Shown here: piece by piece, positions 1 to 64,000 of the stretch
Layout of the letters: each line of letters begins with the position of its first letter
Numbering within the stretch: position 1 is the first letter of the stretch
Origin: Caulobacter sp.
GTDB lineage: Bacteria > Pseudomonadota > Alphaproteobacteria > Caulobacterales > Caulobacteraceae
Direction: 5' to 3'
DNA: 64,000 nucleotides
NCBI GenBank assembly: GCA_031415995.1
Contig: JANOSS010000105.1
Location: 14,089 to 78,088 of the forward strand
Made by a program: the position numbers and the translations under genes
The notes under the pieces: model-generated
The model's database searches: none
What the model was told of the DNA's origin: nothing
What the model saw: the letters and a program-made list of their open reading frames with translations, nothing else

Positions 1-1
1 G

Positions 2-733
2 ATGGCCGGGGCCGAAGAGATCATGGCGGCGCTGCCCGCCAACCTGAAATACGCGCGGATCGGCCTGGTGCTGAACATGCGCGGCTGGGAGCGCTGTGTG
101 GCGGCCCAGTGTGACGAGGCCAATGTGGTGGTCTGCGCCACCGACGGTTTCGGGACCCGCAACCAGGGCTCGACCACCAGCCAGCAGATCGACACGCTGG
201 CGGGCATTGTCGAGCGTCAAGCCGTCGAGGGCGGTCCGCCGATCACCGCGACCCTGTCGGTGGCCTTCGGCTGTCCGTTCGATGGCGAAGTCAGTGAGGA
301 TCAGGTCGTGGCCATCGTCCGCGAGATCGCCCTGCTTGGGGTTCCCGAAATCGCCATCGCCGACACCATCGGGGTCGCCGACCCCTGGACCGTCCGCAAA
401 CGGATCGAGGCCGTGCGCGCCGCCGCGCCGGACGCGCGCCTGCGCATGCACTTTCACGACACCCGCAATACCGGCCTGGCCAACGCCTTCGCCAGTGTCG
501 AGGCCGGCGTCGACGTGCTGGACGCCTCGGTCGGCGGCCTGGGCGGCTGTCCGTTCGCGCCCAACGCCACCGGCAATATCGGCACCGAGGATCTGGTCTA
601 CATGCTGGAGCGGGCCGGCTTTGAGACCGGCTATGATCTTGGCGCGTTGATCCAGACCGGGCGCGCGATCAGCGAGCGTCTGGGCAAGGCGCCGGCCTCT
701 TCCCTGGCGCGCGCTGGAGGTTTCCCCGCATGA
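2..733 (+). CDS. hmgL: Hydroxymethylglutaryl-CoA lyase (5' end outside the window)
   Basis: Motifs VAFGCPFDG, IADTIG, MHFHDTRNTGLAN and GGLGGCPFAPNATGNIGTED of the HMG-CoA lyase family. Confidence 0.9.
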   Translation: MAGAEEIMAALPANLKYARIGLVLNMRGWERCVAAQCDEANVVVCATDGFGTRNQGSTTSQQIDTLAGIVERQAVEGGPPITATLSVAFGCPFDGEVSEDQVVAIVREIALLGVPEIAIADTIGVADPWTVRKRIEAVRAAAPDARLRMHFHDTRNTGLANAFASVEAGVDVLDASVGGLGGCPFAPNATGNIGTEDLVYMLERAGFETGYDLGALIQTGRAISERLGKAPASSLARAGGFPA

Positions 734-1101
734 TCCGCTTCGTCCTGATCGCCGGGGCCGCCCTCGTATTGCTGAGCGCCTGCGCCGCCACCCCGCCGGC
801 CCCGGACGCCGCGCGCTGCGATGTCACCGTCAAGTTCGGCAGCTATGGCATGGGCATTGATCACGTGCTGGCTGACAGCGTCGGCGCGGCGGTCAAGGGC
901 GACCGCGATCTGGCCCGCGTCGAGCGCAAGCCGTGGGGGCGCGAGGGGGAATACGACCTGTGCCTGCAGGCCAAGAGCGGCCGCGACGCCAAGGCGATCT
1001 ACGAACGCTACCGCGCCATGCTGCCGGGCCGGGCCCTGAAGGCGCCGACCTCGATCGAGGGGCCGGATGGTCTGAGATACGAGACAATCGCGCCGATGTA
1101 G
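730..1101 (+). CDS. Small predicted lipoprotein of unknown function
   Basis: Hydrophobic signal with lipobox LLLSAC; ATGA overlap with the hmgL stop. Confidence 0.7.
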   Translation: MIRFVLIAGAALVLLSACAATPPAPDAARCDVTVKFGSYGMGIDHVLADSVGAAVKGDRDLARVERKPWGREGEYDLCLQAKSGRDAKAIYERYRAMLPGRALKAPTSIEGPDGLRYETIAPM

Positions 1102-1116
1102 CGGCTTGGCCGCTAT

Positions 1117-1132
1117 CCCGGCGAAAGCCGGG
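1117..1132. terminator. GAAA-tetraloop hairpin between convergent genes (terminator or REP-like remnant)
   Basis: cccggc-gaaa-gccggg between the stops at 1101 and 1148; no clear U tract. Confidence 0.35.
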
Positions 1133-1147
1133 GGCAGCCGGGCCCGA

Positions 1148-2074
1148 CTAGATCGGCCGCCCGGTGATCTTCCACAGTAGCGGACGGCAGACCGACATCA
1201 GCATGATGGCCGGGGCCAGGAACACGGCCAGGGCGTAGCGCTGCAGGGTGTCGGCGCGCTTGATGAAGTAGCGGGACAGGCCCACGCCCTTGTGGAACTC
1301 GACCTTGACCGGGTGTTCCAGGCTGGTGTGGCCCAGATGCACGACCTGGGCCTTGGGCTGGAAGATCACTTCGCCGCCGGCCTGACGGGCGCGCCAGCAC
1401 AGGTCGATGTCCTCGACGTGCAGGAAATAGCCCTCGTCAAAGCCGTCCAGCGCCTCAAAATCAACCCGCCGCAGTGCGAAACAGGCGCCCGAAATGGTCG
1501 GCATCGGCACCGGCGAGCGCGGCAGGGGTTCGGTTTCCCGATGAATCTCGTAGCCTGACAACCCGGCATAGCGACGGGTCAGATGACCAAAGCTGAGCAG
1601 GGTCGTGATCGGCGTTACCTCGCCGCGACGCCCGCCGCGCTGCTCGGAGCCGTCGGTGTTCATCACCCGCGCGCCGACCACGGTCGGGGTGGGCTGGCCG
1701 CGGAAGGCGGTCACCAGCGCCGCGATGCAACCGGTCTGCATGTTGGCGTCGGGATTGATGAAAATGATGTATTCGCCCTTGGCCGTCGTGGCGCCCAGAT
1801 TGGCGCCGCGCGCGAAGCCGACATTGCCGTGGCCCTGCTGGAGCACGACGCGCGGCTCGGTCAGGCCCAGGGCCCGCAGCATCTCGGCGTCGCGCGGGGA
1901 CGAGCCATTGTCGACGATGACGAACTCGTCGACCAGCGGCTCGTCCAGCACGTGCTTGATGCTTTCGATCAGCGCGCCACCCGTCCGGTACACGACCATC
2001 ACCACCGAAATATTCGGTCTCGCCGGGCGGGCGCCGGCGGCAAGGGTCGTGAAGGATGGGAGGATGCTGTTCAT
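1148..2074 (-). CDS. Family 2 glycosyltransferase (rhamnosyltransferase-like, possibly surface polysaccharide)
   Basis: VIVDNGS, NVGFARGANLG, FINPDA, SGACF and FDEGYFLHVEDIDLCWRA motifs; start overlaps the thrS stop. Confidence 0.85.
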   Translation of the reverse strand: MNSILPSFTTLAAGARPARPNISVVMVVYRTGGALIESIKHVLDEPLVDEFVIVDNGSSPRDAEMLRALGLTEPRVVLQQGHGNVGFARGANLGATTAKGEYIIFINPDANMQTGCIAALVTAFRGQPTPTVVGARVMNTDGSEQRGGRRGEVTPITTLLSFGHLTRRYAGLSGYEIHRETEPLPRSPVPMPTISGACFALRRVDFEALDGFDEGYFLHVEDIDLCWRARQAGGEVIFQPKAQVVHLGHTSLEHPVKVEFHKGVGLSRYFIKRADTLQRYALAVFLAPAIMLMSVCRPLLWKITGRPI

Positions 2075-4056
2075 CAGGCGAGCGCTGCCTCTTGCACAGG
2101 CTTGGAAACACCGCGCGCACGGGCCAGATCCGGCGGGGTCGCTTCGGCGGTCAGAACGCGCACGGCCTCGTCGAGCGACAGAATGTTCTGCCCCTCGCCG
2201 CCCAGACGACGCAGGGCCACCTGCCCCGTCTCTGCTTCCTTGCGCCCCACCACAGCGATCACCGGAACCTTTGCGAGACTGTGCTCGCGAATCTTGTAGT
2301 TGATCTTTTCATTACGCAGATCGACCTCCGCGCGGATCCCCATACTCGTCAACTTTTCGACGACCTGAAGCGCATATTCATCCGCGTCAGAGGTAATCGT
2401 CGTCACAACAACCTGCGTCGGCGCCAGCCAAAGCGGCAGATGGCCAGCGAAGTTTTCCAGCAGAATACCGATAAACCGTTCGAACGACCCCAAGATTGCC
2501 CTGTGAAGCATCACCGGACGCTTTTTTGAACCGTCTTCCGAAACGTACTCTGCGTCCAGTCGTTCCGGCAAAACAAAGTCCAGCTGCAGCGTGCCGCACT
2601 GCCAGACGCGACCGATCGCGTCCTTTAGCGAGAACTCCAGCTTGGGGCCATAGAAAGCGCCTTCGCCGGGCTGGTCAACCAGACGTTCGCCGGCGGCCTC
2701 GGCGGCCGTGGCCAGAGCGTGCTCGGCCTTGTCCCAAACCTCGTCGGAGCCCGCGCGAAGCTCCGGACGCGTCGAGAACTTCACGTCGTGAAGCTGCATA
2801 CCGAGGTCGTTATACACGCTGCGCAACAGTTCGATGAACCTGGCGCTTTCCTCAGTGACCTGCTCTTCGCGGCAGAAGATGTGGGCGTCGTCCTGGGTGA
2901 AGGCCCGTACCCGCATGATGCCGTGCATGGCCCCCGAAGGCTCATAGCGGTGGCAGGCCCCGAACTCGGCCATGCGCAGCGGCAGTTCGCGATAGCTCTT
3001 CTGGCCGATATTGAAGATCTGGATATGACCCGGGCAGTTCATCGGCTTGACGGCTAGGACCTCGCCCTCGGCGCTTTCACACATGAACATGGCGTGGCCG
3101 AACTTTTCGGCGTGGCCCGACTTTTCCCACAGGCTGCGATCGAGGATCTGGGGGGTCTTGACCTCTTGATAGCCCGCAGCGTCCAGGCGGCGGCGCATAT
3201 AGGCCTCCAGCGCCAGATACAGCGTCCAGCCCTTGGGGTGCCAGAAGATCATGCCCTTGCCCTCTTCCTGCAGGTGGAAGAGGTTCATGGTGCGGCCCAG
3301 CTTGCGGTGATCGCGCTTCTCGGCTTCCTCGACCCGCAGCAGATAGGCGGCCAGATCGGCGTCGCTGGCCCACGAGGTGCCATAGATGCGCTGCAGCTGG
3401 GCGTTGTTCTGGTCGCCGCGCCAATAGGCGCCGGCCAGCTTGGTCAGCTTGAAGGCCTTGCCCACCGCCTTGGTCGAGGGAAGGTGCGGCCCGCGGCACA
3501 GGTCCTTCCACTTTTCGCCCTGGTGATAGACCGTGATCGTGTCGCTGGCCGGTAGATCACGGATGATCTGGGCCTTGTAGCTTTCGCCCAGGGCTTCGAA
3601 GTCGGCGATGGCCGCGTCGCGGTCGACCTCTTCGCGGCGGATCTTCTCGTCGCGGTCGACGATCTGGCGCATGCGCTCTTCGATCTTCGGCAGATCGTCC
3701 AGGCTGAAAGGCTCATCACTGGCGAAGTCGTAATAGAAGCCGTCCTCGACATTGGGGCCGATCGTCACCTGGGTGCCGGGGAACAGCTCCTGCACCGCCT
3801 GGGCCAGCACGTGGGCGGTGTCGTGGCGGATGACCTCCAGCACTTCGGGGGCGTCGCGGGTGATGATCTCGAACTTCCGATCGCCGGTCAGGAGATCGGG
3901 CGTCAGGGGGCGATCAAGGTCCAGCAGCACGCCGTCCAGCTTGATCAGAAGCGCCTTCTTTTCCAGCGACTTGGAAATGGCGGCCGCCACGTCGCGACCG
4001 CTGGAGCCAGCGGGGTATTGACGGGACGAACCGTCGGGGAAAACCAGGTCGATCAT
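2074..4056 (-). CDS. thrS: Threonyl-tRNA synthetase
   Basis: TGS domain, [55 protein letters not shown]. Confidence 0.99.
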
Positions 4057-4307
4057 TCTTCACATGTCCACTTGCGTGGCTGGTCGCGCGGCGGAGGCGG
4101 GTCATACCCCGAACCTCCAAACGGATTGCATCGGCAAATCCGTCGCAACGCCAGCCAGGACCCCTTGGCGGGTCCGTGATCCTTGAGCGCCTGAGCCGCA
4201 TACTCCGAACAACTCGGCATGAAACGGCACTGACGCCCGATGAGGGGCGAGAGCGTCAACTTGTAGACCCGAAGGCCAAGGTCGACGGTGCGGTCGTAAA
4301 AGGTCAT
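4053..4307 (-). CDS. yidD: Membrane protein insertion efficiency factor YidD
   Basis: [18 protein letters not shown] and [17 protein letters not shown]; ATG at 4307 preferred over the TTG at 4319. Confidence 0.92.
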
Positions 4308-4359
4308 GCCAGCGCGCAATTGTTTCGAGGGTGGTTATCGCACCCGCGAAAAGCCGCAA

Positions 4360-4821
4360 TCAAGCGGCGCCGGCGCTGCTAGTTCGCGTTTCCGTCGCGG
4401 CTGTGGCCCGAGAGACAGCCTCCACCGCCGCCTCGAACGCCAGAAGCGTCGACGCATGACGGGCGGGGTAGGCCTTTACAGGCTCAAGCACGGCAAGCTC
4501 CGAGAACCGGCCCGCAGGAGATGGGCCGTTGCGCTTGAGCATAGCGCGTAGGGAATCTCGCGCCAACTCGATCTCGGAAAGATCCGCGCCGATGATGTTG
4601 GCGCCCAGGATTGCGGCGCTGGCCTGCCCCAGGGCGCAGGCCGAAACCTCCTGGGCGAAGTCGCTGACCTTGCCGTCCGCCATCGTCACATCGACCGTGA
4701 TGCGGCTGCCGCACAGCTTGGCGGTCTTCTCCGACGACGCATCGGGCGTCGCCAGCCGCCCGGCGCGCGGGATATTGGCGACCAGAGTCAGGATCTTGGC
4801 GCTGTAGAGCTCGTCGATCAT
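4360..4821 (-). CDS. IscU/NifU-N-like Fe-S scaffold family protein
   Basis: LYSAKIL, LCGSRITVDV, SACALGQASA and RHAS resemble the NifU_N fold. Confidence 0.75.
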   Translation of the reverse strand: MIDELYSAKILTLVANIPRAGRLATPDASSEKTAKLCGSRITVDVTMADGKVSDFAQEVSACALGQASAAILGANIIGADLSEIELARDSLRAMLKRNGPSPAGRFSELAVLEPVKAYPARHASTLLAFEAAVEAVSRATAATETRTSSAGAA

Positions 4822-5288
4822 CAGGCTGAAGTGGGGCTGTTCTGGCGCTGAGACCAGAGGGCCTCGGCATGATCGCGCAGGGCCTCGCCCATCTGGGTGT
4901 AGGCCGCCTTCAGCTTGCGGCGGTCATCCCTGCTGATCCAGCGCACCAGCAGGCCCATGAACAGCTCGCCGTTCGAGAAGGTCGAGCTGCCGGGGCCCAT
5001 GGTCTCGATCTCGATATAGCGGATGGCGGTAACGAAGCCGCCCAGGCGGGTCGAGCGCCAGTGAAGTTGCTCATACGGCACCCAGTCCTGGACGACCGGC
5101 TGGATCACCCGCACCGGCTCGCCCGGCAGGGCCTGGTGCACGCTCAATGACGTGCCGATCTTCAGCTGGCCCTCGGCCCGGGGATGGACCGGGTTCCACT
5201 GCTCCCAGGTCGAGAAGTCCGAGATCAGCTCCCAGATCAGTTCGGCCGGGGCCTGGATGCCAATGCGGTGTTCGACGGCTCTTTGCAT
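4821..5288 (-). CDS. SRPBCC (polyketide cyclase/dehydrase-like) family protein
   Basis: IGIQAPAELIWELISDFSTWEQWNP N-terminus typical of START/SRPBCC proteins. Confidence 0.75.
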   Translation of the reverse strand: MQRAVEHRIGIQAPAELIWELISDFSTWEQWNPVHPRAEGQLKIGTSLSVHQALPGEPVRVIQPVVQDWVPYEQLHWRSTRLGGFVTAIRYIEIETMGPGSSTFSNGELFMGLLVRWISRDDRRKLKAAYTQMGEALRDHAEALWSQRQNSPTSA

Positions 5289-5384
5289 GGGCGGGCTTTT
5301 AGCACTGGAAGCGCGCCGGGTTAAACCCGTCCACGGTGCCGATCATTTTCCTGGCCGCTATCTCGACGGCCGCAGACCGCCCTC

Positions 5385-5418
5385 CGGGATTTCCGTAGAC
5401 ATATATACGGAAATCCCG
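5385..5418. promoter_or_regulatory. 13-bp perfect inverted repeat, probable toxin-antitoxin autoregulatory operator
   Basis: cgggatttccgta-N8-tacggaaatcccg about 20 bp upstream of brnT. Confidence 0.7.
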
Positions 5419-5438
5419 CATGATTTTCATCCATGGGG

Positions 5439-5723
5439 ATGGAGTTTGAATGGGACGACGCCAAGGCGCAGAGCAATCTGGCCAAGCACGGCGTCCCGTT
5501 CGCCTATGCCGCCCGGGTGTTTCTTGACGCGGGGCTGATCGATTTCGATACGTCCCGCCCTGGAGATGGCGAGCCGCGCCGCAAGGCGGTGGGCGCGATC
5601 GAAGGGCGCCTGTTTACCGTGGTCTACACATCGCGGGGCGAACGCATTCGGATGATTTCGGCGCGGCGCTGCAACCTGACGGAGGAACGACGCTATGGTC
5701 CGCTTCACCCTCAACCTGAATGA
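5439..5723 (+). CDS. brnT: BrnT family (DUF497) toxin
   Basis: MEFEWDDAKAQSNLAKHGVPF, VVYTSRGERIRMISARR. Confidence 0.9.
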   Translation: MEFEWDDAKAQSNLAKHGVPFAYAARVFLDAGLIDFDTSRPGDGEPRRKAVGAIEGRLFTVVYTSRGERIRMISARRCNLTEERRYGPLHPQPE

Positions 5724-6051
5724 GCTTCCGGCGCTGAGCGCCGACCAGAAGGCGCGCCTGGACGCCATGGACGATGCGGCGTTGAGCGTCGCGGCGGCGT
5801 CCGATGCCGACAATCCGCCCCTGACGGAGGATGAGCTCGATCGCCTGAGCGCCGCGCGACATGTGCGTCAGGTGCGGGCCCAGACCGGCCTGAGCCAGAC
5901 GCTGTTCGCCAAGACCTTCCACATCAATGTAGCCCGCCTGCGCGATCTGGAGCAGGGCCGCACCCAGCCCGACAGCGCCGTGCTGGCCTATCTGGCCGTG
6001 ATCGACAAGGAGCCCGACGCCGTGCGCCGGGCGCTGGCCAGCGTCGACTGA
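5695..6051 (+). CDS. Antitoxin with C-terminal XRE-type HTH domain
   Basis: Overlaps brnT; DNPPLTEDEL region followed by VRAQTGLSQTLFAKTFHINVARLRDLEQGRTQP. Confidence 0.8.
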   Translation: MVRFTLNLNELPALSADQKARLDAMDDAALSVAAASDADNPPLTEDELDRLSAARHVRQVRAQTGLSQTLFAKTFHINVARLRDLEQGRTQPDSAVLAYLAVIDKEPDAVRRALASVD

Positions 6052-6053
6052 CC

Positions 6054-6815
6054 TCAGTCCCGCACCAGTCCGCCATCGACGACCAGGTTCTGGCCGGTGA
6101 CCGCGCGGCTCCAGGGCGAGGCGAAGAACAGCACCGCGTCGGCGAACTCGGCCGGGGTGGTCACCCGGCGCAGAGGCGTGCTCTGGGCGATCAGGTCGAA
6201 GATCGCTTCCGGCGTCGCCGCGCTGGCGTCGGTGGTGCGCAGCAGGCCGCCCGACAGCATGTTGACGGTGATACCGCCGGGACCGAGATCGGCCGCCGCC
6301 GTGCGGGTCAGCGACAGCAGGGCGGCCTTGGCGGCGGTATAGTCGTGGTAGGGCACGACCGGGTTCTGGAACAGGTTGGTGCCGATATTGATCACCCGAC
6401 CAAAGCCAGCGTTTTCCATGGCCGGCGCCGTGGCCTGGATCAAGTTCAGCGACCCGCGCAGCGACACGTCCAGCTGGCCCTGGAAATCCTCCCACGGGAT
6501 TGACTGGATGGTTTCCCGGCTATCGCCGTTGAAGCTGAAGTCGCCCAGGGCATTGTTGACCACCGTGGTGACGTGGCTGCCGAAATGCTCGGCCGCCTCA
6601 TTGACCATGCGGCGGACGCCTTCGCGATCGCTGACATCGGCCTGGATCGCCACGGCATGGTCGCCCAGCTCCTCGGCCAAGGCGAGGGCGGCGGCTTCGC
6701 TACGGCGATAGTTGATCACCACCGACGCGCCGTGGCCCGCGAAGGCCCGAGCGATGGCCGCGCCCAGTCCCCGGCCCGCGCCGGAGACCAGGACGATCTG
6801 TTCGTTCAGCTTCAC
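6054..6815 (-). CDS. Short-chain dehydrogenase/reductase (FabG-like)
   Basis: GAGRGLG, NNA, YTAAK catalytic motif, VTGQNLVVDGG; GTG start 5 bp after the cysS stop. Confidence 0.85.
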   Translation of the reverse strand: MKLNEQIVLVSGAGRGLGAAIARAFAGHGASVVINYRRSEAAALALAEELGDHAVAIQADVSDREGVRRMVNEAAEHFGSHVTTVVNNALGDFSFNGDSRETIQSIPWEDFQGQLDVSLRGSLNLIQATAPAMENAGFGRVINIGTNLFQNPVVPYHDYTAAKAALLSLTRTAAADLGPGGITVNMLSGGLLRTTDASAATPEAIFDLIAQSTPLRRVTTPAEFADAVLFFASPWSRAVTGQNLVVDGGLVRD

Positions 6816-6820
6816 GACGC

Positions 6821-8212
6821 TCAGTCCTTCATCCGCCAGGTCGCCCCGGCCGGACCGTCCATGACCACCACGCCCAGAGCATCGAGCTCCGCGCGGATGG
6901 CGTCGGCGGCGGTCCAGTCCTTGGCGGCGCGGGCCTCAACCCTGCGCTTGAGCAGGTCCTCGACCTGGGCCTTCAGGTCGTCGGAGGCGTCGCCCTCGAA
7001 CCAGCTGTCAGGATCGGCCTGCAGGAAGCCCAGCAGGGCGCCGGCCTCGATCAGCCGGGCCTTGTTGGCGGCGATGGCGACGGTGTCGCCGGCGGTGACC
7101 GCCCGCTCGATGGCGCTGGAGACCTCGAAGAAGCAGGCAATCGCCTGCGGCGTGTTGAGATCGTCCTCAAGCGCGGCGACCACTTCTTCGGGGGCCTCCA
7201 TCGCCTGGTCCATCGGCACGTCCTTGGCGCGACGCAGGGCGCCGTACAGACGGTCCAGGGCCTTGCGCGACTGCTCCAGCAGCTCCGGCGTCCAGTCTAG
7301 AGGCTGGCGATAGTGCGCCGACAGCAGGGCCCAGCGGATCACTTCGCCCGGCGTGGTCTTCAGCAGCTCGTTGGGCAGGATCACATTGCCCAGGCTCTTG
7401 GACATCTTCTCGCCGGACATATCCAGGAAGCCGTTGTGCATCCAGTAATTGGCCAGCACCGGCAGGTCATGGGCGCAGCGGCTCTGGGCCAGCTCGTTCT
7501 CATGGTGCGGGAAGGCCAGGTCGATGCCGCCGCCATGGATGTCGATGGTCTGACCCAGCGCCTTGTCGATCATGGCCGAGCATTCGATGTGCCAGCCGGG
7601 ACGGCCCGCGCCGAATGGGCTTTCCCACACCGGCTCGTTTTCCTTGGACGGCTTCCACAGCACGAAGTCGGCGGGGTGGCGCTTATAGGGCGCGACCTCG
7701 ACGCGGGCCCCGGCGATCATGTCGTCCATGTTGCGGCCCGACAGCTGGCCGTAGTCAGGGAAGGCCTGGGTGTCGAACAGCACATGGCCCTCGGCGGCAT
7801 AGGCCTTGCCGGTTTCGACCAGCTTGCCGATCATCGCGACGATCTCGCCGATATGCTCTGTGGCCCGGGGCTCGAGGTCGGGGCGCAGGGCCAGCAGACC
7901 GTCAGCGTCGGCGTGATAGGCGGCCAGATAGCGATCGGTGATCGTCTTGATCGGCACGCCTTCTTCGAAGGCCTTCTTGTTGATCTTGTCGTCCACGTCA
8001 GTGACGTTGCGGGCATAGACCACCGCGTCCGCGCCATAGATGTGGCGCAGCATCCGGTACAGCACGTCGAACACCACCACCGGCCGGAAGTTGCCGATGT
8101 GGGAGTAGTTGTAGACCGTGGGCCCGCAGACATACATCGTCACCCGGTTCGGATCGGCGGGAACGAAGGCGCGCTTTTCGCGCGTCAGGGTGTCGTGGAG
8201 CTTCAAGGTCAT
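6821..8212 (-). CDS. cysS: Cysteinyl-tRNA synthetase
   Basis: MYVCGPTVY, HIGN, GRPGWHIECSAM, DIHGGGIDLAFPHHENE, KMSKS. Confidence 0.99.
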   Translation of the reverse strand: MTLKLHDTLTREKRAFVPADPNRVTMYVCGPTVYNYSHIGNFRPVVVFDVLYRMLRHIYGADAVVYARNVTDVDDKINKKAFEEGVPIKTITDRYLAAYHADADGLLALRPDLEPRATEHIGEIVAMIGKLVETGKAYAAEGHVLFDTQAFPDYGQLSGRNMDDMIAGARVEVAPYKRHPADFVLWKPSKENEPVWESPFGAGRPGWHIECSAMIDKALGQTIDIHGGGIDLAFPHHENELAQSRCAHDLPVLANYWMHNGFLDMSGEKMSKSLGNVILPNELLKTTPGEVIRWALLSAHYRQPLDWTPELLEQSRKALDRLYGALRRAKDVPMDQAMEAPEEVVAALEDDLNTPQAIACFFEVSSAIERAVTAGDTVAIAANKARLIEAGALLGFLQADPDSWFEGDASDDLKAQVEDLLKRRVEARAAKDWTAADAIRAELDALGVVVMDGPAGATWRMKD

Positions 8213-8406
8213 GGGAAACGCGTCTGCCTGACGTAGCGGGAGGGTGTTGCGGAGGGCCGGGAGGGTCCCATATAGCTATTGGACACGCCGACGACACGTC
8301 ATCTTTTCGACGAGCTCGGTCGTAGCTGTGAAACGGGTGGCACGCGTCATTCCAGAGCGACAGGCGCTCTGGCGCAACTCAGCCCGTGGAAAGACTCTCT
8401 CAAACC

Positions 8407-9045
8407 ATGGACGCCCTGACCAGCGCGCGAACCCTGACCGGCCAAGAAGACGCCGCTCTTGATCTTGAACCCGCCCAGCGCCCCACCCGCGACGAGGCCA
8501 TGGCCGCCGTCCGGACCCTGCTGGCCTGGGCCGGCGACAATCCCGACCGCGAAGGCCTGCTCGACACGCCCAAGCGCGTGGTCGACGCCTATGGCGAGTG
8601 GTTCGCCGGCTATGACGGCGACCCGGCCAAGGAGCTGAGCCGCACCTTCGAGGACGTGCAGGGCTATGACGACATGGTCATGCTGCGCGGCATCGACGTG
8701 CAGAGCCATTGCGAGCACCACATGGCGCCGTTCCTGGGCAAGGCCTGGGTGGCCTATATGCCGACCGGCAAGGTGGTCGGCCTCTCCAAGCTGGCCCGCC
8801 TGGTCGAGATCTACGCCAAGCGTCTCCAGACCCAGGAGACCATGACCATGCAGGTGGCCGACGCCATCGAGGACCACCTCAGCGCCGCCGGCGTCGCCGT
8901 GCTGATCGACGCCGAACATCAGTGCATGAGCACCCGCGGCGTCCACCACCACGACGTCTCGACCATCACTAACCAGTTCCGCGGCGTGTTCAGGACCGAC
9001 AAGGTCCTGCAGCAGCGGTTCATGGACCTGGTGGTGCGGAAGTAG
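8407..9045 (+). CDS. folE: GTP cyclohydrolase I
   Basis: GLLDTPKRV, SHCEHHMAPF, GLSKLARLV, RLQTQE, HQCMSTRGV. Confidence 0.97.
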   Translation: MDALTSARTLTGQEDAALDLEPAQRPTRDEAMAAVRTLLAWAGDNPDREGLLDTPKRVVDAYGEWFAGYDGDPAKELSRTFEDVQGYDDMVMLRGIDVQSHCEHHMAPFLGKAWVAYMPTGKVVGLSKLARLVEIYAKRLQTQETMTMQVADAIEDHLSAAGVAVLIDAEHQCMSTRGVHHHDVSTITNQFRGVFRTDKVLQQRFMDLVVRK

Positions 9046-9053
9046 TTTCGGCC

Positions 9054-9156
9054 GTGCGTCCTTCGAGGCCCGCTGCGCGGGCGCCTCAGGATGAGGAACT
9101 CAGAAAATCTTCCTCATCCTGAGGTGCGAGGCGAAGTCGAGCCTCGAAGGACGCAC
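9054..9156. repeat. ~103-bp palindromic intergenic (REP/MITE-like) element
   Basis: 16-bp terminal inverted repeat gtgcgtccttcgaggc/gcctcgaaggacgcac and inner repeat cctcaggatgagga/tcctcatcctgagg. Confidence 0.8.
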
Positions 9157-9251
9157 AGCTAAACCGATCCCTTGATCCCCTCGCGGATCTTCGCCACGCA
9201 GGCGTCCACGGGCCGGTGGACCAGCGAGGCCTGTCGGCGCCATATGGGCGC

Positions 9252-9662
9252 ATGACCGCGCCCATCTTCCCGCCCGCCCCCGACAAGCACGCCCTGGAAC
9301 GGGGCGACCAGCTGGCCCCGCGCTTCAACGCCGACGGCCTGGTGGTCGCCATCGCCCAGCACGCCGACACCGGCGAGATCCTGATGCTGGCCTGGATGAA
9401 CGACGAAGCCTTGAAGCTGACCGTCGACACCGGGATCGCCCACTATTTCAGCCGCTCGCGCGGCGAACTCTGGAAAAAGGGCGAGACCAGCGGCCAGCTT
9501 CAGCTGGTCGAGGCACTGCGGGTCGACTGCGACCAGGACGCCGTGCTGATCAAGGTGCGGCCGCAGGGCGATGGCGGCGCCTGCCACGTCGGCTTCCGCT
9601 CGTGCTTCTATCGGGTGATGGAAGACGGCCGGCTGGTCGAGCGGGAAGACGCGATCGCATGA
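9252..9662 (+). CDS. hisI: Phosphoribosyl-AMP cyclohydrolase
   Basis: [44 protein letters not shown]. Confidence 0.96.
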
Positions 9663-10285
9663 CCACGCTGCAGGCCCTGCTGGCCTTCAGCCTCGCCGCC
9701 TTCCTGCTGACCATCACGCCGGGCCTGGACACCGCCCTGGTGCTGCGCACCGCCGCCACCGAGGGGCTGCGGCGGGCCTTTGCAGCGGCGCTGGGCATCG
9801 GGATCGGTTGTCTGGTCTGGGGCGTAGCCGCCGCCTGCGGCGCCGGGGCCCTGCTGACCGCGTCCGAACTCGCCTATACCGCCCTGAAATGGGCCGGCGC
9901 GGCCTATCTGGTCTGGGTCGGCAGCAAGATGCTGATCAAGCCCCGCGAAAGGTTCGAGCCCGGCGCTGTGGCCCCCACCGGCGGCGGCACCTTCGCCGCC
10001 CTGCGGCGGGGCCTGCTGACCAACCTGCTCAATCCCAAGGTCGGGGTGTTCTACATCTCGTTCCTGCCGCAGTTCGTGCCGACCGGCGCCAGCCCGGCCA
10101 CCTTCGGCGTGCTGCTGGCGGGTCTGCACGTGGTCATGGGCCTGATCTGGGCAGGACTGCTGATCGCCGCCACCGCGCCCCTGGCCGGCCTACTGCGCGA
10201 GGCCTCGGTGATCCGGTGGTTGGACCGGATCACCGGCGGCGTCTTCATCGCCTTTGGCCTGCGCCTGGCGCTGGAGCGGCGTTAG
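9659..10285 (+). CDS. LysE/RhtB family exporter
   Basis: [32 protein letters not shown]. Confidence 0.9.
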
Positions 10286-10288
10286 GCC

Positions 10289-11995
10289 CTAGCCTTCGGC
10301 CAGAGCCTCGACGCCGCCGCCCTTGGTGGGCGTGACCACGAAGCGCTTGAGCACCCGGGTCGTGTAGGCCAGCTCGACGATGGTCGAGACCGCGATCATC
10401 TCGCTGGTCGCCCTGCCATGCTCCAGGGTCAGCAGCACGAAGCCCTTGGCACCCGGATCGGCGAACTTGACCTCGGTGTTGCGCGCCGCGAAGGCCTGAC
10501 CCAGCGGCACGCCGGGCAGGATGTCGCCATAGCCCGGCGAGGTGATCCCGGTGGTCCCGAACTCGGCGGCCACCCGCTTGGCGCCACCCTGGTCAAACAG
10601 TTCATTGGCCCAGAACGAATGGCTGTCGCCCGACAGCACGATCGGATGGGCCCCGGCGCTCTTGAACAGGTCATAAAGCCGCTCGCGATCGGCGGGATAA
10701 CCGTCCCAGGCGTCGAGATTGTAGGGCAGGCCCAGGGCCGACAGGGCCACGCCCTGCAGGATGCGACCGCGGACGTATTCGGGCAGCTTGGCCAGCATGG
10801 GCTCGAACCTGTCGCCCAGCAGGGTCTTCAGATTGGGACCGGCGACGCGGGCCATGACGATCTGATTGCCCAGCACCTGCCAGGCGCTGCCGGCCTTGAC
10901 CGAGGCGTTGACCTGCCCGGCCAGCCATTGGGCCTGGGCCTGGCCCAGCAGGCGGTGGTCGGGATTTTTCCACTTGGCGGAGAAGGCGGCCACGTCGGGC
11001 TTGCCGTCCACGATCGGCAGGTCGGTGGCGTAGTCCAGCGCCTCGGTCCTGGCGGCCAGGCGCGTTTCGGTCATCAGAAGGGTGGCCACATCGCCAAACT
11101 GGAACCCGCGCCAGCTGGCTTCCGGCAGGGCGCCGGCCGCCGGTTCGCGGATCGGCATCCACTCGTAATAGGCCTTCAGGGCGGCGGCCTTGCGCGCGGC
11201 CCAGTCGCCCTCGCCCTTGTCGGGATCATGGTTCTCGGCCCCGCCCTGCCAGCTGTCATTGGCGGTCTCATGATCGTCCCAGACCACGATCCACGGCGCG
11301 CGCGCATGGGCGGCCTGCAGGAGGGGGTCGGACTTGTAGCGAGCGTGACGGCGGCGATAATCGTCCAGGGTGACGATCTCGTGCATCGGATCGGGCATCC
11401 GCTGGGCCGCGACCGGCGAGTTCATCCCGTAGTCCGTGGGCGCGCCGCCATACTCGTAGATATAGTCGCCCAGGTGCAGCACGGCGTCGACGCGCGGCAG
11501 CTTGGCGATGGCGTCATAGGCGTTGAAATAGCCGTTGGAATAGAGCGAGCACGAGGCCACGGCCAGGACCACATCCTTGGTCGGCCCGGCCGGCAGGGTG
11601 CGAGTGCGGCCCACCGGCGAGGTCACGCCATTGGCGATGAAGCGGTACCAGTAGTCCGTGCCCGGCTTAAGGCCCCGGCCGTCCAGATCATGCTTGAGCG
11701 TCCAGTCGCGGCTGGCCCTGGCGCGCAGGCCTTTGCCGGTGCGGACGATGGTCTTGAAGGCCGGATCCGCCGCCACTTGCAGATCCGCCAGCACATCGCG
11801 GTCGGTCGCGGCCTTGGGGGTGACGCGGGTCCAGAAGATGGCGCTGGTCTGATCAGGATCGCCGCTGGCAACGCCGTGCTCGAACGCCACCGCGCCCGTG
11901 TGGAGGTTCGGCCCCTGGGCAGAAACACCGCTTGCAGCGCCTGCGGCGCCACCCAGGCCGAGAAAGGCGAGAGCCCTGCGACGATCGATCTTCAT
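10289..11995 (-). CDS. phoD: Alkaline phosphatase D, Tat-exported
   Basis: Tat signal MKIDRRRALAFLG; HGVASGDP, HLGDYIYEYG, WDDHETAND, DAWDGYPADR, LSGDSH. Confidence 0.93.
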   Translation of the reverse strand: MKIDRRRALAFLGLGGAAGAASGVSAQGPNLHTGAVAFEHGVASGDPDQTSAIFWTRVTPKAATDRDVLADLQVAADPAFKTIVRTGKGLRARASRDWTLKHDLDGRGLKPGTDYWYRFIANGVTSPVGRTRTLPAGPTKDVVLAVASCSLYSNGYFNAYDAIAKLPRVDAVLHLGDYIYEYGGAPTDYGMNSPVAAQRMPDPMHEIVTLDDYRRRHARYKSDPLLQAAHARAPWIVVWDDHETANDSWQGGAENHDPDKGEGDWAARKAAALKAYYEWMPIREPAAGALPEASWRGFQFGDVATLLMTETRLAARTEALDYATDLPIVDGKPDVAAFSAKWKNPDHRLLGQAQAQWLAGQVNASVKAGSAWQVLGNQIVMARVAGPNLKTLLGDRFEPMLAKLPEYVRGRILQGVALSALGLPYNLDAWDGYPADRERLYDLFKSAGAHPIVLSGDSHSFWANELFDQGGAKRVAAEFGTTGITSPGYGDILPGVPLGQAFAARNTEVKFADPGAKGFVLLTLEHGRATSEMIAVSTIVELAYTTRVLKRFVVTPTKGGGVEALAEG

Positions 11996-12054
11996 GGGAT
12001 TTCTTTCCGGGGTCCACGGCGCCGCTTGGGCGTTTCGTGCGTTAGCGCCACAGC

Positions 12055-12072
12055 ACAACAGGAAGATGACGC
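12055..12072 (-). promoter_or_regulatory. Possible Pho box upstream of phoD
   Basis: Minus strand GCGTCAT-CTTC-CTGTTGT, 11-bp periodicity resembling CTGTCAT-N4-CTGTCAT; second half weak. Confidence 0.35.
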
Positions 12073-12381
12073 ATGTCGAGTGAAGGCCTTCACGTTCCCC
12101 GCGAAAAACTCAGCCGCAAGACCCTAAACCGCCACTACGCCATCACCTCGCTGATCGAGGAGTTCGAGGCGGTGGACTGGTATCGTCAGCGCGCAGATGA
12201 CTGCGACGACGTCGAGCTGAAGAAGATCCTGCTGCATAACGCCCGCGAGGAGCTGGAACACGCCGCCATGGTGCTGGAATGGCTGCGGCGAGACGATCCC
12301 GAGACCGACGAACAGCTGCGCAAGTACCTGTTCAAGGACGGCTCGATCGCCGGCCACGAGGAAGAGGCGGTCGGAAAATAG
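12073..12381 (+). CDS. Encapsulin-associated ferritin-like protein (EncFtn type)
   Basis: AITSLIEEFEAVDWYRQR and HNAREELEHAAMVLEWLRR match the EncFtn ferroxidase signature (EExEAVDWY, ExEH). Confidence 0.85.
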   Translation: MSSEGLHVPREKLSRKTLNRHYAITSLIEEFEAVDWYRQRADDCDDVELKKILLHNAREELEHAAMVLEWLRRDDPETDEQLRKYLFKDGSIAGHEEEAVGK

Positions 12382-12393
12382 GCGCCGAGACTT

Positions 12394-12425
12394 CTGCTCT
12401 GCCCGGCCAAGGCCGGGCAGAGCAG
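12394..12425. terminator. Strong hairpin between convergent genes
   Basis: ctgctctgcccggcc-aa-ggccgggcagagcag, 15-bp perfect inverted repeat. Confidence 0.7.
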
Positions 12426-12435
12426 TTATCATTGC

Positions 12436-14784
12436 CTAACGCTTGATCGACAGCGCCACGCCCACAAAGCGCGGCTCGCCGGCGATGAAGGTGGGGATGC
12501 CGAAGGCGTCGCCGGTGTTGCCGGCGTCCTTGATATAGTCCTGCTCGAGCAGGTTGGTCGCGAACGCCTCGATCTTGATGGCGCTGTCCTTGCTGGGCTG
12601 ATAGCCGATGCGCAGGTTCATCAGGCCATAGGCCTTCTGCTTCTCATCCTGGATCACGTCGCCCGTGGTCTGCAGCGCGGCCCGATCGTTGGCATTGTCG
12701 AAAAACACCTCCGACTGCCACGTATAGGTCGGGGTGATCGTGAAGCGGCCGATCGGCGCGTCGAAGGCCAGGTTGGCGCCCAGCGAGAAGCTGTCGTCCG
12801 GCGACAGACGGAAACGGTTATCCTTGAACAGACCGTTGCCGAAGCGGGCCTTGCTGTGCGCGTAGGTGCCGAACACGGTGGCATTGGCCGTGACCTGGAA
12901 GGTGGTCTGACCTTCAAAACCGGTGGCCGAGGCCTCGCCCGCATTGGTCGAAACGACCTGGCCGGACGGCAGACGGATCGAGGTCTGGAAGTTCTCGTAG
13001 TCATAGCGATAGACCGCGCCCTCCAGGGTCAGGCGACGATCCATGAGGGCGACCTTGGAGCCAATCTCGTAAGAGATGACTTCTTCGGCCGGGATCTCGG
13101 TGAACCGCGCCGCAGCGCCGGGAACGGTGTTGCCGCCCTGAACGACCTTGGGACGACGGCCGGTGGCCACCGAGGCGTAGAGGTTGGCGTCAGGCGTGAC
13201 GGCGTAGCGGCCGACGACGCGGTAGGTGATGCCGTTGTCGGTGAAGCTCTTGTATTGCGGCTGCCCGCCGGTGGTGGGCTGCACGAACAGGCCGCGTGGC
13301 GTGGTCGGCGTGCTGCCGCCCAGGACGGAGCCACCATTGCCCAGGACGACGCCGTAGCCGCTTTCCTTGTCGTCATAGGTGTAGCGCAGGCCGGCGGCCA
13401 GTTCGAGCTTGTCGGTCGCCTTCCAGGTCACATCGCCATAGGCGTCATACGACTTGGTCTTGCCGTAGTTGGTGAAGGTTTCCAGGTGCTGGCTCTTCAG
13501 CGGCCCGAAGGCCGGGATCGCGTTGATGAACGCCAGACCGGCGACATTGGGACGCACAAAGCCCGGGATCGCGCCGGCGCGGGCGGCGAACACCCGCTCG
13601 TTGAACAGCAGCGGCACGCGCTGGCTGCCGTCTTCCCAGAAATAGCTGAGCCCGCCAAAGGCCGTGATCGCGCCATCGGCGTCATAGTTCAGGCGCAGGT
13701 CCTGGCTGGCCGACTTGCCCTGGGCGTCTTCGGCGAAGGTGAACAGCGGCAGGGAGAAGCCGTCGGCGTCGAAAATCTCCTCGCCCGCAAAACGGCGGAA
13801 GGCGGTCGTCGAGGCCAACGAAAGGGCGTCATTGATCTTGTAGTTGGCCAGGCCGGTGACGCTGAACACGTCGCGCTCAAGACCCAGCTTCTGGTCGTTC
13901 TCGAAGCCGGCCACGGTGGCCAGGGCTGCGCCGGAATTGCGATCCAGATTACCCAGCACCGCGCCCGTGGTCGGGTCGGTCGGCAGATAGGTCAGCGACT
14001 TGAACGAGGTGCCCGACGGGCTGTCGGACTGATAGTTGACCAGCAGGTCGGCGTCGAAACGCTCGGTCGGGCGCCAGTTCAGCGCAACGCGCACCGCCGT
14101 GGTCTGGGTGGAGTTGAAGTCTTCGCCGACCAGCAGGTTCTTCACATAGCCGTCGCGGTGCTTGATGCGGCCGCCGACGCGGATCGACAGGGTGTCGGTA
14201 ATCGGAGCGTTGAACATGCCCTCGGCCATCATGTAGCCGAAGTTGCCGCCCTCGAAACGCGCCGAGGCGGCATAGCCCGGACGGGCCTTGGCCTGGATGA
14301 TGTTGACCGCGCCGATCAGCGCGCCGCGACCATAGAGGGTCGATTGCGGGCCCTTGGCCACTTCGACGCGCTCCAGGTCGAACAGCTCGACATAGGAGCC
14401 GCGCGACTTCGAGATCGAGACGCCGTCCTGATAGACCGAAACACGGGGTTCGTTGGTGGCTTCGCCGGAGTCGGAGGTGATGCCGCGCATCACGAAGCCC
14501 GGATTGTTCGGCGACTGGTTCTGGACCTCGAAGCCGGGAACGAACAGCGACAGCTCCTCGAACTCCTGAACGCCCAGCATCTCGAGCGTCGAGCCCGAAT
14601 AGGCGGTCAGCGAGACCGGCACATCCATGGCCTTCTGCTCGCGCTTCTGGGCGGTGACGACAACCTGCTCGACCTGAGCGGCGTCGGTCGGCGCATCGAC
14701 GTCGGCCGCAGCGGCCATGGAGGCGACGCTGAGCGCCAGAACACTGGCGGCAGACATCAGCAAGGTGGTGTGGATCGCGCGCAT
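12436..14784 (-). CDS. TonB-dependent receptor
   Basis: Signal peptide, TonB box EQVVVTAQKRE, plug ERVEVAKGPQSTLYGRGALIG, C-terminal beta strand. Confidence 0.95.
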   Translation of the reverse strand: MRAIHTTLLMSAASVLALSVASMAAAADVDAPTDAAQVEQVVVTAQKREQKAMDVPVSLTAYSGSTLEMLGVQEFEELSLFVPGFEVQNQSPNNPGFVMRGITSDSGEATNEPRVSVYQDGVSISKSRGSYVELFDLERVEVAKGPQSTLYGRGALIGAVNIIQAKARPGYAASARFEGGNFGYMMAEGMFNAPITDTLSIRVGGRIKHRDGYVKNLLVGEDFNSTQTTAVRVALNWRPTERFDADLLVNYQSDSPSGTSFKSLTYLPTDPTTGAVLGNLDRNSGAALATVAGFENDQKLGLERDVFSVTGLANYKINDALSLASTTAFRRFAGEEIFDADGFSLPLFTFAEDAQGKSASQDLRLNYDADGAITAFGGLSYFWEDGSQRVPLLFNERVFAARAGAIPGFVRPNVAGLAFINAIPAFGPLKSQHLETFTNYGKTKSYDAYGDVTWKATDKLELAAGLRYTYDDKESGYGVVLGNGGSVLGGSTPTTPRGLFVQPTTGGQPQYKSFTDNGITYRVVGRYAVTPDANLYASVATGRRPKVVQGGNTVPGAAARFTEIPAEEVISYEIGSKVALMDRRLTLEGAVYRYDYENFQTSIRLPSGQVVSTNAGEASATGFEGQTTFQVTANATVFGTYAHSKARFGNGLFKDNRFRLSPDDSFSLGANLAFDAPIGRFTITPTYTWQSEVFFDNANDRAALQTTGDVIQDEKQKAYGLMNLRIGYQPSKDSAIKIEAFATNLLEQDYIKDAGNTGDAFGIPTFIAGEPRFVGVALSIKR

Positions 14785-14861
14785 CGATTATCCCCTTCGA
14801 CGACAAGCTGGAACTAACGCCCCGGCGGATAGGCACCGCTCGTGTCGGACGCGCGACGAGC

Positions 14862-15905
14862 TTGCGACGGAGCGATGAAACACCCTTGAGCCCGCTGGAC
14901 GACGATACAGACGACATCGAGACCGAGGCACCGGTGCCACAAACCGAGGCCAGGCTTGAGGTTGCGCTGTCGGCGGATGACGCAGGGGAACGCCTGGACA
15001 AGATTCTGGCGACGCGCTTCGAGAACCTGTCGCGCGCTCGGCTGCAGGCCCTGATCGCCGACGGCCGGCTCAGCCTTGAGGGCCGGGCGATGACCGACGG
15101 CTCGCAAAAGGCCCGCCCTGGCCTGTATCAACTGCAGATCCCCGCCCCGATCGCCGCCGAGCCCTCGCCCGAGGACATTCCGCTGAGCGTCCTCTACGAG
15201 GACGCCCACCTGATCGTGGTCGACAAGCCGGCCGGCATGGCCGCCCACCCGGCCCCCGGCAACTATTCCGGCACCCTGGTCCACGCCCTGCTGCACCATT
15301 GCCGGGGCAGCCTGTCGGGCGTCGGCGGGGTCGCGCGGCCCGGCATTGTCCACCGGCTGGACAAGGAAACCTCCGGCGTCATGGTCGCGGCCAAGACCGA
15401 CGCGGCTCACCAGGGCCTGTCGGCGCTGTTTTCCACCCACGACATCGACCGCCTCTACATCGCCCTGACCCGCGGCGCGCCCTATCCGGCCCACGGCACA
15501 ATCCAGACCCAGCTGGGTCGCTCGCCGCACGACCGCAAGAAGATGGCGATCCTCAAGAGCGGCGGCCGCGAAGCCATCACCCACTATCGCGTCGAGGAAG
15601 CCTTTGGTCCGACCGACAAGCCGGCGGCGGCGCGCGTGGCCTGCCGGCTGGAGACCGGCCGCACCCACCAGATCCGCGTCCACCTGGCCAGCAAGGTCGC
15701 GCCCTGCCTTGGCGACCCGGTCTATGGCGGCGGCCCGCCGGCGGCGGGCGTGAAGGCCGTGATCGAGGCGATCGGCTTTCAGCGCCAGGCCCTGCACGCC
15801 GCCGTGCTGGGATTTGTCCATCCGATCACCGGCGAGACCCTGCGCTTCGAAACCGGCCTGCCCGCCGACATGGCGGCGCTGGAGGCCGGCCTCAAGGCGC
15901 TCTGA
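14862..15905 (+). CDS. rluD: RluA/RluD family 23S rRNA pseudouridine synthase (start uncertain)
   Basis: S4 domain RLDKILA, LIVVDKPAGM, GIVHRLDKETSG, LETGRTHQIRVH, QALHA. Confidence 0.92.
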   Translation: MRRSDETPLSPLDDDTDDIETEAPVPQTEARLEVALSADDAGERLDKILATRFENLSRARLQALIADGRLSLEGRAMTDGSQKARPGLYQLQIPAPIAAEPSPEDIPLSVLYEDAHLIVVDKPAGMAAHPAPGNYSGTLVHALLHHCRGSLSGVGGVARPGIVHRLDKETSGVMVAAKTDAAHQGLSALFSTHDIDRLYIALTRGAPYPAHGTIQTQLGRSPHDRKKMAILKSGGREAITHYRVEEAFGPTDKPAAARVACRLETGRTHQIRVHLASKVAPCLGDPVYGGGPPAAGVKAVIEAIGFQRQALHAAVLGFVHPITGETLRFETGLPADMAALEAGLKAL

Positions 15906-15999
15906 GACAACCGTCTCTTGCGGTCGCGTTACAAACGCGCCCTAATTCCGCTGACGGAGCGGCCTACAGCCTACAGACCGCCGCTTTCCGGAAGGCCTG

Positions 16000-16713
16000 A
16001 TGACCTCGATGCGATCCCTGCTCGTTCTGCTGGCCGGCCTCGCCGTAGCCGGACCCGCCCTGGCCCAGATGGTTGCCGGCGAGGACGAAGTCGTCTCGAC
16101 CGCCGCCCACCGGCTCGACGCCAGAACAGCGGCAGAGGCCCAGAACGCGCCCGCCGTCACCGCGCCCCCGCCCCGCATCCTGACCACCGACGAGCAGATC
16201 GCCGAGTTCCTGGCGACCTCCCCGGCTCTCGAAGGCCGCGACGGCCTGGTCGGGCTTGGGCGCAGCGACGAAGAGACCACACGCAAGATCCACGGCTCGG
16301 CCGGCGTCACGGTCGGCACCCGCGGCTATCGCAGCGCCTATGTCTCGACCCTGATCCCGATCGGTGAAACCTCGACCCTGGGCCTGGCCTATTCCCAGAC
16401 CGATCACGGCAACAACGCCGTCTTCCATCCCTATGACGACTACGGCTATGGCGGCCATGACCGGGGCGGCTGGAACGGCGACGGCGTCGGCCTGGGCCGG
16501 CCAGGCTATTGGGGCCGCGGCGGAAAGCAGCAGTCTCTGGCCGTTTCCCTGGCCGTCGGCGGCGATCGCCGCAGCCCACCCGATGGCTGCGCGCCGGCGT
16601 TTCGCGCCGGAGAGCGTTATATAGAGCCGCTTTGGGCAACCCAGATGCGGGGCCAGATGCGGGGCCATATGCGGGGCCAGGCCAGTCCCTGCGCGCCCGA
16701 GGGATCGCGCTGA
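16000..16713 (+). CDS. Secreted hypothetical protein
   Basis: Signal peptide (LLVLLAGLAVAGPALA); IHGSAGVTVGTRGYRSAYVS strands; Gly/Tyr-rich segment. Confidence 0.7.
   Translation: MTSMRSLLVLLAGLAVAGPALAQMVAGEDEVVSTAAHRLDARTAAEAQNAPAVTAPPPRILTTDEQIAEFLATSPALEGRDGLVGLGRSDEETTRKIHGSAGVTVGTRGYRSAYVSTLIPIGETSTLGLAYSQTDHGNNAVFHPYDDYGYGGHDRGGWNGDGVGLGRPGYWGRGGKQQSLAVSLAVGGDRRSPPDGCAPAFRAGERYIEPLWATQMRGQMRGHMRGQASPCAPEGSR
16642..16677 (+). repeat. 12-bp tandem repeat x3 encoding (Q/H)MRG
   Basis: cagatgcggggc cagatgcggggc catatgcggggc. Confidence 0.9.
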
Positions 16714-16826
16714 GCCGTTCACCCCGCCCAGGCTCACCGAAACCATTGTCTTGTGAACGCCCGTCGTTCGCGGAAGCTTAACAGCTTAGCGCCATGGTTC
16801 CCTATCGGGATCTATCAGGCGTTCGC

Positions 16827-17672
16827 ATGCAGCCGGAAATCATCGCCCATCATCACCCCGCCACGGGGAGGGTGACCTATCTTGTCGTAGATCCAGCCAC
16901 ATTGCTGTGCGCGATCGTCGATCCCGTTCTGGATTTCGATCCAGAGACGCAGGCCACCGACACCCGTTTTGTCGATGGGATCATCGCGGAAATCCGCGCC
17001 CGCGACATGGGTCCGACCTGGATCCTGGAAACCGGCCTGCACGCCACCCACCTGTCGGCGGCCGGCCATCTGAAATATGAAACCGGCGCCTCGATCTGTA
17101 TCGGAGCCGGGGTAATCGACAGCCTCAAGCGTCTGGTGCCGGCCATGGGCGAGGACGGCGTCGACCTCGAAGGCTGGGACTTCGACAAACTGGCTCAGGA
17201 CGGCGAAGTCATGCCGATGGGCGGGCTGGAAATCACCGCCCACACCGTCACCGGTCGCCTGCCCGGCGCCGTGGCCTATCAGATCGGCGACGTGGTCTTC
17301 ACCGGCGACGCCGTGCTGGCTCCGGACCTGGGCTCGGGCCGCTGCGACCTGCCCGGTGCCGACGCCGAGGGTCTGTATGCATCCGCCCGCCGGTTTCTCT
17401 CGCTGCCAGACGACACTCGCCTCCTGGCGGGCTGGGAAGACGCCGCCGGTCGGGCCGCAACCACCGTGGCCCAGCAGCGGGCCGACAATGTCCAGCTCCA
17501 GGACGGCATCGACATGGCCGCCTTCACGGCCCTGCGCGGCGCCGCCGACGCGGCCCTGGCGCCGGCCCCCTATCCCGCCCAGGCCCTGCGCGTGGCGATC
17601 CGCTCCGGCAAGTTGCCGCCAGAGGGCGAAGACGGCCGTCGTTTCCCGCCGACCGATATCAGTTCCTTTTAG
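16827..17672 (+). CDS. MBL-fold persulfide dioxygenase (ETHE1/Blh-like) homolog with degenerate metal site
   Basis: CAIVDPVLDFD, WILET, FTGD, GRCDLPG and LSLPDDTRL fit the PDO family; HxHxDH reads GLHATH and TPGH reads VTGR. Confidence 0.8.
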   Translation: MQPEIIAHHHPATGRVTYLVVDPATLLCAIVDPVLDFDPETQATDTRFVDGIIAEIRARDMGPTWILETGLHATHLSAAGHLKYETGASICIGAGVIDSLKRLVPAMGEDGVDLEGWDFDKLAQDGEVMPMGGLEITAHTVTGRLPGAVAYQIGDVVFTGDAVLAPDLGSGRCDLPGADAEGLYASARRFLSLPDDTRLLAGWEDAAGRAATTVAQQRADNVQLQDGIDMAAFTALRGAADAALAPAPYPAQALRVAIRSGKLPPEGEDGRRFPPTDISSF

Positions 17673-17703
17673 AAACGGACTTGCATTCAGCCCTGATCGG
17701 TAG

Positions 17704-17731
17704 CCATATGTTTCGCACACGAAACATATGG
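17704..17731. promoter_or_regulatory. 12-bp perfect inverted repeat, probable operator of the thioesterase gene
   Basis: ccatatgtttcg-caca-cgaaacatatgg, 17 bp downstream of TTGCAT (17681-17686) and just before the RBS. Confidence 0.7.
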
Positions 17732-17739
17732 AGCCCCTG

Positions 17740-18159
17740 ATGGCCGAGGATTTTAGCGCGACCCTGACCCAGGCCCAGGCCGGCCATCTGCCCGATCTGC
17801 TGGGCCTGGAATGGCTGGAAGCACGCAGCGGTTTTGTTAAGGGCCGCTTCACCGTGGCCAAGCATCACATGGCCCCCAACGGCTTCCTGCACGCCGCCAG
17901 CGTCATCGCCCTGGCCGACAGCGCCTGCGGCTATGGTTGTGTGGTGTCGCTGCCTGACGGAGCCAACGGTTTCACGACGATTGAACTGAAATCCAACTTC
18001 CTGGGCACGGTTCGCGAAGGCGGTGTTCTTTGCCAAGCCCGCCTGGCTCATGGCGGTCGCCAGACCCAGGTCTGGGACGCGGTCGTGACCGCTGAAGCGA
18101 CGGGCAAGACCATCGCGCTTTTCCGCTGCACCCAGATGGTTTTGCATCCCAGGACGTGA
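17740..18159 (+). CDS. PaaI family hotdog-fold thioesterase
   Basis: PNGFLHAASVIALADSACG, FTTIELKSNFLG, GGRQTQVWDA; GGAG RBS before ATG 17740. Confidence 0.9.
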   Translation: MAEDFSATLTQAQAGHLPDLLGLEWLEARSGFVKGRFTVAKHHMAPNGFLHAASVIALADSACGYGCVVSLPDGANGFTTIELKSNFLGTVREGGVLCQARLAHGGRQTQVWDAVVTAEATGKTIALFRCTQMVLHPRT

Positions 18160-18264
18160 CCGCGAGAGAAAGCCGTGACAGGGACTTGCGTTCCCGCGAC
18201 GACACCGCTAGGTATCGCGCCCTCGACCTCAGGCCCTTTAAAAAGGGGCTCACGAACGGCGCCT

Positions 18265-18354
<90 letters not shown>

Positions 18355-18580
18355 CTACCCTGTGAATTTCCGGAACTTTTCGCCACCGCCGCCCACCAAA
18401 ACACACTATCTCGATTGGCGATTGCGATTGCGTACGCAGGCTGTTGGCGGGCGCCTGGGGGCCCTGCGGGATTTCCTGGGCGCCATGCCGCGCGGTAGGG
18501 ATCCGGGCGTCAATGCTTGCGGATTGGTTGGTTCCAGCCCCCGTCGGGGACCGGAACCTTGGGAAGCCCCGCAACAGGGA

Positions 18581-18592
18581 TGGTCTATACCA
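18581..18592. promoter_or_regulatory. PhnR/PhnF-type operator, site 1
   Basis: TGGTCTATACCA, identical to site 4; lies downstream of the phnR stop. Confidence 0.7.
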
Positions 18593-18658
18593 AAATAGGG
18601 ACATTTCGACGCCTGCGCAGCGCGCTCAAGGAAAGCGCCCGTACGTGTCCGGCGAAGG

Positions 18659-19378
18659 TCAACGCACGCGGATATCGACGCTGATCTTGAGGGCGTCATG
18701 TCGCCAGTGCTCGCGGTCGAACTCGACCACGCGCCCCTGTGCATTGTAGCAGGTGCGCTCCACGCTGAGCCCAGGCAGGCCCGACTTGACCCGCAGGGCT
18801 TCGGCTTCACCCAGCGTCAGGGCGCAGGGCCGCATGTCGACCTTGTTGCGCGCGACGCCGATGCCGTAGACCGATTTCAGAACGCTGGTCAGCGAGCCGT
18901 CGAGATCGTGCTCCATAAGACCTGGCGCCAGGGAGGCGTCGACGACGATGCTCTCGATCAGCACGGCCCGGTCATCGATCGAGCGCCGGCGGCGGATCCA
19001 GTACATCGGCGCGCCAACGGGGCGTGAAAAGATCTGCGCCAGCATGCCGTCGCAGGCGATCTCGACCTTGCTGAGCGTCTCGGTCGCCGGCCGCCGCCCT
19101 TGCGCCTCGACATAGGACATGAAGCCCTCCCAGCGGGTCGGGTCATAGACCACCGGCGGCGGGGAAACGTACCAGCCGCTGCGGTCCTTTCGATAGATCA
19201 GCCCCTCGGCCTCAAGCTGAAACAGGGCCTCGCGAACGGTGCCCCGCGCCACGCCGCCGCCGACCTGCAACTGGCGCTCTGACGGCAGCCGTTCGCCAGC
19301 CTTCAGTTCGCCACTGACGATCCGCACGGCGATACCGTCGCGGACTCCAAGATAATGGAGAGTGTCGGACTGATGCAT
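18659..19378 (-). CDS. phnR: GntR/HutC family regulator with UTRA domain, PhnR-like
   Basis: LPSERQL, GLIYRKDRSGWYV, YDPT, DLDGSLT and WRHDALKISVD match Salmonella PhnR as recalled. Confidence 0.85.
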   Translation of the reverse strand: MHQSDTLHYLGVRDGIAVRIVSGELKAGERLPSERQLQVGGGVARGTVREALFQLEAEGLIYRKDRSGWYVSPPPVVYDPTRWEGFMSYVEAQGRRPATETLSKVEIACDGMLAQIFSRPVGAPMYWIRRRRSIDDRAVLIESIVVDASLAPGLMEHDLDGSLTSVLKSVYGIGVARNKVDMRPCALTLGEAEALRVKSGLPGLSVERTCYNAQGRVVEFDREHWRHDALKISVDIRVR

Positions 19379-19503
19379 CGGAAAGACCTGTCAGCGGTCG
19401 AATCCCGCCAGCGGCAAGGATGGGAGCCCGCTCCGTCAAGGTCAAGAAACGGGATCAAACCCCTGACGCCCATTCTCGACATGATCGCGGCTTCACGAAA
19501 GTT

Positions 19504-19537
19504 TTGCCAAGCATAAGCCGATTTTGGTATATACCAA
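19504..19537 (+). promoter_or_regulatory. Sigma70-type promoter with operator site 2 over the -10
   Basis: TTGCCA (19504-19509), 16-bp spacer, GGTATATA inside the perfect palindrome TTGGTATATACCAA (19524-19537). Confidence 0.8.
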
Positions 19538-19560
19538 TCTAGCAACCAGGAGGCGGATCC

Positions 19561-19716
19561 ATGACCACCCACCTTCGCACACGCGGCGACGACCACGGGC
19601 ACAATCCAACCCCGAGCTCAGCGGGCGGCCCGCTGCCGGCCCAGCGCCTGGTCGCCCCTCTGGAAACGGAGCGGAAAAGCCGCACCGACCCCAGCATCGG
19701 ACGGCGGCTGCTGTAA
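19561..19716 (+). CDS. 51-aa small ORF (leader peptide or scar of a deleted gene)
   Basis: AGGAGG RBS 7 nt before ATG, first ORF after the operator; MTTHLRTRGDDHGHNPTPSSAGGPLPAQRLVAPLETERKSRTDPSIGRRLL. Confidence 0.45.
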   Translation: MTTHLRTRGDDHGHNPTPSSAGGPLPAQRLVAPLETERKSRTDPSIGRRLL

Positions 19717-19757
19717 GCGCGCTCGCCCAATTCCGACCCTGTCAGCACCACGGATAC

Positions 19758-20342
19758 ATGATGACGACACGTCCTGCGGCCGATGCTTTCGTGGCCGAAC
19801 TCGCCGATCTCTTCGCCCGACTGGGCGGCCTGCGCTACGGGGAAGACGTCAGCCAGCTGGAGCACGCGCTGCAGACGGCGCATCATGCCAAGGTCGACAA
19901 CGCGCCGCCCGCCATGATCGTCGCCGCCCTGCTGCATGACGTAGGCCACCTGATGCAGAGGGCCGGCGAACACGCCGCCGACCTTGGCATCGATACGCGC
20001 CACGAGCACATCAGCGCCGGCTATCTGGCGCGGGCGTTCGGCCCGGCGGTGACAGAGCCGATCCGCCTTCACGTGGCGGCCAAGCGCTACAGGGTGGCCG
20101 TGGACCCCGCCTATTTCGCCCGCCTCAGCAAGGCGTCCCTGCAGAGTCTGGCTCTGCAGGGCGGCCCGATGCGTGAGGCCGAGATCGAGGCGTTCCTGGC
20201 CGAGCCGGCGGCGCAAGCCGCCCTGCGACTGCGCGGCTACGACGAAGCGGGCAAGGCCCAGGACGCCGAGGTGGCCGGTTTCGAGGCCTATCACGACCAT
20301 CTTCGAGATCAGATCGATCGCGCGGACGAAGTTTCAGTCTGA
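19758..20342 (+). CDS. phnZ: PhnZ/TmpB-like HD-domain diiron oxygenase (oxidative C-P cleavage)
   Basis: RYGE, QLEHALQ, ALLHDVGH, RHE, LHVAAKRY, SLALQGGPM and LRGYDEAGK; all PhnZ-type ligands present. Confidence 0.85.
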   Translation: MMTTRPAADAFVAELADLFARLGGLRYGEDVSQLEHALQTAHHAKVDNAPPAMIVAALLHDVGHLMQRAGEHAADLGIDTRHEHISAGYLARAFGPAVTEPIRLHVAAKRYRVAVDPAYFARLSKASLQSLALQGGPMREAEIEAFLAEPAAQAALRLRGYDEAGKAQDAEVAGFEAYHDHLRDQIDRADEVSV

Positions 20343-20412
20343 TCGCGAAGCCACGCCAGGGCCGCGACAAGCCGCTTCTCGTGCGCTGCGGGCTGTATCT
20401 GCGAGCGGCGGT

Positions 20413-20530
20413 CTTGAGCGTTTTCCGATAAGTGTGAAACGGTTATCGGTTCGAAAAACGCTCTAAACTTCTGATTTGGAGCCCTTTTCGCCCGGCCCTG
20501 ATGAAGCCATCAGGTCGGAAAGGGCTCTAG
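20413..20530 (+). repeat. CIR/Bru-RS-like intergenic repeat, copy 1
   Basis: Two tandem hairpins bounded by (T)AGAGC..GCTCTA; near-identical to 45550-45668 and, reversed, 49100-49217. Confidence 0.9.
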
Positions 20531-21471
20531 ACCTCGTCTGAGACCAGATGCTGCAAGACGCGTTTCTCGAGCACCAGCAGCGCGCTGGCGTTGTTGGTGC
20601 GCATGACCAGACCTGCGGCGAGCGGCCTGACGGCCTCGTGTACGGCGCGAGCCAGGCGCAGGAAGTCTGATCGCCCCCGTCCTGCGGCGCCATGCAAGGC
20701 GCAGAGCTGGCGCCAGTCGGATACAAAGTCCTCCAGCAGCATGCTGAACCGCGCAGCCCGGACCCTGGCTTCGGCGGTATCGGCAGCGAGCGCCAGTTCC
20801 GCGCGCAGATCGTCGACCAGCAGTTGCACTTCAGCGGCAGGCATCACCGGCGTGCGCTGGTCACCCTCGGTAAGCAAACTGGGACGCATCCCGGGATCCC
20901 AGGCCACCGTCCGCCATTGGGCGCGCGGCGGCGGCTGTCCACGGACGAATTGCCAGAAGGCCGCTGTGCCGCTGGTGTCCGCGACGAGATGGATGCGCTC
21001 GGCGCTGGCCCTGTTTTCCACATGGTGCGGGCGCCAGTTATCGAAGATCCAGGCTTCGCCAGCGGCCATGTGCACCGATTGCCCGTCGCAGTGAAAGGCG
21101 ACCTCCGGCCAGGTGAAGACCGGAATGTGCAGCCGCACCCGCGTATGCCAGTGGTAGTTGATATCGGCGTGCTCGGGCACGCTCGCGCCTGGGGCCAGGC
21201 GCATCAGCCGTGAGCGGCTCCAGACCACGCCAAAGGCCGCCAGGGCCTGGGTTGTATAGGGCATGGCCTCGAGCCAGCGCGTTGGCAGCATCTGCCCATG
21301 GACCGAGTCCGTCTCAGCCCCGCCCGCGCTGATCAACCGCGCCGCACTGTTGCCGGGCAAGCGGTCCGGGTGTGACGTCCAGGCTTCGTCTGGCAAGGCC
21401 GCGACCTCAGCCTGCAAACGCCCGACGTCGAAGAGCAGGGGGAGGTGGAAGAAGGGGCGTGAAAGCCGCAT
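20527..21471 (-). CDS. Aspartyl/asparaginyl beta-hydroxylase family Fe(II)/2OG oxygenase with C-terminal helical extension
   Basis: RSRLMRLAPG, PEHAD, RLHIPV, GEAWIFDNWRPHHVEN, RIHLVAD (HxD..H triad). Confidence 0.85.
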   Translation of the reverse strand: MRLSRPFFHLPLLFDVGRLQAEVAALPDEAWTSHPDRLPGNSAARLISAGGAETDSVHGQMLPTRWLEAMPYTTQALAAFGVVWSRSRLMRLAPGASVPEHADINYHWHTRVRLHIPVFTWPEVAFHCDGQSVHMAAGEAWIFDNWRPHHVENRASAERIHLVADTSGTAAFWQFVRGQPPPRAQWRTVAWDPGMRPSLLTEGDQRTPVMPAAEVQLLVDDLRAELALAADTAEARVRAARFSMLLEDFVSDWRQLCALHGAAGRGRSDFLRLARAVHEAVRPLAAGLVMRTNNASALLVLEKRVLQHLVSDEV

Positions 21472-21474
21472 GGG

Positions 21475-23406
21475 TCAGGCCTTGTAGCTGGCGAGCGCGT
21501 CACCCAGCCCGTCCCGCAGAGGCGCTAGCCATTGCTCGTAAGGCCGCCACTGCCCGAGGCCATCACGGCCGATGGGCTGGCGCACCTGCTCTGAACTGGG
21601 CGTGCGCACGCTGCGCTGGGTCTCGTGGAAAGCCAGGCAGGCCGGCTCAAAGGGCAGCCTGCAACCCTCCAGCATACGCTGTACGCTGTCTTCAAGGTCC
21701 TCGACCACATCCTCGTACGCCACCTTCAGCACCCGCCCCGGCAGCACCTCGCCCCAGTGCCTCATGAGGTCGAGATAGGAGCGATAGTGACGGGCGAGAT
21801 GATCCATGCCGTAGGTGAATTCCTGGTTGGTGGTCCCAAACAGCTGCTTGAGGTTGCTGAAGCAGCACGCCATGGGCTCGCGACGCACATCGATGATTGT
21901 CGACCGCGGCAGGATGAGATGGATCAGGCCGATGTGCCAGAAATTGTTGGGCATCTTGTCGATGAAGACGGCCTTCCCCAGCCTGCGATAGGTGCGGGTT
22001 TCGGCCAGAAAGCGCGCGCCGAGCGCCCGGGCGTCCTGCGCGGTAAGGCGCAGCAGGGCCTCGGGATCCAGCGGCAAGCCGCAATCAGGATCGCGGCCGC
22101 AGAGCTCGCCTGCATACCGGTCGATTTCTGTCAGCTCCTGCGTGCCTTCAACCTGGGAATGGGAGGCCAGGATCTGCTCGATCAAGGTTGACCCCGAACG
22201 CGGCAACCCCACGATAAAGATGGGTGCCGGATCGGCCAGACCCCAGTCAGCGCGCGCGGCAAAGACTTCGGCGGTGAAGACCTGTTTCAGTCGCAGGACG
22301 CAGGATTCCGCGACCTCGGGGCGATATCGGCTGGAGACAGCGCGGATCGCATTGCCGCGATCGTAATATTGCCAGGATGATGCGTAGTCTGCCCGGTCCT
22401 CCAGCGCCTTGCCCAACGCAAAACAGAGATAGACGCGGTCCATGTCCTGGACGGTCGGCTGGGCTTGCGCAGCGCGCAGGCGCGCGATGTCATCGTCGGT
22501 GAAGCGGTAGGTCTTGAGGTTGGCCAGGCTAAACCAGGCCACGCCGTAGTCTGGCCTCGCCGCCAGGGCGGCGCGATAGTCCGCAATGGCGTCCTGTTGC
22601 CGGCCCGTGACCTTCAGGGCGTTCGCCCGCCAAAGACGCAGGTCAGCGACTTCCGCCCCCAGGAGGGCTGGGCTGGCCAGCAGCCGTCCATAGAGATCAA
22701 TCAGCGGCTCATGGTCGCCCAGAGCGATGCAGGCCGCGCCGTACTGCTTGAGATACTGGCGATTGTCGGGGTCGTGTCCGAGCAAGTGCTCGGCCTCCTG
22801 CCGCGCCTGCAGGGGCTTTTGCTGCTGCAAGAGCACCATGGCGTAGTCGAGGCGCGCAGCGTGATAGTCCGGGGCGCGATCAAGCACAGACTTCAGCAAC
22901 GCCTCGGCCTCGCCAGGCGCCCCGCTCGCCATGCAGATACGCGCCAGCAGGCGAAGGGCGCCGACGTTTCCGCCATCCGTGTACAGATAATCACGGATGA
23001 CCTCCTCGGCCGAGGACAGATCGCCGTCGGCAAGCAGGCTGCTGGCCGCCACCACCGCCGGCGGGAGCTGCCTCAGCATCGCCAGATGCTGTTCGGCCGT
23101 GGCCGCCTGGGCCGTATCGCCGACCATGCGGTAGAGCTGTTCCAGCATGTCCCAGCTCGCCGGCAGGGTCGGGTTGAGGCGCACGGCCTCCCGCAGCGCC
23201 TCGATGGCGGCCGGCGCATCGCCAAGCACCACATGGCAGTGGCCGCGCTCCTGATACAGGCGGCTGAACCCGGGATCCAGTTCCTGGAGCCGCGCGAGGC
23301 TGGCCAGGGCTTCCGCGATGCGTTGGCCCGACCGCAGTTCCCTGGCTTCCTGCAACAGCGCGTCGCGATCGCGAGACGGGGGGCTGGAACTCTCGGAGGG
23401 CGTCAC
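21475..23406 (-). CDS. TPR-repeat sulfotransferase
   Basis: Several TPRs; PIFIVGLPRSGSTLIEQIL PAPS-binding loop; IDKMPNNF; VRTPSSEQVRQPI. Confidence 0.9.
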   Translation of the reverse strand: MTPSESSSPPSRDRDALLQEARELRSGQRIAEALASLARLQELDPGFSRLYQERGHCHVVLGDAPAAIEALREAVRLNPTLPASWDMLEQLYRMVGDTAQAATAEQHLAMLRQLPPAVVAASSLLADGDLSSAEEVIRDYLYTDGGNVGALRLLARICMASGAPGEAEALLKSVLDRAPDYHAARLDYAMVLLQQQKPLQARQEAEHLLGHDPDNRQYLKQYGAACIALGDHEPLIDLYGRLLASPALLGAEVADLRLWRANALKVTGRQQDAIADYRAALAARPDYGVAWFSLANLKTYRFTDDDIARLRAAQAQPTVQDMDRVYLCFALGKALEDRADYASSWQYYDRGNAIRAVSSRYRPEVAESCVLRLKQVFTAEVFAARADWGLADPAPIFIVGLPRSGSTLIEQILASHSQVEGTQELTEIDRYAGELCGRDPDCGLPLDPEALLRLTAQDARALGARFLAETRTYRRLGKAVFIDKMPNNFWHIGLIHLILPRSTIIDVRREPMACCFSNLKQLFGTTNQEFTYGMDHLARHYRSYLDLMRHWGEVLPGRVLKVAYEDVVEDLEDSVQRMLEGCRLPFEPACLAFHETQRSVRTPSSEQVRQPIGRDGLGQWRPYEQWLAPLRDGLGDALASYKA

Positions 23407-24032
23407 CGCGCGGCGCCGGCCAGCAGAAACGGCTCCAGCCAGCTGGGTTCCGGCTGGTCGGCGTCATAGTACTCGAAGATCAGATGGACGCGGTCGGTAT
23501 CACCGTCGTTGCGCACCCAGTGTGGACCCAGGTTGTTGACCTCCACCGCCTCGCCCGGTGGGAAATGGTGTTCACCGCCGCCGAAGAAGGACACCACCTG
23601 GGGATTGGTCGACAACGGCACATGGATCTTGTGCGGCCATTTCGCGGCGGGGTTGGCGTCGATATGAGGGTGGATCACCCCGCCCGGCGGCATCCTTGCC
23701 AACATCACTCGAGGAAACACTCCGCGCGCATAGCCATAGTCGCGGACGGCCTGAGCCAGCACCGGCTCCAGCAATCCGCGCCAGTCGGGCCAGGCCGCGC
23801 GATCGTGCGAACTGCGCCAGTCGCGAGGACCGTCGATAAACCGGAAAACGATGTGGCGGGTCGCGTCCAGCACCTCAAACCTGTTGGGCTTGCCCGCGTT
23901 TTCCGCAGCCCAGACGTCCGCGGCAATCTCCAGAACGGCCGCCTGCAGCGCGGCGATGTCGACCGGCCCGAGCTTGCGGACGCCGGTGGTCTTGCGCGGG
24001 TTGGCGGCAGGCGCAAAAGGGGTAGCGTTCAT
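23403..24032 (-). CDS. Aspartyl/asparaginyl beta-hydroxylase family Fe(II)/2OG oxygenase
   Basis: RVMLARMPPGG, HPHID, KIHVPL, NNLGPHWVRN, DRVHLIFE. Confidence 0.85.
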   Translation of the reverse strand: MNATPFAPAANPRKTTGVRKLGPVDIAALQAAVLEIAADVWAAENAGKPNRFEVLDATRHIVFRFIDGPRDWRSSHDRAAWPDWRGLLEPVLAQAVRDYGYARGVFPRVMLARMPPGGVIHPHIDANPAAKWPHKIHVPLSTNPQVVSFFGGGEHHFPPGEAVEVNNLGPHWVRNDGDTDRVHLIFEYYDADQPEPSWLEPFLLAGAAR

Positions 24033-24667
24033 CGCATATCTTCGAAGCTGTAGCCGAACTGTTCCAGATCCTGGGCGTAGCGGGCGGCGACGCCGTCGAT
24101 CAGGTCCTGGTCGTAATAGTGACGATAGTCACCGTGATGGCTGCCGTTGACGCGGTCCAGAGGGCGGGAGGGAATGCCGATGCGCGCGCAGATCGCATCA
24201 TACGACCCCTGCATATCCTCGACGTGGCCGATGTGGTCGGCCATCAGGGTCTTGCCGTCCTCGCCCACCAGAAGCGAGGCTTGTGGCTGGAACAGGATGT
24301 GGTGTTCCGGCGGCTTCTCGAAAAGAAAGTGCCGCATGACCGCCTGCGGTTGCTGCTCAAAGACGTCACCGCCCCGCAGCATGAAGGCGCAGTACGAGAC
24401 GAAGCGATCGAACGGATTGCGCACGAAGGCGAACTTGAAATAACCGCTGAAGGCCGCCTCGCCGAGATAGGGGCGCACCTGCTGCAGAGACAGGTGGCCA
24501 TGCCGGATCGCCGCCAGATCCTCCCAAGGGAAGCGCTTGTCGACGAACAGCCCGACCTGCTCGAGGTCGCCGTCGCTCAGGTGTTCGCGCAGGGCCTGTC
24601 GCACGGCATGGGTCCCGGTCTTGGGCACGGCGGCGAAGATGAAGCGATGGCTGTGGGAAACAATCAT
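24029..24667 (-). CDS. Sulfotransferase family 2 protein
   Basis: FIFAAVPKTGT 5'-PSB loop and FAFVRNPFDRFVSY 3'-PB motif. Confidence 0.85.
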   Translation of the reverse strand: MIVSHSHRFIFAAVPKTGTHAVRQALREHLSDGDLEQVGLFVDKRFPWEDLAAIRHGHLSLQQVRPYLGEAAFSGYFKFAFVRNPFDRFVSYCAFMLRGGDVFEQQPQAVMRHFLFEKPPEHHILFQPQASLLVGEDGKTLMADHIGHVEDMQGSYDAICARIGIPSRPLDRVNGSHHGDYRHYYDQDLIDGVAARYAQDLEQFGYSFEDMR

Positions 24668-24684
24668 GTTTCAGGGACACCCAG

Positions 24685-24718
24685 AAAAAGCGCCCCACCT
24701 CTCAGGAAGGCGGGGCGC
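24685..24718 (-). terminator. Intrinsic terminator between the TBDR and the sulfotransferase
   Basis: Minus strand GCGCCCCGCC-N9-GGTGGGGCGC-TTTTT. Confidence 0.75.
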
Positions 24719-24741
24719 AAAGTCTACATTAAGCGGTGGCC

Positions 24742-27528
24742 TTAGAACTTGTAGCTAAGCCCAACCATATAGGTCGAGCCGCTCTGGTTCTGGTTGTAGA
24801 GGTACTGGTTCTGGCCCCAGAACTGCGTGTCCTCCTGGTTCGTCAGATTGATACCGTTCAGCGTGAGCTGCAGTTGATCGGTGACGTTCAGGAAGGCCGA
24901 GGCGTCCACATAGGTCGACCCCTCGAAGCCGCGCGTGCTGGCGCTCATGACAGTGGCGCTGTTCCCGGAGAACCAGCGATTGCGGTGGCTCATGGAACCA
25001 CGGACACCCCAGCGCGCGGTCTCGTAGTAGAGCGTGGCGTTGTAGCTGGTGTTCGAGATGCCGGTGAGCGCCTCGTCAGCGTCCACATAGGTGTAGTTGG
25101 CCACCGCACCCAGCTTGTCGAACGGCGCCGGCAGGAACGAGAATTGGCCCTGTGCGGCCAGTTCCACACCGGTCAGCTTCTTGGTGCCGGCGATATTGAC
25201 CGGCATCGAGAACTCTTTGACGATCGTATTGGCCGTGGCGCCCGGGATCGTGGTGAACGGGACGCCCGTCTGGCTGAAGGGGATGTTCTCGAGGGTCTGT
25301 GAGCCGATAAAGTTCTTGATGCTCTTCTGGAACACGCTGGCCGAGAGCAGGCCGTCCACGCCGAAATAGTACTCCGCCGCGAAGTCCAGCGTGTTGTCCT
25401 TGTAGGGCTCAAGGTTTGGATTGCCGCGCGACGCCGAGATGTCGCCGCTATCCGAATTCTGGAACGCACTGCCCTTGGCCGCCATCGAACCCAGGCCCGG
25501 ACGGTTGAGGTTCTGCGTGGCGGAGAAGCGCACCAGCACGTCCGGAGCCACCTCCAGCACCGAGTTCATGGCCGGCAGCACGCCTGAGTAGCTGCCTTCG
25601 ACGTCCGTCGTGCCCAGATAGGCGTAGCTGTCGCCCTGGATCCAGCCGGTGCTGTGGGTGTCAGTCTGATAGCCCCGCAGGCCGATGTTACCGCGGAAGC
25701 GCTTGCCGAAGAGGTCGGTGTCCCAGTCCGCCTGCACATACTCGGAGAAGGTCTTTTCCGAGGTCTCGTAGACGTTCTCGATGTCCTGCAGCGCGCCGCC
25801 CGTACCGTCCTTGTTGGGACCGAAGCGGTGGTACTCGTTGTACTTCGCAAAGGCCTTGGCGTAGTCGCCGACCAGCCACGACCCGAAGCTGTTGGTGAAC
25901 ACCGAGGTGACGTCGGCAACGGCCGTCCCGCGCATCTTGGTCCGGGTTCCATTGACGTTGTCGTCATAGAACAGGTCGATGCCGCCTTGCGTGAACTTGT
26001 GATAGGCCACGCCGGCCCGCAGGGTCCAAACCTCGTTCAGCACGTATTGGGCGTCCAGCACGCCTTCCTGCAGTTCCGACTGATTGTTGAAGCCGCGATA
26101 GTAGAACGAGTCCATCGCGTAGTTGGCGGGGTTGGTTCTATCCCAGCCCGGATACTGGAACGTCGCCGACCGGCCATCGCTGCCATAGTTGGCGATCAGA
26201 TTGCCCTTGGCGCGCATATAGAGCTTGTCGTCATAGGGCGTCTCGTAGGTCGACTTCTCGTAGCCGACATGTCCGTCGATCGTGAGGCGATCCGAGAGGT
26301 CCCACTTGCCGGTCAGCGCCACCTGGTCGAAGTTGTTTTCGTTCAGCGAGCGGCGGTGCTCGCTGCCGAAGGTGGTGCCCGTGACATCGGTCATGGTCAC
26401 GTAGTTGCTGTTGTCCCAGGCCAGGTTGTTGATGACGGACGCCTTCTGGAAGGCGATAGGCCAGACCGTGCTGGCCGCAGTATCGAACGCAACCGAGCCC
26501 TTGGACGCGAGCGGCCGCGTGGCGAGATGCAGTTCGTCGCGATGCGTGGTGTACTCGCCGTGCAGCACATCAAGCGTCAGCAGCAGGTTGTCCACCGGAC
26601 GCCACTGCACAGCTCCCGTCAGACCGAGGCGCTCCTGCTGCGAGTTCCAGGATGAGATGCGGTTGCCATCCGCAAAGTACAGGTCGCCGGACTGGAACTT
26701 GGTCTGCTGCGCAGCGCTTAGCTTGGAGATGTCCAGACCCTTGGCGACCAGGCCCTTCATGGCCGCCGCATCCGGTTTCGTGTAGTTATAGGTATTGTGG
26801 CCCTGTTCCGTGGTCTCACGCTTTGAATAGGCGACCGAGAACGCCACGCCAAACTTGTTGTCCCAGTTCTGGCTGAACAAGGCCGCGATGCGCGGCTGCG
26901 CGTCCTCGGTGTATTCGTTGGTTCCGAGCTTAAACGACACCGCACCCTTGGAGCCCGACGCGTAGTCAAACGGCTTGCCGGTGAACAGGCCGACCGTGCC
27001 GGCCATGCCGCCCTCGTTTTGGGCCGCCTGGAAGGTCTTTTCGACCTCCACGCGGGAGAACAGTTCCGAGGCGAAAATGTTGAAGTCGAAAGCGCGATCG
27101 CGTGAACGCTGGCCGCGGCTGTCCTGGGCGGAATCGACGTTGCCCAGCACCTCCATGCCATTGAGCTGCACACGGGCGAAATCTGGACCCAGGCCCCGCA
27201 GCGAGATCCGCCGGCCTTCGCCCGCTTCCCGGGTGATCTGCACGCCCGGCAGGCGTTGCAGCGATTCAGCCAGGTTGAGTTCCGGGAACTTCGCCATGTC
27301 CTCGGCGACGATCACGTCCTTCTGGATGACCGAATCTCTCTTGATGGCGCGCGCATCGCTGAGCGACTTCCGGTAGCCGGTGACGACAACTTCGTCGACC
27401 AGATCGCCAGAAGCCTGCTGCGCGAGCGCGGCCGATGAATGCGCGCCAGCGACCAGCACCGCTACGGTAGCTAGCAAAAAGCTCTTGAGATGCGGGCGGG
27501 TAGCCCGAACAGGATATCGCTTAAACAT
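24742..27528 (-). CDS. TonB-dependent receptor of the island
   Basis: Signal peptide, DEVVVTG TonB box, NLAESLQRLPGV plug, C-terminal YKF; AAGGA RBS before ATG 27528. Confidence 0.95.
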   Translation of the reverse strand: MFKRYPVRATRPHLKSFLLATVAVLVAGAHSSAALAQQASGDLVDEVVVTGYRKSLSDARAIKRDSVIQKDVIVAEDMAKFPELNLAESLQRLPGVQITREAGEGRRISLRGLGPDFARVQLNGMEVLGNVDSAQDSRGQRSRDRAFDFNIFASELFSRVEVEKTFQAAQNEGGMAGTVGLFTGKPFDYASGSKGAVSFKLGTNEYTEDAQPRIAALFSQNWDNKFGVAFSVAYSKRETTEQGHNTYNYTKPDAAAMKGLVAKGLDISKLSAAQQTKFQSGDLYFADGNRISSWNSQQERLGLTGAVQWRPVDNLLLTLDVLHGEYTTHRDELHLATRPLASKGSVAFDTAASTVWPIAFQKASVINNLAWDNSNYVTMTDVTGTTFGSEHRRSLNENNFDQVALTGKWDLSDRLTIDGHVGYEKSTYETPYDDKLYMRAKGNLIANYGSDGRSATFQYPGWDRTNPANYAMDSFYYRGFNNQSELQEGVLDAQYVLNEVWTLRAGVAYHKFTQGGIDLFYDDNVNGTRTKMRGTAVADVTSVFTNSFGSWLVGDYAKAFAKYNEYHRFGPNKDGTGGALQDIENVYETSEKTFSEYVQADWDTDLFGKRFRGNIGLRGYQTDTHSTGWIQGDSYAYLGTTDVEGSYSGVLPAMNSVLEVAPDVLVRFSATQNLNRPGLGSMAAKGSAFQNSDSGDISASRGNPNLEPYKDNTLDFAAEYYFGVDGLLSASVFQKSIKNFIGSQTLENIPFSQTGVPFTTIPGATANTIVKEFSMPVNIAGTKKLTGVELAAQGQFSFLPAPFDKLGAVANYTYVDADEALTGISNTSYNATLYYETARWGVRGSMSHRNRWFSGNSATVMSASTRGFEGSTYVDASAFLNVTDQLQLTLNGINLTNQEDTQFWGQNQYLYNQNQSGSTYMVGLSYKF

Positions 27529-27547
27529 GAGTGTCCTTCGCCCCAAC

Positions 27548-27559
27548 TGGTATGAACCA
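27548..27559. promoter_or_regulatory. PhnR-type operator, site 3 (variant)
   Basis: ACTGGT-ATGA-ACCAGT about 20 bp upstream of the TBDR start; same TGGT-N4-ACCA spacing. Confidence 0.55.
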
Positions 27560-27775
27560 GTCAGACTAAAGCAGCCAGCGACGACACCCGCGTGACAGCG
27601 CCGTCCCGCACGACGCAATTTGTCCGCTCCGCGCCGCACGTCAGGTCGATTGTGGCCCTGCGGGGGTGACTTTAGGGAATATTGGGCGCTCTATCGGCCC
27701 TGTCGCCCGGCGCATTGACGCTCCTCAACACCCTGACGTCGCGGCTCATTTGGCCAACGGGTCACAGTCGCAAAA

Positions 27776-27809
27776 CTGCCAACTTCTCGTGATATTTGGT
27801 CTATACCAA
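27776..27809 (+). promoter_or_regulatory. Promoter with operator site 4 over the -10
   Basis: CTGCCA, 16-bp spacer, GGTCTATA inside TTGGTCTATACCAA (27796-27809); same geometry as 19504-19537. Confidence 0.8.
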
Positions 27810-27834
27810 TAGTCAGCCGCTGGATGATCGCAAC

Positions 27835-28014
27835 ATGAGTCCAGCGGACAAGCCGGCCCTGAAGGCCTTGCCTCAGACGCGCGGACCATCTCGGCCGCCG
27901 GCGGCGACGCGCAGCAGCGCCGCCGCCGGCGCGGTGATCGACGCCGCCGCCAGACATCCCTTCGCGCTGGCTGCACTTCCCATTCACAGCCCTGATTCAT
28001 GGAGTACGTTATGA
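27835..28014 (+). CDS. 59-aa upstream ORF overlapping the phosphatase start
   Basis: ATG 25 nt after the operator; TGA overlaps ATG 28011; no clear RBS. Confidence 0.25.
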   Translation: MSPADKPALKALPQTRGPSRPPAATRSSAAAGAVIDAAARHPFALAALPIHSPDSWSTL

Positions 28015-29675
28015 AGAATCCGATCCGGGTGATCCCGCTTCTCCTTGCGCTCCTCGCCGGCATGGCAGGCGCGGCCGGCGCCTATGCCGGCGAGGCCCGG
28101 AAGGCAGGCCATGTGATCATCATCGGCGTGGACGCCCTGAGCCCCGACGGCGTGATGAAGGCCGATACCCCCACCCTGCACGACATGATGAAGCGCGGCA
28201 GCTGGAGCATGCATGCCCGCGGCGTGCTGCCCACCACGAGCGGCGCCAACTGGGCGTCCATCATCGGTGGCGCAGGACCAGAGCAGCACGGCGTGACGAG
28301 CAACGACTGGCAGGTGGGCGAGTTCAATTTCCCCGCTTCGGTGACCGGCTCCGGGGGCTTCTTCCCATCCATCTTCCAGGTGCTCACAGATCAGAAGCCG
28401 GAATGGGAACTAGGCTCGATCTATAACTGGGACGGCTTCGGCAATCTCTACGACCACCGGTTCGTGGACTATGACGTCCACGGCAAGGATGAGGACGAAA
28501 CCACCGCGCTGGCGGTCAATTACATCAAGACCAAGCGGCCTGAGTTCCTGTTTGTGCATTTGGATCATGTCGATCACGCCGGACATGCCCATGGCCACGG
28601 CACGCCGCTGTTTTACGAGGCCGTGGCCAAGGCCGACAAGCTGATCGACAAGATCCGCCAGGCCACGGTGGAGGCCGGCATCGCGGACGAGACGGTGATC
28701 CTGGTCACCTCCGACCATGGCGGCGTGGGCAAGGGGCACGGCGGAGAAAGCCTGGCTGAACTTGAAATTCCCTGGATTGCCTATGGCAAGGACATCAAGC
28801 CGGGCCAGCTTGATCTGCCCATCAACACGTTCGACACCCCCGCCACCGCCGCCTGGCTGCTGGGCGCCAAGATCCCCTACGCCTGGCTAGGGCGCGCCGT
28901 GACGCCAATCCTGAAGGGCGAAAAGGCGCCAGAACAAGCCTATCGCTCCAGCAGCTTTTACGCCTCTCCGGTGATCGAACCGGCAAGCGACGGGAATGCG
29001 CCTGCAGGCGGGCTGTTCATCAACCGGACGGCGAAGATGACCATCCGCAACCCCAACGCCGCCGGACAGGTCCGCTACACGCTGGACAGTTCAATCCCCA
29101 CGGTCGGATCCCCGCTTTACACCGGCCCTGTCGAGATCGCTCGCAACACGATCGTGCGGGCCACGCTGTTCGTTTCCGGCCAAGCCGCCAGCGTTCCCGC
29201 CACGGCCTACTTCCGCATCCTCGACCTGAAAGGTCCCGAGGCGCGCGGGGTGAACTACAAGGTGTATCTGCTGCCGGAGACGCCGGTGCGGCTGCCCGAT
29301 TTCTCCCGGCTCGAGCCCGCAACCGCCGGCACATCCCATGAACTGACCATCGACGGGATGACGCTCCCGCGAGGCGACAGCGTGGCGGTGGTCTTCGAAG
29401 GGTATCTCCACATCGCGGCGGCAGGCGCCTACAGTTTCGCGCTCGCCTCCGACGACGGCAGCAAGCTCTATATCGACGGCAAACAGATAGTCGACAACGA
29501 TGGCGACCACGGCGTGGTTACGGCGAACGGCAACATCGACCTGCAGCCCGGCAAGCATGCGATCAGGGTTGAGTGGTTCAATGGCGGCGGCGGTGCCTGG
29601 TTGGGCGCATACTTCGAAGGCCCAGGCATTCCTCGCCAGTTCATCGATCCAAACCTGCTGACGCCGCAGGAGTGA
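28011..29675 (+). CDS. Secreted alkaline-phosphatase superfamily (NPP/phosphodiesterase-like) enzyme with chitobiase-C/Fn3-like and PA14 domains
   Basis: Sec signal; IIGVDAL, PTTSGANW (Ser nucleophile), HLDHVDHAGH, VTSDHG; QVRYTLDSSIP; FALASDDGSKLYIDG and HAIRVEWFNGGGG. Confidence 0.85.
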   Translation: MKNPIRVIPLLLALLAGMAGAAGAYAGEARKAGHVIIIGVDALSPDGVMKADTPTLHDMMKRGSWSMHARGVLPTTSGANWASIIGGAGPEQHGVTSNDWQVGEFNFPASVTGSGGFFPSIFQVLTDQKPEWELGSIYNWDGFGNLYDHRFVDYDVHGKDEDETTALAVNYIKTKRPEFLFVHLDHVDHAGHAHGHGTPLFYEAVAKADKLIDKIRQATVEAGIADETVILVTSDHGGVGKGHGGESLAELEIPWIAYGKDIKPGQLDLPINTFDTPATAAWLLGAKIPYAWLGRAVTPILKGEKAPEQAYRSSSFYASPVIEPASDGNAPAGGLFINRTAKMTIRNPNAAGQVRYTLDSSIPTVGSPLYTGPVEIARNTIVRATLFVSGQAASVPATAYFRILDLKGPEARGVNYKVYLLPETPVRLPDFSRLEPATAGTSHELTIDGMTLPRGDSVAVVFEGYLHIAAAGAYSFALASDDGSKLYIDGKQIVDNDGDHGVVTANGNIDLQPGKHAIRVEWFNGGGGAWLGAYFEGPGIPRQFIDPNLLTPQE

Positions 29676-29861
29676 GGCGTTTGAGGCGGCCCGGTTCCCG
29701 TAGAACGGCATCTGAAGAATTCAGCGAGACCCAGAGATCGTCCGGGCCTTCGCTGATCCTTGCGATTTGCTTTGGAAGCGGAGACCTCTAGGACTCTCCG
29801 GGTTCGCAACCAGCGCGAATCCGGACGCCTGCGGCAGACACCGCCCAATGCAGAGGCTTGC

Positions 29862-31061
29862 GTGACCGACAAAATCAGCGCCGAGGACTGGCTGCAGCAG
29901 GCGGTCATCGCCAGCAACCAGGGTCTGCACCCCCAAGCGCGCGAGGCTTTCAGTCGCGCGCTGTCGATCGACCCGACGCTGGGCGAGGCGATGCTGGGCC
30001 TTGGCCTCTCGCATATGGCGACGCGGGACTTCAGTGACGCCGTCATGCCTCTTCGTCAGGCGGCCGCGACGCCCGACGCGCCGGCGATCTGGCACGCCTG
30101 CCTGGCCCAGGGCCTCTATATGACCGGTGATTTCGCCGGGTGCGCGGAAGCCTTTGAACGCGCCGCGGCCCTGGAACCTCTGGCGACCAACGCCCGCCTG
30201 ACCCATGCCCGGGCCCGCACCTTCGCCAGCATGATCCAGGGCTCTGTGGACGATGCCCTGGCCCGCTATCCAGCCCTGGCCGGCGATGAAGCCGAGGACA
30301 TCGAGGTCATCGCCCGGGAGGCCTTTGCGATCCTCGGCGTCTTTGGACATGCCCCCGCAGCGGCGGCGGTCGGCGCCTGGCGGCTGGCCCGAAGCCCGGA
30401 CGATCAGATCCAGGCCTATCTGCTGCAGGCGGTCAGCGGGGCGGCGGTCGATCGCGCGCCGGCCGCCTATGTCGAGGCGCATTTCGACCGCTTCGCCGAC
30501 AATTTCGACCACCAGCTGGTCGATCTGCTGAACTATCGCGCTCCAGAGCGGATGGCGCAGTTGATGGAAGGTCACGCCGGCCCGTTCGCCGAGATCCTCG
30601 ACCTGGGCTGCGGCACCGGACTTTCGGCCCCCGCCCTCGCGCGCTTTGGCGGTCGCCTGACCGGCGTCGATCTCTCCGGCGGCATGCTGGACAGGGCAAG
30701 GGCGCGCGGCGGTTATGACCTGCTGGTCCAGGCCGAGGCCGTCGCGTTCCTCGACCAGCATCCGGCCGCCTTCGACCTGGTCTTCGCAGCCGACATGGTG
30801 ATCTATTTCGGCGACCTGTCGGACCTGTTCCGGGCAGCCGCAAAGGCGCTGCGCCCGGGCGGCTTTTTCACCCTGAGCACGGAGGTGGGAGCGGAGGGCT
30901 GGACGTTGCTGAGCTCGGGACGCTTCTCTCACGCGGACGCCTACGTCGCCCAGGCGGCGGGCCCTGAGTTTGCGCTGCTGGACCAGGAACCCATCGCCCT
31001 GCGCCACGAGGGCACGGCGCCCGTCAGGGGAACGCTGCACGTGTTCCAGCGGACCGCCTGA
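29862..31061 (+). CDS. TPR-containing SAM-dependent methyltransferase
   Basis: N-terminal TPRs; YVEAHFDRFADNFD, ILDLGCGTG, GVDLSGGML, GRFSHAD; GTG start after AGAGG. Confidence 0.85.
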   Translation: MTDKISAEDWLQQAVIASNQGLHPQAREAFSRALSIDPTLGEAMLGLGLSHMATRDFSDAVMPLRQAAATPDAPAIWHACLAQGLYMTGDFAGCAEAFERAAALEPLATNARLTHARARTFASMIQGSVDDALARYPALAGDEAEDIEVIAREAFAILGVFGHAPAAAAVGAWRLARSPDDQIQAYLLQAVSGAAVDRAPAAYVEAHFDRFADNFDHQLVDLLNYRAPERMAQLMEGHAGPFAEILDLGCGTGLSAPALARFGGRLTGVDLSGGMLDRARARGGYDLLVQAEAVAFLDQHPAAFDLVFAADMVIYFGDLSDLFRAAAKALRPGGFFTLSTEVGAEGWTLLSSGRFSHADAYVAQAAGPEFALLDQEPIALRHEGTAPVRGTLHVFQRTA

Positions 31062-31066
31062 CCCTT

Positions 31067-32779
31067 ATGTCCGCCATCGCCCTGCCCCATCCACTCATCG
31101 CCCAGGCGCGCGACCTTCTCAATCGGGGCCAGGTCGAACCGGCCCTGGCGACCGCAAGGCGGCGGCTGGCAGAGGCCGCCGATGACATCGACGCCCTGGA
31201 GATCCTGGCCCTGGTCTGCCAGCAGCGTGGACAGGCGGTCGAGGCCGTCAGCCTTCTGGAGCGGATCATCGCCCTCTCGCCGACCCTGGACTGGCCGCGC
31301 GACGACCTGGCGATCCTGCTGGCGGGGTTGGGCCGCAAGGCCCAGGCCGAGGCCGTCGTCCGCGCCGGCCTGGCGCTGAACGCCAGCAACCCCCAGGCCC
31401 TCGCCATGCTGGGAACCCTGCTGACCGAGCGGCGCGACCTGCCCGGCGGCGAGGCGGCGTTCCGAAGCGCCCTGGCGCTGGTGCGCGACCATCCGCCTAC
31501 CCAGACAGCCCTGGCAGCCAATCTGATCGAGCAGGGCAAGCTTGAGGCGGCCGAACCCCTGCTGGCCCGCGCTGACCAGTTGGCACCGGGCGACGGCGCG
31601 ACCCTGGCCCACTGGTCGCGATTGCGCGAGGCCATGGGCGACCTGCCCGCCAGCCGCGCCCTGCTGGACCGCGCCGCGGCGGCGGGGTTCGACGTCACCC
31701 TGCGCCGCGCCGTGCAGTTGGGCCGCGAGCAGCGTCACGCCGAAGCCCTGGCCGTGATCGAGGCCGTCCCCGGTCGCTTAGGCGGCGACGCCCTGCTGGA
31801 AAGCGGTCGCCTGAAGGAAAGGCTGGGACGTCCTGTCGAGGCCTTCGCTGACTTTGTCGAGGGCAAGGCCAGGCTGGCTGCGCGTGACGGCCTGGCCTAT
31901 GACGGCGGCGGCGTGGCCCGCGAGTTCGACGCCCTGGCGCGGCTGGTCGAGACCTGCGCCCCCCTACCCGGCGCGGCGCCGCACGAGGGACCGCAGCCGG
32001 TGTTCGTGTTCGGGTTTCCGCGTTCGGGCACCACCCTGGTCGAGCAGATGCTGTCGAGCCATTCGGCGATCGCGGCCGGCGGCGAGCTGCCGTTCGTCGC
32101 CGAGATGGTCTCGGCGCTGGAGAGCCAGTTTGGCGGCCTTTCGGCGCTGTGGACGCCCGGCGTCGCCGAGGCCCTGCGTGACCTCTATCTCGACCGCGCC
32201 AAAGCGTTCGGGCTGATGGACACCGGCAGGCCCCTGTTCACCGACAAGATGCCGCTCAGCGAAGTCTGGACGCCGGTGATCCGCGCGGCCTTCCCGCAGG
32301 CCAAGCTCATCCGCATGATCCGCCACCCGCTGGATACGGCTGTGTCAATGCTGTCGCACAACCTGACCCATGGCGAGTTCTGCGGCTATCGGATCGAGGA
32401 CATCGCCACGCACATGCGGGCCGTCCATGCCTTGACGGGACGCTATGCCAAGGCGCTGGACGATACGGCGCTGGGGGTCCGCTACGAGGACCTGGTGGCC
32501 GATCCGGAGACCTGGACGCGGCGGCTCCTGGACCATCTCGACCTGCCGTTCGAGCCGGCTTGCCTTCGCTTCCACGAGAACCGCCGCTATGCGCCAACGC
32601 CGTCCTACGCTCAGGTCAGCGAGCCGCTGAACGACCGCTCGATCGGGCGGTGGCGGCAGTATCGCGAGCGGTTGGCACCGCAGGTGGCGGCGCTGGCGGC
32701 CATCACTATGAACCTCGGCTATCCTTCTCCCCTTGCGGGAGAAGGATCAGGCAGACAGCAGCCTGATCGTATCGGCTAG
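31067..32779 (+). CDS. TPR-repeat sulfotransferase
   Basis: TPRs; PVFVFGFPRSGTTLVEQML; FTDKMPL; APTPSYAQVSEPL. Confidence 0.9.
   Translation: MSAIALPHPLIAQARDLLNRGQVEPALATARRRLAEAADDIDALEILALVCQQRGQAVEAVSLLERIIALSPTLDWPRDDLAILLAGLGRKAQAEAVVRAGLALNASNPQALAMLGTLLTERRDLPGGEAAFRSALALVRDHPPTQTALAANLIEQGKLEAAEPLLARADQLAPGDGATLAHWSRLREAMGDLPASRALLDRAAAAGFDVTLRRAVQLGREQRHAEALAVIEAVPGRLGGDALLESGRLKERLGRPVEAFADFVEGKARLAARDGLAYDGGGVAREFDALARLVETCAPLPGAAPHEGPQPVFVFGFPRSGTTLVEQMLSSHSAIAAGGELPFVAEMVSALESQFGGLSALWTPGVAEALRDLYLDRAKAFGLMDTGRPLFTDKMPLSEVWTPVIRAAFPQAKLIRMIRHPLDTAVSMLSHNLTHGEFCGYRIEDIATHMRAVHALTGRYAKALDDTALGVRYEDLVADPETWTRRLLDHLDLPFEPACLRFHENRRYAPTPSYAQVSEPLNDRSIGRWRQYRERLAPQVAALAAITMNLGYPSPLAGEGSGRQQPDRIG
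32722..32746. repeat. REP-like hairpin or terminator remnant directly after the nagE stop
   Basis: tccttctccc-cttgc-gggagaagga; read as PSPLAGEG in the sulfotransferase frame. Confidence 0.65.
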
Positions 32780-34528
32780 CGCATCGGCCTGCGGCCCCAT
32801 CACCACATGGATCGTCCGCTCGCCGATCCGGGCCACGCCGCGTGCGCCCAGGGTCTTGAGAGCAGCCTCGTCTATGGCCAGGGGATCGAGCACCACCACA
32901 CGCAGGCGGCTGGTGCAGCTGCTCAGGCTCTCGATATTGCGCGACCCGCCGAGGGCCGCGACCAAACGTTCGGCTTGCGCCTTGTCGCCCGCAGCAGGGG
33001 GCGCGGCGACGACCGGCCTCGGCGCGGCGGCCTTGGCGACGGCGCCGCCCATGGCCGCGCGGATCTCGCTCGCCACCTGGTCGGCGATCGGACCCAGCAC
33101 CACCTGCAGAGCGCGCTCCGAGGGTCGCACGAGGCCGCGCGCGCCCAGGGCCTTGAGTCGCGGCTCATCAACCACGCCCTGCCCGGTCACCACCATCCGC
33201 AGGCGCGTCGTGCAGGCATCCACCGAGACGAGATTGGCCGCGCCGCCCAAGGCGATCAGGAAGTCCTCGCCGCGTCCGCCGGCCGAGGCCGCGACCGGCG
33301 CGGCAATGGCGTCGTCGGGCTCGCGGCCCGGGGTCTTCAGGTCGAAGCGGACAATCACCCAGCGGAAGACGCCGTAATAGAGCGCGCCATAGACCAGCCC
33401 CACCGGGATCAGCATCAGCGGCCGGGTGGCCTTGTTGAAGTTCAGCACATAGTCGAACAGGCCCGCCGAGAAGCCGAAGCCCAGCTTCACGTCCAGCAGG
33501 TTCATGATCACCATCGACAGGCCCGTCAGCACGGCATGGACCGCGTAGAGGACCGGGGCCAAGAACATGAAGGAGAACTCGATCGGCTCAGTCACCCCGG
33601 TCAGGAACGAGGTCAGGGCCAGGGAGCCGAGCATGCCGCCCACGGCCTTGCGGCGTTCGGGACGGGCGGTGTGCAGCATGGCCAGGCACGCAGCGGGCAG
33701 GCCAAACATCATCACCGGGAAGAAGCCGCTCATGAACGCCCCGGCGGTGGGGTCGCCGGCCGCAAAGCGGTTCAGGTCGCCGGTGGCGCCGTTGAAGTCG
33801 CCCAGAATGAACCAGACCACATTGTTGAGGATGTGGTGCAGGCCCGTGACGATCAGCAGGCGGTTGAGCAGGCCATAGACGAACAGCCCCACATCGCCCG
33901 AGGCGATGACCAGACCGCTGAGACCGTCGACGCCGGCCTCCAGAGAACTCCAGAAGAAGCCAAACAGCAGGGCCAGGAGGACGCCGGCCAGACCCGCAAC
34001 GATCGGTACGAAGCGGCGGCCGCCAAAGAAGGCCAGGTATTCGGGCAGCTTGATGTTGGAATAGCGGTTGTACAGCCAGCCGCTGATCACGCCGGAGAGA
34101 ATGCCGACCGGGATCGACAGCTTGCCGATCTCCTTGGCCTTCCAGGCGGCGATGGTGAGGTCCCTGGCGCTTTCGACGACCGTCGCGGTCACTTCCGGCG
34201 GCACGACCATCAGCGCATCGACGCCCTTGGTGGCGATGACGTAGCAGACCACGCCGGCCAGGCCCGCCGCGCCATGGTTCTCTCGCGCCAGGCCAACGGC
34301 GACGCCGATGGCGAAGATCAGGCCCAGGCTGGAAAAGATCGCCCCGCCCGCTGCGCCGAACACATTGGCGATGTGCAAGGAGATGCCGCCGGTCATGGCG
34401 GCCAGGCCAGGCGCGCCCAGTAGGTCGGGTTGACCGATGCGCAGGAGCAGCGCCGCCACCGGCAACACGGCGATGGGCAGCATCAGGGCGCGGCCCAGGG
34501 GCTGGAGAACTTCGAGCGGCGACTTCAT
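32747..34528 (-). CDS. nagE: PTS N-acetylglucosamine permease EIIC with two EIIB domains
   Basis: LGRALMLPIAVLP, TGLHHILN, LTGVTEPIEF; ACTTRLR and SCTSRLR. Confidence 0.95.
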   Translation of the reverse strand: MKSPLEVLQPLGRALMLPIAVLPVAALLLRIGQPDLLGAPGLAAMTGGISLHIANVFGAAGGAIFSSLGLIFAIGVAVGLARENHGAAGLAGVVCYVIATKGVDALMVVPPEVTATVVESARDLTIAAWKAKEIGKLSIPVGILSGVISGWLYNRYSNIKLPEYLAFFGGRRFVPIVAGLAGVLLALLFGFFWSSLEAGVDGLSGLVIASGDVGLFVYGLLNRLLIVTGLHHILNNVVWFILGDFNGATGDLNRFAAGDPTAGAFMSGFFPVMMFGLPAACLAMLHTARPERRKAVGGMLGSLALTSFLTGVTEPIEFSFMFLAPVLYAVHAVLTGLSMVIMNLLDVKLGFGFSAGLFDYVLNFNKATRPLMLIPVGLVYGALYYGVFRWVIVRFDLKTPGREPDDAIAAPVAASAGGRGEDFLIALGGAANLVSVDACTTRLRMVVTGQGVVDEPRLKALGARGLVRPSERALQVVLGPIADQVASEIRAAMGGAVAKAAAPRPVVAAPPAAGDKAQAERLVAALGGSRNIESLSSCTSRLRVVVLDPLAIDEAALKTLGARGVARIGERTIHVVMGPQADALADTIRLLSA

Positions 34529-34531
34529 CGC

Positions 34532-37063
34532 TTAGACTCTCGTATTCGAAGACTGGGCCAGAAACGATTTGGCGGTTTCACGGACCGCCTCGGGCGAGGT
34601 GAGGTCAAGCACCTGGGCGGCAAGGGCGCGGCAGGCTTCGAGATCGAGGGTGCGGACCAGGGCCTTGACCTCGGGAACCACGGCGGCGGTAGCAGAAAGC
34701 TCGGTAACGCCAAGGCCCAGCAGGATCGGCACGGCGGTCAGATCCGAGGCCGCGCCGCCGCAGACGCCGACCCAGCGATGGTGTTTTGCGGCGCCTTGGC
34801 AGGTCTGGGCGATCATCCGCAGCACGGCCGGGTGCAGGGCGTCGATACGGGCGGCCAGCTCCGGATTGCCCCGGTCCATGGCCAGCACATACTGGGTCAG
34901 GTCATTGGTGCCGATCGACAGAAAGTCGGCCTCTGCGGCGAGCAGATCGGCGGTGACGGCTGCGGCCGGGGTCTCGATCATCACGCCCAGCTCGATGCGC
35001 TCCGAGATGCCCATCTCGCGCCTGGCTTCGTCGAGCACGGCACGGACAGCGCGCAGCTCGTCCAGGCTGGCGATCATGGGGACCATGATCTTGCACTGAC
35101 CAACAGGACGCACACGGAGTATGGCTCGGATCTGGGTCTTCAGCAGATGCGGCCGCCACAGGCTGACGCGCACCCCGCGCAGGCCGAGCGCGGGGTTCTC
35201 CTCGGCCGGGATCGGCAGATAGGGCGCAGCCTTGTCGCCGCCGACGTCCAGCGTGCGGATGATCAGCGGCTTGCCGTCCAGAGCCGAGGCGATGGCCTGG
35301 TACTGACGGGCCTGCTCGTCCTCGTCGGGCGGCGTCTCGCGATCCAGGAACAGAAACTCGGTGCGCAGCAGGCCGCTGCCTTCGGCCCCGTTGGCGGCAG
35401 CGGCCAAGGCGTCGTTCAGCGAGCCGACATTGCCGAACACCTCGATACCGACACCGTCCTTCGTGACGCAGGCCTGATGCGCCGAAGCCTTGGCGAGCGC
35501 CTTGCGTTCCTGGCGCTGGGCCAGCTGGGTCTGGGCGGCTTCGAGCGCCGGCGCGTCGGGCGCAACGCGCAGCTGACCGCCATCGGCGTCGAGGATCAGT
35601 GTTGCGCCGTCGGCCACGGTCAGCACCGCACCGCCGACGGCGACCAGGGCCGGAATACCCATGGCGGCGGCCAGGATGGCGACGTGCGAGGTCGGGCCTC
35701 CGCGCGCCGTGCAGAAGCCGGCGACGAGGGCTGGGTCGACGCCCATCAGCTGCGACGGCAACAGTTCGTCGGCCAGCAGGATCGAGCCCGCAGCCAAGGT
35801 CGCGACGCATTCCTCCTCGCCGGTCAAGGCGCGCAGGACCTGACGCTCAAGGTCGATCAGGTCGTCGACCCGCTCGGCCAGGCGGCTATCGCCCAGGCCG
35901 CGCAGGGCGTCGACATAGCCGCCGACCGCCTTGCGCCAGGCAAAGCCGGCGCTCTTGCCCTGATCGATCAGGGCGCGGGCTCCGGTCGCCAGTTCGGGAT
36001 CTTCAAGGAAGGCCAGGTGCGCGCCCAGGATCGCCTTGCGCGCCTTGTCGCCTTTAGACGCGGCCAACTCCAGTCGACCGCGCACCTTGGTCAGCGCCTG
36101 GGTCAGGGCGACCTGCTCGGTCGCGACGCCGTCGCCGGCCTCGCGCACGACGATCTCGGCGGAGGACAGCCGAACGGCCTTGCCGATGGCCAGACCCGGC
36201 GCGGCGAGCACGCCCTTGAGCACACCGTCCTTGGGTAGCTTGGCCGGGCGGGCCTCAACGGCCAGCTCGACGGGCGCCGGAGCAGCGGACGCGGCGACCG
36301 GGCCGCCCTCACCCATGCCATCCTCGATAAGCGCGATGACGGCGGCGATGGCAGAGTCGGCATCGACGCCGCTGGCGGCGATGGTGATCGCGTCGCCATG
36401 GCGGATGGCCATCGACATCACGCCGACCGGACTACTGGCGCTGGCGCGACGGCCGGCGGCGACAAGCACGATATCAGCCTTGAAGCGGCGGGCGGTTTCG
36501 GCGATGCGGGCGGCGGGCCGGGCGTGGATACCGTGGACCAGAGGCACCACGACCTGACGCCCGATCTCGTGTTCGGCCACCGCCGAAGGCGCGATGGATC
36601 CGCCGATCGGCGACAGCTCCATCAAGGCGTCCCCGACCTCGGCAGCCCGGTCCTGCTCGCGTCGCACGATCTGGAAGACCTCGGGATTGGTGATGACGAT
36701 CGGCGTGATCAGGCTGCGAACGTTCTGGGCCAGGAAGTCCAGGTCAAAGGCGATCAGCGGATCGCCGGCCTTAACGCTCTGGCCCTCGCGGACCTGCACC
36801 TCGAAGCCCGCGCCCTCCAGCGCCACGGTCTCCAGGCCAAGATGCATCAGGATCTCGGCGCCGTTGGCGGCGCGCAGGGTCACGGCGTGGCGGGCCCGGT
36901 GCACCGTCATCACCACCGCATCGCACGGCGCGTGCAGCATCGAGCCGGTGGGGTCGATGGCCAGGCCGTCGCCCCGCATGCGCGGGGCGAACACCGCGGC
37001 GGGCGGCTCGTCGAGCGGCGCGATCCAGCCCTGCAGCGGCGCGGAGAGAACGAGATTGGACAC
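34532..37063 (-). CDS. nagF: Multiphosphoryl transfer protein EIIA-HPr-EI
   Basis: EIIA HLGLETV, HPr GIHARPA, EI GGPTSHVAIL, LLRTEFLF, GVMIETPAA, SIGTNDLTQY. Confidence 0.93.
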   Translation of the reverse strand: MSNLVLSAPLQGWIAPLDEPPAAVFAPRMRGDGLAIDPTGSMLHAPCDAVVMTVHRARHAVTLRAANGAEILMHLGLETVALEGAGFEVQVREGQSVKAGDPLIAFDLDFLAQNVRSLITPIVITNPEVFQIVRREQDRAAEVGDALMELSPIGGSIAPSAVAEHEIGRQVVVPLVHGIHARPAARIAETARRFKADIVLVAAGRRASASSPVGVMSMAIRHGDAITIAASGVDADSAIAAVIALIEDGMGEGGPVAASAAPAPVELAVEARPAKLPKDGVLKGVLAAPGLAIGKAVRLSSAEIVVREAGDGVATEQVALTQALTKVRGRLELAASKGDKARKAILGAHLAFLEDPELATGARALIDQGKSAGFAWRKAVGGYVDALRGLGDSRLAERVDDLIDLERQVLRALTGEEECVATLAAGSILLADELLPSQLMGVDPALVAGFCTARGGPTSHVAILAAAMGIPALVAVGGAVLTVADGATLILDADGGQLRVAPDAPALEAAQTQLAQRQERKALAKASAHQACVTKDGVGIEVFGNVGSLNDALAAAANGAEGSGLLRTEFLFLDRETPPDEDEQARQYQAIASALDGKPLIIRTLDVGGDKAAPYLPIPAEENPALGLRGVRVSLWRPHLLKTQIRAILRVRPVGQCKIMVPMIASLDELRAVRAVLDEARREMGISERIELGVMIETPAAAVTADLLAAEADFLSIGTNDLTQYVLAMDRGNPELAARIDALHPAVLRMIAQTCQGAAKHHRWVGVCGGAASDLTAVPILLGLGVTELSATAAVVPEVKALVRTLDLEACRALAAQVLDLTSPEAVRETAKSFLAQSSNTRV

Positions 37064-37083
37064 GGGGTTACTCTCTGGAAAAA

Positions 37084-39375
37084 CTAGTTCGGCTTGAGCG
37101 TGACGCGGTCGATGGCGAAGGTCGGATCAACGCTTTTCGACGTAAACATCAGGCACAGGTCGTGCTGGCCGGCGCGCGCCGGGATCTTGCCGCTGATCGT
37201 CGACAGGGCCGGCTCGCGGGCGGCCTTGCCCAAGGGGATGGCGGCGACACGCTCGCCCTCGCAGCCCAGCAGCACCTCCAGCTCGCCCTCGGGCGTAGCG
37301 GGCTTGCGCAGCGCGATTTTCTCGCGCTCGGCTCCGATCTGGAAGTTGAACGGGACCTGGCCGATGCGGGCGGTCAGGGTCGCGCCCTTCGACAGGTCTG
37401 CGCCTTCCCAGATCCAGCAGGGGTTCATGATGTCGACATGGAACACGGCGCGGTCACCTTGGACCGGGGCGTCGTCTTCCAGCAGCAGGGTCAGCTTGTC
37501 GCTGCACGCCTTCAGCTGGTGGCCGGTGCGGGTGAGCAGGGAGTCAGGATTGACGCTGAGGTCGCGGATACGGCCCAGCGGACGGCCGTCGATAAACGTC
37601 CGAGCACGGAGCTTGTCGCTGGCTGTCAGGGCCAAGGCCTTCTCATAGAGGCTCGAGGCCGTCGTCGGCTCGGCTCCGCCGACCGTGTAGCGGATTTCGC
37701 CGATGGCCAGGCTGGAGGCCAGGGCGACATCCACCTTGCCGTCCTCGCCGGGCGACAGACTGGCCTGGGGCTCGAAGGGCACTGCGTCATAGGCTACGCC
37801 CAGGGCGTCCAGGCGGGCGAACTCGGCCGGCATGCGGCGGTTGAAATCAGCCCAGTCGGTGGTGGTCTGCGGCGACCAGCCCCGCTCGGCCACGGCGACC
37901 AGACGCGGGAAGATCATGCGCTCCAGCCGCGCGTCGGTGCGCATGTGCTCGGTCCAGGCATTGCCCTGCAGGCCGATGACATGCTTGCGCTCGGCCTCGG
38001 TCATCTCCTTGGGAGCCGGATCAAAGTCGTACACGTCCTTGAGACTGACCACCCGGCCCCGGCCCGGAGGCTCGTCGGGCGAAGCGCTCTGGCGGTTGTC
38101 CAGATACATCAGCGGCCAGGGCGACAGCACCGTGTCATGGCCCAGCTTGGCCGCAGCGATCGCGCCCTCCAGGCCGCGCCAGGACATCACAGTAGCGTTG
38201 GGGGCCAGGCCGCCCTCAAGGATCTCGTCCCAGCCGATCAGGCGGCGACCGCGCTTGTCCAGATGCTTGCCGACCCGCTGGATGAAATAGCTCTGGGCTT
38301 CGTGCTCGTCCTTCAGGCCCAGGGTCTTCATCTGCGCCTGTATCCTGGCGCTGGCCTTCCACTGGTCCTTCACGGCCTCATCGCCGCCGACGTGGATATA
38401 GTCGCTGGGGAAGAGGTCCATGACCTCGTCCAGCACGTCGTTGAGGAAGGCGAACGTGCCGTCGTCGAGATTATAGAGCCAAGGGAAGATGCCCCAGTTG
38501 TTGCGGTCGTTGGCCGGCGGATTGGCGTTCACGCCCAGCTGCGGATAGGCGACGATCGGCGCCAGGGCGTGACCCGGCATCTCGATCTCGGGCACGATGG
38601 TGACGTTGCGGGCGGCGGCGTAGGCGACCAGCTCGCGCACCTGGTCCTGGGTGTAGAAGCCGCCATAGCGGATGGCCTTGCCGGTCTTTGGATCCTTGCC
38701 CGCCGCGCCCGCCGGGGTGCGCCAGGCGCCGAGCTCGGTAAGTTTCGGGTACTTCTTGATCTCCAGCCGCCAGCCCTGGTCGTCGACCAGGTGCCAGTGG
38801 AAGGTGTTGAGCTTGTGGGCCGCCATGGCGTCGATGATCCCGCGAAGGGTCTCGACCGACTGAACGTGGCGGGCACTGTCGACCATCAGACCGCGCCAGC
38901 CAAAGCGGGGCGCGTCTTCGATGGCCAGGGCGGGCAGGTCGACCGGACCCTTGCCGGCTTCCTGGGTGGCCAGCTGCCACAGGGTCATGGCACCATAGAA
39001 CAGGCCCGCGCGCCTGGCGGCTGTGATGGTCACGCCCGAGGGGCTCGACTGCAGGGCGTAGGCCTCGCCGGCCGCGCCGCCGCGCGCCAGGACGATGGCG
39101 GGCTCGCCGGCGGCGGGCGCGCCATCGACTACGGCGGGCTTCAGGCCCCGGGCGCGGAACAGAAGATCGGAAAGCTGGACGGCCACGCCCCTGGCCTCGA
39201 CATCGCCCCTGGCGACGAAGATCCGGGTCTTGGCGGTCAGGGCGAAGACGCCCTCGGCGGTCGACAGCCTGGCCGGCATCGGCGTCAGGGCCACGGGACC
39301 CGCCAAGGCCGGAACGGCGGCGGCCAGAGCGATGACGGAAGCCAAGGCGGCGGCGACGGATCGGGCGAGGGTCAT
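37084..39375 (-). CDS. GH20 beta-N-acetylhexosaminidase, secreted
   Basis: DAPRFGWRGLMVDSARH, HWHLVDDQGWR, PEIEMPGH, HVGGDE, IGWDE; signal peptide. Confidence 0.93.
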   Translation of the reverse strand: MTLARSVAAALASVIALAAAVPALAGPVALTPMPARLSTAEGVFALTAKTRIFVARGDVEARGVAVQLSDLLFRARGLKPAVVDGAPAAGEPAIVLARGGAAGEAYALQSSPSGVTITAARRAGLFYGAMTLWQLATQEAGKGPVDLPALAIEDAPRFGWRGLMVDSARHVQSVETLRGIIDAMAAHKLNTFHWHLVDDQGWRLEIKKYPKLTELGAWRTPAGAAGKDPKTGKAIRYGGFYTQDQVRELVAYAAARNVTIVPEIEMPGHALAPIVAYPQLGVNANPPANDRNNWGIFPWLYNLDDGTFAFLNDVLDEVMDLFPSDYIHVGGDEAVKDQWKASARIQAQMKTLGLKDEHEAQSYFIQRVGKHLDKRGRRLIGWDEILEGGLAPNATVMSWRGLEGAIAAAKLGHDTVLSPWPLMYLDNRQSASPDEPPGRGRVVSLKDVYDFDPAPKEMTEAERKHVIGLQGNAWTEHMRTDARLERMIFPRLVAVAERGWSPQTTTDWADFNRRMPAEFARLDALGVAYDAVPFEPQASLSPGEDGKVDVALASSLAIGEIRYTVGGAEPTTASSLYEKALALTASDKLRARTFIDGRPLGRIRDLSVNPDSLLTRTGHQLKACSDKLTLLLEDDAPVQGDRAVFHVDIMNPCWIWEGADLSKGATLTARIGQVPFNFQIGAEREKIALRKPATPEGELEVLLGCEGERVAAIPLGKAAREPALSTISGKIPARAGQHDLCLMFTSKSVDPTFAIDRVTLKPN

Positions 39376-39556
39376 GGACGGGCTCTCACGGACACGGTGG
39401 GCGCGGCAAAAAGTGGGCGGAGCGACGAAGCGCCCCGCCCCAGCTCCATGCTTGCAGGTCAGGAGGATCGATTTGGCGGCGATGCGAAGCGGACCGGTCA
39501 TCAGGTGATCCTGAACCATGCCGCCCCCGATGCAATCGTCGCCTGAAAGAAGAAGA

Positions 39557-39590
39557 TCGGGACTTCCGGAGAGGGGGCCGGAAGTCCCGA
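39557..39590 (-). terminator. Intrinsic terminator after the nag TBDR
   Basis: tcgggacttccgg / ccggaagtcccga stem followed on the minus strand by tcttcttcttt. Confidence 0.75.
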
Positions 39591-39596
39591 CGCGCC

Positions 39597-42272
39597 TTAG
39601 AACTTGAAGCGGACCCCGGCGTAGAAGGTGCGGCCGTTGTCGTAGATTGCGCGCGGCACATCAGGCGTGCCCACGAAGTACTTCAGCTTCTCGTTCAGCA
39701 GGTTCTGGGCATCGAACGTCAGCGCGATGGTCTCGTTGACGTTGACGCTGACCGAGCCGTCCAGGGTGGCGAAATTGTCCTGGAACATGTCGGTGCCACG
39801 ATCGGTGCCCGACTTGAACTTCGAGCGGTAGCTGTAGGCCAGCCGCGCGCTGAGCAGGTCGTTCTCGAAATAGCCCGTCAGGTTGTAGGTGTGCTTGGAG
39901 CTGCCATCGATCGGCTTGCCCAGGTCGGTCTGAGCGTCCGAATAGGTGTAGTTGCCGATGAAGCCGAAGCCGCCGCCGATGGGCTGCTGAAGGGTGACCT
40001 CGAAGCCGCGGTTGGTGCCGCCGTCTCCGTTGATCGGACCCGTCATCGTGAAGGTGTCACCCTTGCCGGTGCCCAGGCGTTGCTGGGTCTGCTGGGTGAC
40101 GTGGAACTCTTTATAGGTCCGGCTGGTGATGTAGCTGTCGATATCCAGCAGGAAGACGCCGACCGACAGCAGGGCTTCCGGGCCATAATACCATTCAGCG
40201 GCGGCGTTAAACTGCCAGGCGCGGAAGGGATCCAGTTCCGGGTTGCCGCCGGCGGTGCCGGTGACGGCCGTGTCGTTCAGGCTGAAGGCGCCCGCCAGCT
40301 GGGCATAGCCAGGCCGCGACATGACCTTGGCGGCCGAGAGGCGAACCACGACATCCTCGTCGGCATTCACGACCAGGGTCGCGCTGGGCAGGATGTCCCA
40401 GTAGTCGCGATTGACGTTACGGGCGCCGAACGAGCCAAACAGGTTGGTGATCGTCGGGGGCGTTACCGAGCCCGAATACTGGGTGGTGTCCTGGTCGGTA
40501 TGGACGGCGCGGACGCCGACATTGCCGCGCCAGCGATCGCCGCCGAGCTTGGCCATCGCATAGACGGCCTGGGTCTTTTCCTGCACTGCGAAGCTAAGCG
40601 GCGGATAGTAGGCGAACTGACGACCGCCGTTGCCGCTAAGGGCGGCAAGGACCTTGGCGCGATCGGCCAGGACGTAGCCCTGACCTGACAGACCGATGTC
40701 CTCACCATAGTTGGACGGCGTCGACTTGCCGACCACAGTGCCCAGGTCAACGCCCGAGGTGCCGCTGTAGACGCCGTTACCGGCCCAGCCATAGGCGGTG
40801 TAGTTCACTTCGCGGGTGTGGTCGGTATAGCGGCCACCGAACAGCAGGGTCTTCAGATAGCCGTTGTCGACCGAGTACTCGACATCACCCTTGGCGTAGA
40901 GCTCTTCGTCCGGGCTATCGACCTTGCCGCCCCACGACCAGCTGTAGAAGTTGTTCAGATAGGCGGCCGAACCGACGGCCGGCAGGCCGGGATAGCTGAC
41001 CTTGGTGACCGGCGCGCCGAGCTCGTAGCTCATGCCGGTTTCCCAGTAGGTTTCCCACGCCTCGGTGTCGTCCGTGGCGCCTTCGCCCTTGGTGTAGCCG
41101 ATGTTGCCGCTGATCTTCAGCTTGTCGCTGGCGTGATAGACGCCGTCGAGGTTCAGATCCCAGGAGGTCGAATGCGCGGTGCGGAAGATGTCGTCCTGCA
41201 CCATGCCGCGGCTCTTGGTCCCGTTCGGCGAGGTCGCCGCCCAGGTCGCTGCGCTCAGAATGCCGTTGCTGATCTTGTAAGAGGTCAGCGCATTGCCGGC
41301 AGCGCCCGCCGGACCCGTATTGGCCGAGATCAGATTGCTGACCCACGCCATGCGGTTCACGTTGGTGTTGTCGGCGTCCATCTTGGTGTAGAGGCCCGAG
41401 AACGACAGTTCCAGCTTCTCGTTCGGCTCCCACTGGGTGACGAAGTTGGCACCCTTGCGCTTGCGGGTCTGCTGGAAGAAGGCGTTGCCGATCAGGTTCG
41501 GCGCCAGGACGGTCTGACCCGTGCCGGCGAAGTTCTGATACTCAGTATAGCCGAGGATTTCCTGGCCATCGCGACGGAATTCGCGCTCCTGATAAAAGGC
41601 GCCGACCAGGGTCCCGAAGGTGCCGGCCTCGTTCTTCCAGCTGAGCAGGCCCGAAACCTGGGGCGTCCACTTCTCGGCGCGGGTCGCATACAGACCCTGG
41701 ACCGAAGCGTTCGCCGTCATGCTGGGCAGGTCCAGCGGCATGCGGGTGTGCACGTCGACCGTGCCGCCCACGCCGCCCTCGGGGATATTTGCCGCCGAGC
41801 TCTTGATGATGTCGATGCGACCGACAACTTCCGACGGCAGCATGGAGTAGTTGAAGCTGCGACCGCCGCTGGTCTGATCGAGCACGAACCAGTCGCCGGT
41901 AGCGATGTTGTGGCCGTTCAGCAGGGTCAGGTTGAGGTTGGGATCGGTGCCGCGAACGCTGACGCGCTCATTCTCCCCGAAACCGCCCGCCGCAGCCGAT
42001 CCGGTGACGACATTGACGCCCGAAACGCGCGACAGAGAGTCGGCGACGTTCTTGTCCGGGAATTTGCCTATGTCTTCAGCGGTGACCACTTCCGACACCA
42101 AGTCGGAGTTACGCTTCTGCTGCATCGCCGCCTGCAGAGAGGCGCGAATACCGGTGACGACGACTTCGTCGACCGTGTCCGCCCGCGCGGTTTGCGCGTA
42201 GGCGGGCATTGCGACCATCATCGCCAGGGCACTGGCGGACGCGGTCAGGACCATTTTTTGAAAGCTTCTCAT
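39597..42272 (-). CDS. TonB-dependent receptor, probable chitooligosaccharide/GlcNAc importer
   Basis: DEVVVTG TonB box, NVADSLSRVSGV plug, C-terminal FKF; inside the nag cluster. Confidence 0.93.
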   Translation of the reverse strand: MRSFQKMVLTASASALAMMVAMPAYAQTARADTVDEVVVTGIRASLQAAMQQKRNSDLVSEVVTAEDIGKFPDKNVADSLSRVSGVNVVTGSAAAGGFGENERVSVRGTDPNLNLTLLNGHNIATGDWFVLDQTSGGRSFNYSMLPSEVVGRIDIIKSSAANIPEGGVGGTVDVHTRMPLDLPSMTANASVQGLYATRAEKWTPQVSGLLSWKNEAGTFGTLVGAFYQEREFRRDGQEILGYTEYQNFAGTGQTVLAPNLIGNAFFQQTRKRKGANFVTQWEPNEKLELSFSGLYTKMDADNTNVNRMAWVSNLISANTGPAGAAGNALTSYKISNGILSAATWAATSPNGTKSRGMVQDDIFRTAHSTSWDLNLDGVYHASDKLKISGNIGYTKGEGATDDTEAWETYWETGMSYELGAPVTKVSYPGLPAVGSAAYLNNFYSWSWGGKVDSPDEELYAKGDVEYSVDNGYLKTLLFGGRYTDHTREVNYTAYGWAGNGVYSGTSGVDLGTVVGKSTPSNYGEDIGLSGQGYVLADRAKVLAALSGNGGRQFAYYPPLSFAVQEKTQAVYAMAKLGGDRWRGNVGVRAVHTDQDTTQYSGSVTPPTITNLFGSFGARNVNRDYWDILPSATLVVNADEDVVVRLSAAKVMSRPGYAQLAGAFSLNDTAVTGTAGGNPELDPFRAWQFNAAAEWYYGPEALLSVGVFLLDIDSYITSRTYKEFHVTQQTQQRLGTGKGDTFTMTGPINGDGGTNRGFEVTLQQPIGGGFGFIGNYTYSDAQTDLGKPIDGSSKHTYNLTGYFENDLLSARLAYSYRSKFKSGTDRGTDMFQDNFATLDGSVSVNVNETIALTFDAQNLLNEKLKYFVGTPDVPRAIYDNGRTFYAGVRFKF

Positions 42273-42430
42273 AACTCGGCTTCTCCCCATTTCGCCGGAC
42301 CTAGGCCCGGAGCCGAACCCCAAGCCCAATGTGGTACCAATTATCTACGGACGTCCGCAGATCGCGGTACTTCTCAGGCCTCGGAGCCAGACTGTGACGA
42401 AAATTTGTCGGATGACAAGTCCAAAAAGAA

Positions 42431-42469
42431 ACCAATTGCAGACCATGTTCTTATTGGTATGAAAATGGT
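42431..42469. promoter_or_regulatory. Dyad-symmetric array of GntR (NagQ-type) half-sites
   Basis: ACCA 42431, ACCA 42442, TGGT 42455, TGGT 42466, symmetric about 42450; extra TGGTACCA at 42332-42339. Confidence 0.6.
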
Positions 42470-42528
42470 CATATGTTATCGAGACGACCAAGTGATGGCG
42501 TTGATTTGTGGGGGAGGCTGATTTGACC

Positions 42529-43272
42529 ATGTTTTCGGAACGGATTGGCAGGCTCGACGCCGGCGGTGCAGAGCACGCGCCCCTCTACAAGCAATTGCAG
42601 CGCGCCCTGCGCGACGCGATCCACAAGAAGATCCTGGGCCCCGATGACGCCCTGCCCGCCGAGCGGGACATGGCCGAGGAATTCAGCATCTCGCGCATCA
42701 CGGTGCGCAAGGCACTGGATGGTCTGGTCAGCGAGGGCCTGCTGACCCGCCGTCAGGGCGCCGGCACCTTCGTCGCCGCGCGGGTGGAAAAGAGCTTCTC
42801 CAAGCTCTCGTCCTTCACCGAAGACATGATCTCGCGCGGCCGCGTTCCGCGCAGCGAGTGGATCAGCAAGAGCGAAGGCTCGGTCACGCCCGAGGAATCG
42901 CTGACGCTTGGCCTGTCGCCCGGCACGCCCGTCTATCGCTTCGCCCGGATCCGCTATGCCGACGGCGCGCCGATGGCTGTCGAGTACACCACCGTCGCCG
43001 CCTTCGCCCTGTCCTCGGCCGAGACTGTCGGGACCTCGCTCTATGAGGCGCTTGAGGCCACGGGGCATCGGCCCGTCCGCGCCCTGCAGCGCCTTCGCGC
43101 CGTCCTGTTCAACGCCGAGCACGCCGATCTTCTGGGCGTGCCCGTCAAGGACGCCGGCCTGCTGATCGAGCGGCGCGGGTTCCTGAAGGACGGCCGGGCG
43201 GTAGAAGTCACACAATCCTACTATCGCGGCGACGCCTATGACTTCGTCGCCGAACTGAACGCCCTGTCCTGA
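42529..43272 (+). CDS. GntR/UTRA regulator of the nag cluster (NagQ/NagR type)
   Basis: LPAERDMA, RITVRKALDGL, RRQGAGTFV, LSSFTEDM, YYRGDAYDF. Confidence 0.9.
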   Translation: MFSERIGRLDAGGAEHAPLYKQLQRALRDAIHKKILGPDDALPAERDMAEEFSISRITVRKALDGLVSEGLLTRRQGAGTFVAARVEKSFSKLSSFTEDMISRGRVPRSEWISKSEGSVTPEESLTLGLSPGTPVYRFARIRYADGAPMAVEYTTVAAFALSSAETVGTSLYEALEATGHRPVRALQRLRAVLFNAEHADLLGVPVKDAGLLIERRGFLKDGRAVEVTQSYYRGDAYDFVAELNALS

Positions 43273-43285
43273 AGGAAGACCCATC

Positions 43286-44365
43286 TTGGAGGCCACGACC
43301 TTGACCCGACCGCAGGCCCCCGCGACATCGGCGCTGCTGGCGCCGGAATCGACCCGCATGTTCCTGGAAGCGGGTCAGGCCGCCCAGGTCGTCGCCGCCC
43401 AGCTGATCGACAACGCCGCCCGGGTCGAGGCGATCGCCCGGCGTCTGCGCGCCCATCCACCCCGCGCCGTGGTCACCTGCGCCCGAGGCAGCTCGGACCA
43501 CGCCGCCACCTTCGCCAAGTATCTGATCGAGACCCGCACCGGCGTCCTGACCTCATCGGCCGGCCTGTCGGTCAGCTCGGTCTACGCCGCCCCCCAGAAC
43601 ATGGACGAGGTGCTCTATCTGGCCATATCGCAATCGGGCAAGAGCCCCGATCTGCTGGCCTCGGTGCGCGCGGCCAAGGCGGCAGGCGCCTTCACCATCG
43701 CCCTGGTCAATGATGTGACCTCGCCTTTGGCCGAGTTGGTCGACGAGGTCCTGCCGCTGCACGCCGGGCCCGAGCTGAGCGTGGCGGCGACCAAGTCCTA
43801 TATCGCCGCCCTCTCGGCCATCACCCAGCTGGTGGCGGCCTGGACCGAGGACGCGGATCTGACCAAAGGCCTTGCCGCCCTGCCCGCTGGCCTGGCCGAG
43901 GCCTGGGCCCTGGACTGGACGCCCGCCATCGAACGTCTGACGCTGGCCCGCAATCTCTATGTGCTGGGACGCGGCGTGGGGTTCGGCGTCGCCCAGGAGG
44001 CGGCCCTGAAGTTCAAGGAAACCTGTGGCCTGCATGCTGAGGCCTTCAGCGCCGCCGAGGTGCTGCATGGCCCGATGGCGCTGGTGAAGACCGGCTTCCC
44101 CGTCCTGGTCTTCGCCCAGAACGATGAGAGCCGGGGCAGCGTCGACGAAATGGCCGCCAGCCTGACGGCCCGCGACGCCGACGTCCTGCTGGTCGGCGCG
44201 GGTGAAGTGGGCGCCGGCGTGCTGCCCGCCCTCGCCGCCCATCCGGCGATCGAGCCGATCCTGATGATCCAGAGCTTCTATCGCATGGCCAACGCACTGT
44301 CGGTCGCGCGCGGCTATGACCCCGACAGCCCGCCCCATCTCAACAAGGTGACAGAAACCGTCTGA
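43286..44365 (+). CDS. nagB: SIS-domain glucosamine-6-phosphate deaminase (NagB-II)
   Basis: CARGSSDHAA, ISQSGKSPDL, SVAATKSY, EAALKFKETCGLHAEAFSAAEVLHGP. Confidence 0.88.
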   Translation: MEATTLTRPQAPATSALLAPESTRMFLEAGQAAQVVAAQLIDNAARVEAIARRLRAHPPRAVVTCARGSSDHAATFAKYLIETRTGVLTSSAGLSVSSVYAAPQNMDEVLYLAISQSGKSPDLLASVRAAKAAGAFTIALVNDVTSPLAELVDEVLPLHAGPELSVAATKSYIAALSAITQLVAAWTEDADLTKGLAALPAGLAEAWALDWTPAIERLTLARNLYVLGRGVGFGVAQEAALKFKETCGLHAEAFSAAEVLHGPMALVKTGFPVLVFAQNDESRGSVDEMAASLTARDADVLLVGAGEVGAGVLPALAAHPAIEPILMIQSFYRMANALSVARGYDPDSPPHLNKVTETV

Positions 44366-45504
44366 TGCTGTCAGTCCTCGTAAATGGCCGCATCCTGACG
44401 CAAGCCGGCGTCGTCGACGGCAAGAGCCTGGTACTCGAGAACGGCAGGATCGCCGCGATCCTCGACGCCGGCGACGCGCCGGCCGACGCCACGCGGCATG
44501 ACCTGAACGGCGGCCTGCTGGTTCCCGGCTTCATTGACACCCAGGTCAATGGTGGCGGCGGCCTGCTGTTCAACGACGCCCCCACGGTAGAAACCATCGC
44601 CGCCATCGGCGCGGCACACCGCCCGTTCGGCACCACCGGCTTCCTGCCCACCCTGATAAGCGACGACCTGACGGTGGTCGATCGGGCCATGCGCGCCACC
44701 GAAGCCGCCATCGAGGCCGGCGTGCCTGGCGTGCTGGGCATTCATATCGAAGGCCCGTTCCTCAATGTGAAGCGCAAGGGCATCCACGACGCCGGAAAGT
44801 TCCGGGTCATCGACGACGCGGCCCTGGCGCTGCTGGGTTCGCTGAGGGTCGGCAAAACCCTGGTCACCCTGGCCCCCGAGACCACGACACCGGACATGAT
44901 CCGCCAACTGACGAGTGCGGGTGTTATTGTTGCGGCCGGCCACACCAACGCCGCCTATGGTACGATGCGCAAGGCGCTAGCGGCAGGGCTGAGCGGCTTC
45001 ACCCACCTGTTCAACGCCATGTCGCCGCTGACCAGCCGCGAGCCTGGCGCGGTCGGCGCGGCGCTGGAAAGCCAGACCGCCTGGTGCGGCCTGATCGTCG
45101 ATGGTCGTCACGTCGATCCTGCGGTGCTGCGCATCGCCCTGCGCACCCGGCCGCTGGACCGGTTCGTGCTGGTGACCGACGCCATGCCTACGGTCGGGAT
45201 GATCGACAAGAGCTTCGACCTGCAGGGCCGTCAGATCCACGTCGTCGATGGCGTTTGCGTCGACGCCCACGGCACCCTGGCCGGCTCGGATCTCGACATG
45301 ATCGGCGCGGTGCGCAACGCGATGTCGATGCTGGGGTTATCGCTGCAGGACGCTGTCTCGATCGCCTCGGGCTCGCCGGCGGCCTTCCTGGGCCTGCAAG
45401 ACGAGCGCGGGCGCATCTGCGTGGGCCAGGCCGCCGATCTGGTGTTGCTGGACGATGATCTGCGGGTTCGCGAGACCTGGATCGGCGGCGCCGCCAGCCT
45501 CTGA
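44365..45504 (+). CDS. nagA: N-acetylglucosamine-6-phosphate deacetylase
   Basis: PGFIDTQVNGGGG, GIHIEGPFL, AAGHTNA, THLFNAM, LVTDAM, LAGS. Confidence 0.95.
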   Translation: MLSVLVNGRILTQAGVVDGKSLVLENGRIAAILDAGDAPADATRHDLNGGLLVPGFIDTQVNGGGGLLFNDAPTVETIAAIGAAHRPFGTTGFLPTLISDDLTVVDRAMRATEAAIEAGVPGVLGIHIEGPFLNVKRKGIHDAGKFRVIDDAALALLGSLRVGKTLVTLAPETTTPDMIRQLTSAGVIVAAGHTNAAYGTMRKALAAGLSGFTHLFNAMSPLTSREPGAVGAALESQTAWCGLIVDGRHVDPAVLRIALRTRPLDRFVLVTDAMPTVGMIDKSFDLQGRQIHVVDGVCVDAHGTLAGSDLDMIGAVRNAMSMLGLSLQDAVSIASGSPAAFLGLQDERGRICVGQAADLVLLDDDLRVRETWIGGAASL

Positions 45505-45506
45505 CG

Positions 45507-45542
45507 AAAAAGGGGCGCCGGCTTTCGCCGACGCCCCTCGTT
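45507..45542. terminator. Terminator hairpin between nagA and the convergent TBDR
   Basis: aaaaaggggcgccggc-ttt-cgccgacgcccctcgtt. Confidence 0.6.
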
Positions 45543-45549
45543 CAACAGC

Positions 45550-45668
45550 CTAGAGCGTTTTCCGATAGGTGTGAAACGGTTATCGGATCGACAAACGCTC
45601 CAAACTTTTGATTTAGAGCCCCTTTCGTCCGACCCTGAAGAAGCCACCAGGGTCGGAAAGGGCTCTAG
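45550..45668 (+). repeat. CIR/Bru-RS-like intergenic repeat, copy 2
   Basis: ctagagcgttttccgata..gtgtgaaacggttatcgg..ggaaagggctctag. Confidence 0.9.
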
Positions 45669-45676
45669 GCTGAGGT

Positions 45677-48600
45677 CTAGAACTTGTACTTCACGCCCAG
45701 ATAATACTGGCGACCGAAGTGCACATACTCTTCCGAGATCTGACGGGTCGAGTCGTCCACCTTGCTGTCGAACTGGTCGGTCAGGTTGATGCCTTCCAGC
45801 GTTATGGTGAAGTTCTTGAACTCGTAGCTGACCTGAGTGTCGACGTTCAGGGTCTTTTGCTTGATCCGAACGTCGTTGTTGTTGGTCGCCGAAGGGGCGA
45901 CCTGGATCAGGTACGGGTCGCGATACGAAGCCGAGATGCGCGCCTTGAAGCCCGCCTTCTCGTAGTAAAGCGTGCCGTTATAGGCTTCCGGCGACAGGTT
46001 CAGGAGTGGTTGGGTGATCAGCGTCGCCGGCGTCAGCTGCACCCGGGGGGTGCCGCCGAAGATCGGGTTGGCGATCACGTACTCGATGTCGCTCTTGACG
46101 TGCGTGTAGTTCACAATGCCGCCGAAACCGTCAAACGGCGCCGGCAGGAAGGTGAACGGACGCTGCAGGCTGATCTCGTAGCCCTTCAGCTTGCCGCCCT
46201 TGGTGTTCTGCTGCGAGGTCACCGTGAACAGCGTGTCTGGCGTGTTGCCGTTGGTCAGCAGGCTCGTAGGCAGACCCGTTTCCGAAAACGGGATTGCGAC
46301 CGCCGTGGTCTGGATGAAGGACTTGATGTCCTTCTGGAACAGACCGATCGAGAACAGGGTTTCCCGGTCAGGATACCACTCGAAGCCCAGGTCGATGTTG
46401 TTGGACAACATCGGGTTCAGGTCCGGGTTGCCACGCGTCAGCGTCTGGGCCGACTGGCTGTTGGCCGTGAAGCCCGGCGTCAGGTTCTGCAGCTGCGGAC
46501 GCGTCATGACCTTGGCGGCCGCGAAGCGAACGAAGAAGTTTTCCAGCGGCTGGACCGACAGGTTCATCGACGGCAGCGTGTTGGTGTAGCTGCGCGACGT
46601 GGTCTGGGTGCCGTCGGTCGGGACCGTTTGCGACAGCGTGCCGACCGGCGTGACGGTCGAGACCGTGGTGCTGCCGGTGTTGAAGTGGCCCAGGGCGTCC
46701 TGCTCGGTCTTCACCCAGCGAACGCCGACGTTGCCGCGAACGGGGATCGAGCCGAAGTCGCGATCAAAATCGCCTTGCAGATAGTAGGACGTGTCGTTCT
46801 CGCTGATCTCCCGAAGCGCACCGAGCTGGTTGAGCGAGCTGAGGCGGAAGTCGCCGTTGGCGTTGATGCAGTTGCAGTCATAGCCGATGGCAGTCTTCAG
46901 CTTGTCGAGGTCGGGCGCGATCCACGAGGTGGGCGTACCGGCTGGCATGTCGAGACCACGGCCAAAGCCGGTGATCAGACGCGAGACGTCGGCGACGGTC
47001 ACGCCGGCCGGCAGCGGGAACGCCGCTTCGGCCACGAAGCCCGTGCCGCCCGGAATCACGCGCGAGAAGATGCGCTTTTCCGAGGAATTGAAGCCGTATT
47101 CCTTGAAGGCCGCGCCGGTGCGAACCTTCAGCCAGTCCATGACCTGATAGTCAAAGTCGAAGCGGAGGGTCTTGAAGGTGTTGACGGCCTTGCTGGGGCG
47201 CAGGCGCAACAGCGACGGGTCGCCTAGCGCCGAGCTGTTGCTATACTGGAAGTTGGCCGGGTTGGTCGCGTCGAAGCCGTAGTTGAACGACGGCCGACGC
47301 GGATCGGTTGAGTAGTCGTAGCTGTAGCCGTCGCTGTTGTAGCGGTCGAACGAGAAGGTCGTCTGGACCGGGTTGTTCTGGATCGAACGCGCCTGGCCGT
47401 AGGTGGCCACCAGCTTGCCCTTGTCACCGATCTTGGTGTCGTAGGTCAGGACGTTCTGGAAGAACTCGGTGTTCAGGTCGTCATGGCGATACTCGACGCG
47501 GGCATCGACGTCGTCGAAAGTGCCCTTGATCAGGTGACCCTTGGCGTCGGCCGCGAAATTGACGACGTCGGTCTGGGGCAGGCCCTGGCCGCTGCGGCTA
47601 AACGAAATGATTTCCAGATAGGTCTCATCGCGGTCGTTGGTGAAGTCCGCGAACAGAGTGTCCAGGGTCAGGGTCGAGTTGTCGGTCGGGCGCCATTGCA
47701 GCGAACCGGTCACGCCCAGACGCTTTTGATTGTACTCAAGCCGGCCATAGCGCGGAATCCGCGGGTGCCAAAGGTTGTTGGCGGTGCCAGCGGCGGCGGC
47801 GACGGTTGGCGAGGTGCCGCCGGTGACGGTGCCGATCTGGCCGCAGGTCAGGGGCGGACCGCTGACGGGGTTGTAGGCCGCGCCCGTGCAGGGGAAGGCC
47901 GTCGAGGAGTTGAAGCGAACGCTGGGGTTTTCCCAACGACCGGTCGAGGAGCCTTCCTCCAGCGTCTGGCGCTTGGCGTAGGCCACCGACAGCAGGGCGC
48001 CGAACTTTCCGTCGTTCCAAGTGTTAGCGATCAGGAAAGTGTAGCGCGGGTCGCTTTTACGCGACAGGTCGTTCCAGCCGTACTTGGCCCCTGCGCTCAT
48101 TGTGAACTTGTTGAAGTCGAACGGGCGAGCCGCCTGCAGGTCGATGATCGCGCCCAGCGAGCCTTCTTCGTTCGACGCCGAGGTCGACTTGCGCACGGTG
48201 ACGCTGTTGAAGAGTTCCGAGGCGAAGATGCTGAAGTCGAACTGACGGCTGCGGTTAGCGCCGCCTGAGCCGTCCTTGCCGCCCGTGGTGGCCAGGGCTT
48301 CCAGGCCATTCAGGCGCACGACGGTGAAGTCGGCGTTCAGGCCACGCACGGTGATGGTGCGGCCTTCGCCGCCGTCGCGGTCGATCGAGACGCCGGGGAT
48401 GCGCTGCAGCGACTCCGCCAGGTTCAGATCGGGGAAGTCGGCGATGTCGGTCGCCTTGATGACATCGACCATGTCATTCTCGCGACGCTTCACATCGAGC
48501 GCGTTGGCGAGGCTGGCGCGGAAGCCGGTGACAACGACCTCTTCCACCGCGCTGTCATCGGCCTGAGCCGGCGCAGTCTGGGCAGACGCGGTTCCAGCCA

Positions 48601-48679
48601 TCGCGATGGCGAGCGCCAAGGCGCCCGTGGAGACCCCAAGCTTCAGGACGTCGAGGCGCCCCCCGGAAATCTTAGACAT
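45677..48679 (-). CDS. TonB-dependent receptor (carbohydrate type)
   Basis: GAGGAGG RBS before ATG 48679; EEVVVTG TonB box, NLAESLQRIPGV plug, C-terminal YKF. Confidence 0.95.
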   Translation of the reverse strand: MSKISGGRLDVLKLGVSTGALALAIAMAGTASAQTAPAQADDSAVEEVVVTGFRASLANALDVKRRENDMVDVIKATDIADFPDLNLAESLQRIPGVSIDRDGGEGRTITVRGLNADFTVVRLNGLEALATTGGKDGSGGANRSRQFDFSIFASELFNSVTVRKSTSASNEEGSLGAIIDLQAARPFDFNKFTMSAGAKYGWNDLSRKSDPRYTFLIANTWNDGKFGALLSVAYAKRQTLEEGSSTGRWENPSVRFNSSTAFPCTGAAYNPVSGPPLTCGQIGTVTGGTSPTVAAAAGTANNLWHPRIPRYGRLEYNQKRLGVTGSLQWRPTDNSTLTLDTLFADFTNDRDETYLEIISFSRSGQGLPQTDVVNFAADAKGHLIKGTFDDVDARVEYRHDDLNTEFFQNVLTYDTKIGDKGKLVATYGQARSIQNNPVQTTFSFDRYNSDGYSYDYSTDPRRPSFNYGFDATNPANFQYSNSSALGDPSLLRLRPSKAVNTFKTLRFDFDYQVMDWLKVRTGAAFKEYGFNSSEKRIFSRVIPGGTGFVAEAAFPLPAGVTVADVSRLITGFGRGLDMPAGTPTSWIAPDLDKLKTAIGYDCNCINANGDFRLSSLNQLGALREISENDTSYYLQGDFDRDFGSIPVRGNVGVRWVKTEQDALGHFNTGSTTVSTVTPVGTLSQTVPTDGTQTTSRSYTNTLPSMNLSVQPLENFFVRFAAAKVMTRPQLQNLTPGFTANSQSAQTLTRGNPDLNPMLSNNIDLGFEWYPDRETLFSIGLFQKDIKSFIQTTAVAIPFSETGLPTSLLTNGNTPDTLFTVTSQQNTKGGKLKGYEISLQRPFTFLPAPFDGFGGIVNYTHVKSDIEYVIANPIFGGTPRVQLTPATLITQPLLNLSPEAYNGTLYYEKAGFKARISASYRDPYLIQVAPSATNNNDVRIKQKTLNVDTQVSYEFKNFTITLEGINLTDQFDSKVDDSTRQISEEYVHFGRQYYLGVKYKF

Positions 48680-48781
48680 GTATCCTCCTCCCGTTCGACG
48701 GAAACGGCGCTGTTGCACCGCCCGGCTTTGAACTGATCGCGCTTCCTTCCTGCGCGCCCAGTTCTCGGCCGTCTGTGTTTT

Positions 48782-48836
48782 TGACACCGGTGTCAGGTAC
48801 GGACAGAGACCTGTCCGCGCCTTGACACCGGTAGCA
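48782..48836. promoter_or_regulatory. Two LacI-type operators upstream of the TBDR
   Basis: TGACACCGGTGTCA (48782-48795, perfect palindrome) and TGACACCGGTAGCA (48823-48836). Confidence 0.65.
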
Positions 48837-48973
48837 AAGAGCTAACAAACCGTCGTTATGACGACAAGGCGAGATTGTGTTTGATGACAGGAGAAGTCGC
48901 GCGCGTGGCTTTTCCACCACATCGTGGCGACGCCCAGAAGACCGAGACAAGGGGAGCGCGACCGGCAGAGGCC

Positions 48974-49090
48974 GAAAATCATGGTCCGATAAGTGTGAAA
49001 CGCCTGTTGGATCGAAGAATGCTACAGATCTTCGGCTTGGAGCCCTTTTCGCCTGAACTGATAAAGCCATCAGCCCGAAGACGCCTTTAG
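48974..49090 (+). repeat. CIR/Bru-RS-like repeat, degenerate copy 3
   Basis: ccgataagtgtgaaacg, ggagcccttttcgcc and aagccatcag align colinearly with copies 1 and 2. Confidence 0.75.
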
Positions 49091-49099
49091 GGCGCTAGA

Positions 49100-49217
49100 T
49101 GTGAGCTCTTTCCGACCTGATAGCTTCATCAGGGTCGGGCGAAAAGGGCTCTAAATCAAAAGTTTAGAGCGTTTTTCGATCCAATAACCGTTTCACACGT
49201 ATCGGAAAACGCTCTGG
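49100..49217 (-). repeat. CIR/Bru-RS-like repeat, copy 4 (reverse orientation)
   Basis: Reverse complement nearly identical to copy 1. Confidence 0.9.
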
Positions 49218-49310
49218 TGAGCGTATAAAATGCCGACTTACCGCCGATTTCGCATTATGACGCAATCGCACGGAGCGACCGGCATCATCCCACCCATGGC
49301 GGCCTTTGCC

Positions 49311-49784
49311 CTATAACTCTTCTGTCTTGCGGTGGCTGACCTTGTGGAGCCCCTCGATCATGGACTGCCGGTCGGCCGCCGGCAGCTGATTTCCCATGGT
49401 GCGCAGTAGCCGCAGGGCGTGGAGGTGAACGTCGATGGCGTTCCAGCGCCAGGCGCCGGCCTCAGCGCAGCTGTCGGTGGTCGCGGCGAGGGAGACTGCT
49501 GCCTGATCTACGCCGGCGTCGGAGACGAAGGTGCTGACGTCGATTATTCTCATGCTCAGAGTATAGAGGTCCTCAAAGCTCTCGGACTGACGGTCGGCCG
49601 CTGCGGGGCCGAAGCGGCGCTCGATTTCGGCCAATGTGTCGTCGAGAACGACCAGAGAAACCTCGCGCAGGCTTTCAACCCCGACTTCAGCGGCGGTGAT
49701 CGCGTCCTTGGCCATCAGGCCACCGCTCTCCTTGATCATCTTGGCCAGCCGATTGGGCGGGCGAAATTTGCGAACGACGCTCAT
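49311..49784 (-). CDS. Chemotaxis-operon hypothetical protein (position of C. crescentus cheE)
   Basis: Last gene of the operon, overlaps the receiver gene; helical; name from recalled synteny. Confidence 0.7.
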   Translation of the reverse strand: MSVVRKFRPPNRLAKMIKESGGLMAKDAITAAEVGVESLREVSLVVLDDTLAEIERRFGPAAADRQSESFEDLYTLSMRIIDVSTFVSDAGVDQAAVSLAATTDSCAEAGAWRWNAIDVHLHALRLLRTMGNQLPAADRQSMIEGLHKVSHRKTEEL

Positions 49785-50380
49785 ATCTGCACCTTCGCGA
49801 CCTTCATCAGACTGTTGATCTCATCCTGAGACATGTTGGCTTCTTGCGCATTGCCGACCTCGGCAGGCAAGTCGTCCCGCCGCCGGCCTTCCATGCCGAT
49901 CGGCGGGCCTTCATACTTAAAGCGCCGATCAGGCCCGACATAGCTGTCGCACTCGATAAACGCCCGCTCTTCTCGCGCCACCCAGAAGATGCGCTCCAGC
50001 AGCACCTTCGGCGTGATCGGCTTGGCCACCGTGAAATTGGCCCCGGCGTCACGGGTGCGAAAGATGTCCGTGGTGCGGGTATGCCCGGTAACCAGGATCA
50101 CCGGAACGTAGCGATTGCTCTCCGGCGCGTCGCGTCGCAGCCAGTTGATAAACTCGATCCCGTCGACGTCGGGGATCTGAACGTCGCTGATGATCAGGTC
50201 AAAGGTCTTGGTTCCTACCAGCGACTGGGCGTCCTTGACCGTCTCGGCGCGGTGCAGTTGCTTGACCCCAAATCCGGAAACCACCTGCGACAGGATATCG
50301 AGCGAAGTCCCATTGTCGTCGAGCACCAGAACCGTGGCGCGCTCCAGATTGATACGGGTCGAAGCCTTTAGGGCGTCCAT
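49781..50380 (-). CDS. cleA: CheY-like c-di-GMP effector (Cle type, CheYIII)
   Basis: Receiver domain (LVLDD, ISDVQ, FTVAKP) followed by the Arg-rich YVGPDRR..GRRRDD region. Confidence 0.8.
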   Translation of the reverse strand: MDALKASTRINLERATVLVLDDNGTSLDILSQVVSGFGVKQLHRAETVKDAQSLVGTKTFDLIISDVQIPDVDGIEFINWLRRDAPESNRYVPVILVTGHTRTTDIFRTRDAGANFTVAKPITPKVLLERIFWVAREERAFIECDSYVGPDRRFKYEGPPIGMEGRRRDDLPAEVGNAQEANMSQDEINSLMKVAKVQI

Positions 50381-50389
50381 GGACGAAGC

Positions 50390-50776
50390 CTAGAAGAAGT
50401 CGAGTTCACCCGCCTCGACGTCCCAGGCTGTCGGCTCGCCGACAGCGCGCAGGCGCACCACCAGGTCCGCCAGGCCAAGGCCTTCGAGAAGGGGTTCGAT
50501 GGACATGCTCCACTCGCCGGACGCGTGCTGGCCGATGCGCTGCAGAACGTCTGACAGGCCGTGCAGGCGCTGGCTCAGCTCGTCCAGCGCCTGGAGCCGG
50601 GAGATGCTTTCCAGCGCCGCCCCGCCCTTGGCCAAATCGCCGGCAATATGTTCGCAATCCCGACACACCGCCGCAGCCGACATCAACTCGGCCGCAAGAC
50701 GGCGCGAGAGTTCGCCCACGGGAGTCAGGGTCTCCGGCGGGGCGATAGGGGATGTCGAGAGCTGCATGGAGGTCAT
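50390..50776 (-). CDS. Chemotaxis-operon hypothetical protein (position of cheU)
   Basis: Between cheD and cleA; ends GELDFF. Confidence 0.65.
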   Translation of the reverse strand: MTSMQLSTSPIAPPETLTPVGELSRRLAAELMSAAAVCRDCEHIAGDLAKGGAALESISRLQALDELSQRLHGLSDVLQRIGQHASGEWSMSIEPLLEGLGLADLVVRLRAVGEPTAWDVEAGELDFF

Positions 50777-50781
50777 GTGGA

Positions 50782-51345
50782 TCAGAACAGCTCCAGGTCG
50801 CCGCCAGAATTGACAGGCATGGGTGCGGGTGTAGGACGCCGGACGTCCTGCGGCGCGTTGTCCACAGCCACAAGCCGCTGACGAACGCGGCCGGAGGCTG
50901 GCCAGAATTCCACGCGACGCGCCGAAACACCGCCCGTGCTCGAAGAGACGATTGGAATCCCTTCGTCGCGCAGGAACCGCTCGGCAAAGCTGGCGTTGCT
51001 GGCGCCGACGTCAGACAGGCCCTCGAACAGCTTTCCGCCGCCGAAGATCTTGGCTTCCATCCGCTCGCGACGCGCGCCCCGCTTCAGCAGGCCGTTGATC
51101 AGCATCTCCATGGCGTAGGCGCCATAGCGGACGGCGTCTCCGTCCTTGCGACCGTCGCCTGAGTCAGGAAGCAGGAAATGGTTCATGCCGCCAATGCCGG
51201 CCTGCGGATCGCGGATACAGGCGGCGATGCACGAACCAAGCACGGTGGTCATCACCACGTTGGGGTCGGACGACACGTGGCTCTCGCCTTGCGTGACGTG
51301 GACCTTGACCGAGCGTTCCAGATCGTCGGGTTGTCCAAATGTCAT
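50782..51345 (-). CDS. cheD: Chemoreceptor glutamine deamidase
   Basis: [38 protein letters not shown]. Confidence 0.95.
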
Positions 51346-51731
51346 GTGAGCTGACCGAAGACCTGTTCGATCTTCTCCTTGAGGCCCTGAACGGTGAAAG
51401 GTTTGACGCAGTAGTTGTTGACGCCGAACTGCACGGCCCGCTGCACAAGCTCGCGGTCGGCCCGGCCGGTCAGCATGACAAAGGCTGTCTGCCGGATCGG
51501 CGGGTGCGAGCGCACGGCGCGCAGGAGGGCCAGCCCGTCCATCTTGGGCATGTTGAAGTCGGAGATCACAAGGTTCGCCGGCTTGGAAAGGAGGTTCTTC
51601 AGCGCCTCCTCGCCATCCGGCGCCTCACGGATGTCCTTGAACCCGATCTGCTGCAACGCATTGCGGATCAAGGCCCGCATGGTCAGCTGATCATCGACGA
51701 CGAGAACGGAAATGGTGCTTGCTTGGGGCAT
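51342..51731 (-). CDS. cheY: Chemotaxis response regulator (CheYII)
   Basis: [23 protein letters not shown]; real start ATG at 51731. Confidence 0.92.
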
Positions 51732-51735
51732 GGGT

Positions 51736-52764
51736 TCATCGCCTCGCGGAGGCCAGATCGAGGATGGATTGGCCCATGGAGGACAGGGAAACCTGCTTCT
51801 CCACGGCGCCGATTTCAAAGGCCGCGCGGGGCATGCCGTAAACGACACAGCTCTGCTCGTCCTGTCCGAGGGTCTTGGCACGGGCTTTACGCAGGGCAAG
51901 AAGGCCCTGGGCGCCGTCACGTCCCATACCGGTCAGGATCGCCCCGACCGCCTTGTCGCCGACCGCGTTGGCCACCGAGTTGAAAAGAACGTCCACCGAC
52001 GGGCGGTGACCGCTCACCGGATCGCCCGCGATCAGGCGACAGCGCAACCCGCCCGAACGAACGACCTCCAGGTGCGTCGCCCCGCCCGGGGCGACATAGA
52101 CCTTTCCGGGCTCCAGCAGGGCGCCGTCCGTGGCTTCCTGCACCTTGGCCCCGCTGGCGCGGTCGAGGCGCGCGGCGAAGCTGGCGGTAAAGGTCGCCGG
52201 CATGTGCTGGGTGATCACAGTCGGCGGGCAGGTGTCCGGGAACATCGTCAGGATCGCCAGCAGCGCCTCGACACCGCCGGTCGAAGAGCCGATGGCCACG
52301 ATGTCGCCCGAGGGCATATAGCTTTTGGTCCGGGCCACGACGGGCGCCGTGTCGGCCTTGGTCCGCACCGAGGCTCGGGCCGCGATCTTCACCTTGACCA
52401 CAATCTCGTTGAGCGCTTCTTGGGTGCCCAGTGCGTCCGCCGGCTTGGCCACACAGTCGATGGCGCCCAGCTCAAGAGCGCGCAGCGTCATCTCGGCGCC
52501 GGCCTGGGTCAGGGTCGAGACCATCACCACGGGCATGGGCCGCAGGCGCATGATCTTCTCGAGGAACTCGATGCCGTTCATGTTCGGCATCTCGATGTCG
52601 AGCGTCACGACATCGGGATTGAGGGCCTTGATCATGCCCCGGGCTTCGAAGGGATCACCGGCGGCACCGCAGACCTCGATATCCGGATCTCGATTAAGGG
52701 CAGCCGTGATCAGGCTCCGCATGGTGGCGGAGTCGTCGACGACGAGAACGCGAATCTTGGCCAT
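51736..52764 (-). CDS. cheB: Chemotaxis methylesterase
   Basis: Receiver domain plus [27 protein letters not shown]. Confidence 0.97.
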
Positions 52765-53642
52765 CAGCGACCTCCCACCTTGCGATAAGCTGTCAGGCCC
52801 GCGCTTTCAAAGGCGGTGATCGAGGTCCCTACCCGTTCTGAGTGACCGACATAGAGACGGCCGCCCGGCGCGACGAGGGGCGCGAAGCGGTTCCAGACAC
52901 GCTCCTGGGTCGGCTCGTCGAAATAGATCACGACGTTGCGACAGAAGATGGCGTCGAACGGGCCCTTCATCGGCCAGCTGGGGCCGTTGAGGTTCAGCTC
53001 GCGGAAGGCCACCAGGCTGCGCGCGGCTTCACAGACGCGGAAGGCGCGGCGATCGCTCGTGTCGCGCTCGAAATACTGGTTGCGGGCGTGAGCCGGAATG
53101 CCTTCCAGCAGGCTCTCGTCATAGACGGCGGCGCGACCGGTCGCGAGCACGGAGGTGTCGAATTCCGTGCCCAGGATCCGGATATCCAGGTCAGCGGCGT
53201 TGGGCCACACCGACAGGACCGTGAAGGCCATTGAATAGGGCTCCTGGCCCGACGAACTGGCCGCCGACCAGAGGCGCAGACGGCCGCCGGCGCGGACCTT
53301 GTCGGCCATCGGCTCCAGAATGTTGGCGCGCAGGTCGTCGAAATGGTGCGGCTCCCGGAAGAAGCGGGTGACGTTGGTCGTCAGGGCGCGCAGCATTTCC
53401 TGCTGCTCGTCGACGCTGCTCTCCAGCGCCACGAAGGCGCAGTATTCGGTGAAGGTCTTCATGCCCAGTGAGCGCAGCCGCTTGGCCAGACGGGAATAGA
53501 CCAGGGTCGCCTTGGTCTCGGGCAGGCTGATACCAGCCTGCGCGTAGAGCAGCGCCGCGATCTTCTTGAAGTCCTGGTTTGTGAACGCGAACTCGCCATC
53601 GACAATGGCTTCGCGACGTTCTGTCATTGAGGCTGAGGTCAT
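52764..53642 (-). CDS. cheR: Chemotaxis methyltransferase
   Basis: [33 protein letters not shown]. Confidence 0.97.
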
Positions 53643-54109
53643 CAGGCGGCCAGGGCCTCTCGTTCTGGGAGGATACGGTCGAGCGAGATCTCGCTGATCA
53701 TGCGCTCTTCGATCGAAATAATGCCGCGGACGAAGTTGCGAACAGTCTCGCAGGCCACATCCGGGGTAGCTTGAACCATGTCGTCATTGATCGACAGAAT
53801 GTCCGACACCGCATCGACCAACAGGCCAACCGTGCGGTCGCCTGCCTGAACGACAATGAACACGCTGCGAACCGTCGGCTCGACCATTGGCATGCCAAGA
53901 CGCGCCGCCAGGTCCATGATCGGCAGGACCGCGCCCCGCAGATTGATCACGCCGCGCATATAGCTTGGCGTCTGGGGTAGAGCGGTGGCGGGGCTCCAGC
54001 CCCGGATCTCCCGCACCGCCATGATGTTCACGCAGTATTCCTGATCGCCGACCCTGAACGAGATCAGCTCGCGGCGTGCGGTACTCGCGACGACAGTTGG
54101 GTCAATCAT
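53642..54109 (-). CDS. cheW: Chemotaxis coupling protein
   Basis: [30 protein letters not shown]. Confidence 0.96.
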
Positions 54110-54112
54110 GAC

Positions 54113-56362
54113 TTACTCCGCCGCAATCAAAGTGGGTTCGACGGGGCGGGGCGTTTCCCGGCGGCGAAGATTGATCACCGCGTCGACGTCCAGGATGAGG
54201 GCCACGCGGCCGTCGCCCAGGATCGTTGCGGCGGCAACGCCCTCGACCTGCTGGTAGTTCTGTTCCAGCGACTTGATGACAACCTGGCGCTGGCCGTGGA
54301 TCGCGTCGGCCACCAGGGCGGCGCGCGAGCCGTCCTCGCCCTCGACCAGCAGCACGACACCTTCGGTCGGCGACGGCGAGGTGGTGCGATAGCCCAGGGT
54401 CAGGCCGACATCGATGAGCGGCACGAAGCTGTCGCGGACCGCCAGCACCGAGCCGACGGGCCCCAGGGGGCGAACCTCTTCGGCCTTGGGACGCAGGCTT
54501 TCGACAATGGCGGCCAACGGCACGACCAAGGTCTCACCGGCTACGTCGACCACCATGCCGTCGAGCACGGCCAGGGTCAGCGGCAGGCTGAGCGTGAAGG
54601 TCGAGCCCAGACCGGGACGCGAGGTGATCGAGATGCGACCGCCCAGGGCCTGGACGCTCCTTCGCACCACGTCCATGCCGACGCCGCGGCCCGACACATC
54701 CGAGATCTTGTCGGCGGTTGAGAAGCCCGGCAGGAAGATCAGATTGTCGATCTCCTCATCGGTCAGCTGCAGGTCGGGCGAAATCAGGCCCTTCTTGACG
54801 GCGATCGACAAGACCCGTTCGCGATTGATGCCCTTGCCGTCGTCCTGGACCTCGATAACGATCCGACCGCTGCGGTGCAGGGCCGCCAGGCGCACGACGC
54901 CTTCCGGATTCTTGCCTGCCGCCTTGCGCTCCTCGGGGCTTTCCAGCCCGTGGTCGATGGCATTGCGCAGCATGTGGGTGATCGGGTCGGCCAGTCGTTC
55001 GATGACCGTCTTGTCGACCTCGGTGTTTTCCCCATCCATGACCAGGCGCGCCTGCTTGCCGGTCATGTTGGCGACTTCACGAACCAGGCGCGGCATGCGC
55101 TGGAACACCGACTTCACGGGCTGGGCGCGGATCGCCATCACGCTGTCCTGGATCTGGCGGGTGAGCTGCTCCAGCTCGTCCAGACCCATGGCCAGACTGG
55201 ACGACGGCGCGATGCCGTACTCGCCCACGCGCTGGGCCAGCATGGCCTGATTGATCACCAGCTCGCCCACCAGATCGATCAGGCTGTCGATGCGCTCGGG
55301 ATCAACGCGGATGACCGACTGGCCAGGACCGGGGACGTCGACCTGCGTGGCCTTGGTTGGGGCAGCGGCCGGCGCCGGAGCGCGCGCAGCGACCGGGGCG
55401 GGCGGCGGCGCTTCCACGACCGCGAGCGCGATTTCGGCGATCTCGGGGGCGACCGGCGGGGCGACCTCGGGAGCGACGGGCTCGGCGGCCGGTGTCTCAA
55501 TGGCGCTCAGCAGGTTGGCCAGGGCAGCCTCGACGGGCGCTTCGCCCCGAACGATTTCAAGATCGCAGTCACCGTCGACGAATTCGAAGACCTCGCGGAT
55601 GGCGTCTTCGCCATCATCGGTCTCTACGCGCACACTCCAGGTGACATAGGCGGCCTCGGCGTCGAGGAACTCCAGGGTCGGCAGGGCGCTGTCGTCCATG
55701 GTCGCGACGATCGGGCCAAGGCGGCTCAGCTCGCGCAACAGCAAGGCCGTTTCATTGGCCTTGCGATAGAGGTCCGACTTGGGACGGATCGACACCGTCC
55801 ACACATTGATGGGGATCAGTTCGGCGTCGGCCGCCTGCGCGTCTACCGAGATCGTCATCGGCTGGAAGTCGAAGCCGAGATCGTCGTCGTCCAGATCATC
55901 CGACGCCGCGACGAGCTCGGGCGCGGGCGCGGTTTCAGCGGCCTCGGCCACTGAAACCGGAGCGGCCGCGGCCGCAGAAGGATCGGTCCAGACCTTCAGT
56001 TCAGCGGCCATGGCGGCCGAGGCCGCCATGTCGACATCGCCCATGCCGCGCGCGGCGCTCACATGGTCGGCCAAAACGTCGGAGGCGCGCAGCATGACGG
56101 CGGCCAGATCCACGGTGTTGGGAACCTCATTGGACCGAACAGCGTCCAGCAAGGTCTCGAACACGTGGGCGAAACGGACCAACGGCTCGAGGCCGAAGGC
56201 GCCCGCGCCGCCCTTGATCGAATGCACGGCCCGGAAGACGGCATTGACAGTCTCGCTGTCGCCGACACCCTCCTGCATGGCCAGGAGCCCGCCTTCGAGG
56301 TCGGCGAGCAGTTCCTCGCATTCCTGAAAGAAGGTGACCTTGATGGCCTCTAGCTCGTCCAT
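54113..56362 (-). CDS. cheA: Chemotaxis histidine kinase
   Basis: FRAVHSIKGGA, LVGELVI, HMLRNAIDHG, GRGVGMDVV, CheW-like C-terminus. Confidence 0.98.
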   Translation of the reverse strand: MDELEAIKVTFFQECEELLADLEGGLLAMQEGVGDSETVNAVFRAVHSIKGGAGAFGLEPLVRFAHVFETLLDAVRSNEVPNTVDLAAVMLRASDVLADHVSAARGMGDVDMAASAAMAAELKVWTDPSAAAAAPVSVAEAAETAPAPELVAASDDLDDDDLGFDFQPMTISVDAQAADAELIPINVWTVSIRPKSDLYRKANETALLLRELSRLGPIVATMDDSALPTLEFLDAEAAYVTWSVRVETDDGEDAIREVFEFVDGDCDLEIVRGEAPVEAALANLLSAIETPAAEPVAPEVAPPVAPEIAEIALAVVEAPPPAPVAARAPAPAAAPTKATQVDVPGPGQSVIRVDPERIDSLIDLVGELVINQAMLAQRVGEYGIAPSSSLAMGLDELEQLTRQIQDSVMAIRAQPVKSVFQRMPRLVREVANMTGKQARLVMDGENTEVDKTVIERLADPITHMLRNAIDHGLESPEERKAAGKNPEGVVRLAALHRSGRIVIEVQDDGKGINRERVLSIAVKKGLISPDLQLTDEEIDNLIFLPGFSTADKISDVSGRGVGMDVVRRSVQALGGRISITSRPGLGSTFTLSLPLTLAVLDGMVVDVAGETLVVPLAAIVESLRPKAEEVRPLGPVGSVLAVRDSFVPLIDVGLTLGYRTTSPSPTEGVVLLVEGEDGSRAALVADAIHGQRQVVIKSLEQNYQQVEGVAAATILGDGRVALILDVDAVINLRRRETPRPVEPTLIAAE

Positions 56363-56406
56363 TCCCGCAATTCCTTAGAGTTCTAGACGTCGAAGTCGGT
56401 GAAGGA

Positions 56407-56772
56407 TCAGGCCGCGACGCGGCGAATGGCTTCGACCAGCTTTTCAGGATTGAACGGCTTGACGATCCAACCCGTCGCGCCGGCTTCGCGAGCCCGCTGC
56501 TTCTTGGTGGGATCGCTTTCCGTGGTCAGCACCAGGATCGGGATCGCGCGATAGTCATCATCGATGCGAACCGCCTCGATGAAACCAAAGCCATCCAGCT
56601 TGGGCATGTTGATGTCGGTGATGATGACGTCCGGACGATGGGCGGAAAGCACTTCCAGCCCATGTTCGCCGTCAACGGCCTCGACCACATTAAAGCCTGC
56701 GCCGACCAGGGCCATGCGCAGCATGTCCCTCATCGTGCGGGAATCGTCGACCGTTAGAATCGTGCGCGTCAC
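56407..56772 (-). CDS. cheY: Chemotaxis response regulator (CheYI)
   Basis: ILTVDDS, ITDINMPKLDG, GWIVKPF. Confidence 0.93.
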   Translation of the reverse strand: MTRTILTVDDSRTMRDMLRMALVGAGFNVVEAVDGEHGLEVLSAHRPDVIITDINMPKLDGFGFIEAVRIDDDYRAIPILVLTTESDPTKKQRAREAGATGWIVKPFNPEKLVEAIRRVAA

Positions 56773-57053
56773 GATTGGACTCCATGGATGTCCGCCGAAA
56801 GGAGCGCCCCATCGGCGCCGAAAAGACGGGTGGTTTCTACAAAGGCCTCCGAAGGCCCCGTAATTGAAAAGGGTTTGCCGTCAGCGGCCCAGGCCTTGCG
56901 GGCCGCGAGCAGAATCTGGAGACACAGGCCGCCGAGGCGACGGACCTGGCCGGCCTCGATCTCAAGCGGCTGGCCTCGGTGCGCCAGGAAGGCGGACTTC
57001 AGCGGGCCGGCGGCCTTTAGATCGAGTGTTTCAGGCAGCGCGAGTGCGGCCAT
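56769..57053 (-). CDS. STAS-domain protein of the che operon (called CheX in Caulobacter)
   Basis: LPETLDLKAA, VRRLGGLCLQILLAA. Confidence 0.85.
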   Translation of the reverse strand: MAALALPETLDLKAAGPLKSAFLAHRGQPLEIEAGQVRRLGGLCLQILLAARKAWAADGKPFSITGPSEAFVETTRLFGADGALLSADIHGVQS

Positions 57054-59017
57054 CAGAATTCCTCCCATCCAGCGGACGCCGGAGCGGCCGCGGTAGCTGC
57101 GCCGCCACGCGTGGGCCGGGCGAAGGCGCCCAGACGGGCCCTTTGCTCGGCGACCGGGTTGCGGGCCGGTGCGTGTTGAGCCGAATCGGCGGCAGTCGGG
57201 CGACCGTAGGCGGCCTGGCCGCCACCGACCCGGAAACGGGCCATCAGTCGGACCAGCTCGGCGGTCTCGCCCTTCAGCGAGTGCGTCGCGGCGGTCGATT
57301 CCTCGACCATTGCGGCGTTCTGCTGAGTGACCTGATCCATCTGGTTCACGGCCGTGTTCACTTCGTTCAGCCCGGTGGCCTGTTCGGCGGCGGAAGCCGC
57401 GATCTCGGTCACCAGGGCGTCGATCTCGCCAACCTTCAAGACGATGCGTTGCAGCGCCTCGCCCGTTTGACCGACCAGGTTCACGCCCTGGCTGACCTGC
57501 TGGGTCGAGGACGAGATCAGGGTCTTGATCTCCTTGGCGGCCTCGGCGGAGCGCTGGGCCAGGGCCCGGACTTCCTGAGCCACGACGGCGAAGCCGCGAC
57601 CCGCTTCACCCGCGCGGGCGGCCTCGACCCCGGCGTTCAGGGCCAAAAGGTTGGTCTGGAACGCGATCTCGTCGATCACGCCGATGATCTGGCTGATCTG
57701 CTTGGAGGAGTTTTCGATCTCGCCCATGGCCGACACTGCTTGATGCACGACCTGACCGGAATGCGTCGCTTCGCCACGGGTGGTTGAAACAACGTCCGAG
57801 GCCTGACGAGCGCCGGCCGCCGTGCGGCGGACCGTGGCGGTCAGTTCGTCGAGGGCGGCGGCGGTCTCTTCCAGCGAGGCGGCCTGCTGTTCGGTGCGGC
57901 GCGACAGGTCGTCAGAAGCATGGGCGATCTCGTCGGCGCCGGTGCTCAGGCCGTCTGTCGAGGCGGCGATGACCTTCATCGTCTCCTGCAGCGAGGCCAT
58001 GGCGCCGTTGAAATCGTCCTTCAGCTTGGCGTAGTCCCCCGGGAAGTTTGCATTGACGCGGAAGGTCAGATCGCCCGAGGCCAGCTTTTCGAGGCCCTCG
58101 GCCAGGCTGGTCACCACCAGGGCGCCTTCGCGAGCGGCGGCGGCAGCAGCCTCTTCCTTCGAGCGACGCTCGTCGGCGGTCTGGGCCGCAGTTTTTTCCT
58201 GCTCGGACCGCATCTGTTCAAGGTGCAGCTGGTTGTCGCGGAAAATCCTCAAGGAGCGGACGATGGCGCCCAGCTCGTCCAGGCGAGTCATCTTTTCAAG
58301 ATCAATGCTGTTGTCGCCCTTTGACAGGCGTTCGGTCGCACCGGCGATATCGGCGATCGACTTGCGGACATTCATGACCGTGAGGAAGGCGAGCGCTCCC
58401 ACGGAGCCAAGCGTGATCAGCGACAGCGTGATGGTGGCGCTCATGGCCGCAGTCGCTTCGGCCTTGTGCTGGTCGGCCGTCTCGGTGGCCCGGGTGCCGG
58501 CGTCATCGACCACCTTCTGAAGCTGGGCCGCCATCTTGACATACTGGTCTTCAAAGCTGCCAGCGAAGCTCATGGCCATGCCCGTATCGACGTCGATCAT
58601 GCCGCTGACCGTGTCGACGGCGCTGCGGCATTCTGCCAGGGCCTTGACGAGGGCCTCGATCTTCGGATGCTCAGAGGCGGGCAGGCGGCTCGAAAGCGCC
58701 TTCATGTCCTTGCCCAAGGTGTCAAATTCGGCAAGCAACTCGATGATGCGTGGACCGGCCGAAGGGGCCATCGGATCGGCCTTCGACGCCAGGATTTGAT
58801 AGAGCGTCCCGTGAGCGTCAGTGATCCGGCGCGACAGCGTCTGAATATCGCTATTGATGCGCATGTCCTGCTCGACGACCTGCCGCAGAGCGGCGGTCTG
58901 GCTGCGCTGCACGACGACGGCGCCGCCGGCCATGAGGGCCATCATCAACAGTGCGAAAGCCGGCGCGAAGCCGATCTTGATAATCAGTGGTAGGTCGACA
59001 AGCCGAAATCGCTTCAT
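57053..59017 (-). CDS. mcpA: Membrane methyl-accepting chemotaxis protein
   Basis: Two TM segments, HAMP domains, IAFQTNLLALNAGVEAARAGEAGRGFAVVA, C-terminal GWEEF. Confidence 0.93.
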   Translation of the reverse strand: MKRFRLVDLPLIIKIGFAPAFALLMMALMAGGAVVVQRSQTAALRQVVEQDMRINSDIQTLSRRITDAHGTLYQILASKADPMAPSAGPRIIELLAEFDTLGKDMKALSSRLPASEHPKIEALVKALAECRSAVDTVSGMIDVDTGMAMSFAGSFEDQYVKMAAQLQKVVDDAGTRATETADQHKAEATAAMSATITLSLITLGSVGALAFLTVMNVRKSIADIAGATERLSKGDNSIDLEKMTRLDELGAIVRSLRIFRDNQLHLEQMRSEQEKTAAQTADERRSKEEAAAAAAREGALVVTSLAEGLEKLASGDLTFRVNANFPGDYAKLKDDFNGAMASLQETMKVIAASTDGLSTGADEIAHASDDLSRRTEQQAASLEETAAALDELTATVRRTAAGARQASDVVSTTRGEATHSGQVVHQAVSAMGEIENSSKQISQIIGVIDEIAFQTNLLALNAGVEAARAGEAGRGFAVVAQEVRALAQRSAEAAKEIKTLISSSTQQVSQGVNLVGQTGEALQRIVLKVGEIDALVTEIAASAAEQATGLNEVNTAVNQMDQVTQQNAAMVEESTAATHSLKGETAELVRLMARFRVGGGQAAYGRPTAADSAQHAPARNPVAEQRARLGAFARPTRGGAATAAAPASAGWEEF

Positions 59018-59087
59018 TTCCAGGTCCCCTTCTTGCGGCGGTTCCGTGCCCACGGATCACCAGCAAGCCAGGGGGATCATCACTATA

Positions 59088-59266
59088 GATTCCTAACAGA
59101 CTCTGACCTTGGTTAAGAGAAACTGGAGGTCAGGGGGCCAGGCGCTGCCTTGAGGGACAAATGGCCGCAGGTGAATCTATGGAGATAGCGCCCAAAAGCA
59201 GCCGCGCGGGTAAAATCCGAAGTAAGGTTACCATAAAGTAAATTTAGAATATTCCGGGGCCGACTC
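59088..59266. promoter_or_regulatory. mcpA control region with four GANTC (CcrM) sites
   Basis: GATTC 59088, GACTC 59099, GAATC 59173, GACTC 59262. Confidence 0.5.
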
Positions 59267-59355
59267 AGAATATTTTAACTAGCCGCTGCGATAAAGGGCA
59301 TGCGTCCGGTTGGCGCGTCGTCCACAGGACGGTATTCTTTACTAGGAGCAGCGGG

Positions 59356-59667
59356 ATGAAACATCCGATCGCTTTTGCCGCAGGAATCGCTGGCAGCTTG
59401 TTCATCGCTCAAGCCGCCTCGGCGGCTGGCGGATTCGAAGAGCAAATGAGCCGTTGCCTGCAACAGTTCGCCAATACCCGGGACGCCGCCCAGGTGATGC
59501 TGGAATGCACCGCTGACGCTGGCAAGCTCTCGGAATGCAAGGTCGTTGACAACAGCGCGGCCGGCAAGGGCTTCGACAAGGCCGCCATGTGCATCGCTGA
59601 CAAGCTGCCGATGGGCGCCAAGACCGGCACCGTGAAGGTTCCGTTCCGCTTCCCGGGCGGCGCGTAA
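59356..59667 (+). CDS. Small secreted TonB-C-terminal-like protein (position of cagAI)
   Basis: Signal peptide; VMLECTADAGKLSECKVV, GFDKAAMC, VKVPFRF. Confidence 0.75.
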   Translation: MKHPIAFAAGIAGSLFIAQAASAAGGFEEQMSRCLQQFANTRDAAQVMLECTADAGKLSECKVVDNSAAGKGFDKAAMCIADKLPMGAKTGTVKVPFRFPGGA

Positions 59668-59693
59668 ACTTCAAGCTCCTTACCAAGGGGCTC

Positions 59694-59763
59694 AAAACGC
59701 CTCCGCCGACCAGACCGAAGCGTTCCGATGGATCGCTTCGCGTCTGGTACGCGGGGGCGTTTT
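59694..59763. other. ~70-nt extended imperfect hairpin (terminator or structured RNA)
   Basis: aaaacgcc/ggcgtttt, tccgc/gcggg, accagac/gtctggt and cgaagcg/cgcttcg stacked helices. Confidence 0.55.
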
Positions 59764-59785
59764 GCCGTATGCGACGCCCGCCAGG

Positions 59786-59817
59786 AAAAAGGCGGCCGCC
59801 CGTCGGGGCGGCCGCTT
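59786..59817 (-). terminator. Intrinsic terminator of the globin MCP gene
   Basis: aaaaa-ggcggccgccc / gggcggccgc stem, U tract on the minus strand. Confidence 0.7.
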
Positions 59818-59867
59818 CTATCGATACATCCTGCGCTGGGTCTCAGCCTGCTGGCGGCAGCCGTTTC

Positions 59868-61460
59868 TCAGAACTCTTCCCACGTCTCGCGAACGGCCGT
59901 CGCCGCTGAGCCCCGGGAGACCGGACGCGCGCCGCCGCCCGGACGACTGGCCTGCGATGAAGGTCGAGCGACCGGGCGGGCGGGCGCAGCGGACGCTGCG
60001 GGCCGCGAATCGGCCACGCGGAAGGCCGAAATCAGATTGACCAGTTCGGCCGTTTGATCCTTGAGCGAGTGTGTCGCCGCCGTCGTCTGCTCGACCATGG
60101 CGGCGTTTTGTTGCGTCACCTGGTCCATCTGATTGACGGCGGTATTGACCTCATGCAGGCCAGTGGCCTGCTCCTGGGCCGAAGCAGAGATCTGGACGAT
60201 CAGGGTGTCGATCTCGGCAACCTTGGCGACGATGCCGCGCAGGGCGTCGCCGGTTTGTCCCACCAGGTTCACGCCCTGACCCACTTGCTGGGTCGAGGTC
60301 GAGATCAGGGTCTTGATCTGCTTGGCGGCGTCGGCGGAGCGCTGGGCGAGAGCCCGCACTTCCTGGGCGACGACCGCGAAGCCACGACCGGCTTCACCGG
60401 CACGCGCCGCTTCGACCCCGGCGTTCAGGGCCAGCAGGTTGGTCTGGAAGGCGATCTCGTCGATCACGCCGATGATGTTGCCGATTTCGCGCGACGAGCT
60501 TTCGATCTCGCCCATGGCGGCCACGGCCTGGTCGACCACGACGCCCGAGCGTTCGGCCTCGGTCTTGGCACCCGCCACAACCTCGGACGCCTGCTTGGCG
60601 CCCGCTGCCGAGCGCCGGACGGTCGAGGTGATCTGGTCGAGGGCGGCGGCGGTCTCTTCCAGACTGGCGGCCTGCTGCTCGGTGCGGCGCGACAGGTCGT
60701 CAGCCGCGATGCCGATTTCGTCCGAACCGGCGCGGATATTGCCGGTCACGCCGGAAATGCGGCTCATGGCCTCCTCGAGCGTGCGAACCGCGCTGTTGAA
60801 ATCGTCCTTCAGCTTCTGGAACTCGGGCTTCACCTCGTCGTCCATACGGCTGACCAGATCGCCCTGGGCCAGATGGGAGAGCGCCGTGGCCAGGCTTTGG
60901 ACGAGCCTGGTCTGGCTTTGCTCGTTCTCGATACGCGAGGCCTCAAGTCGCTGACGATCGGCTTCGATGGTCTCAAGATAGATCGAGATGGCAAAGTCCA
61001 TGTCGAGCATGACCGCCTTCATCAGGGCGCTGATCGCCTCGCCGGCCTGGGCGGGGTCGCCCTTGGCCATGAAGCCCTTGGGCCAGAGCGAGTCGACGGT
61101 GGCGCGCAGCAGCCGGTCCATGACCATGGCGTAGCCGCCGATGTACCAGCGCGGCTCAAGTCCAATGCGCGCATGAACCTGACCGATGGTCCGGACCGTA
61201 TTGACATAGGTGTCGCTAAACTCGGCCTGGGCGATGACGTCCCAGTGCACCGCCTGGCGACTGCTGGCGGCGTCCATGTGCCGCTCGTCCCTGAAGAACT
61301 TGCTGGTCGCCGGTGTCGTCTTGACCTTGCCGTAGAAGGCCGAGAGCGCGGGGCCGATTTCCTTGCGAATGAGCGGCCGCAGATCACGCAGCGCCTGCCG
61401 CGCACGATCATCCAGCCCCATAAACGCCACGCGGTCGTTTACGTCATGATCCTGACTCAT
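59868..61460 (-). CDS. mcpB: Soluble globin-coupled methyl-accepting chemotaxis protein (McpB/HemAT type)
   Basis: Protoglobin domain (AFYGKV, IGQVHARIGLEPRWYIGGY), no TM segment, MA domain, C-terminal TWEEF. Confidence 0.88.
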   Translation of the reverse strand: MSQDHDVNDRVAFMGLDDRARQALRDLRPLIRKEIGPALSAFYGKVKTTPATSKFFRDERHMDAASSRQAVHWDVIAQAEFSDTYVNTVRTIGQVHARIGLEPRWYIGGYAMVMDRLLRATVDSLWPKGFMAKGDPAQAGEAISALMKAVMLDMDFAISIYLETIEADRQRLEASRIENEQSQTRLVQSLATALSHLAQGDLVSRMDDEVKPEFQKLKDDFNSAVRTLEEAMSRISGVTGNIRAGSDEIGIAADDLSRRTEQQAASLEETAAALDQITSTVRRSAAGAKQASEVVAGAKTEAERSGVVVDQAVAAMGEIESSSREIGNIIGVIDEIAFQTNLLALNAGVEAARAGEAGRGFAVVAQEVRALAQRSADAAKQIKTLISTSTQQVGQGVNLVGQTGDALRGIVAKVAEIDTLIVQISASAQEQATGLHEVNTAVNQMDQVTQQNAAMVEQTTAATHSLKDQTAELVNLISAFRVADSRPAASAAPARPVARPSSQASRPGGGARPVSRGSAATAVRETWEEF

Positions 61461-61514
61461 CGGCTTTGGTCCATCCCGGGGTGTAGTTTGCGGGATGACC
61501 CTCGGTCAGCATGC

Positions 61515-61529
61515 TTAATGCAGTCTTAA
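61515..61529. promoter_or_regulatory. CtrA binding site upstream of mcpB
   Basis: TTAA-tgcagtc-TTAA, exact TTAA-N7-TTAA, about 55 bp upstream of the ATG. Confidence 0.8.
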
Positions 61530-61596
61530 ATATTCCCGCCCAAGGCGCGTCATCTCGCCACACTCGCCAAAAAGGTTTGGTTCGCCGAACACGCGT

Positions 61597-62745
61597 CTAT
61601 CCACCCTGTTTCATGGTCTCGCGGGCGATGATCACCTGCTGGATCTGGCTGGTACCCTCATAGATCCGGAAGATCCGCACGTCGCGATACAGGCGCTCGA
61701 TGCCATAGTCGGCGACATAGCCGGCCCCGCCGAAGATCTGCACGGCACGATCCGCCACGCGGCCGACCATCTCGGAGGCAAACAGCTTGGAGGCCGCCGC
61801 CTCCAGCGTCACGCCCTGCCCCGCGTCGCGCTTGCGGGCGGTCTCCATGACCAGAGCCTTGGCCGCCAGAGCCTCGGTCTTGCTGTCGGCCAGCATGGCC
61901 TGGATCAGCTGGAAGTTCGAGATCGCCTGACCAAACTGCTTGCGCTCGCCGGCATAGGCCACGCAGTCCTTGATCAGCCGCTCGGCCACGCCCACGCAGA
62001 CGGCGGCGATGTGCAGGCGGCCGCGATCCAGCACCTGCATGGCCACCTTGAAGCCCTCGCCCTCCTCGCCCAGCCGATTCCAGGCCGGCACGCGGACATT
62101 GTCGAAGGTGACGTCGTGGATATGGGCGCCTTGCTGGCCCATCTTCTTCTCGGGCTTGCTCACGGACAGGCCCGGCAGGCCGCTGGGGACCAGGAAGGCC
62201 GAGACGCCAGAGCCGCCCTTGGTCTCGGGACTGGTCCGGGCCATCACCGTGAACAATGAAGCCTTGCCGGCATTGGTGATGTAGCGCTTGGAGCCATTGA
62301 GCACGTAGTCGTCGCCGTCGCGGATAGCCAGGGTGCGGACAGAGGCGCTGTCGGAGCCGGCTTCCGGCTCGGTCAGGGCAAAGCTGGTGATGATCTCGCC
62401 CGAGGCGATGCCGGGCAGCCACTTGGCCTTTTGCTCGTCGGTTCCGAACATCACCAGACCCTGGCTGCCGATGCCGACATTGGTGCCGAACGCCGATCGG
62501 AAGGCCGGAGAGGTTCGGCCCAGCTCGACGCCGACCAGGCATTCCTCTTCCATGTTCAGGCCCAGGCCGCCGAACGCCTCGGGGATCGACAGGCCAAACA
62601 GGCCCAGGCCTTTCATCTCGTCGATGACGTCCTGCGGAACCGCGTCATCCTCGGCCACCTTGGCCTCGATGGGCCGCAGGCGCTCGGCGACGAAGCGGGC
62701 GACCATGTCGAGCAGTTGGTCGCGGGTTTCCAGATCGAGGGCCAT
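61597..62745 (-). CDS. Acyl-CoA dehydrogenase
   Basis: FALTEPEAGSD, LNGSKRYITNA, ERKQFGQ, QIFGGAGY, IYEGTSQIQ. Confidence 0.95.
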   Translation of the reverse strand: MALDLETRDQLLDMVARFVAERLRPIEAKVAEDDAVPQDVIDEMKGLGLFGLSIPEAFGGLGLNMEEECLVGVELGRTSPAFRSAFGTNVGIGSQGLVMFGTDEQKAKWLPGIASGEIITSFALTEPEAGSDSASVRTLAIRDGDDYVLNGSKRYITNAGKASLFTVMARTSPETKGGSGVSAFLVPSGLPGLSVSKPEKKMGQQGAHIHDVTFDNVRVPAWNRLGEEGEGFKVAMQVLDRGRLHIAAVCVGVAERLIKDCVAYAGERKQFGQAISNFQLIQAMLADSKTEALAAKALVMETARKRDAGQGVTLEAAASKLFASEMVGRVADRAVQIFGGAGYVADYGIERLYRDVRIFRIYEGTSQIQQVIIARETMKQGG

Positions 62746-62851
62746 GGGGTTTCTTCCTGCGTCAAACACTTGTTTTGACGCGGACTGTAGCCGTCAAGCT
62801 CAGGAATGGAAGGGCCGGCGCGCGACACGCCGGCCCTAAGTCGCCTTGCCG

Positions 62852-64000
62852 CTAGGTTCGCTCGGCGCGCGCCAGCAGGCTGTTGCGCATGCCAAACGCC
62901 ACATAGACCACCACGCCGATGCAGTGGGCGTAGAGGAAATACAGCTGGGTCTTGGTCGGAAGGCTGGAGAACAGATACAGGCAACCCAGGATCGCGCCCG
63001 AGGCCACGACCGGCCAGAGCGGCGTCGAGAACACCCGCTGGCGGTCCGGATCCTTGATCCGCAGGATGATCACCGACAGGCCCACAGCGATAAAGGCCGC
63101 CAGGGTGCCGGCATTGGCCAGCTCGGCGATGTCCTTCAGCGACAGCCAGCCCGAGATCAGGGCCGACAGGGCGCCGGTCAGCAGGGTCATCAGCACGGGC
63201 GTGCCGGTCCTGGCGTTGACCCGGGCCAGGGTCTTGGGCAGCAGGCCGTCGCGGGCCATCACGAAGAAGATCCGGCTCTGGCCATACATGAAGGCCAGGA
63301 TCACGGTCGGCAGGGCGACCACGGCGGCCAGGGCCACCAGCTGGGCGACCTTGGGATGGTTCAGGCTTTCCAGGATGAAGACCAGCGGGGCCTCGCTCTT
63401 GGAGAACACTTCGGTGCGCGAGGCCCCGATCGAGACGGCGGCCACGACCATGTAGATCGCGGTGCAAACGGCCATCGAGCCGACGATGCCGATGGTCAGG
63501 TCGCGCTTGGGGTTCTTGGTCTCCTCAGCGGCGGTCGAGACCGCGTCAAAGCCGTAGAAGGCGAAGAAGATCAGGCTGGCGGCGGCCATGACGCCCACCT
63601 TGATGCCGTTAGCGTCGGGGGTGGCGGCGAAGCCCTGGGGCATGAACGGCGTAAAGTGGCTGATGTCGAACGCGGGGATGCACAGCACGACAAAGACGGC
63701 CAGAGCGATGATCTTCACCGCCACCAGCACCATGTTGATCGTGGCGCTCTCCTTGGTGCCCAGGGCCAGCAAGCCAGCGACGGCGAACGAGATGATCACG
63801 GCGGGCAGGTTGACGATGCCACCCATGTGGGGTCCGGCCAGCAGCATCTCCGGCGTGCCGATCATCCGGAACAGGCCCGTGGCGTGGGCTGACCAGCCGA
63901 CGGCGACAGCCGCGCAGACCAGGGTGTATTCGAGGATCAGGCTCCAGCCGACAAACCAGGCCACCGGCTCGCCCATGGCGACGTAGCTGTAGGTATAGGC
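62852..64000 (-). CDS. APC family amino acid permease (5' end outside the window)
   Basis: AYTYSYVAMGE, FFAFYGFDAVSTAAEETKNPKRDL, MARDGLLP; frame open to the window edge. Confidence 0.92.
   Translation of the reverse strand, partial: AYTYSYVAMGEPVAWFVGWSLILEYTLVCAAVAVGWSAHATGLFRMIGTPEMLLAGPHMGGIVNLPAVIISFAVAGLLALGTKESATINMVLVAVKIIALAVFVVLCIPAFDISHFTPFMPQGFAATPDANGIKVGVMAAASLIFFAFYGFDAVSTAAEETKNPKRDLTIGIVGSMAVCTAIYMVVAAVSIGASRTEVFSKSEAPLVFILESLNHPKVAQLVALAAVVALPTVILAFMYGQSRIFFVMARDGLLPKTLARVNARTGTPVLMTLLTGALSALISGWLSLKDIAELANAGTLAAFIAVGLSVIILRIKDPDRQRVFSTPLWPVVASGAILGCLYLFSSLPTKTQLYFLYAHCIGVVVYVAFGMRNSLLARAERT

Follow-up and report, generated by a model that had tools for sequence, protein, structure and literature searches.

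An exported NPP-like phosphodiesterase shares an operator and gene neighbours with aminophosphonate breakdown and is a candidate for releasing 2-aminoethylphosphonate from glycans or lipids

We analysed a 64,000-nucleotide stretch of DNA from Caulobacter sp. (contig JANOSS010000105.1 of assembly GCA_031415995.1), hereafter the window, that carries a gene for an exported NPP-like phosphodiesterase. The gene, the parts of its product and the neighbouring features are listed below by window position; the operator sites are given no strand.

18581-18592: exact copy of the operator-like palindrome, downstream of the phnR-like gene and near tRNA-Ser, found by sequence match to TGGTCTATACCA
18659-19378, minus strand: GntR/UTRA (HutC-type) PhnR-like regulator gene, with operator sites on both sides (TIGR03337, 236 bits)
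19524-20342, plus strand: gene for a PhnZ-like phosphonate oxygenase of HD-domain type, running divergently to that of the regulator (TIGR03276)
19525-19536: operator variant TGGTATATACCA, with one mismatch, between the phnR-like and phnZ-like genes; also conserved in a second genome (G095)
20527-24667: two sulfotransferase and two Asp/Asn-hydroxylase-like genes, in an operon headed by the TonB-dependent receptor gene
24742-27639, minus strand: TonB-dependent receptor gene of the TIGR01782 subfamily, divergent from the NPP-like gene (profile match)
27797-27808: operator-like palindrome TGGTCTATACCA, about 200 bp upstream of the NPP-like gene, between it and the divergent receptor gene
28011-29675, plus strand: the NPP-like phosphodiesterase gene; product exported and fitted with CHB_HEX_C and PA14 domains (ORF call, Pfam, homologue starts)
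28011-28088, plus strand: Sec-type signal peptide, residues 5-30, probable cleavage after AYA (direct reading of the translation)
28104-28928, plus strand: compact NPP-type catalytic core of the AP superfamily, about residues 36-310, with D45, S81, N84, D192, H196, D239, H240 and H247 (Pfam, alignments, AlphaFold model)
29001-29192, plus strand: CHB_HEX_C_1/Fn3-associated beta-sandwich domain, residues 335-398 (Pfam)
29373-29606, plus strand: PA14 domain, Pfam match at residues 459-536 (Pfam, 6qdi match)

The NPP-like gene is a single open reading frame on the plus strand that ends at 29675 and encodes 554 to 558 residues depending on the start, 28011 or an alternative ATG further upstream at 27999. 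The start at 28011, also taken in the original prediction, corresponds to the methionine used by most of 31 aligned homologues. The GC3 of 0.81 is typical for genes of this genome of about 65 % GC, and scans for promoters and terminators around the gene gave no match. Read by eye rather than with a predictor, the N-terminus (MKNPIRVIPLLLALLAGMAGAAGAYA, with GE following the cleavage point) reads as a Sec signal peptide, and its hydrophobic segment is kept across the alignment of the 31 homologues. Bacteroidota homologues mostly carry a lipobox cysteine, that is a lipoprotein-type signal, in place of the Sec signal. The enzyme had been predicted to be secreted; the signal peptide supports this as far as an extracytoplasmic location.

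Downstream of the catalytic core, each of the accessory domains scores above its Pfam gathering cut-off: CHB_HEX_C_1 with 45.3 bits (cut-off 22), Fn3_assoc with 41.8 bits (cut-off 23) and PA14 (PF07691) with 53.4 bits (cut-off 24). Together with the Phosphodiest match of the core, also above its cut-off, they bear out the architecture originally proposed. The PA14 match is seconded by 6QDI (E 4.9e-11), and the fold probably spans about residues 415-556. Among 112 relatives of the catalytic domain we counted fusions to CHB_HEX_C (53), PA14 (30), F5/8-C (4) and LamG (1), all modules of carbohydrate-binding type that may bind sugars. Relatives are named in databases only generically, as 'alkaline phosphatase family protein', the ESM Atlas being equally generic, and our searches found no characterised relative.

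The core matches Phosphodiest (PF01663) at residues 39-241 (100.7 bits, cut-off 23), and all 112 relatives match the same family. The match spans only positions 1-220 of the 342 in the profile: the roughly 100-residue insert that follows the DHG motif in full-length NPP cores is missing, and the DHG and GHG motifs lie 7 residues apart. In phmmer and profile alignments the serine of 'PTTSGANW' (Ser81) pairs with the catalytic threonine of ENPP1 and Xanthomonas NPP, while D45, N84, D192/H196 and D239/H240 line up with residues of the NPP metal site and oxyanion contact. Among the 112 diverse homologues (31-71 % identity), conservation of the key core residues, including H247, is complete or reaches at least 90 %. 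The predicted Ser nucleophile is thus upheld by the alignment of Ser81 with the NPP threonine, by Asn84 three residues on and by conservation of the serine at 90 % or more in the family. A full bimetal ligand set had also been predicted; five ligands (D45, D192, H196, D239 and H240) align with those of NPP, and for the sixth, H247, we infer the role from its invariance and position, outside the aligned part.

Because the full-length AlphaFold model, built from 32 close homologues, is poor around the active site (pLDDT 69, and below 50 for residues 71-122), the fold search was run on a catalytic-domain model built from 112 sequences (pLDDT 95). The best matches were Xac NPP and ENPP1, 3, 5 and 7, with TM of about 0.75 (only about 0.6 when normalised to the targets) and 15-16 % identity. 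The protein resembles the NPPs (Xanthomonas NPP, PDB 2GSN/7N1S; ENPP1, 3, 5, 7) in its alpha/beta core, its predicted two-metal site (aligned ligands D, D/H and D/H), its Asn oxyanion contact and the position of its nucleophile. It differs from them in having Ser for Thr, in placing its last His 7 residues after DHG, in its C-terminal CHB_HEX_C and PA14 domains and in the location of its gene in a phosphonate regulon.

Two other assignments within the AP superfamily fit poorly. A PafA/PhoA phosphomonoesterase would be poorly matched by the scores (PafA NF042991, 26 bits against a cut-off of 650; Alk_phosphatase PF00245, 13.5 against 24.4). The arylsulfatase-branch phosphonate monoester hydrolases (Rhizobium/Burkholderia PMH, PDB 4UPK; PehA) have phosphonate monoesterase chemistry, with a formylglycine nucleophile in a C/SxPxR motif, a single metal and a sulfatase-like chain of about 500 residues. 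Here the nucleophile region is PTTSGANW, without the C/SxPxR motif, and the weak local match to 4UPK is limited to residues 211-329, the C-terminal part of the core.

Across the 3.84-Mb assembly, the palindrome TGGTCTATACCA has only four exact matches: one upstream of the NPP-like gene, one beside the phnR-like gene and two on another contig. The latter two flank a DUF5690 gene paired with an operon for a TIGR03364 FAD oxidase (pbfD-like; 402 bits, cut-off 285) and PhnX (322 bits, cut-off 220). In the window, the PhnZ-like product scores 201 bits with TIGR03276 (E 1e-59), just under the cut-off of 214.6, and has weak HD and MIOX matches. The regulator scores 236 bits with TIGR03337, below the PhnR equivalog cut-off of 296.75, the next-best family reaching 80 bits; this PhnR-like GntR protein is the most likely candidate for a repressor acting at TGGTCTATACCA. 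Two further reading frames on the minus strand, 17972-18604 and 19539-20300, have no Pfam or NCBIfam match; tRNA-Ser (18265-18354) sits within the former, and the latter overlaps the PhnZ-like gene on the plus strand.

To see how far this arrangement is conserved we compared 80 homologue loci, 39 alphaproteobacterial and 41 from Bacteroidota, which come from related genomes and are not independent samples. Phosphonate-catabolic genes lie within 10 kb of the NPP-like gene in 31 of the 39 alphaproteobacterial and 19 of the 41 Bacteroidota loci, leaving 8 and 22 loci respectively with none in that range. The operator precedes the gene or its operon in 21 of the 39 alphaproteobacterial loci; in 18 the site, with at most one mismatch, is no more than 330 bp ahead of the gene itself, and in 3 more it stands ahead of an operon of oxidase, PhnX and NPP-like genes. 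Four loci whose neighbours are unrelated by BLAST (L015, L017, L020, L047) still retain it upstream of the gene. A PhnZ-like gene co-occurs with the NPP-like gene in 27 loci, and PhnX exceeds its cut-off in all 4 genomes that carry the NPP-like gene, compared with 39 of the 121 sampled in the family. In Bacteroidota the phosphonate genes encode PbfA (701 bits, cut-off 525), a PhnX-like protein, a TIGR03364 oxidase (403 bits) and DUF5690, and in 13-16 loci the NPP-like gene comes directly 3' of SusC/SusD, frequently accompanied by an ECF sigma/FecR pair. The prediction of phosphonate control is therefore strengthened: the operator is common to the NPP-like gene, the pbfD-like/phnX operon and the phnZ-like and phnR-like genes, and the neighbourhood is kept in two phyla.

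The same comparison gives a different answer for the adjacent nag cluster, which had been thought able to use the stripped GlcNAc backbone. We reject this functional link because the adjacency is not conserved, being found in 1 of the 80 loci and there only in the closest strain. The nag genes come with a separate GntR/UTRA regulator, and allowing up to two mismatches revealed no operator there.

Known AEP clusters (phnWX, pbfD-phnX, pbfA, phnY*/phnZ, with PhnR-type regulators) thus share with the NPP-like gene an operator and a neighbourhood that includes PhnX, the TIGR03364 (Pbf-type) oxidase, PbfA, the PhnZ-like protein and the PhnR-like GntR protein, with the difference that the regulator here falls under the PhnR equivalog cut-off. 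Papers on these clusters (PMC8154272, PMC10590968, PMC12366243 and the review PMC10574752) mention no component of the phosphodiesterase/alkaline-phosphatase family, no TonB receptor and no sulfotransferase. Likewise, our literature searches found nothing relevant on a system of TonB-dependent receptor, sulfotransferase and hydroxylase, or on a PA14 phosphatase tied to phosphonates. The nearest reactions are those of GlcNAc-PDase (PMC10704324) and pneumococcal Pce, which like the proposed one take a small charged phospho- or phosphono-ester head group off a sugar; their folds (EEP superfamily and MBL, respectively) are unrelated to the AP superfamily. Their substrates carry phosphocholine or phosphoethanolamine, AEP being unmentioned in PMC10704324. 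For the enzyme described here, the gene context favours aminophosphonate head groups over phosphocholine.

Operator and gene neighbours in two phyla tie the NPP-like gene to AEP breakdown, and this makes its product a candidate for the enzyme that frees AEP from glycans or lipids. With a confidence only a little better than even, we propose that it is an extracytoplasmic phosphonate-ester hydrolase that detaches head groups of the AEP type from conjugates, either imported or at the surface; stripping glycans of such esters is a plausible putative activity. Phosphonate monoesters are among the promiscuous substrates of NPPs, and ENPP6 and ENPP7 are lipid head-group hydrolases. A point against the proposal is that free AEP is small enough to do without a TonB receptor; the enzyme may act in the periplasm or at the surface. 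The enzyme, a predicted two-metal phosphodiesterase of the NPP branch with a Ser nucleophile, would belong to an aminophosphonate-scavenging regulon that the local PhnR-like GntR repressor most likely controls. Material carrying AEP, N-methyl-AEP or 1-hydroxy-AEP as esters, on glycan or glycoprotein sugars or on lipid backbones, would be bound by the CHB_HEX_C and PA14 modules, and its import would be through the co-regulated TonB-dependent receptor (SusC/SusD in Bacteroidota). Ser81 would attack the phosphorus, the sugar or lipid alcohol would depart, and hydrolysis of the phosphonyl-enzyme would release the free aminophosphonate. The DUF5690 membrane protein may then take it into the cytoplasm, where the C-P bond would be broken by the TIGR03364 FAD oxidase and PhnX or by the PhnZ-like oxygenase (PbfA in Bacteroidota).

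In one alternative explanation the enzyme scavenges phosphate in general, as a phosphodiesterase or alkaline phosphatase whose substrates are nucleic acids, the head groups of phospholipids or organic phosphate esters, and does no more than share a phosphorus-acquisition island and a regulator with the phosphonate genes. Such a role would suit its NPP-like core, NPPs being broad diesterases, and the presence of PhoD and a second TonB receptor 16 kb away. A Pho-box-like sequence at 27581-27598 would point the same way, but it has 3 mismatches and such matches are no more frequent than chance predicts (2 observed, 3.3 expected). The cis-element that is conserved is instead the GntR-type palindrome common to phnX and phnZ, which follows the gene into unrelated contexts, and in Bacteroidota the gene lies within PbfA/PhnX-like/oxidase operons. 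Since the NPP insert is also absent and the PafA monoesterase model is so far below its cut-off, we regard a general scavenger as unlikely. The sulfotransferases and hydroxylases suggest another possibility, that the substrate is something they make or modify, such as a glycoconjugate or peptide bearing sulfate or phosphate, and that the phosphonate link is regulatory only. The receptor, the two sulfotransferases and the two hydroxylases do accompany the gene in 28 of the 39 alphaproteobacterial loci, in one genome (G075) they form with it a single same-strand string, and weak Sulfatase-family Pfam matches are seen in the protein itself. This cassette is however not found beside the Bacteroidota homologues, where the gene still lies inside phosphonate operons, and the nucleophile is a Ser in an NPP motif rather than in the sulfatase formylglycine motif. 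We consider such a substrate very improbable.

The evidence from regulon and neighbourhood applies equally to an enzyme of phosphonolipase-C type, comparable to ENPP7/sphingomyelinase, that releases AEP from ceramide-AEP or other phosphonolipids and uses its beta-sandwich domains only as surface anchors. ENPP7, the alkaline sphingomyelinase, is indeed among the best fold and profile matches. Nevertheless, coupling to SusC/SusD and TonB receptors and fusions to CHB_HEX_C, PA14, F5/8-C or LamG are more typical of glycan-processing loci, and we identified no lipid-binding feature in the protein; a role confined to lipids is accordingly quite unlikely in our estimate. Such an enzyme would be a variant of the phosphonate-ester hydrolase proposed above, the sole difference being the carrier of the head group.

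To our knowledge, the described routes of AEP catabolism (PhnWX, PhnWAY, PhnY*/PhnZ and the Pbf enzymes) and the known transporters all begin with the free compound. Among natural phosphonates AEP is the most abundant, and most of what exists in nature is in ester linkage to glycans, lipids and proteins (PMC9381506). The phosphonate-cluster papers that we searched name no enzyme liberating it from these conjugates. A conserved, exported NPP-like enzyme whose gene carries the regulon operator and stands beside outer-membrane importers in phosphonate operons of two phyla is therefore a concrete, clonable candidate for AEP release. We give an even chance to the broader hypothesis that environmental aminophosphonate recycling starts with this family, its missing first enzyme being a hydrolase dedicated to phosphonate esters that strips phosphonoglycans, glycoproteins or phosphonolipids of AEP, N-methyl-AEP or hydroxy-AEP, and that this enzyme and its partner, a TonB-dependent receptor (or SusC/SusD), operate together from a 'phosphonate utilisation locus' of Alphaproteobacteria and Bacteroidota. 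If true, this would provide an analytical enzyme for AEP-modified glycans and would extend the phosphorus redox cycle by an extracellular step.

The window has a GC content of about 65 %, and the gene under study is a single ORF with gene-like codon-position GC (GC3 0.81) and with its best matches in Caulobacter sp. ErkDOM strains (95-97 % identity). The Met encoded at 28011 is the start in most of 31 aligned homologues. The hydrophobic core and AYA|G site of the N-terminus read, by eye, as a putative Sec signal peptide. The layout is as follows:

27999/28011-29675, + strand: target ORF
residues 39-241: Phosphodiest/NPP (nucleotide pyrophosphatase/phosphodiesterase) domain, Pfam 100.7 bits, over cut-off
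residues 335-398: CHB_HEX_C_1 and Fn3_assoc, Pfam, over cut-offs
residues 459-536: PA14 domain, Pfam, over cut-off

A 90 %-clustered database contains more than 1,300 full-length homologues that share this three-domain architecture; every one with a name is called 'alkaline phosphatase family protein' or the like, ESM Atlas neighbours carry generic names only, and no characterised family member was found among the homologues examined. The catalytic domain alone gives 344 50 %-identity clusters at E <=1e-30, in two forms of about 300 and 550 aa. Modules in 112 sampled catalytic-domain relatives are CHB_HEX_C (53), PA14 (30), F5/8-type-C (4) and LamG (1).

Compared with PDB sequences by phmmer, the target 'LPTTSGANW' pairs with the NPP 'PTKTFPNH', so that Ser81 falls at the position of the catalytic Thr and Asn84 at that of the NPP Asn, and 'VDHAGH' and 'SDHG' pair with the metal-ligand motifs. 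The 112-sequence profile recovers the same pairing against the Xanthomonas NPP, with D45 aligned too. The original prediction of a Ser nucleophile is thus borne out by both alignments, and the predicted fusion of a catalytic core to CHB_HEX_C/Fn3_assoc and PA14 domains holds with each part over its Pfam cut-off. D45, S81, N84, D192, H196, D239, H240 and H247 are all invariant in 32 close homologues; among the 112 diverse relatives (31-71 % identity) D45, D192, H240 and H247 remain invariant, and conservation of S81, N84, H196 and D239 is 90 % or higher. H247 would be the sixth metal ligand. It lies only 7 residues past H240 and the Phosphodiest match ends at profile position 220 of 342, so this is a shortened NPP core that lacks the long post-DHG insert. 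AlphaFold modelled the catalytic domain from the 112-sequence alignment with high confidence (pLDDT 95, pTM 0.91), and the PDB folds that match this model best are those of Xac NPP and ENPP1/3/5/7 (TM about 0.75 on query, only 15-16 % identity). Scores against the curated PafA, PhnA, arylsulfatase and phosphopentomutase models are far under the cut-offs.

The region upstream of the target contains a GntR-type palindrome, a putative operator that we call the operator below. It and the features around it are:

18659-19378, - strand: PhnR-like GntR/UTRA regulator gene, TIGR03337 the best NCBIfam family by far
19524-20342, + strand: PhnZ-like HD-domain oxygenase gene, divergent from the regulator gene (TIGR03276 201 bits, cut-off 214.6)
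24742-27639, - strand: TonB-dependent receptor (TBDR) gene, divergent from the target
27797-27808: palindrome TGGTCTATACCA, in the divergent region between target and TBDR gene

At <=2 mismatches TGGTCTATACCA has 9 strand-wise matches in the window against 1.0 expected, including an exact copy at 18581 and the variant TGGTATATACCA at 19525, which bracket the regulator gene. The regulator scores 236 bits with TIGR03337, under the equivalog cut-off of 296.75, and 80 bits with the runner-up family. The exact 12-mer occurs only 4 times in the whole 3.84-Mb assembly. The remaining two copies are on another contig, C137, where they bracket the gene of a DUF5690 membrane protein together with an operon that diverges from it. 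This operon codes for a FAD oxidoreductase of TIGR03364 (402 bits, cut-off 285) and for the phosphonoacetaldehyde hydrolase PhnX (322 bits, cut-off 220). The TIGR03364 family probably corresponds to the 'PbfD-type' enzymes, which oxidise AEP (2-aminoethylphosphonate) and N-methyl-AEP to phosphonoacetaldehyde (PMC10574752). Because target, phnR-like gene and oxidase-PhnX operon have this operator in common, the phosphonate control proposed originally is well supported as a predicted regulon, reconstructed from shared TGGTCTATACCA copies, and membership of the target in it is strongly supported.

Several other elements were seen around these genes. Directly 3' of PhnX in the C137 operon (L001:12179-13780, + strand, assembly G000) lies a 533-aa protein with an adenosine-deaminase-family domain, with no homologue in the 80 target-homologue loci described below. 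A tRNA-Ser (CGA; 18265-18354, +) directly adjoins the phnR-like gene and operator copy, and an accessory island, from that gene to the TPR-sulfotransferase at 32779, lies between it and the nag genes. Behind the TBDR gene is a cassette (20527-24667, -) of two sulfotransferases (PF03567; TPR plus PF13469) and two Asp/Asn-beta-hydroxylase-like cupins (PF05118). Near the TBDR gene start, a Pho-box-like CTGTCACGCGGGTGTCGT (27581-27598, -; 3 mismatches) is not over chance. Upstream of the island, 10289-14784 forms a second phosphorus/iron-related cluster with a PhoD-like phosphatase (328 bits), an EncFtn-like ferritin ORF (12070-12381, 128 bits) and another TonB-dependent receptor.

Of 121 genomes sampled across the taxonomic family, only 4 have the target gene. 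PhnX over cut-off is present in 4/4 of these versus 39/121 overall, a tally that counts the unpublished genome G025 as without it. G095 shows synteny with the window that extends to the operators. G075 has one uninterrupted run of genes on a single strand (TBDR, sulfotransferase, hydroxylase, TPR-sulfotransferase, hydroxylase, target); G104 reads DUF5690 <-> oxidase, PhnX, TBDR, sulfotransferase, hydroxylase, TPR-sulfotransferase, hydroxylase, and the target follows directly in convergent orientation.

A scan of species-representative genomes gave 80 loci with full-length homologues, 39 alphaproteobacterial (Caulobacteraceae, Sphingomonadaceae, Erythrobacteraceae) and 41 from Bacteroidota (Balneola, Chitinophagaceae, Dyadobacter, Flavobacteriaceae, Prolixibacteraceae and others); these counts come from related genomes and are not independent events. 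At least one of PhnX, oxidase, PhnZ-like, DUF5690 and PhnR-like genes is within 10 kb in 31 of the 39 alphaproteobacterial loci, and the TBDR/sulfotransferase/hydroxylase module in 28. The operator (<=1 mismatch) lies <=330 bp upstream of the target in 18/39, and in 3 further loci it is ahead of an oxidase-PhnX-target operon. Four lone copies have neighbours matching no reference protein used:

L015: 9931
L017: 1868
L020: 9923
L047: 9927

All four keep the exact operator about 70 bp upstream, indicating that the element travels with the target gene. The L047 neighbours, judged by eye, are response-regulator-like and sensor-kinase-like ORFs.

Phosphonate genes adjoin the homologue in 19/41 Bacteroidota loci. 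The association is thereby seen in two phyla and in several families. The neighbours are PbfA (NF049939 701 bits, cut-off 525), a PhnX-like HAD (TIGR03351 196 bits, under the cut-off of 219), TIGR03364 oxidase (403 bits) and DUF5690; the genes typically run PhnX-like, oxidase, SusC, SusD, target, PbfA, DUF5690. In 13-16 loci SusC/SusD is directly ahead of the homologue, frequently accompanied by an ECF sigma/FecR pair; a second PUL-like string reads ECF sigma, FecR, SusC, SusD, target. These strings (among L049-L091, e.g. L081, L087, L090, L074, L089) look like a 'phosphonate utilisation locus'. Most Bacteroidota homologues have an N-terminal lipoprotein-type signal ending in Cys. The sulfotransferase/hydroxylase cassette was not found beside the 41 Bacteroidota homologues.

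Downstream of the target are:

29760-32779, + strand: TPR-methyltransferase and third TPR-sulfotransferase genes
32747-45504: nag cluster (PTS EIICB, EIIA-HPr-EI, GH20, TBDR, second GntR/UTRA gene, NagB-II, NagA)
42508-43272, + strand: this second GntR/UTRA regulator, NagQ-like, heading nagB-II and nagA

The TPR gene pair, directly next to the target, is confined to the nearest strains (2/80 loci), with no terminator detected between it and the target. The suggestion that the nag cluster is functionally linked to the target is rejected: it adjoins the target in 1/80 loci, the closest strain only, has its own regulator (27-32 % identity to PhnR-like proteins) and shows no TGGTCTATACCA-type site (<=2 mismatches), at the cluster or near the regulator gene.

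NPPs hydrolyse phosphonate esters promiscuously, and ENPP6 and ENPP7 act likewise on lipid head groups. On the simplest reading, the target would hydrolyse the P-O ester between AEP-type head groups and their sugar or lipid carriers, via a Ser81-phosphonyl intermediate at the two-metal site. The main rival reading makes the target a general phosphodiesterase whose co-regulation serves phosphorus acquisition; it too would keep the target in the regulon, and we consider it rather unlikely. It is reasonable to propose AEP esters on glycans or lipids as the substrate, with the carbohydrate-binding-type modules and the link to SusC/SusD tilting the balance towards glycans as carriers. The part played by TonB/SusC points to oligomers as the substrates that are imported and de-esterified.

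AEP occurs in nature mainly in conjugated form (PMC9381506). AEP-cluster papers and a 2023 review mention no phosphodiesterase/alkaline-phosphatase-family, TonB-receptor or sulfotransferase component (PMC8154272, PMC10590968, PMC12366243, PMC10574752). The characterised enzymes that take zwitterionic phospho-groups off sugars, GlcNAc-PDase (EEP superfamily) and Pce (MBL fold), have folds unrelated to that of the target. Their reported activity is on phosphocholine or phosphoethanolamine, and AEP does not come up in the GlcNAc-PDase paper (PMC10704324). Within the limits of the literature searched, the predicted role is undescribed: an extracytoplasmic enzyme, which could be periplasmic or surface-bound, would work with an outer-membrane importer to supply a cytoplasmic aminophosphonate pathway.
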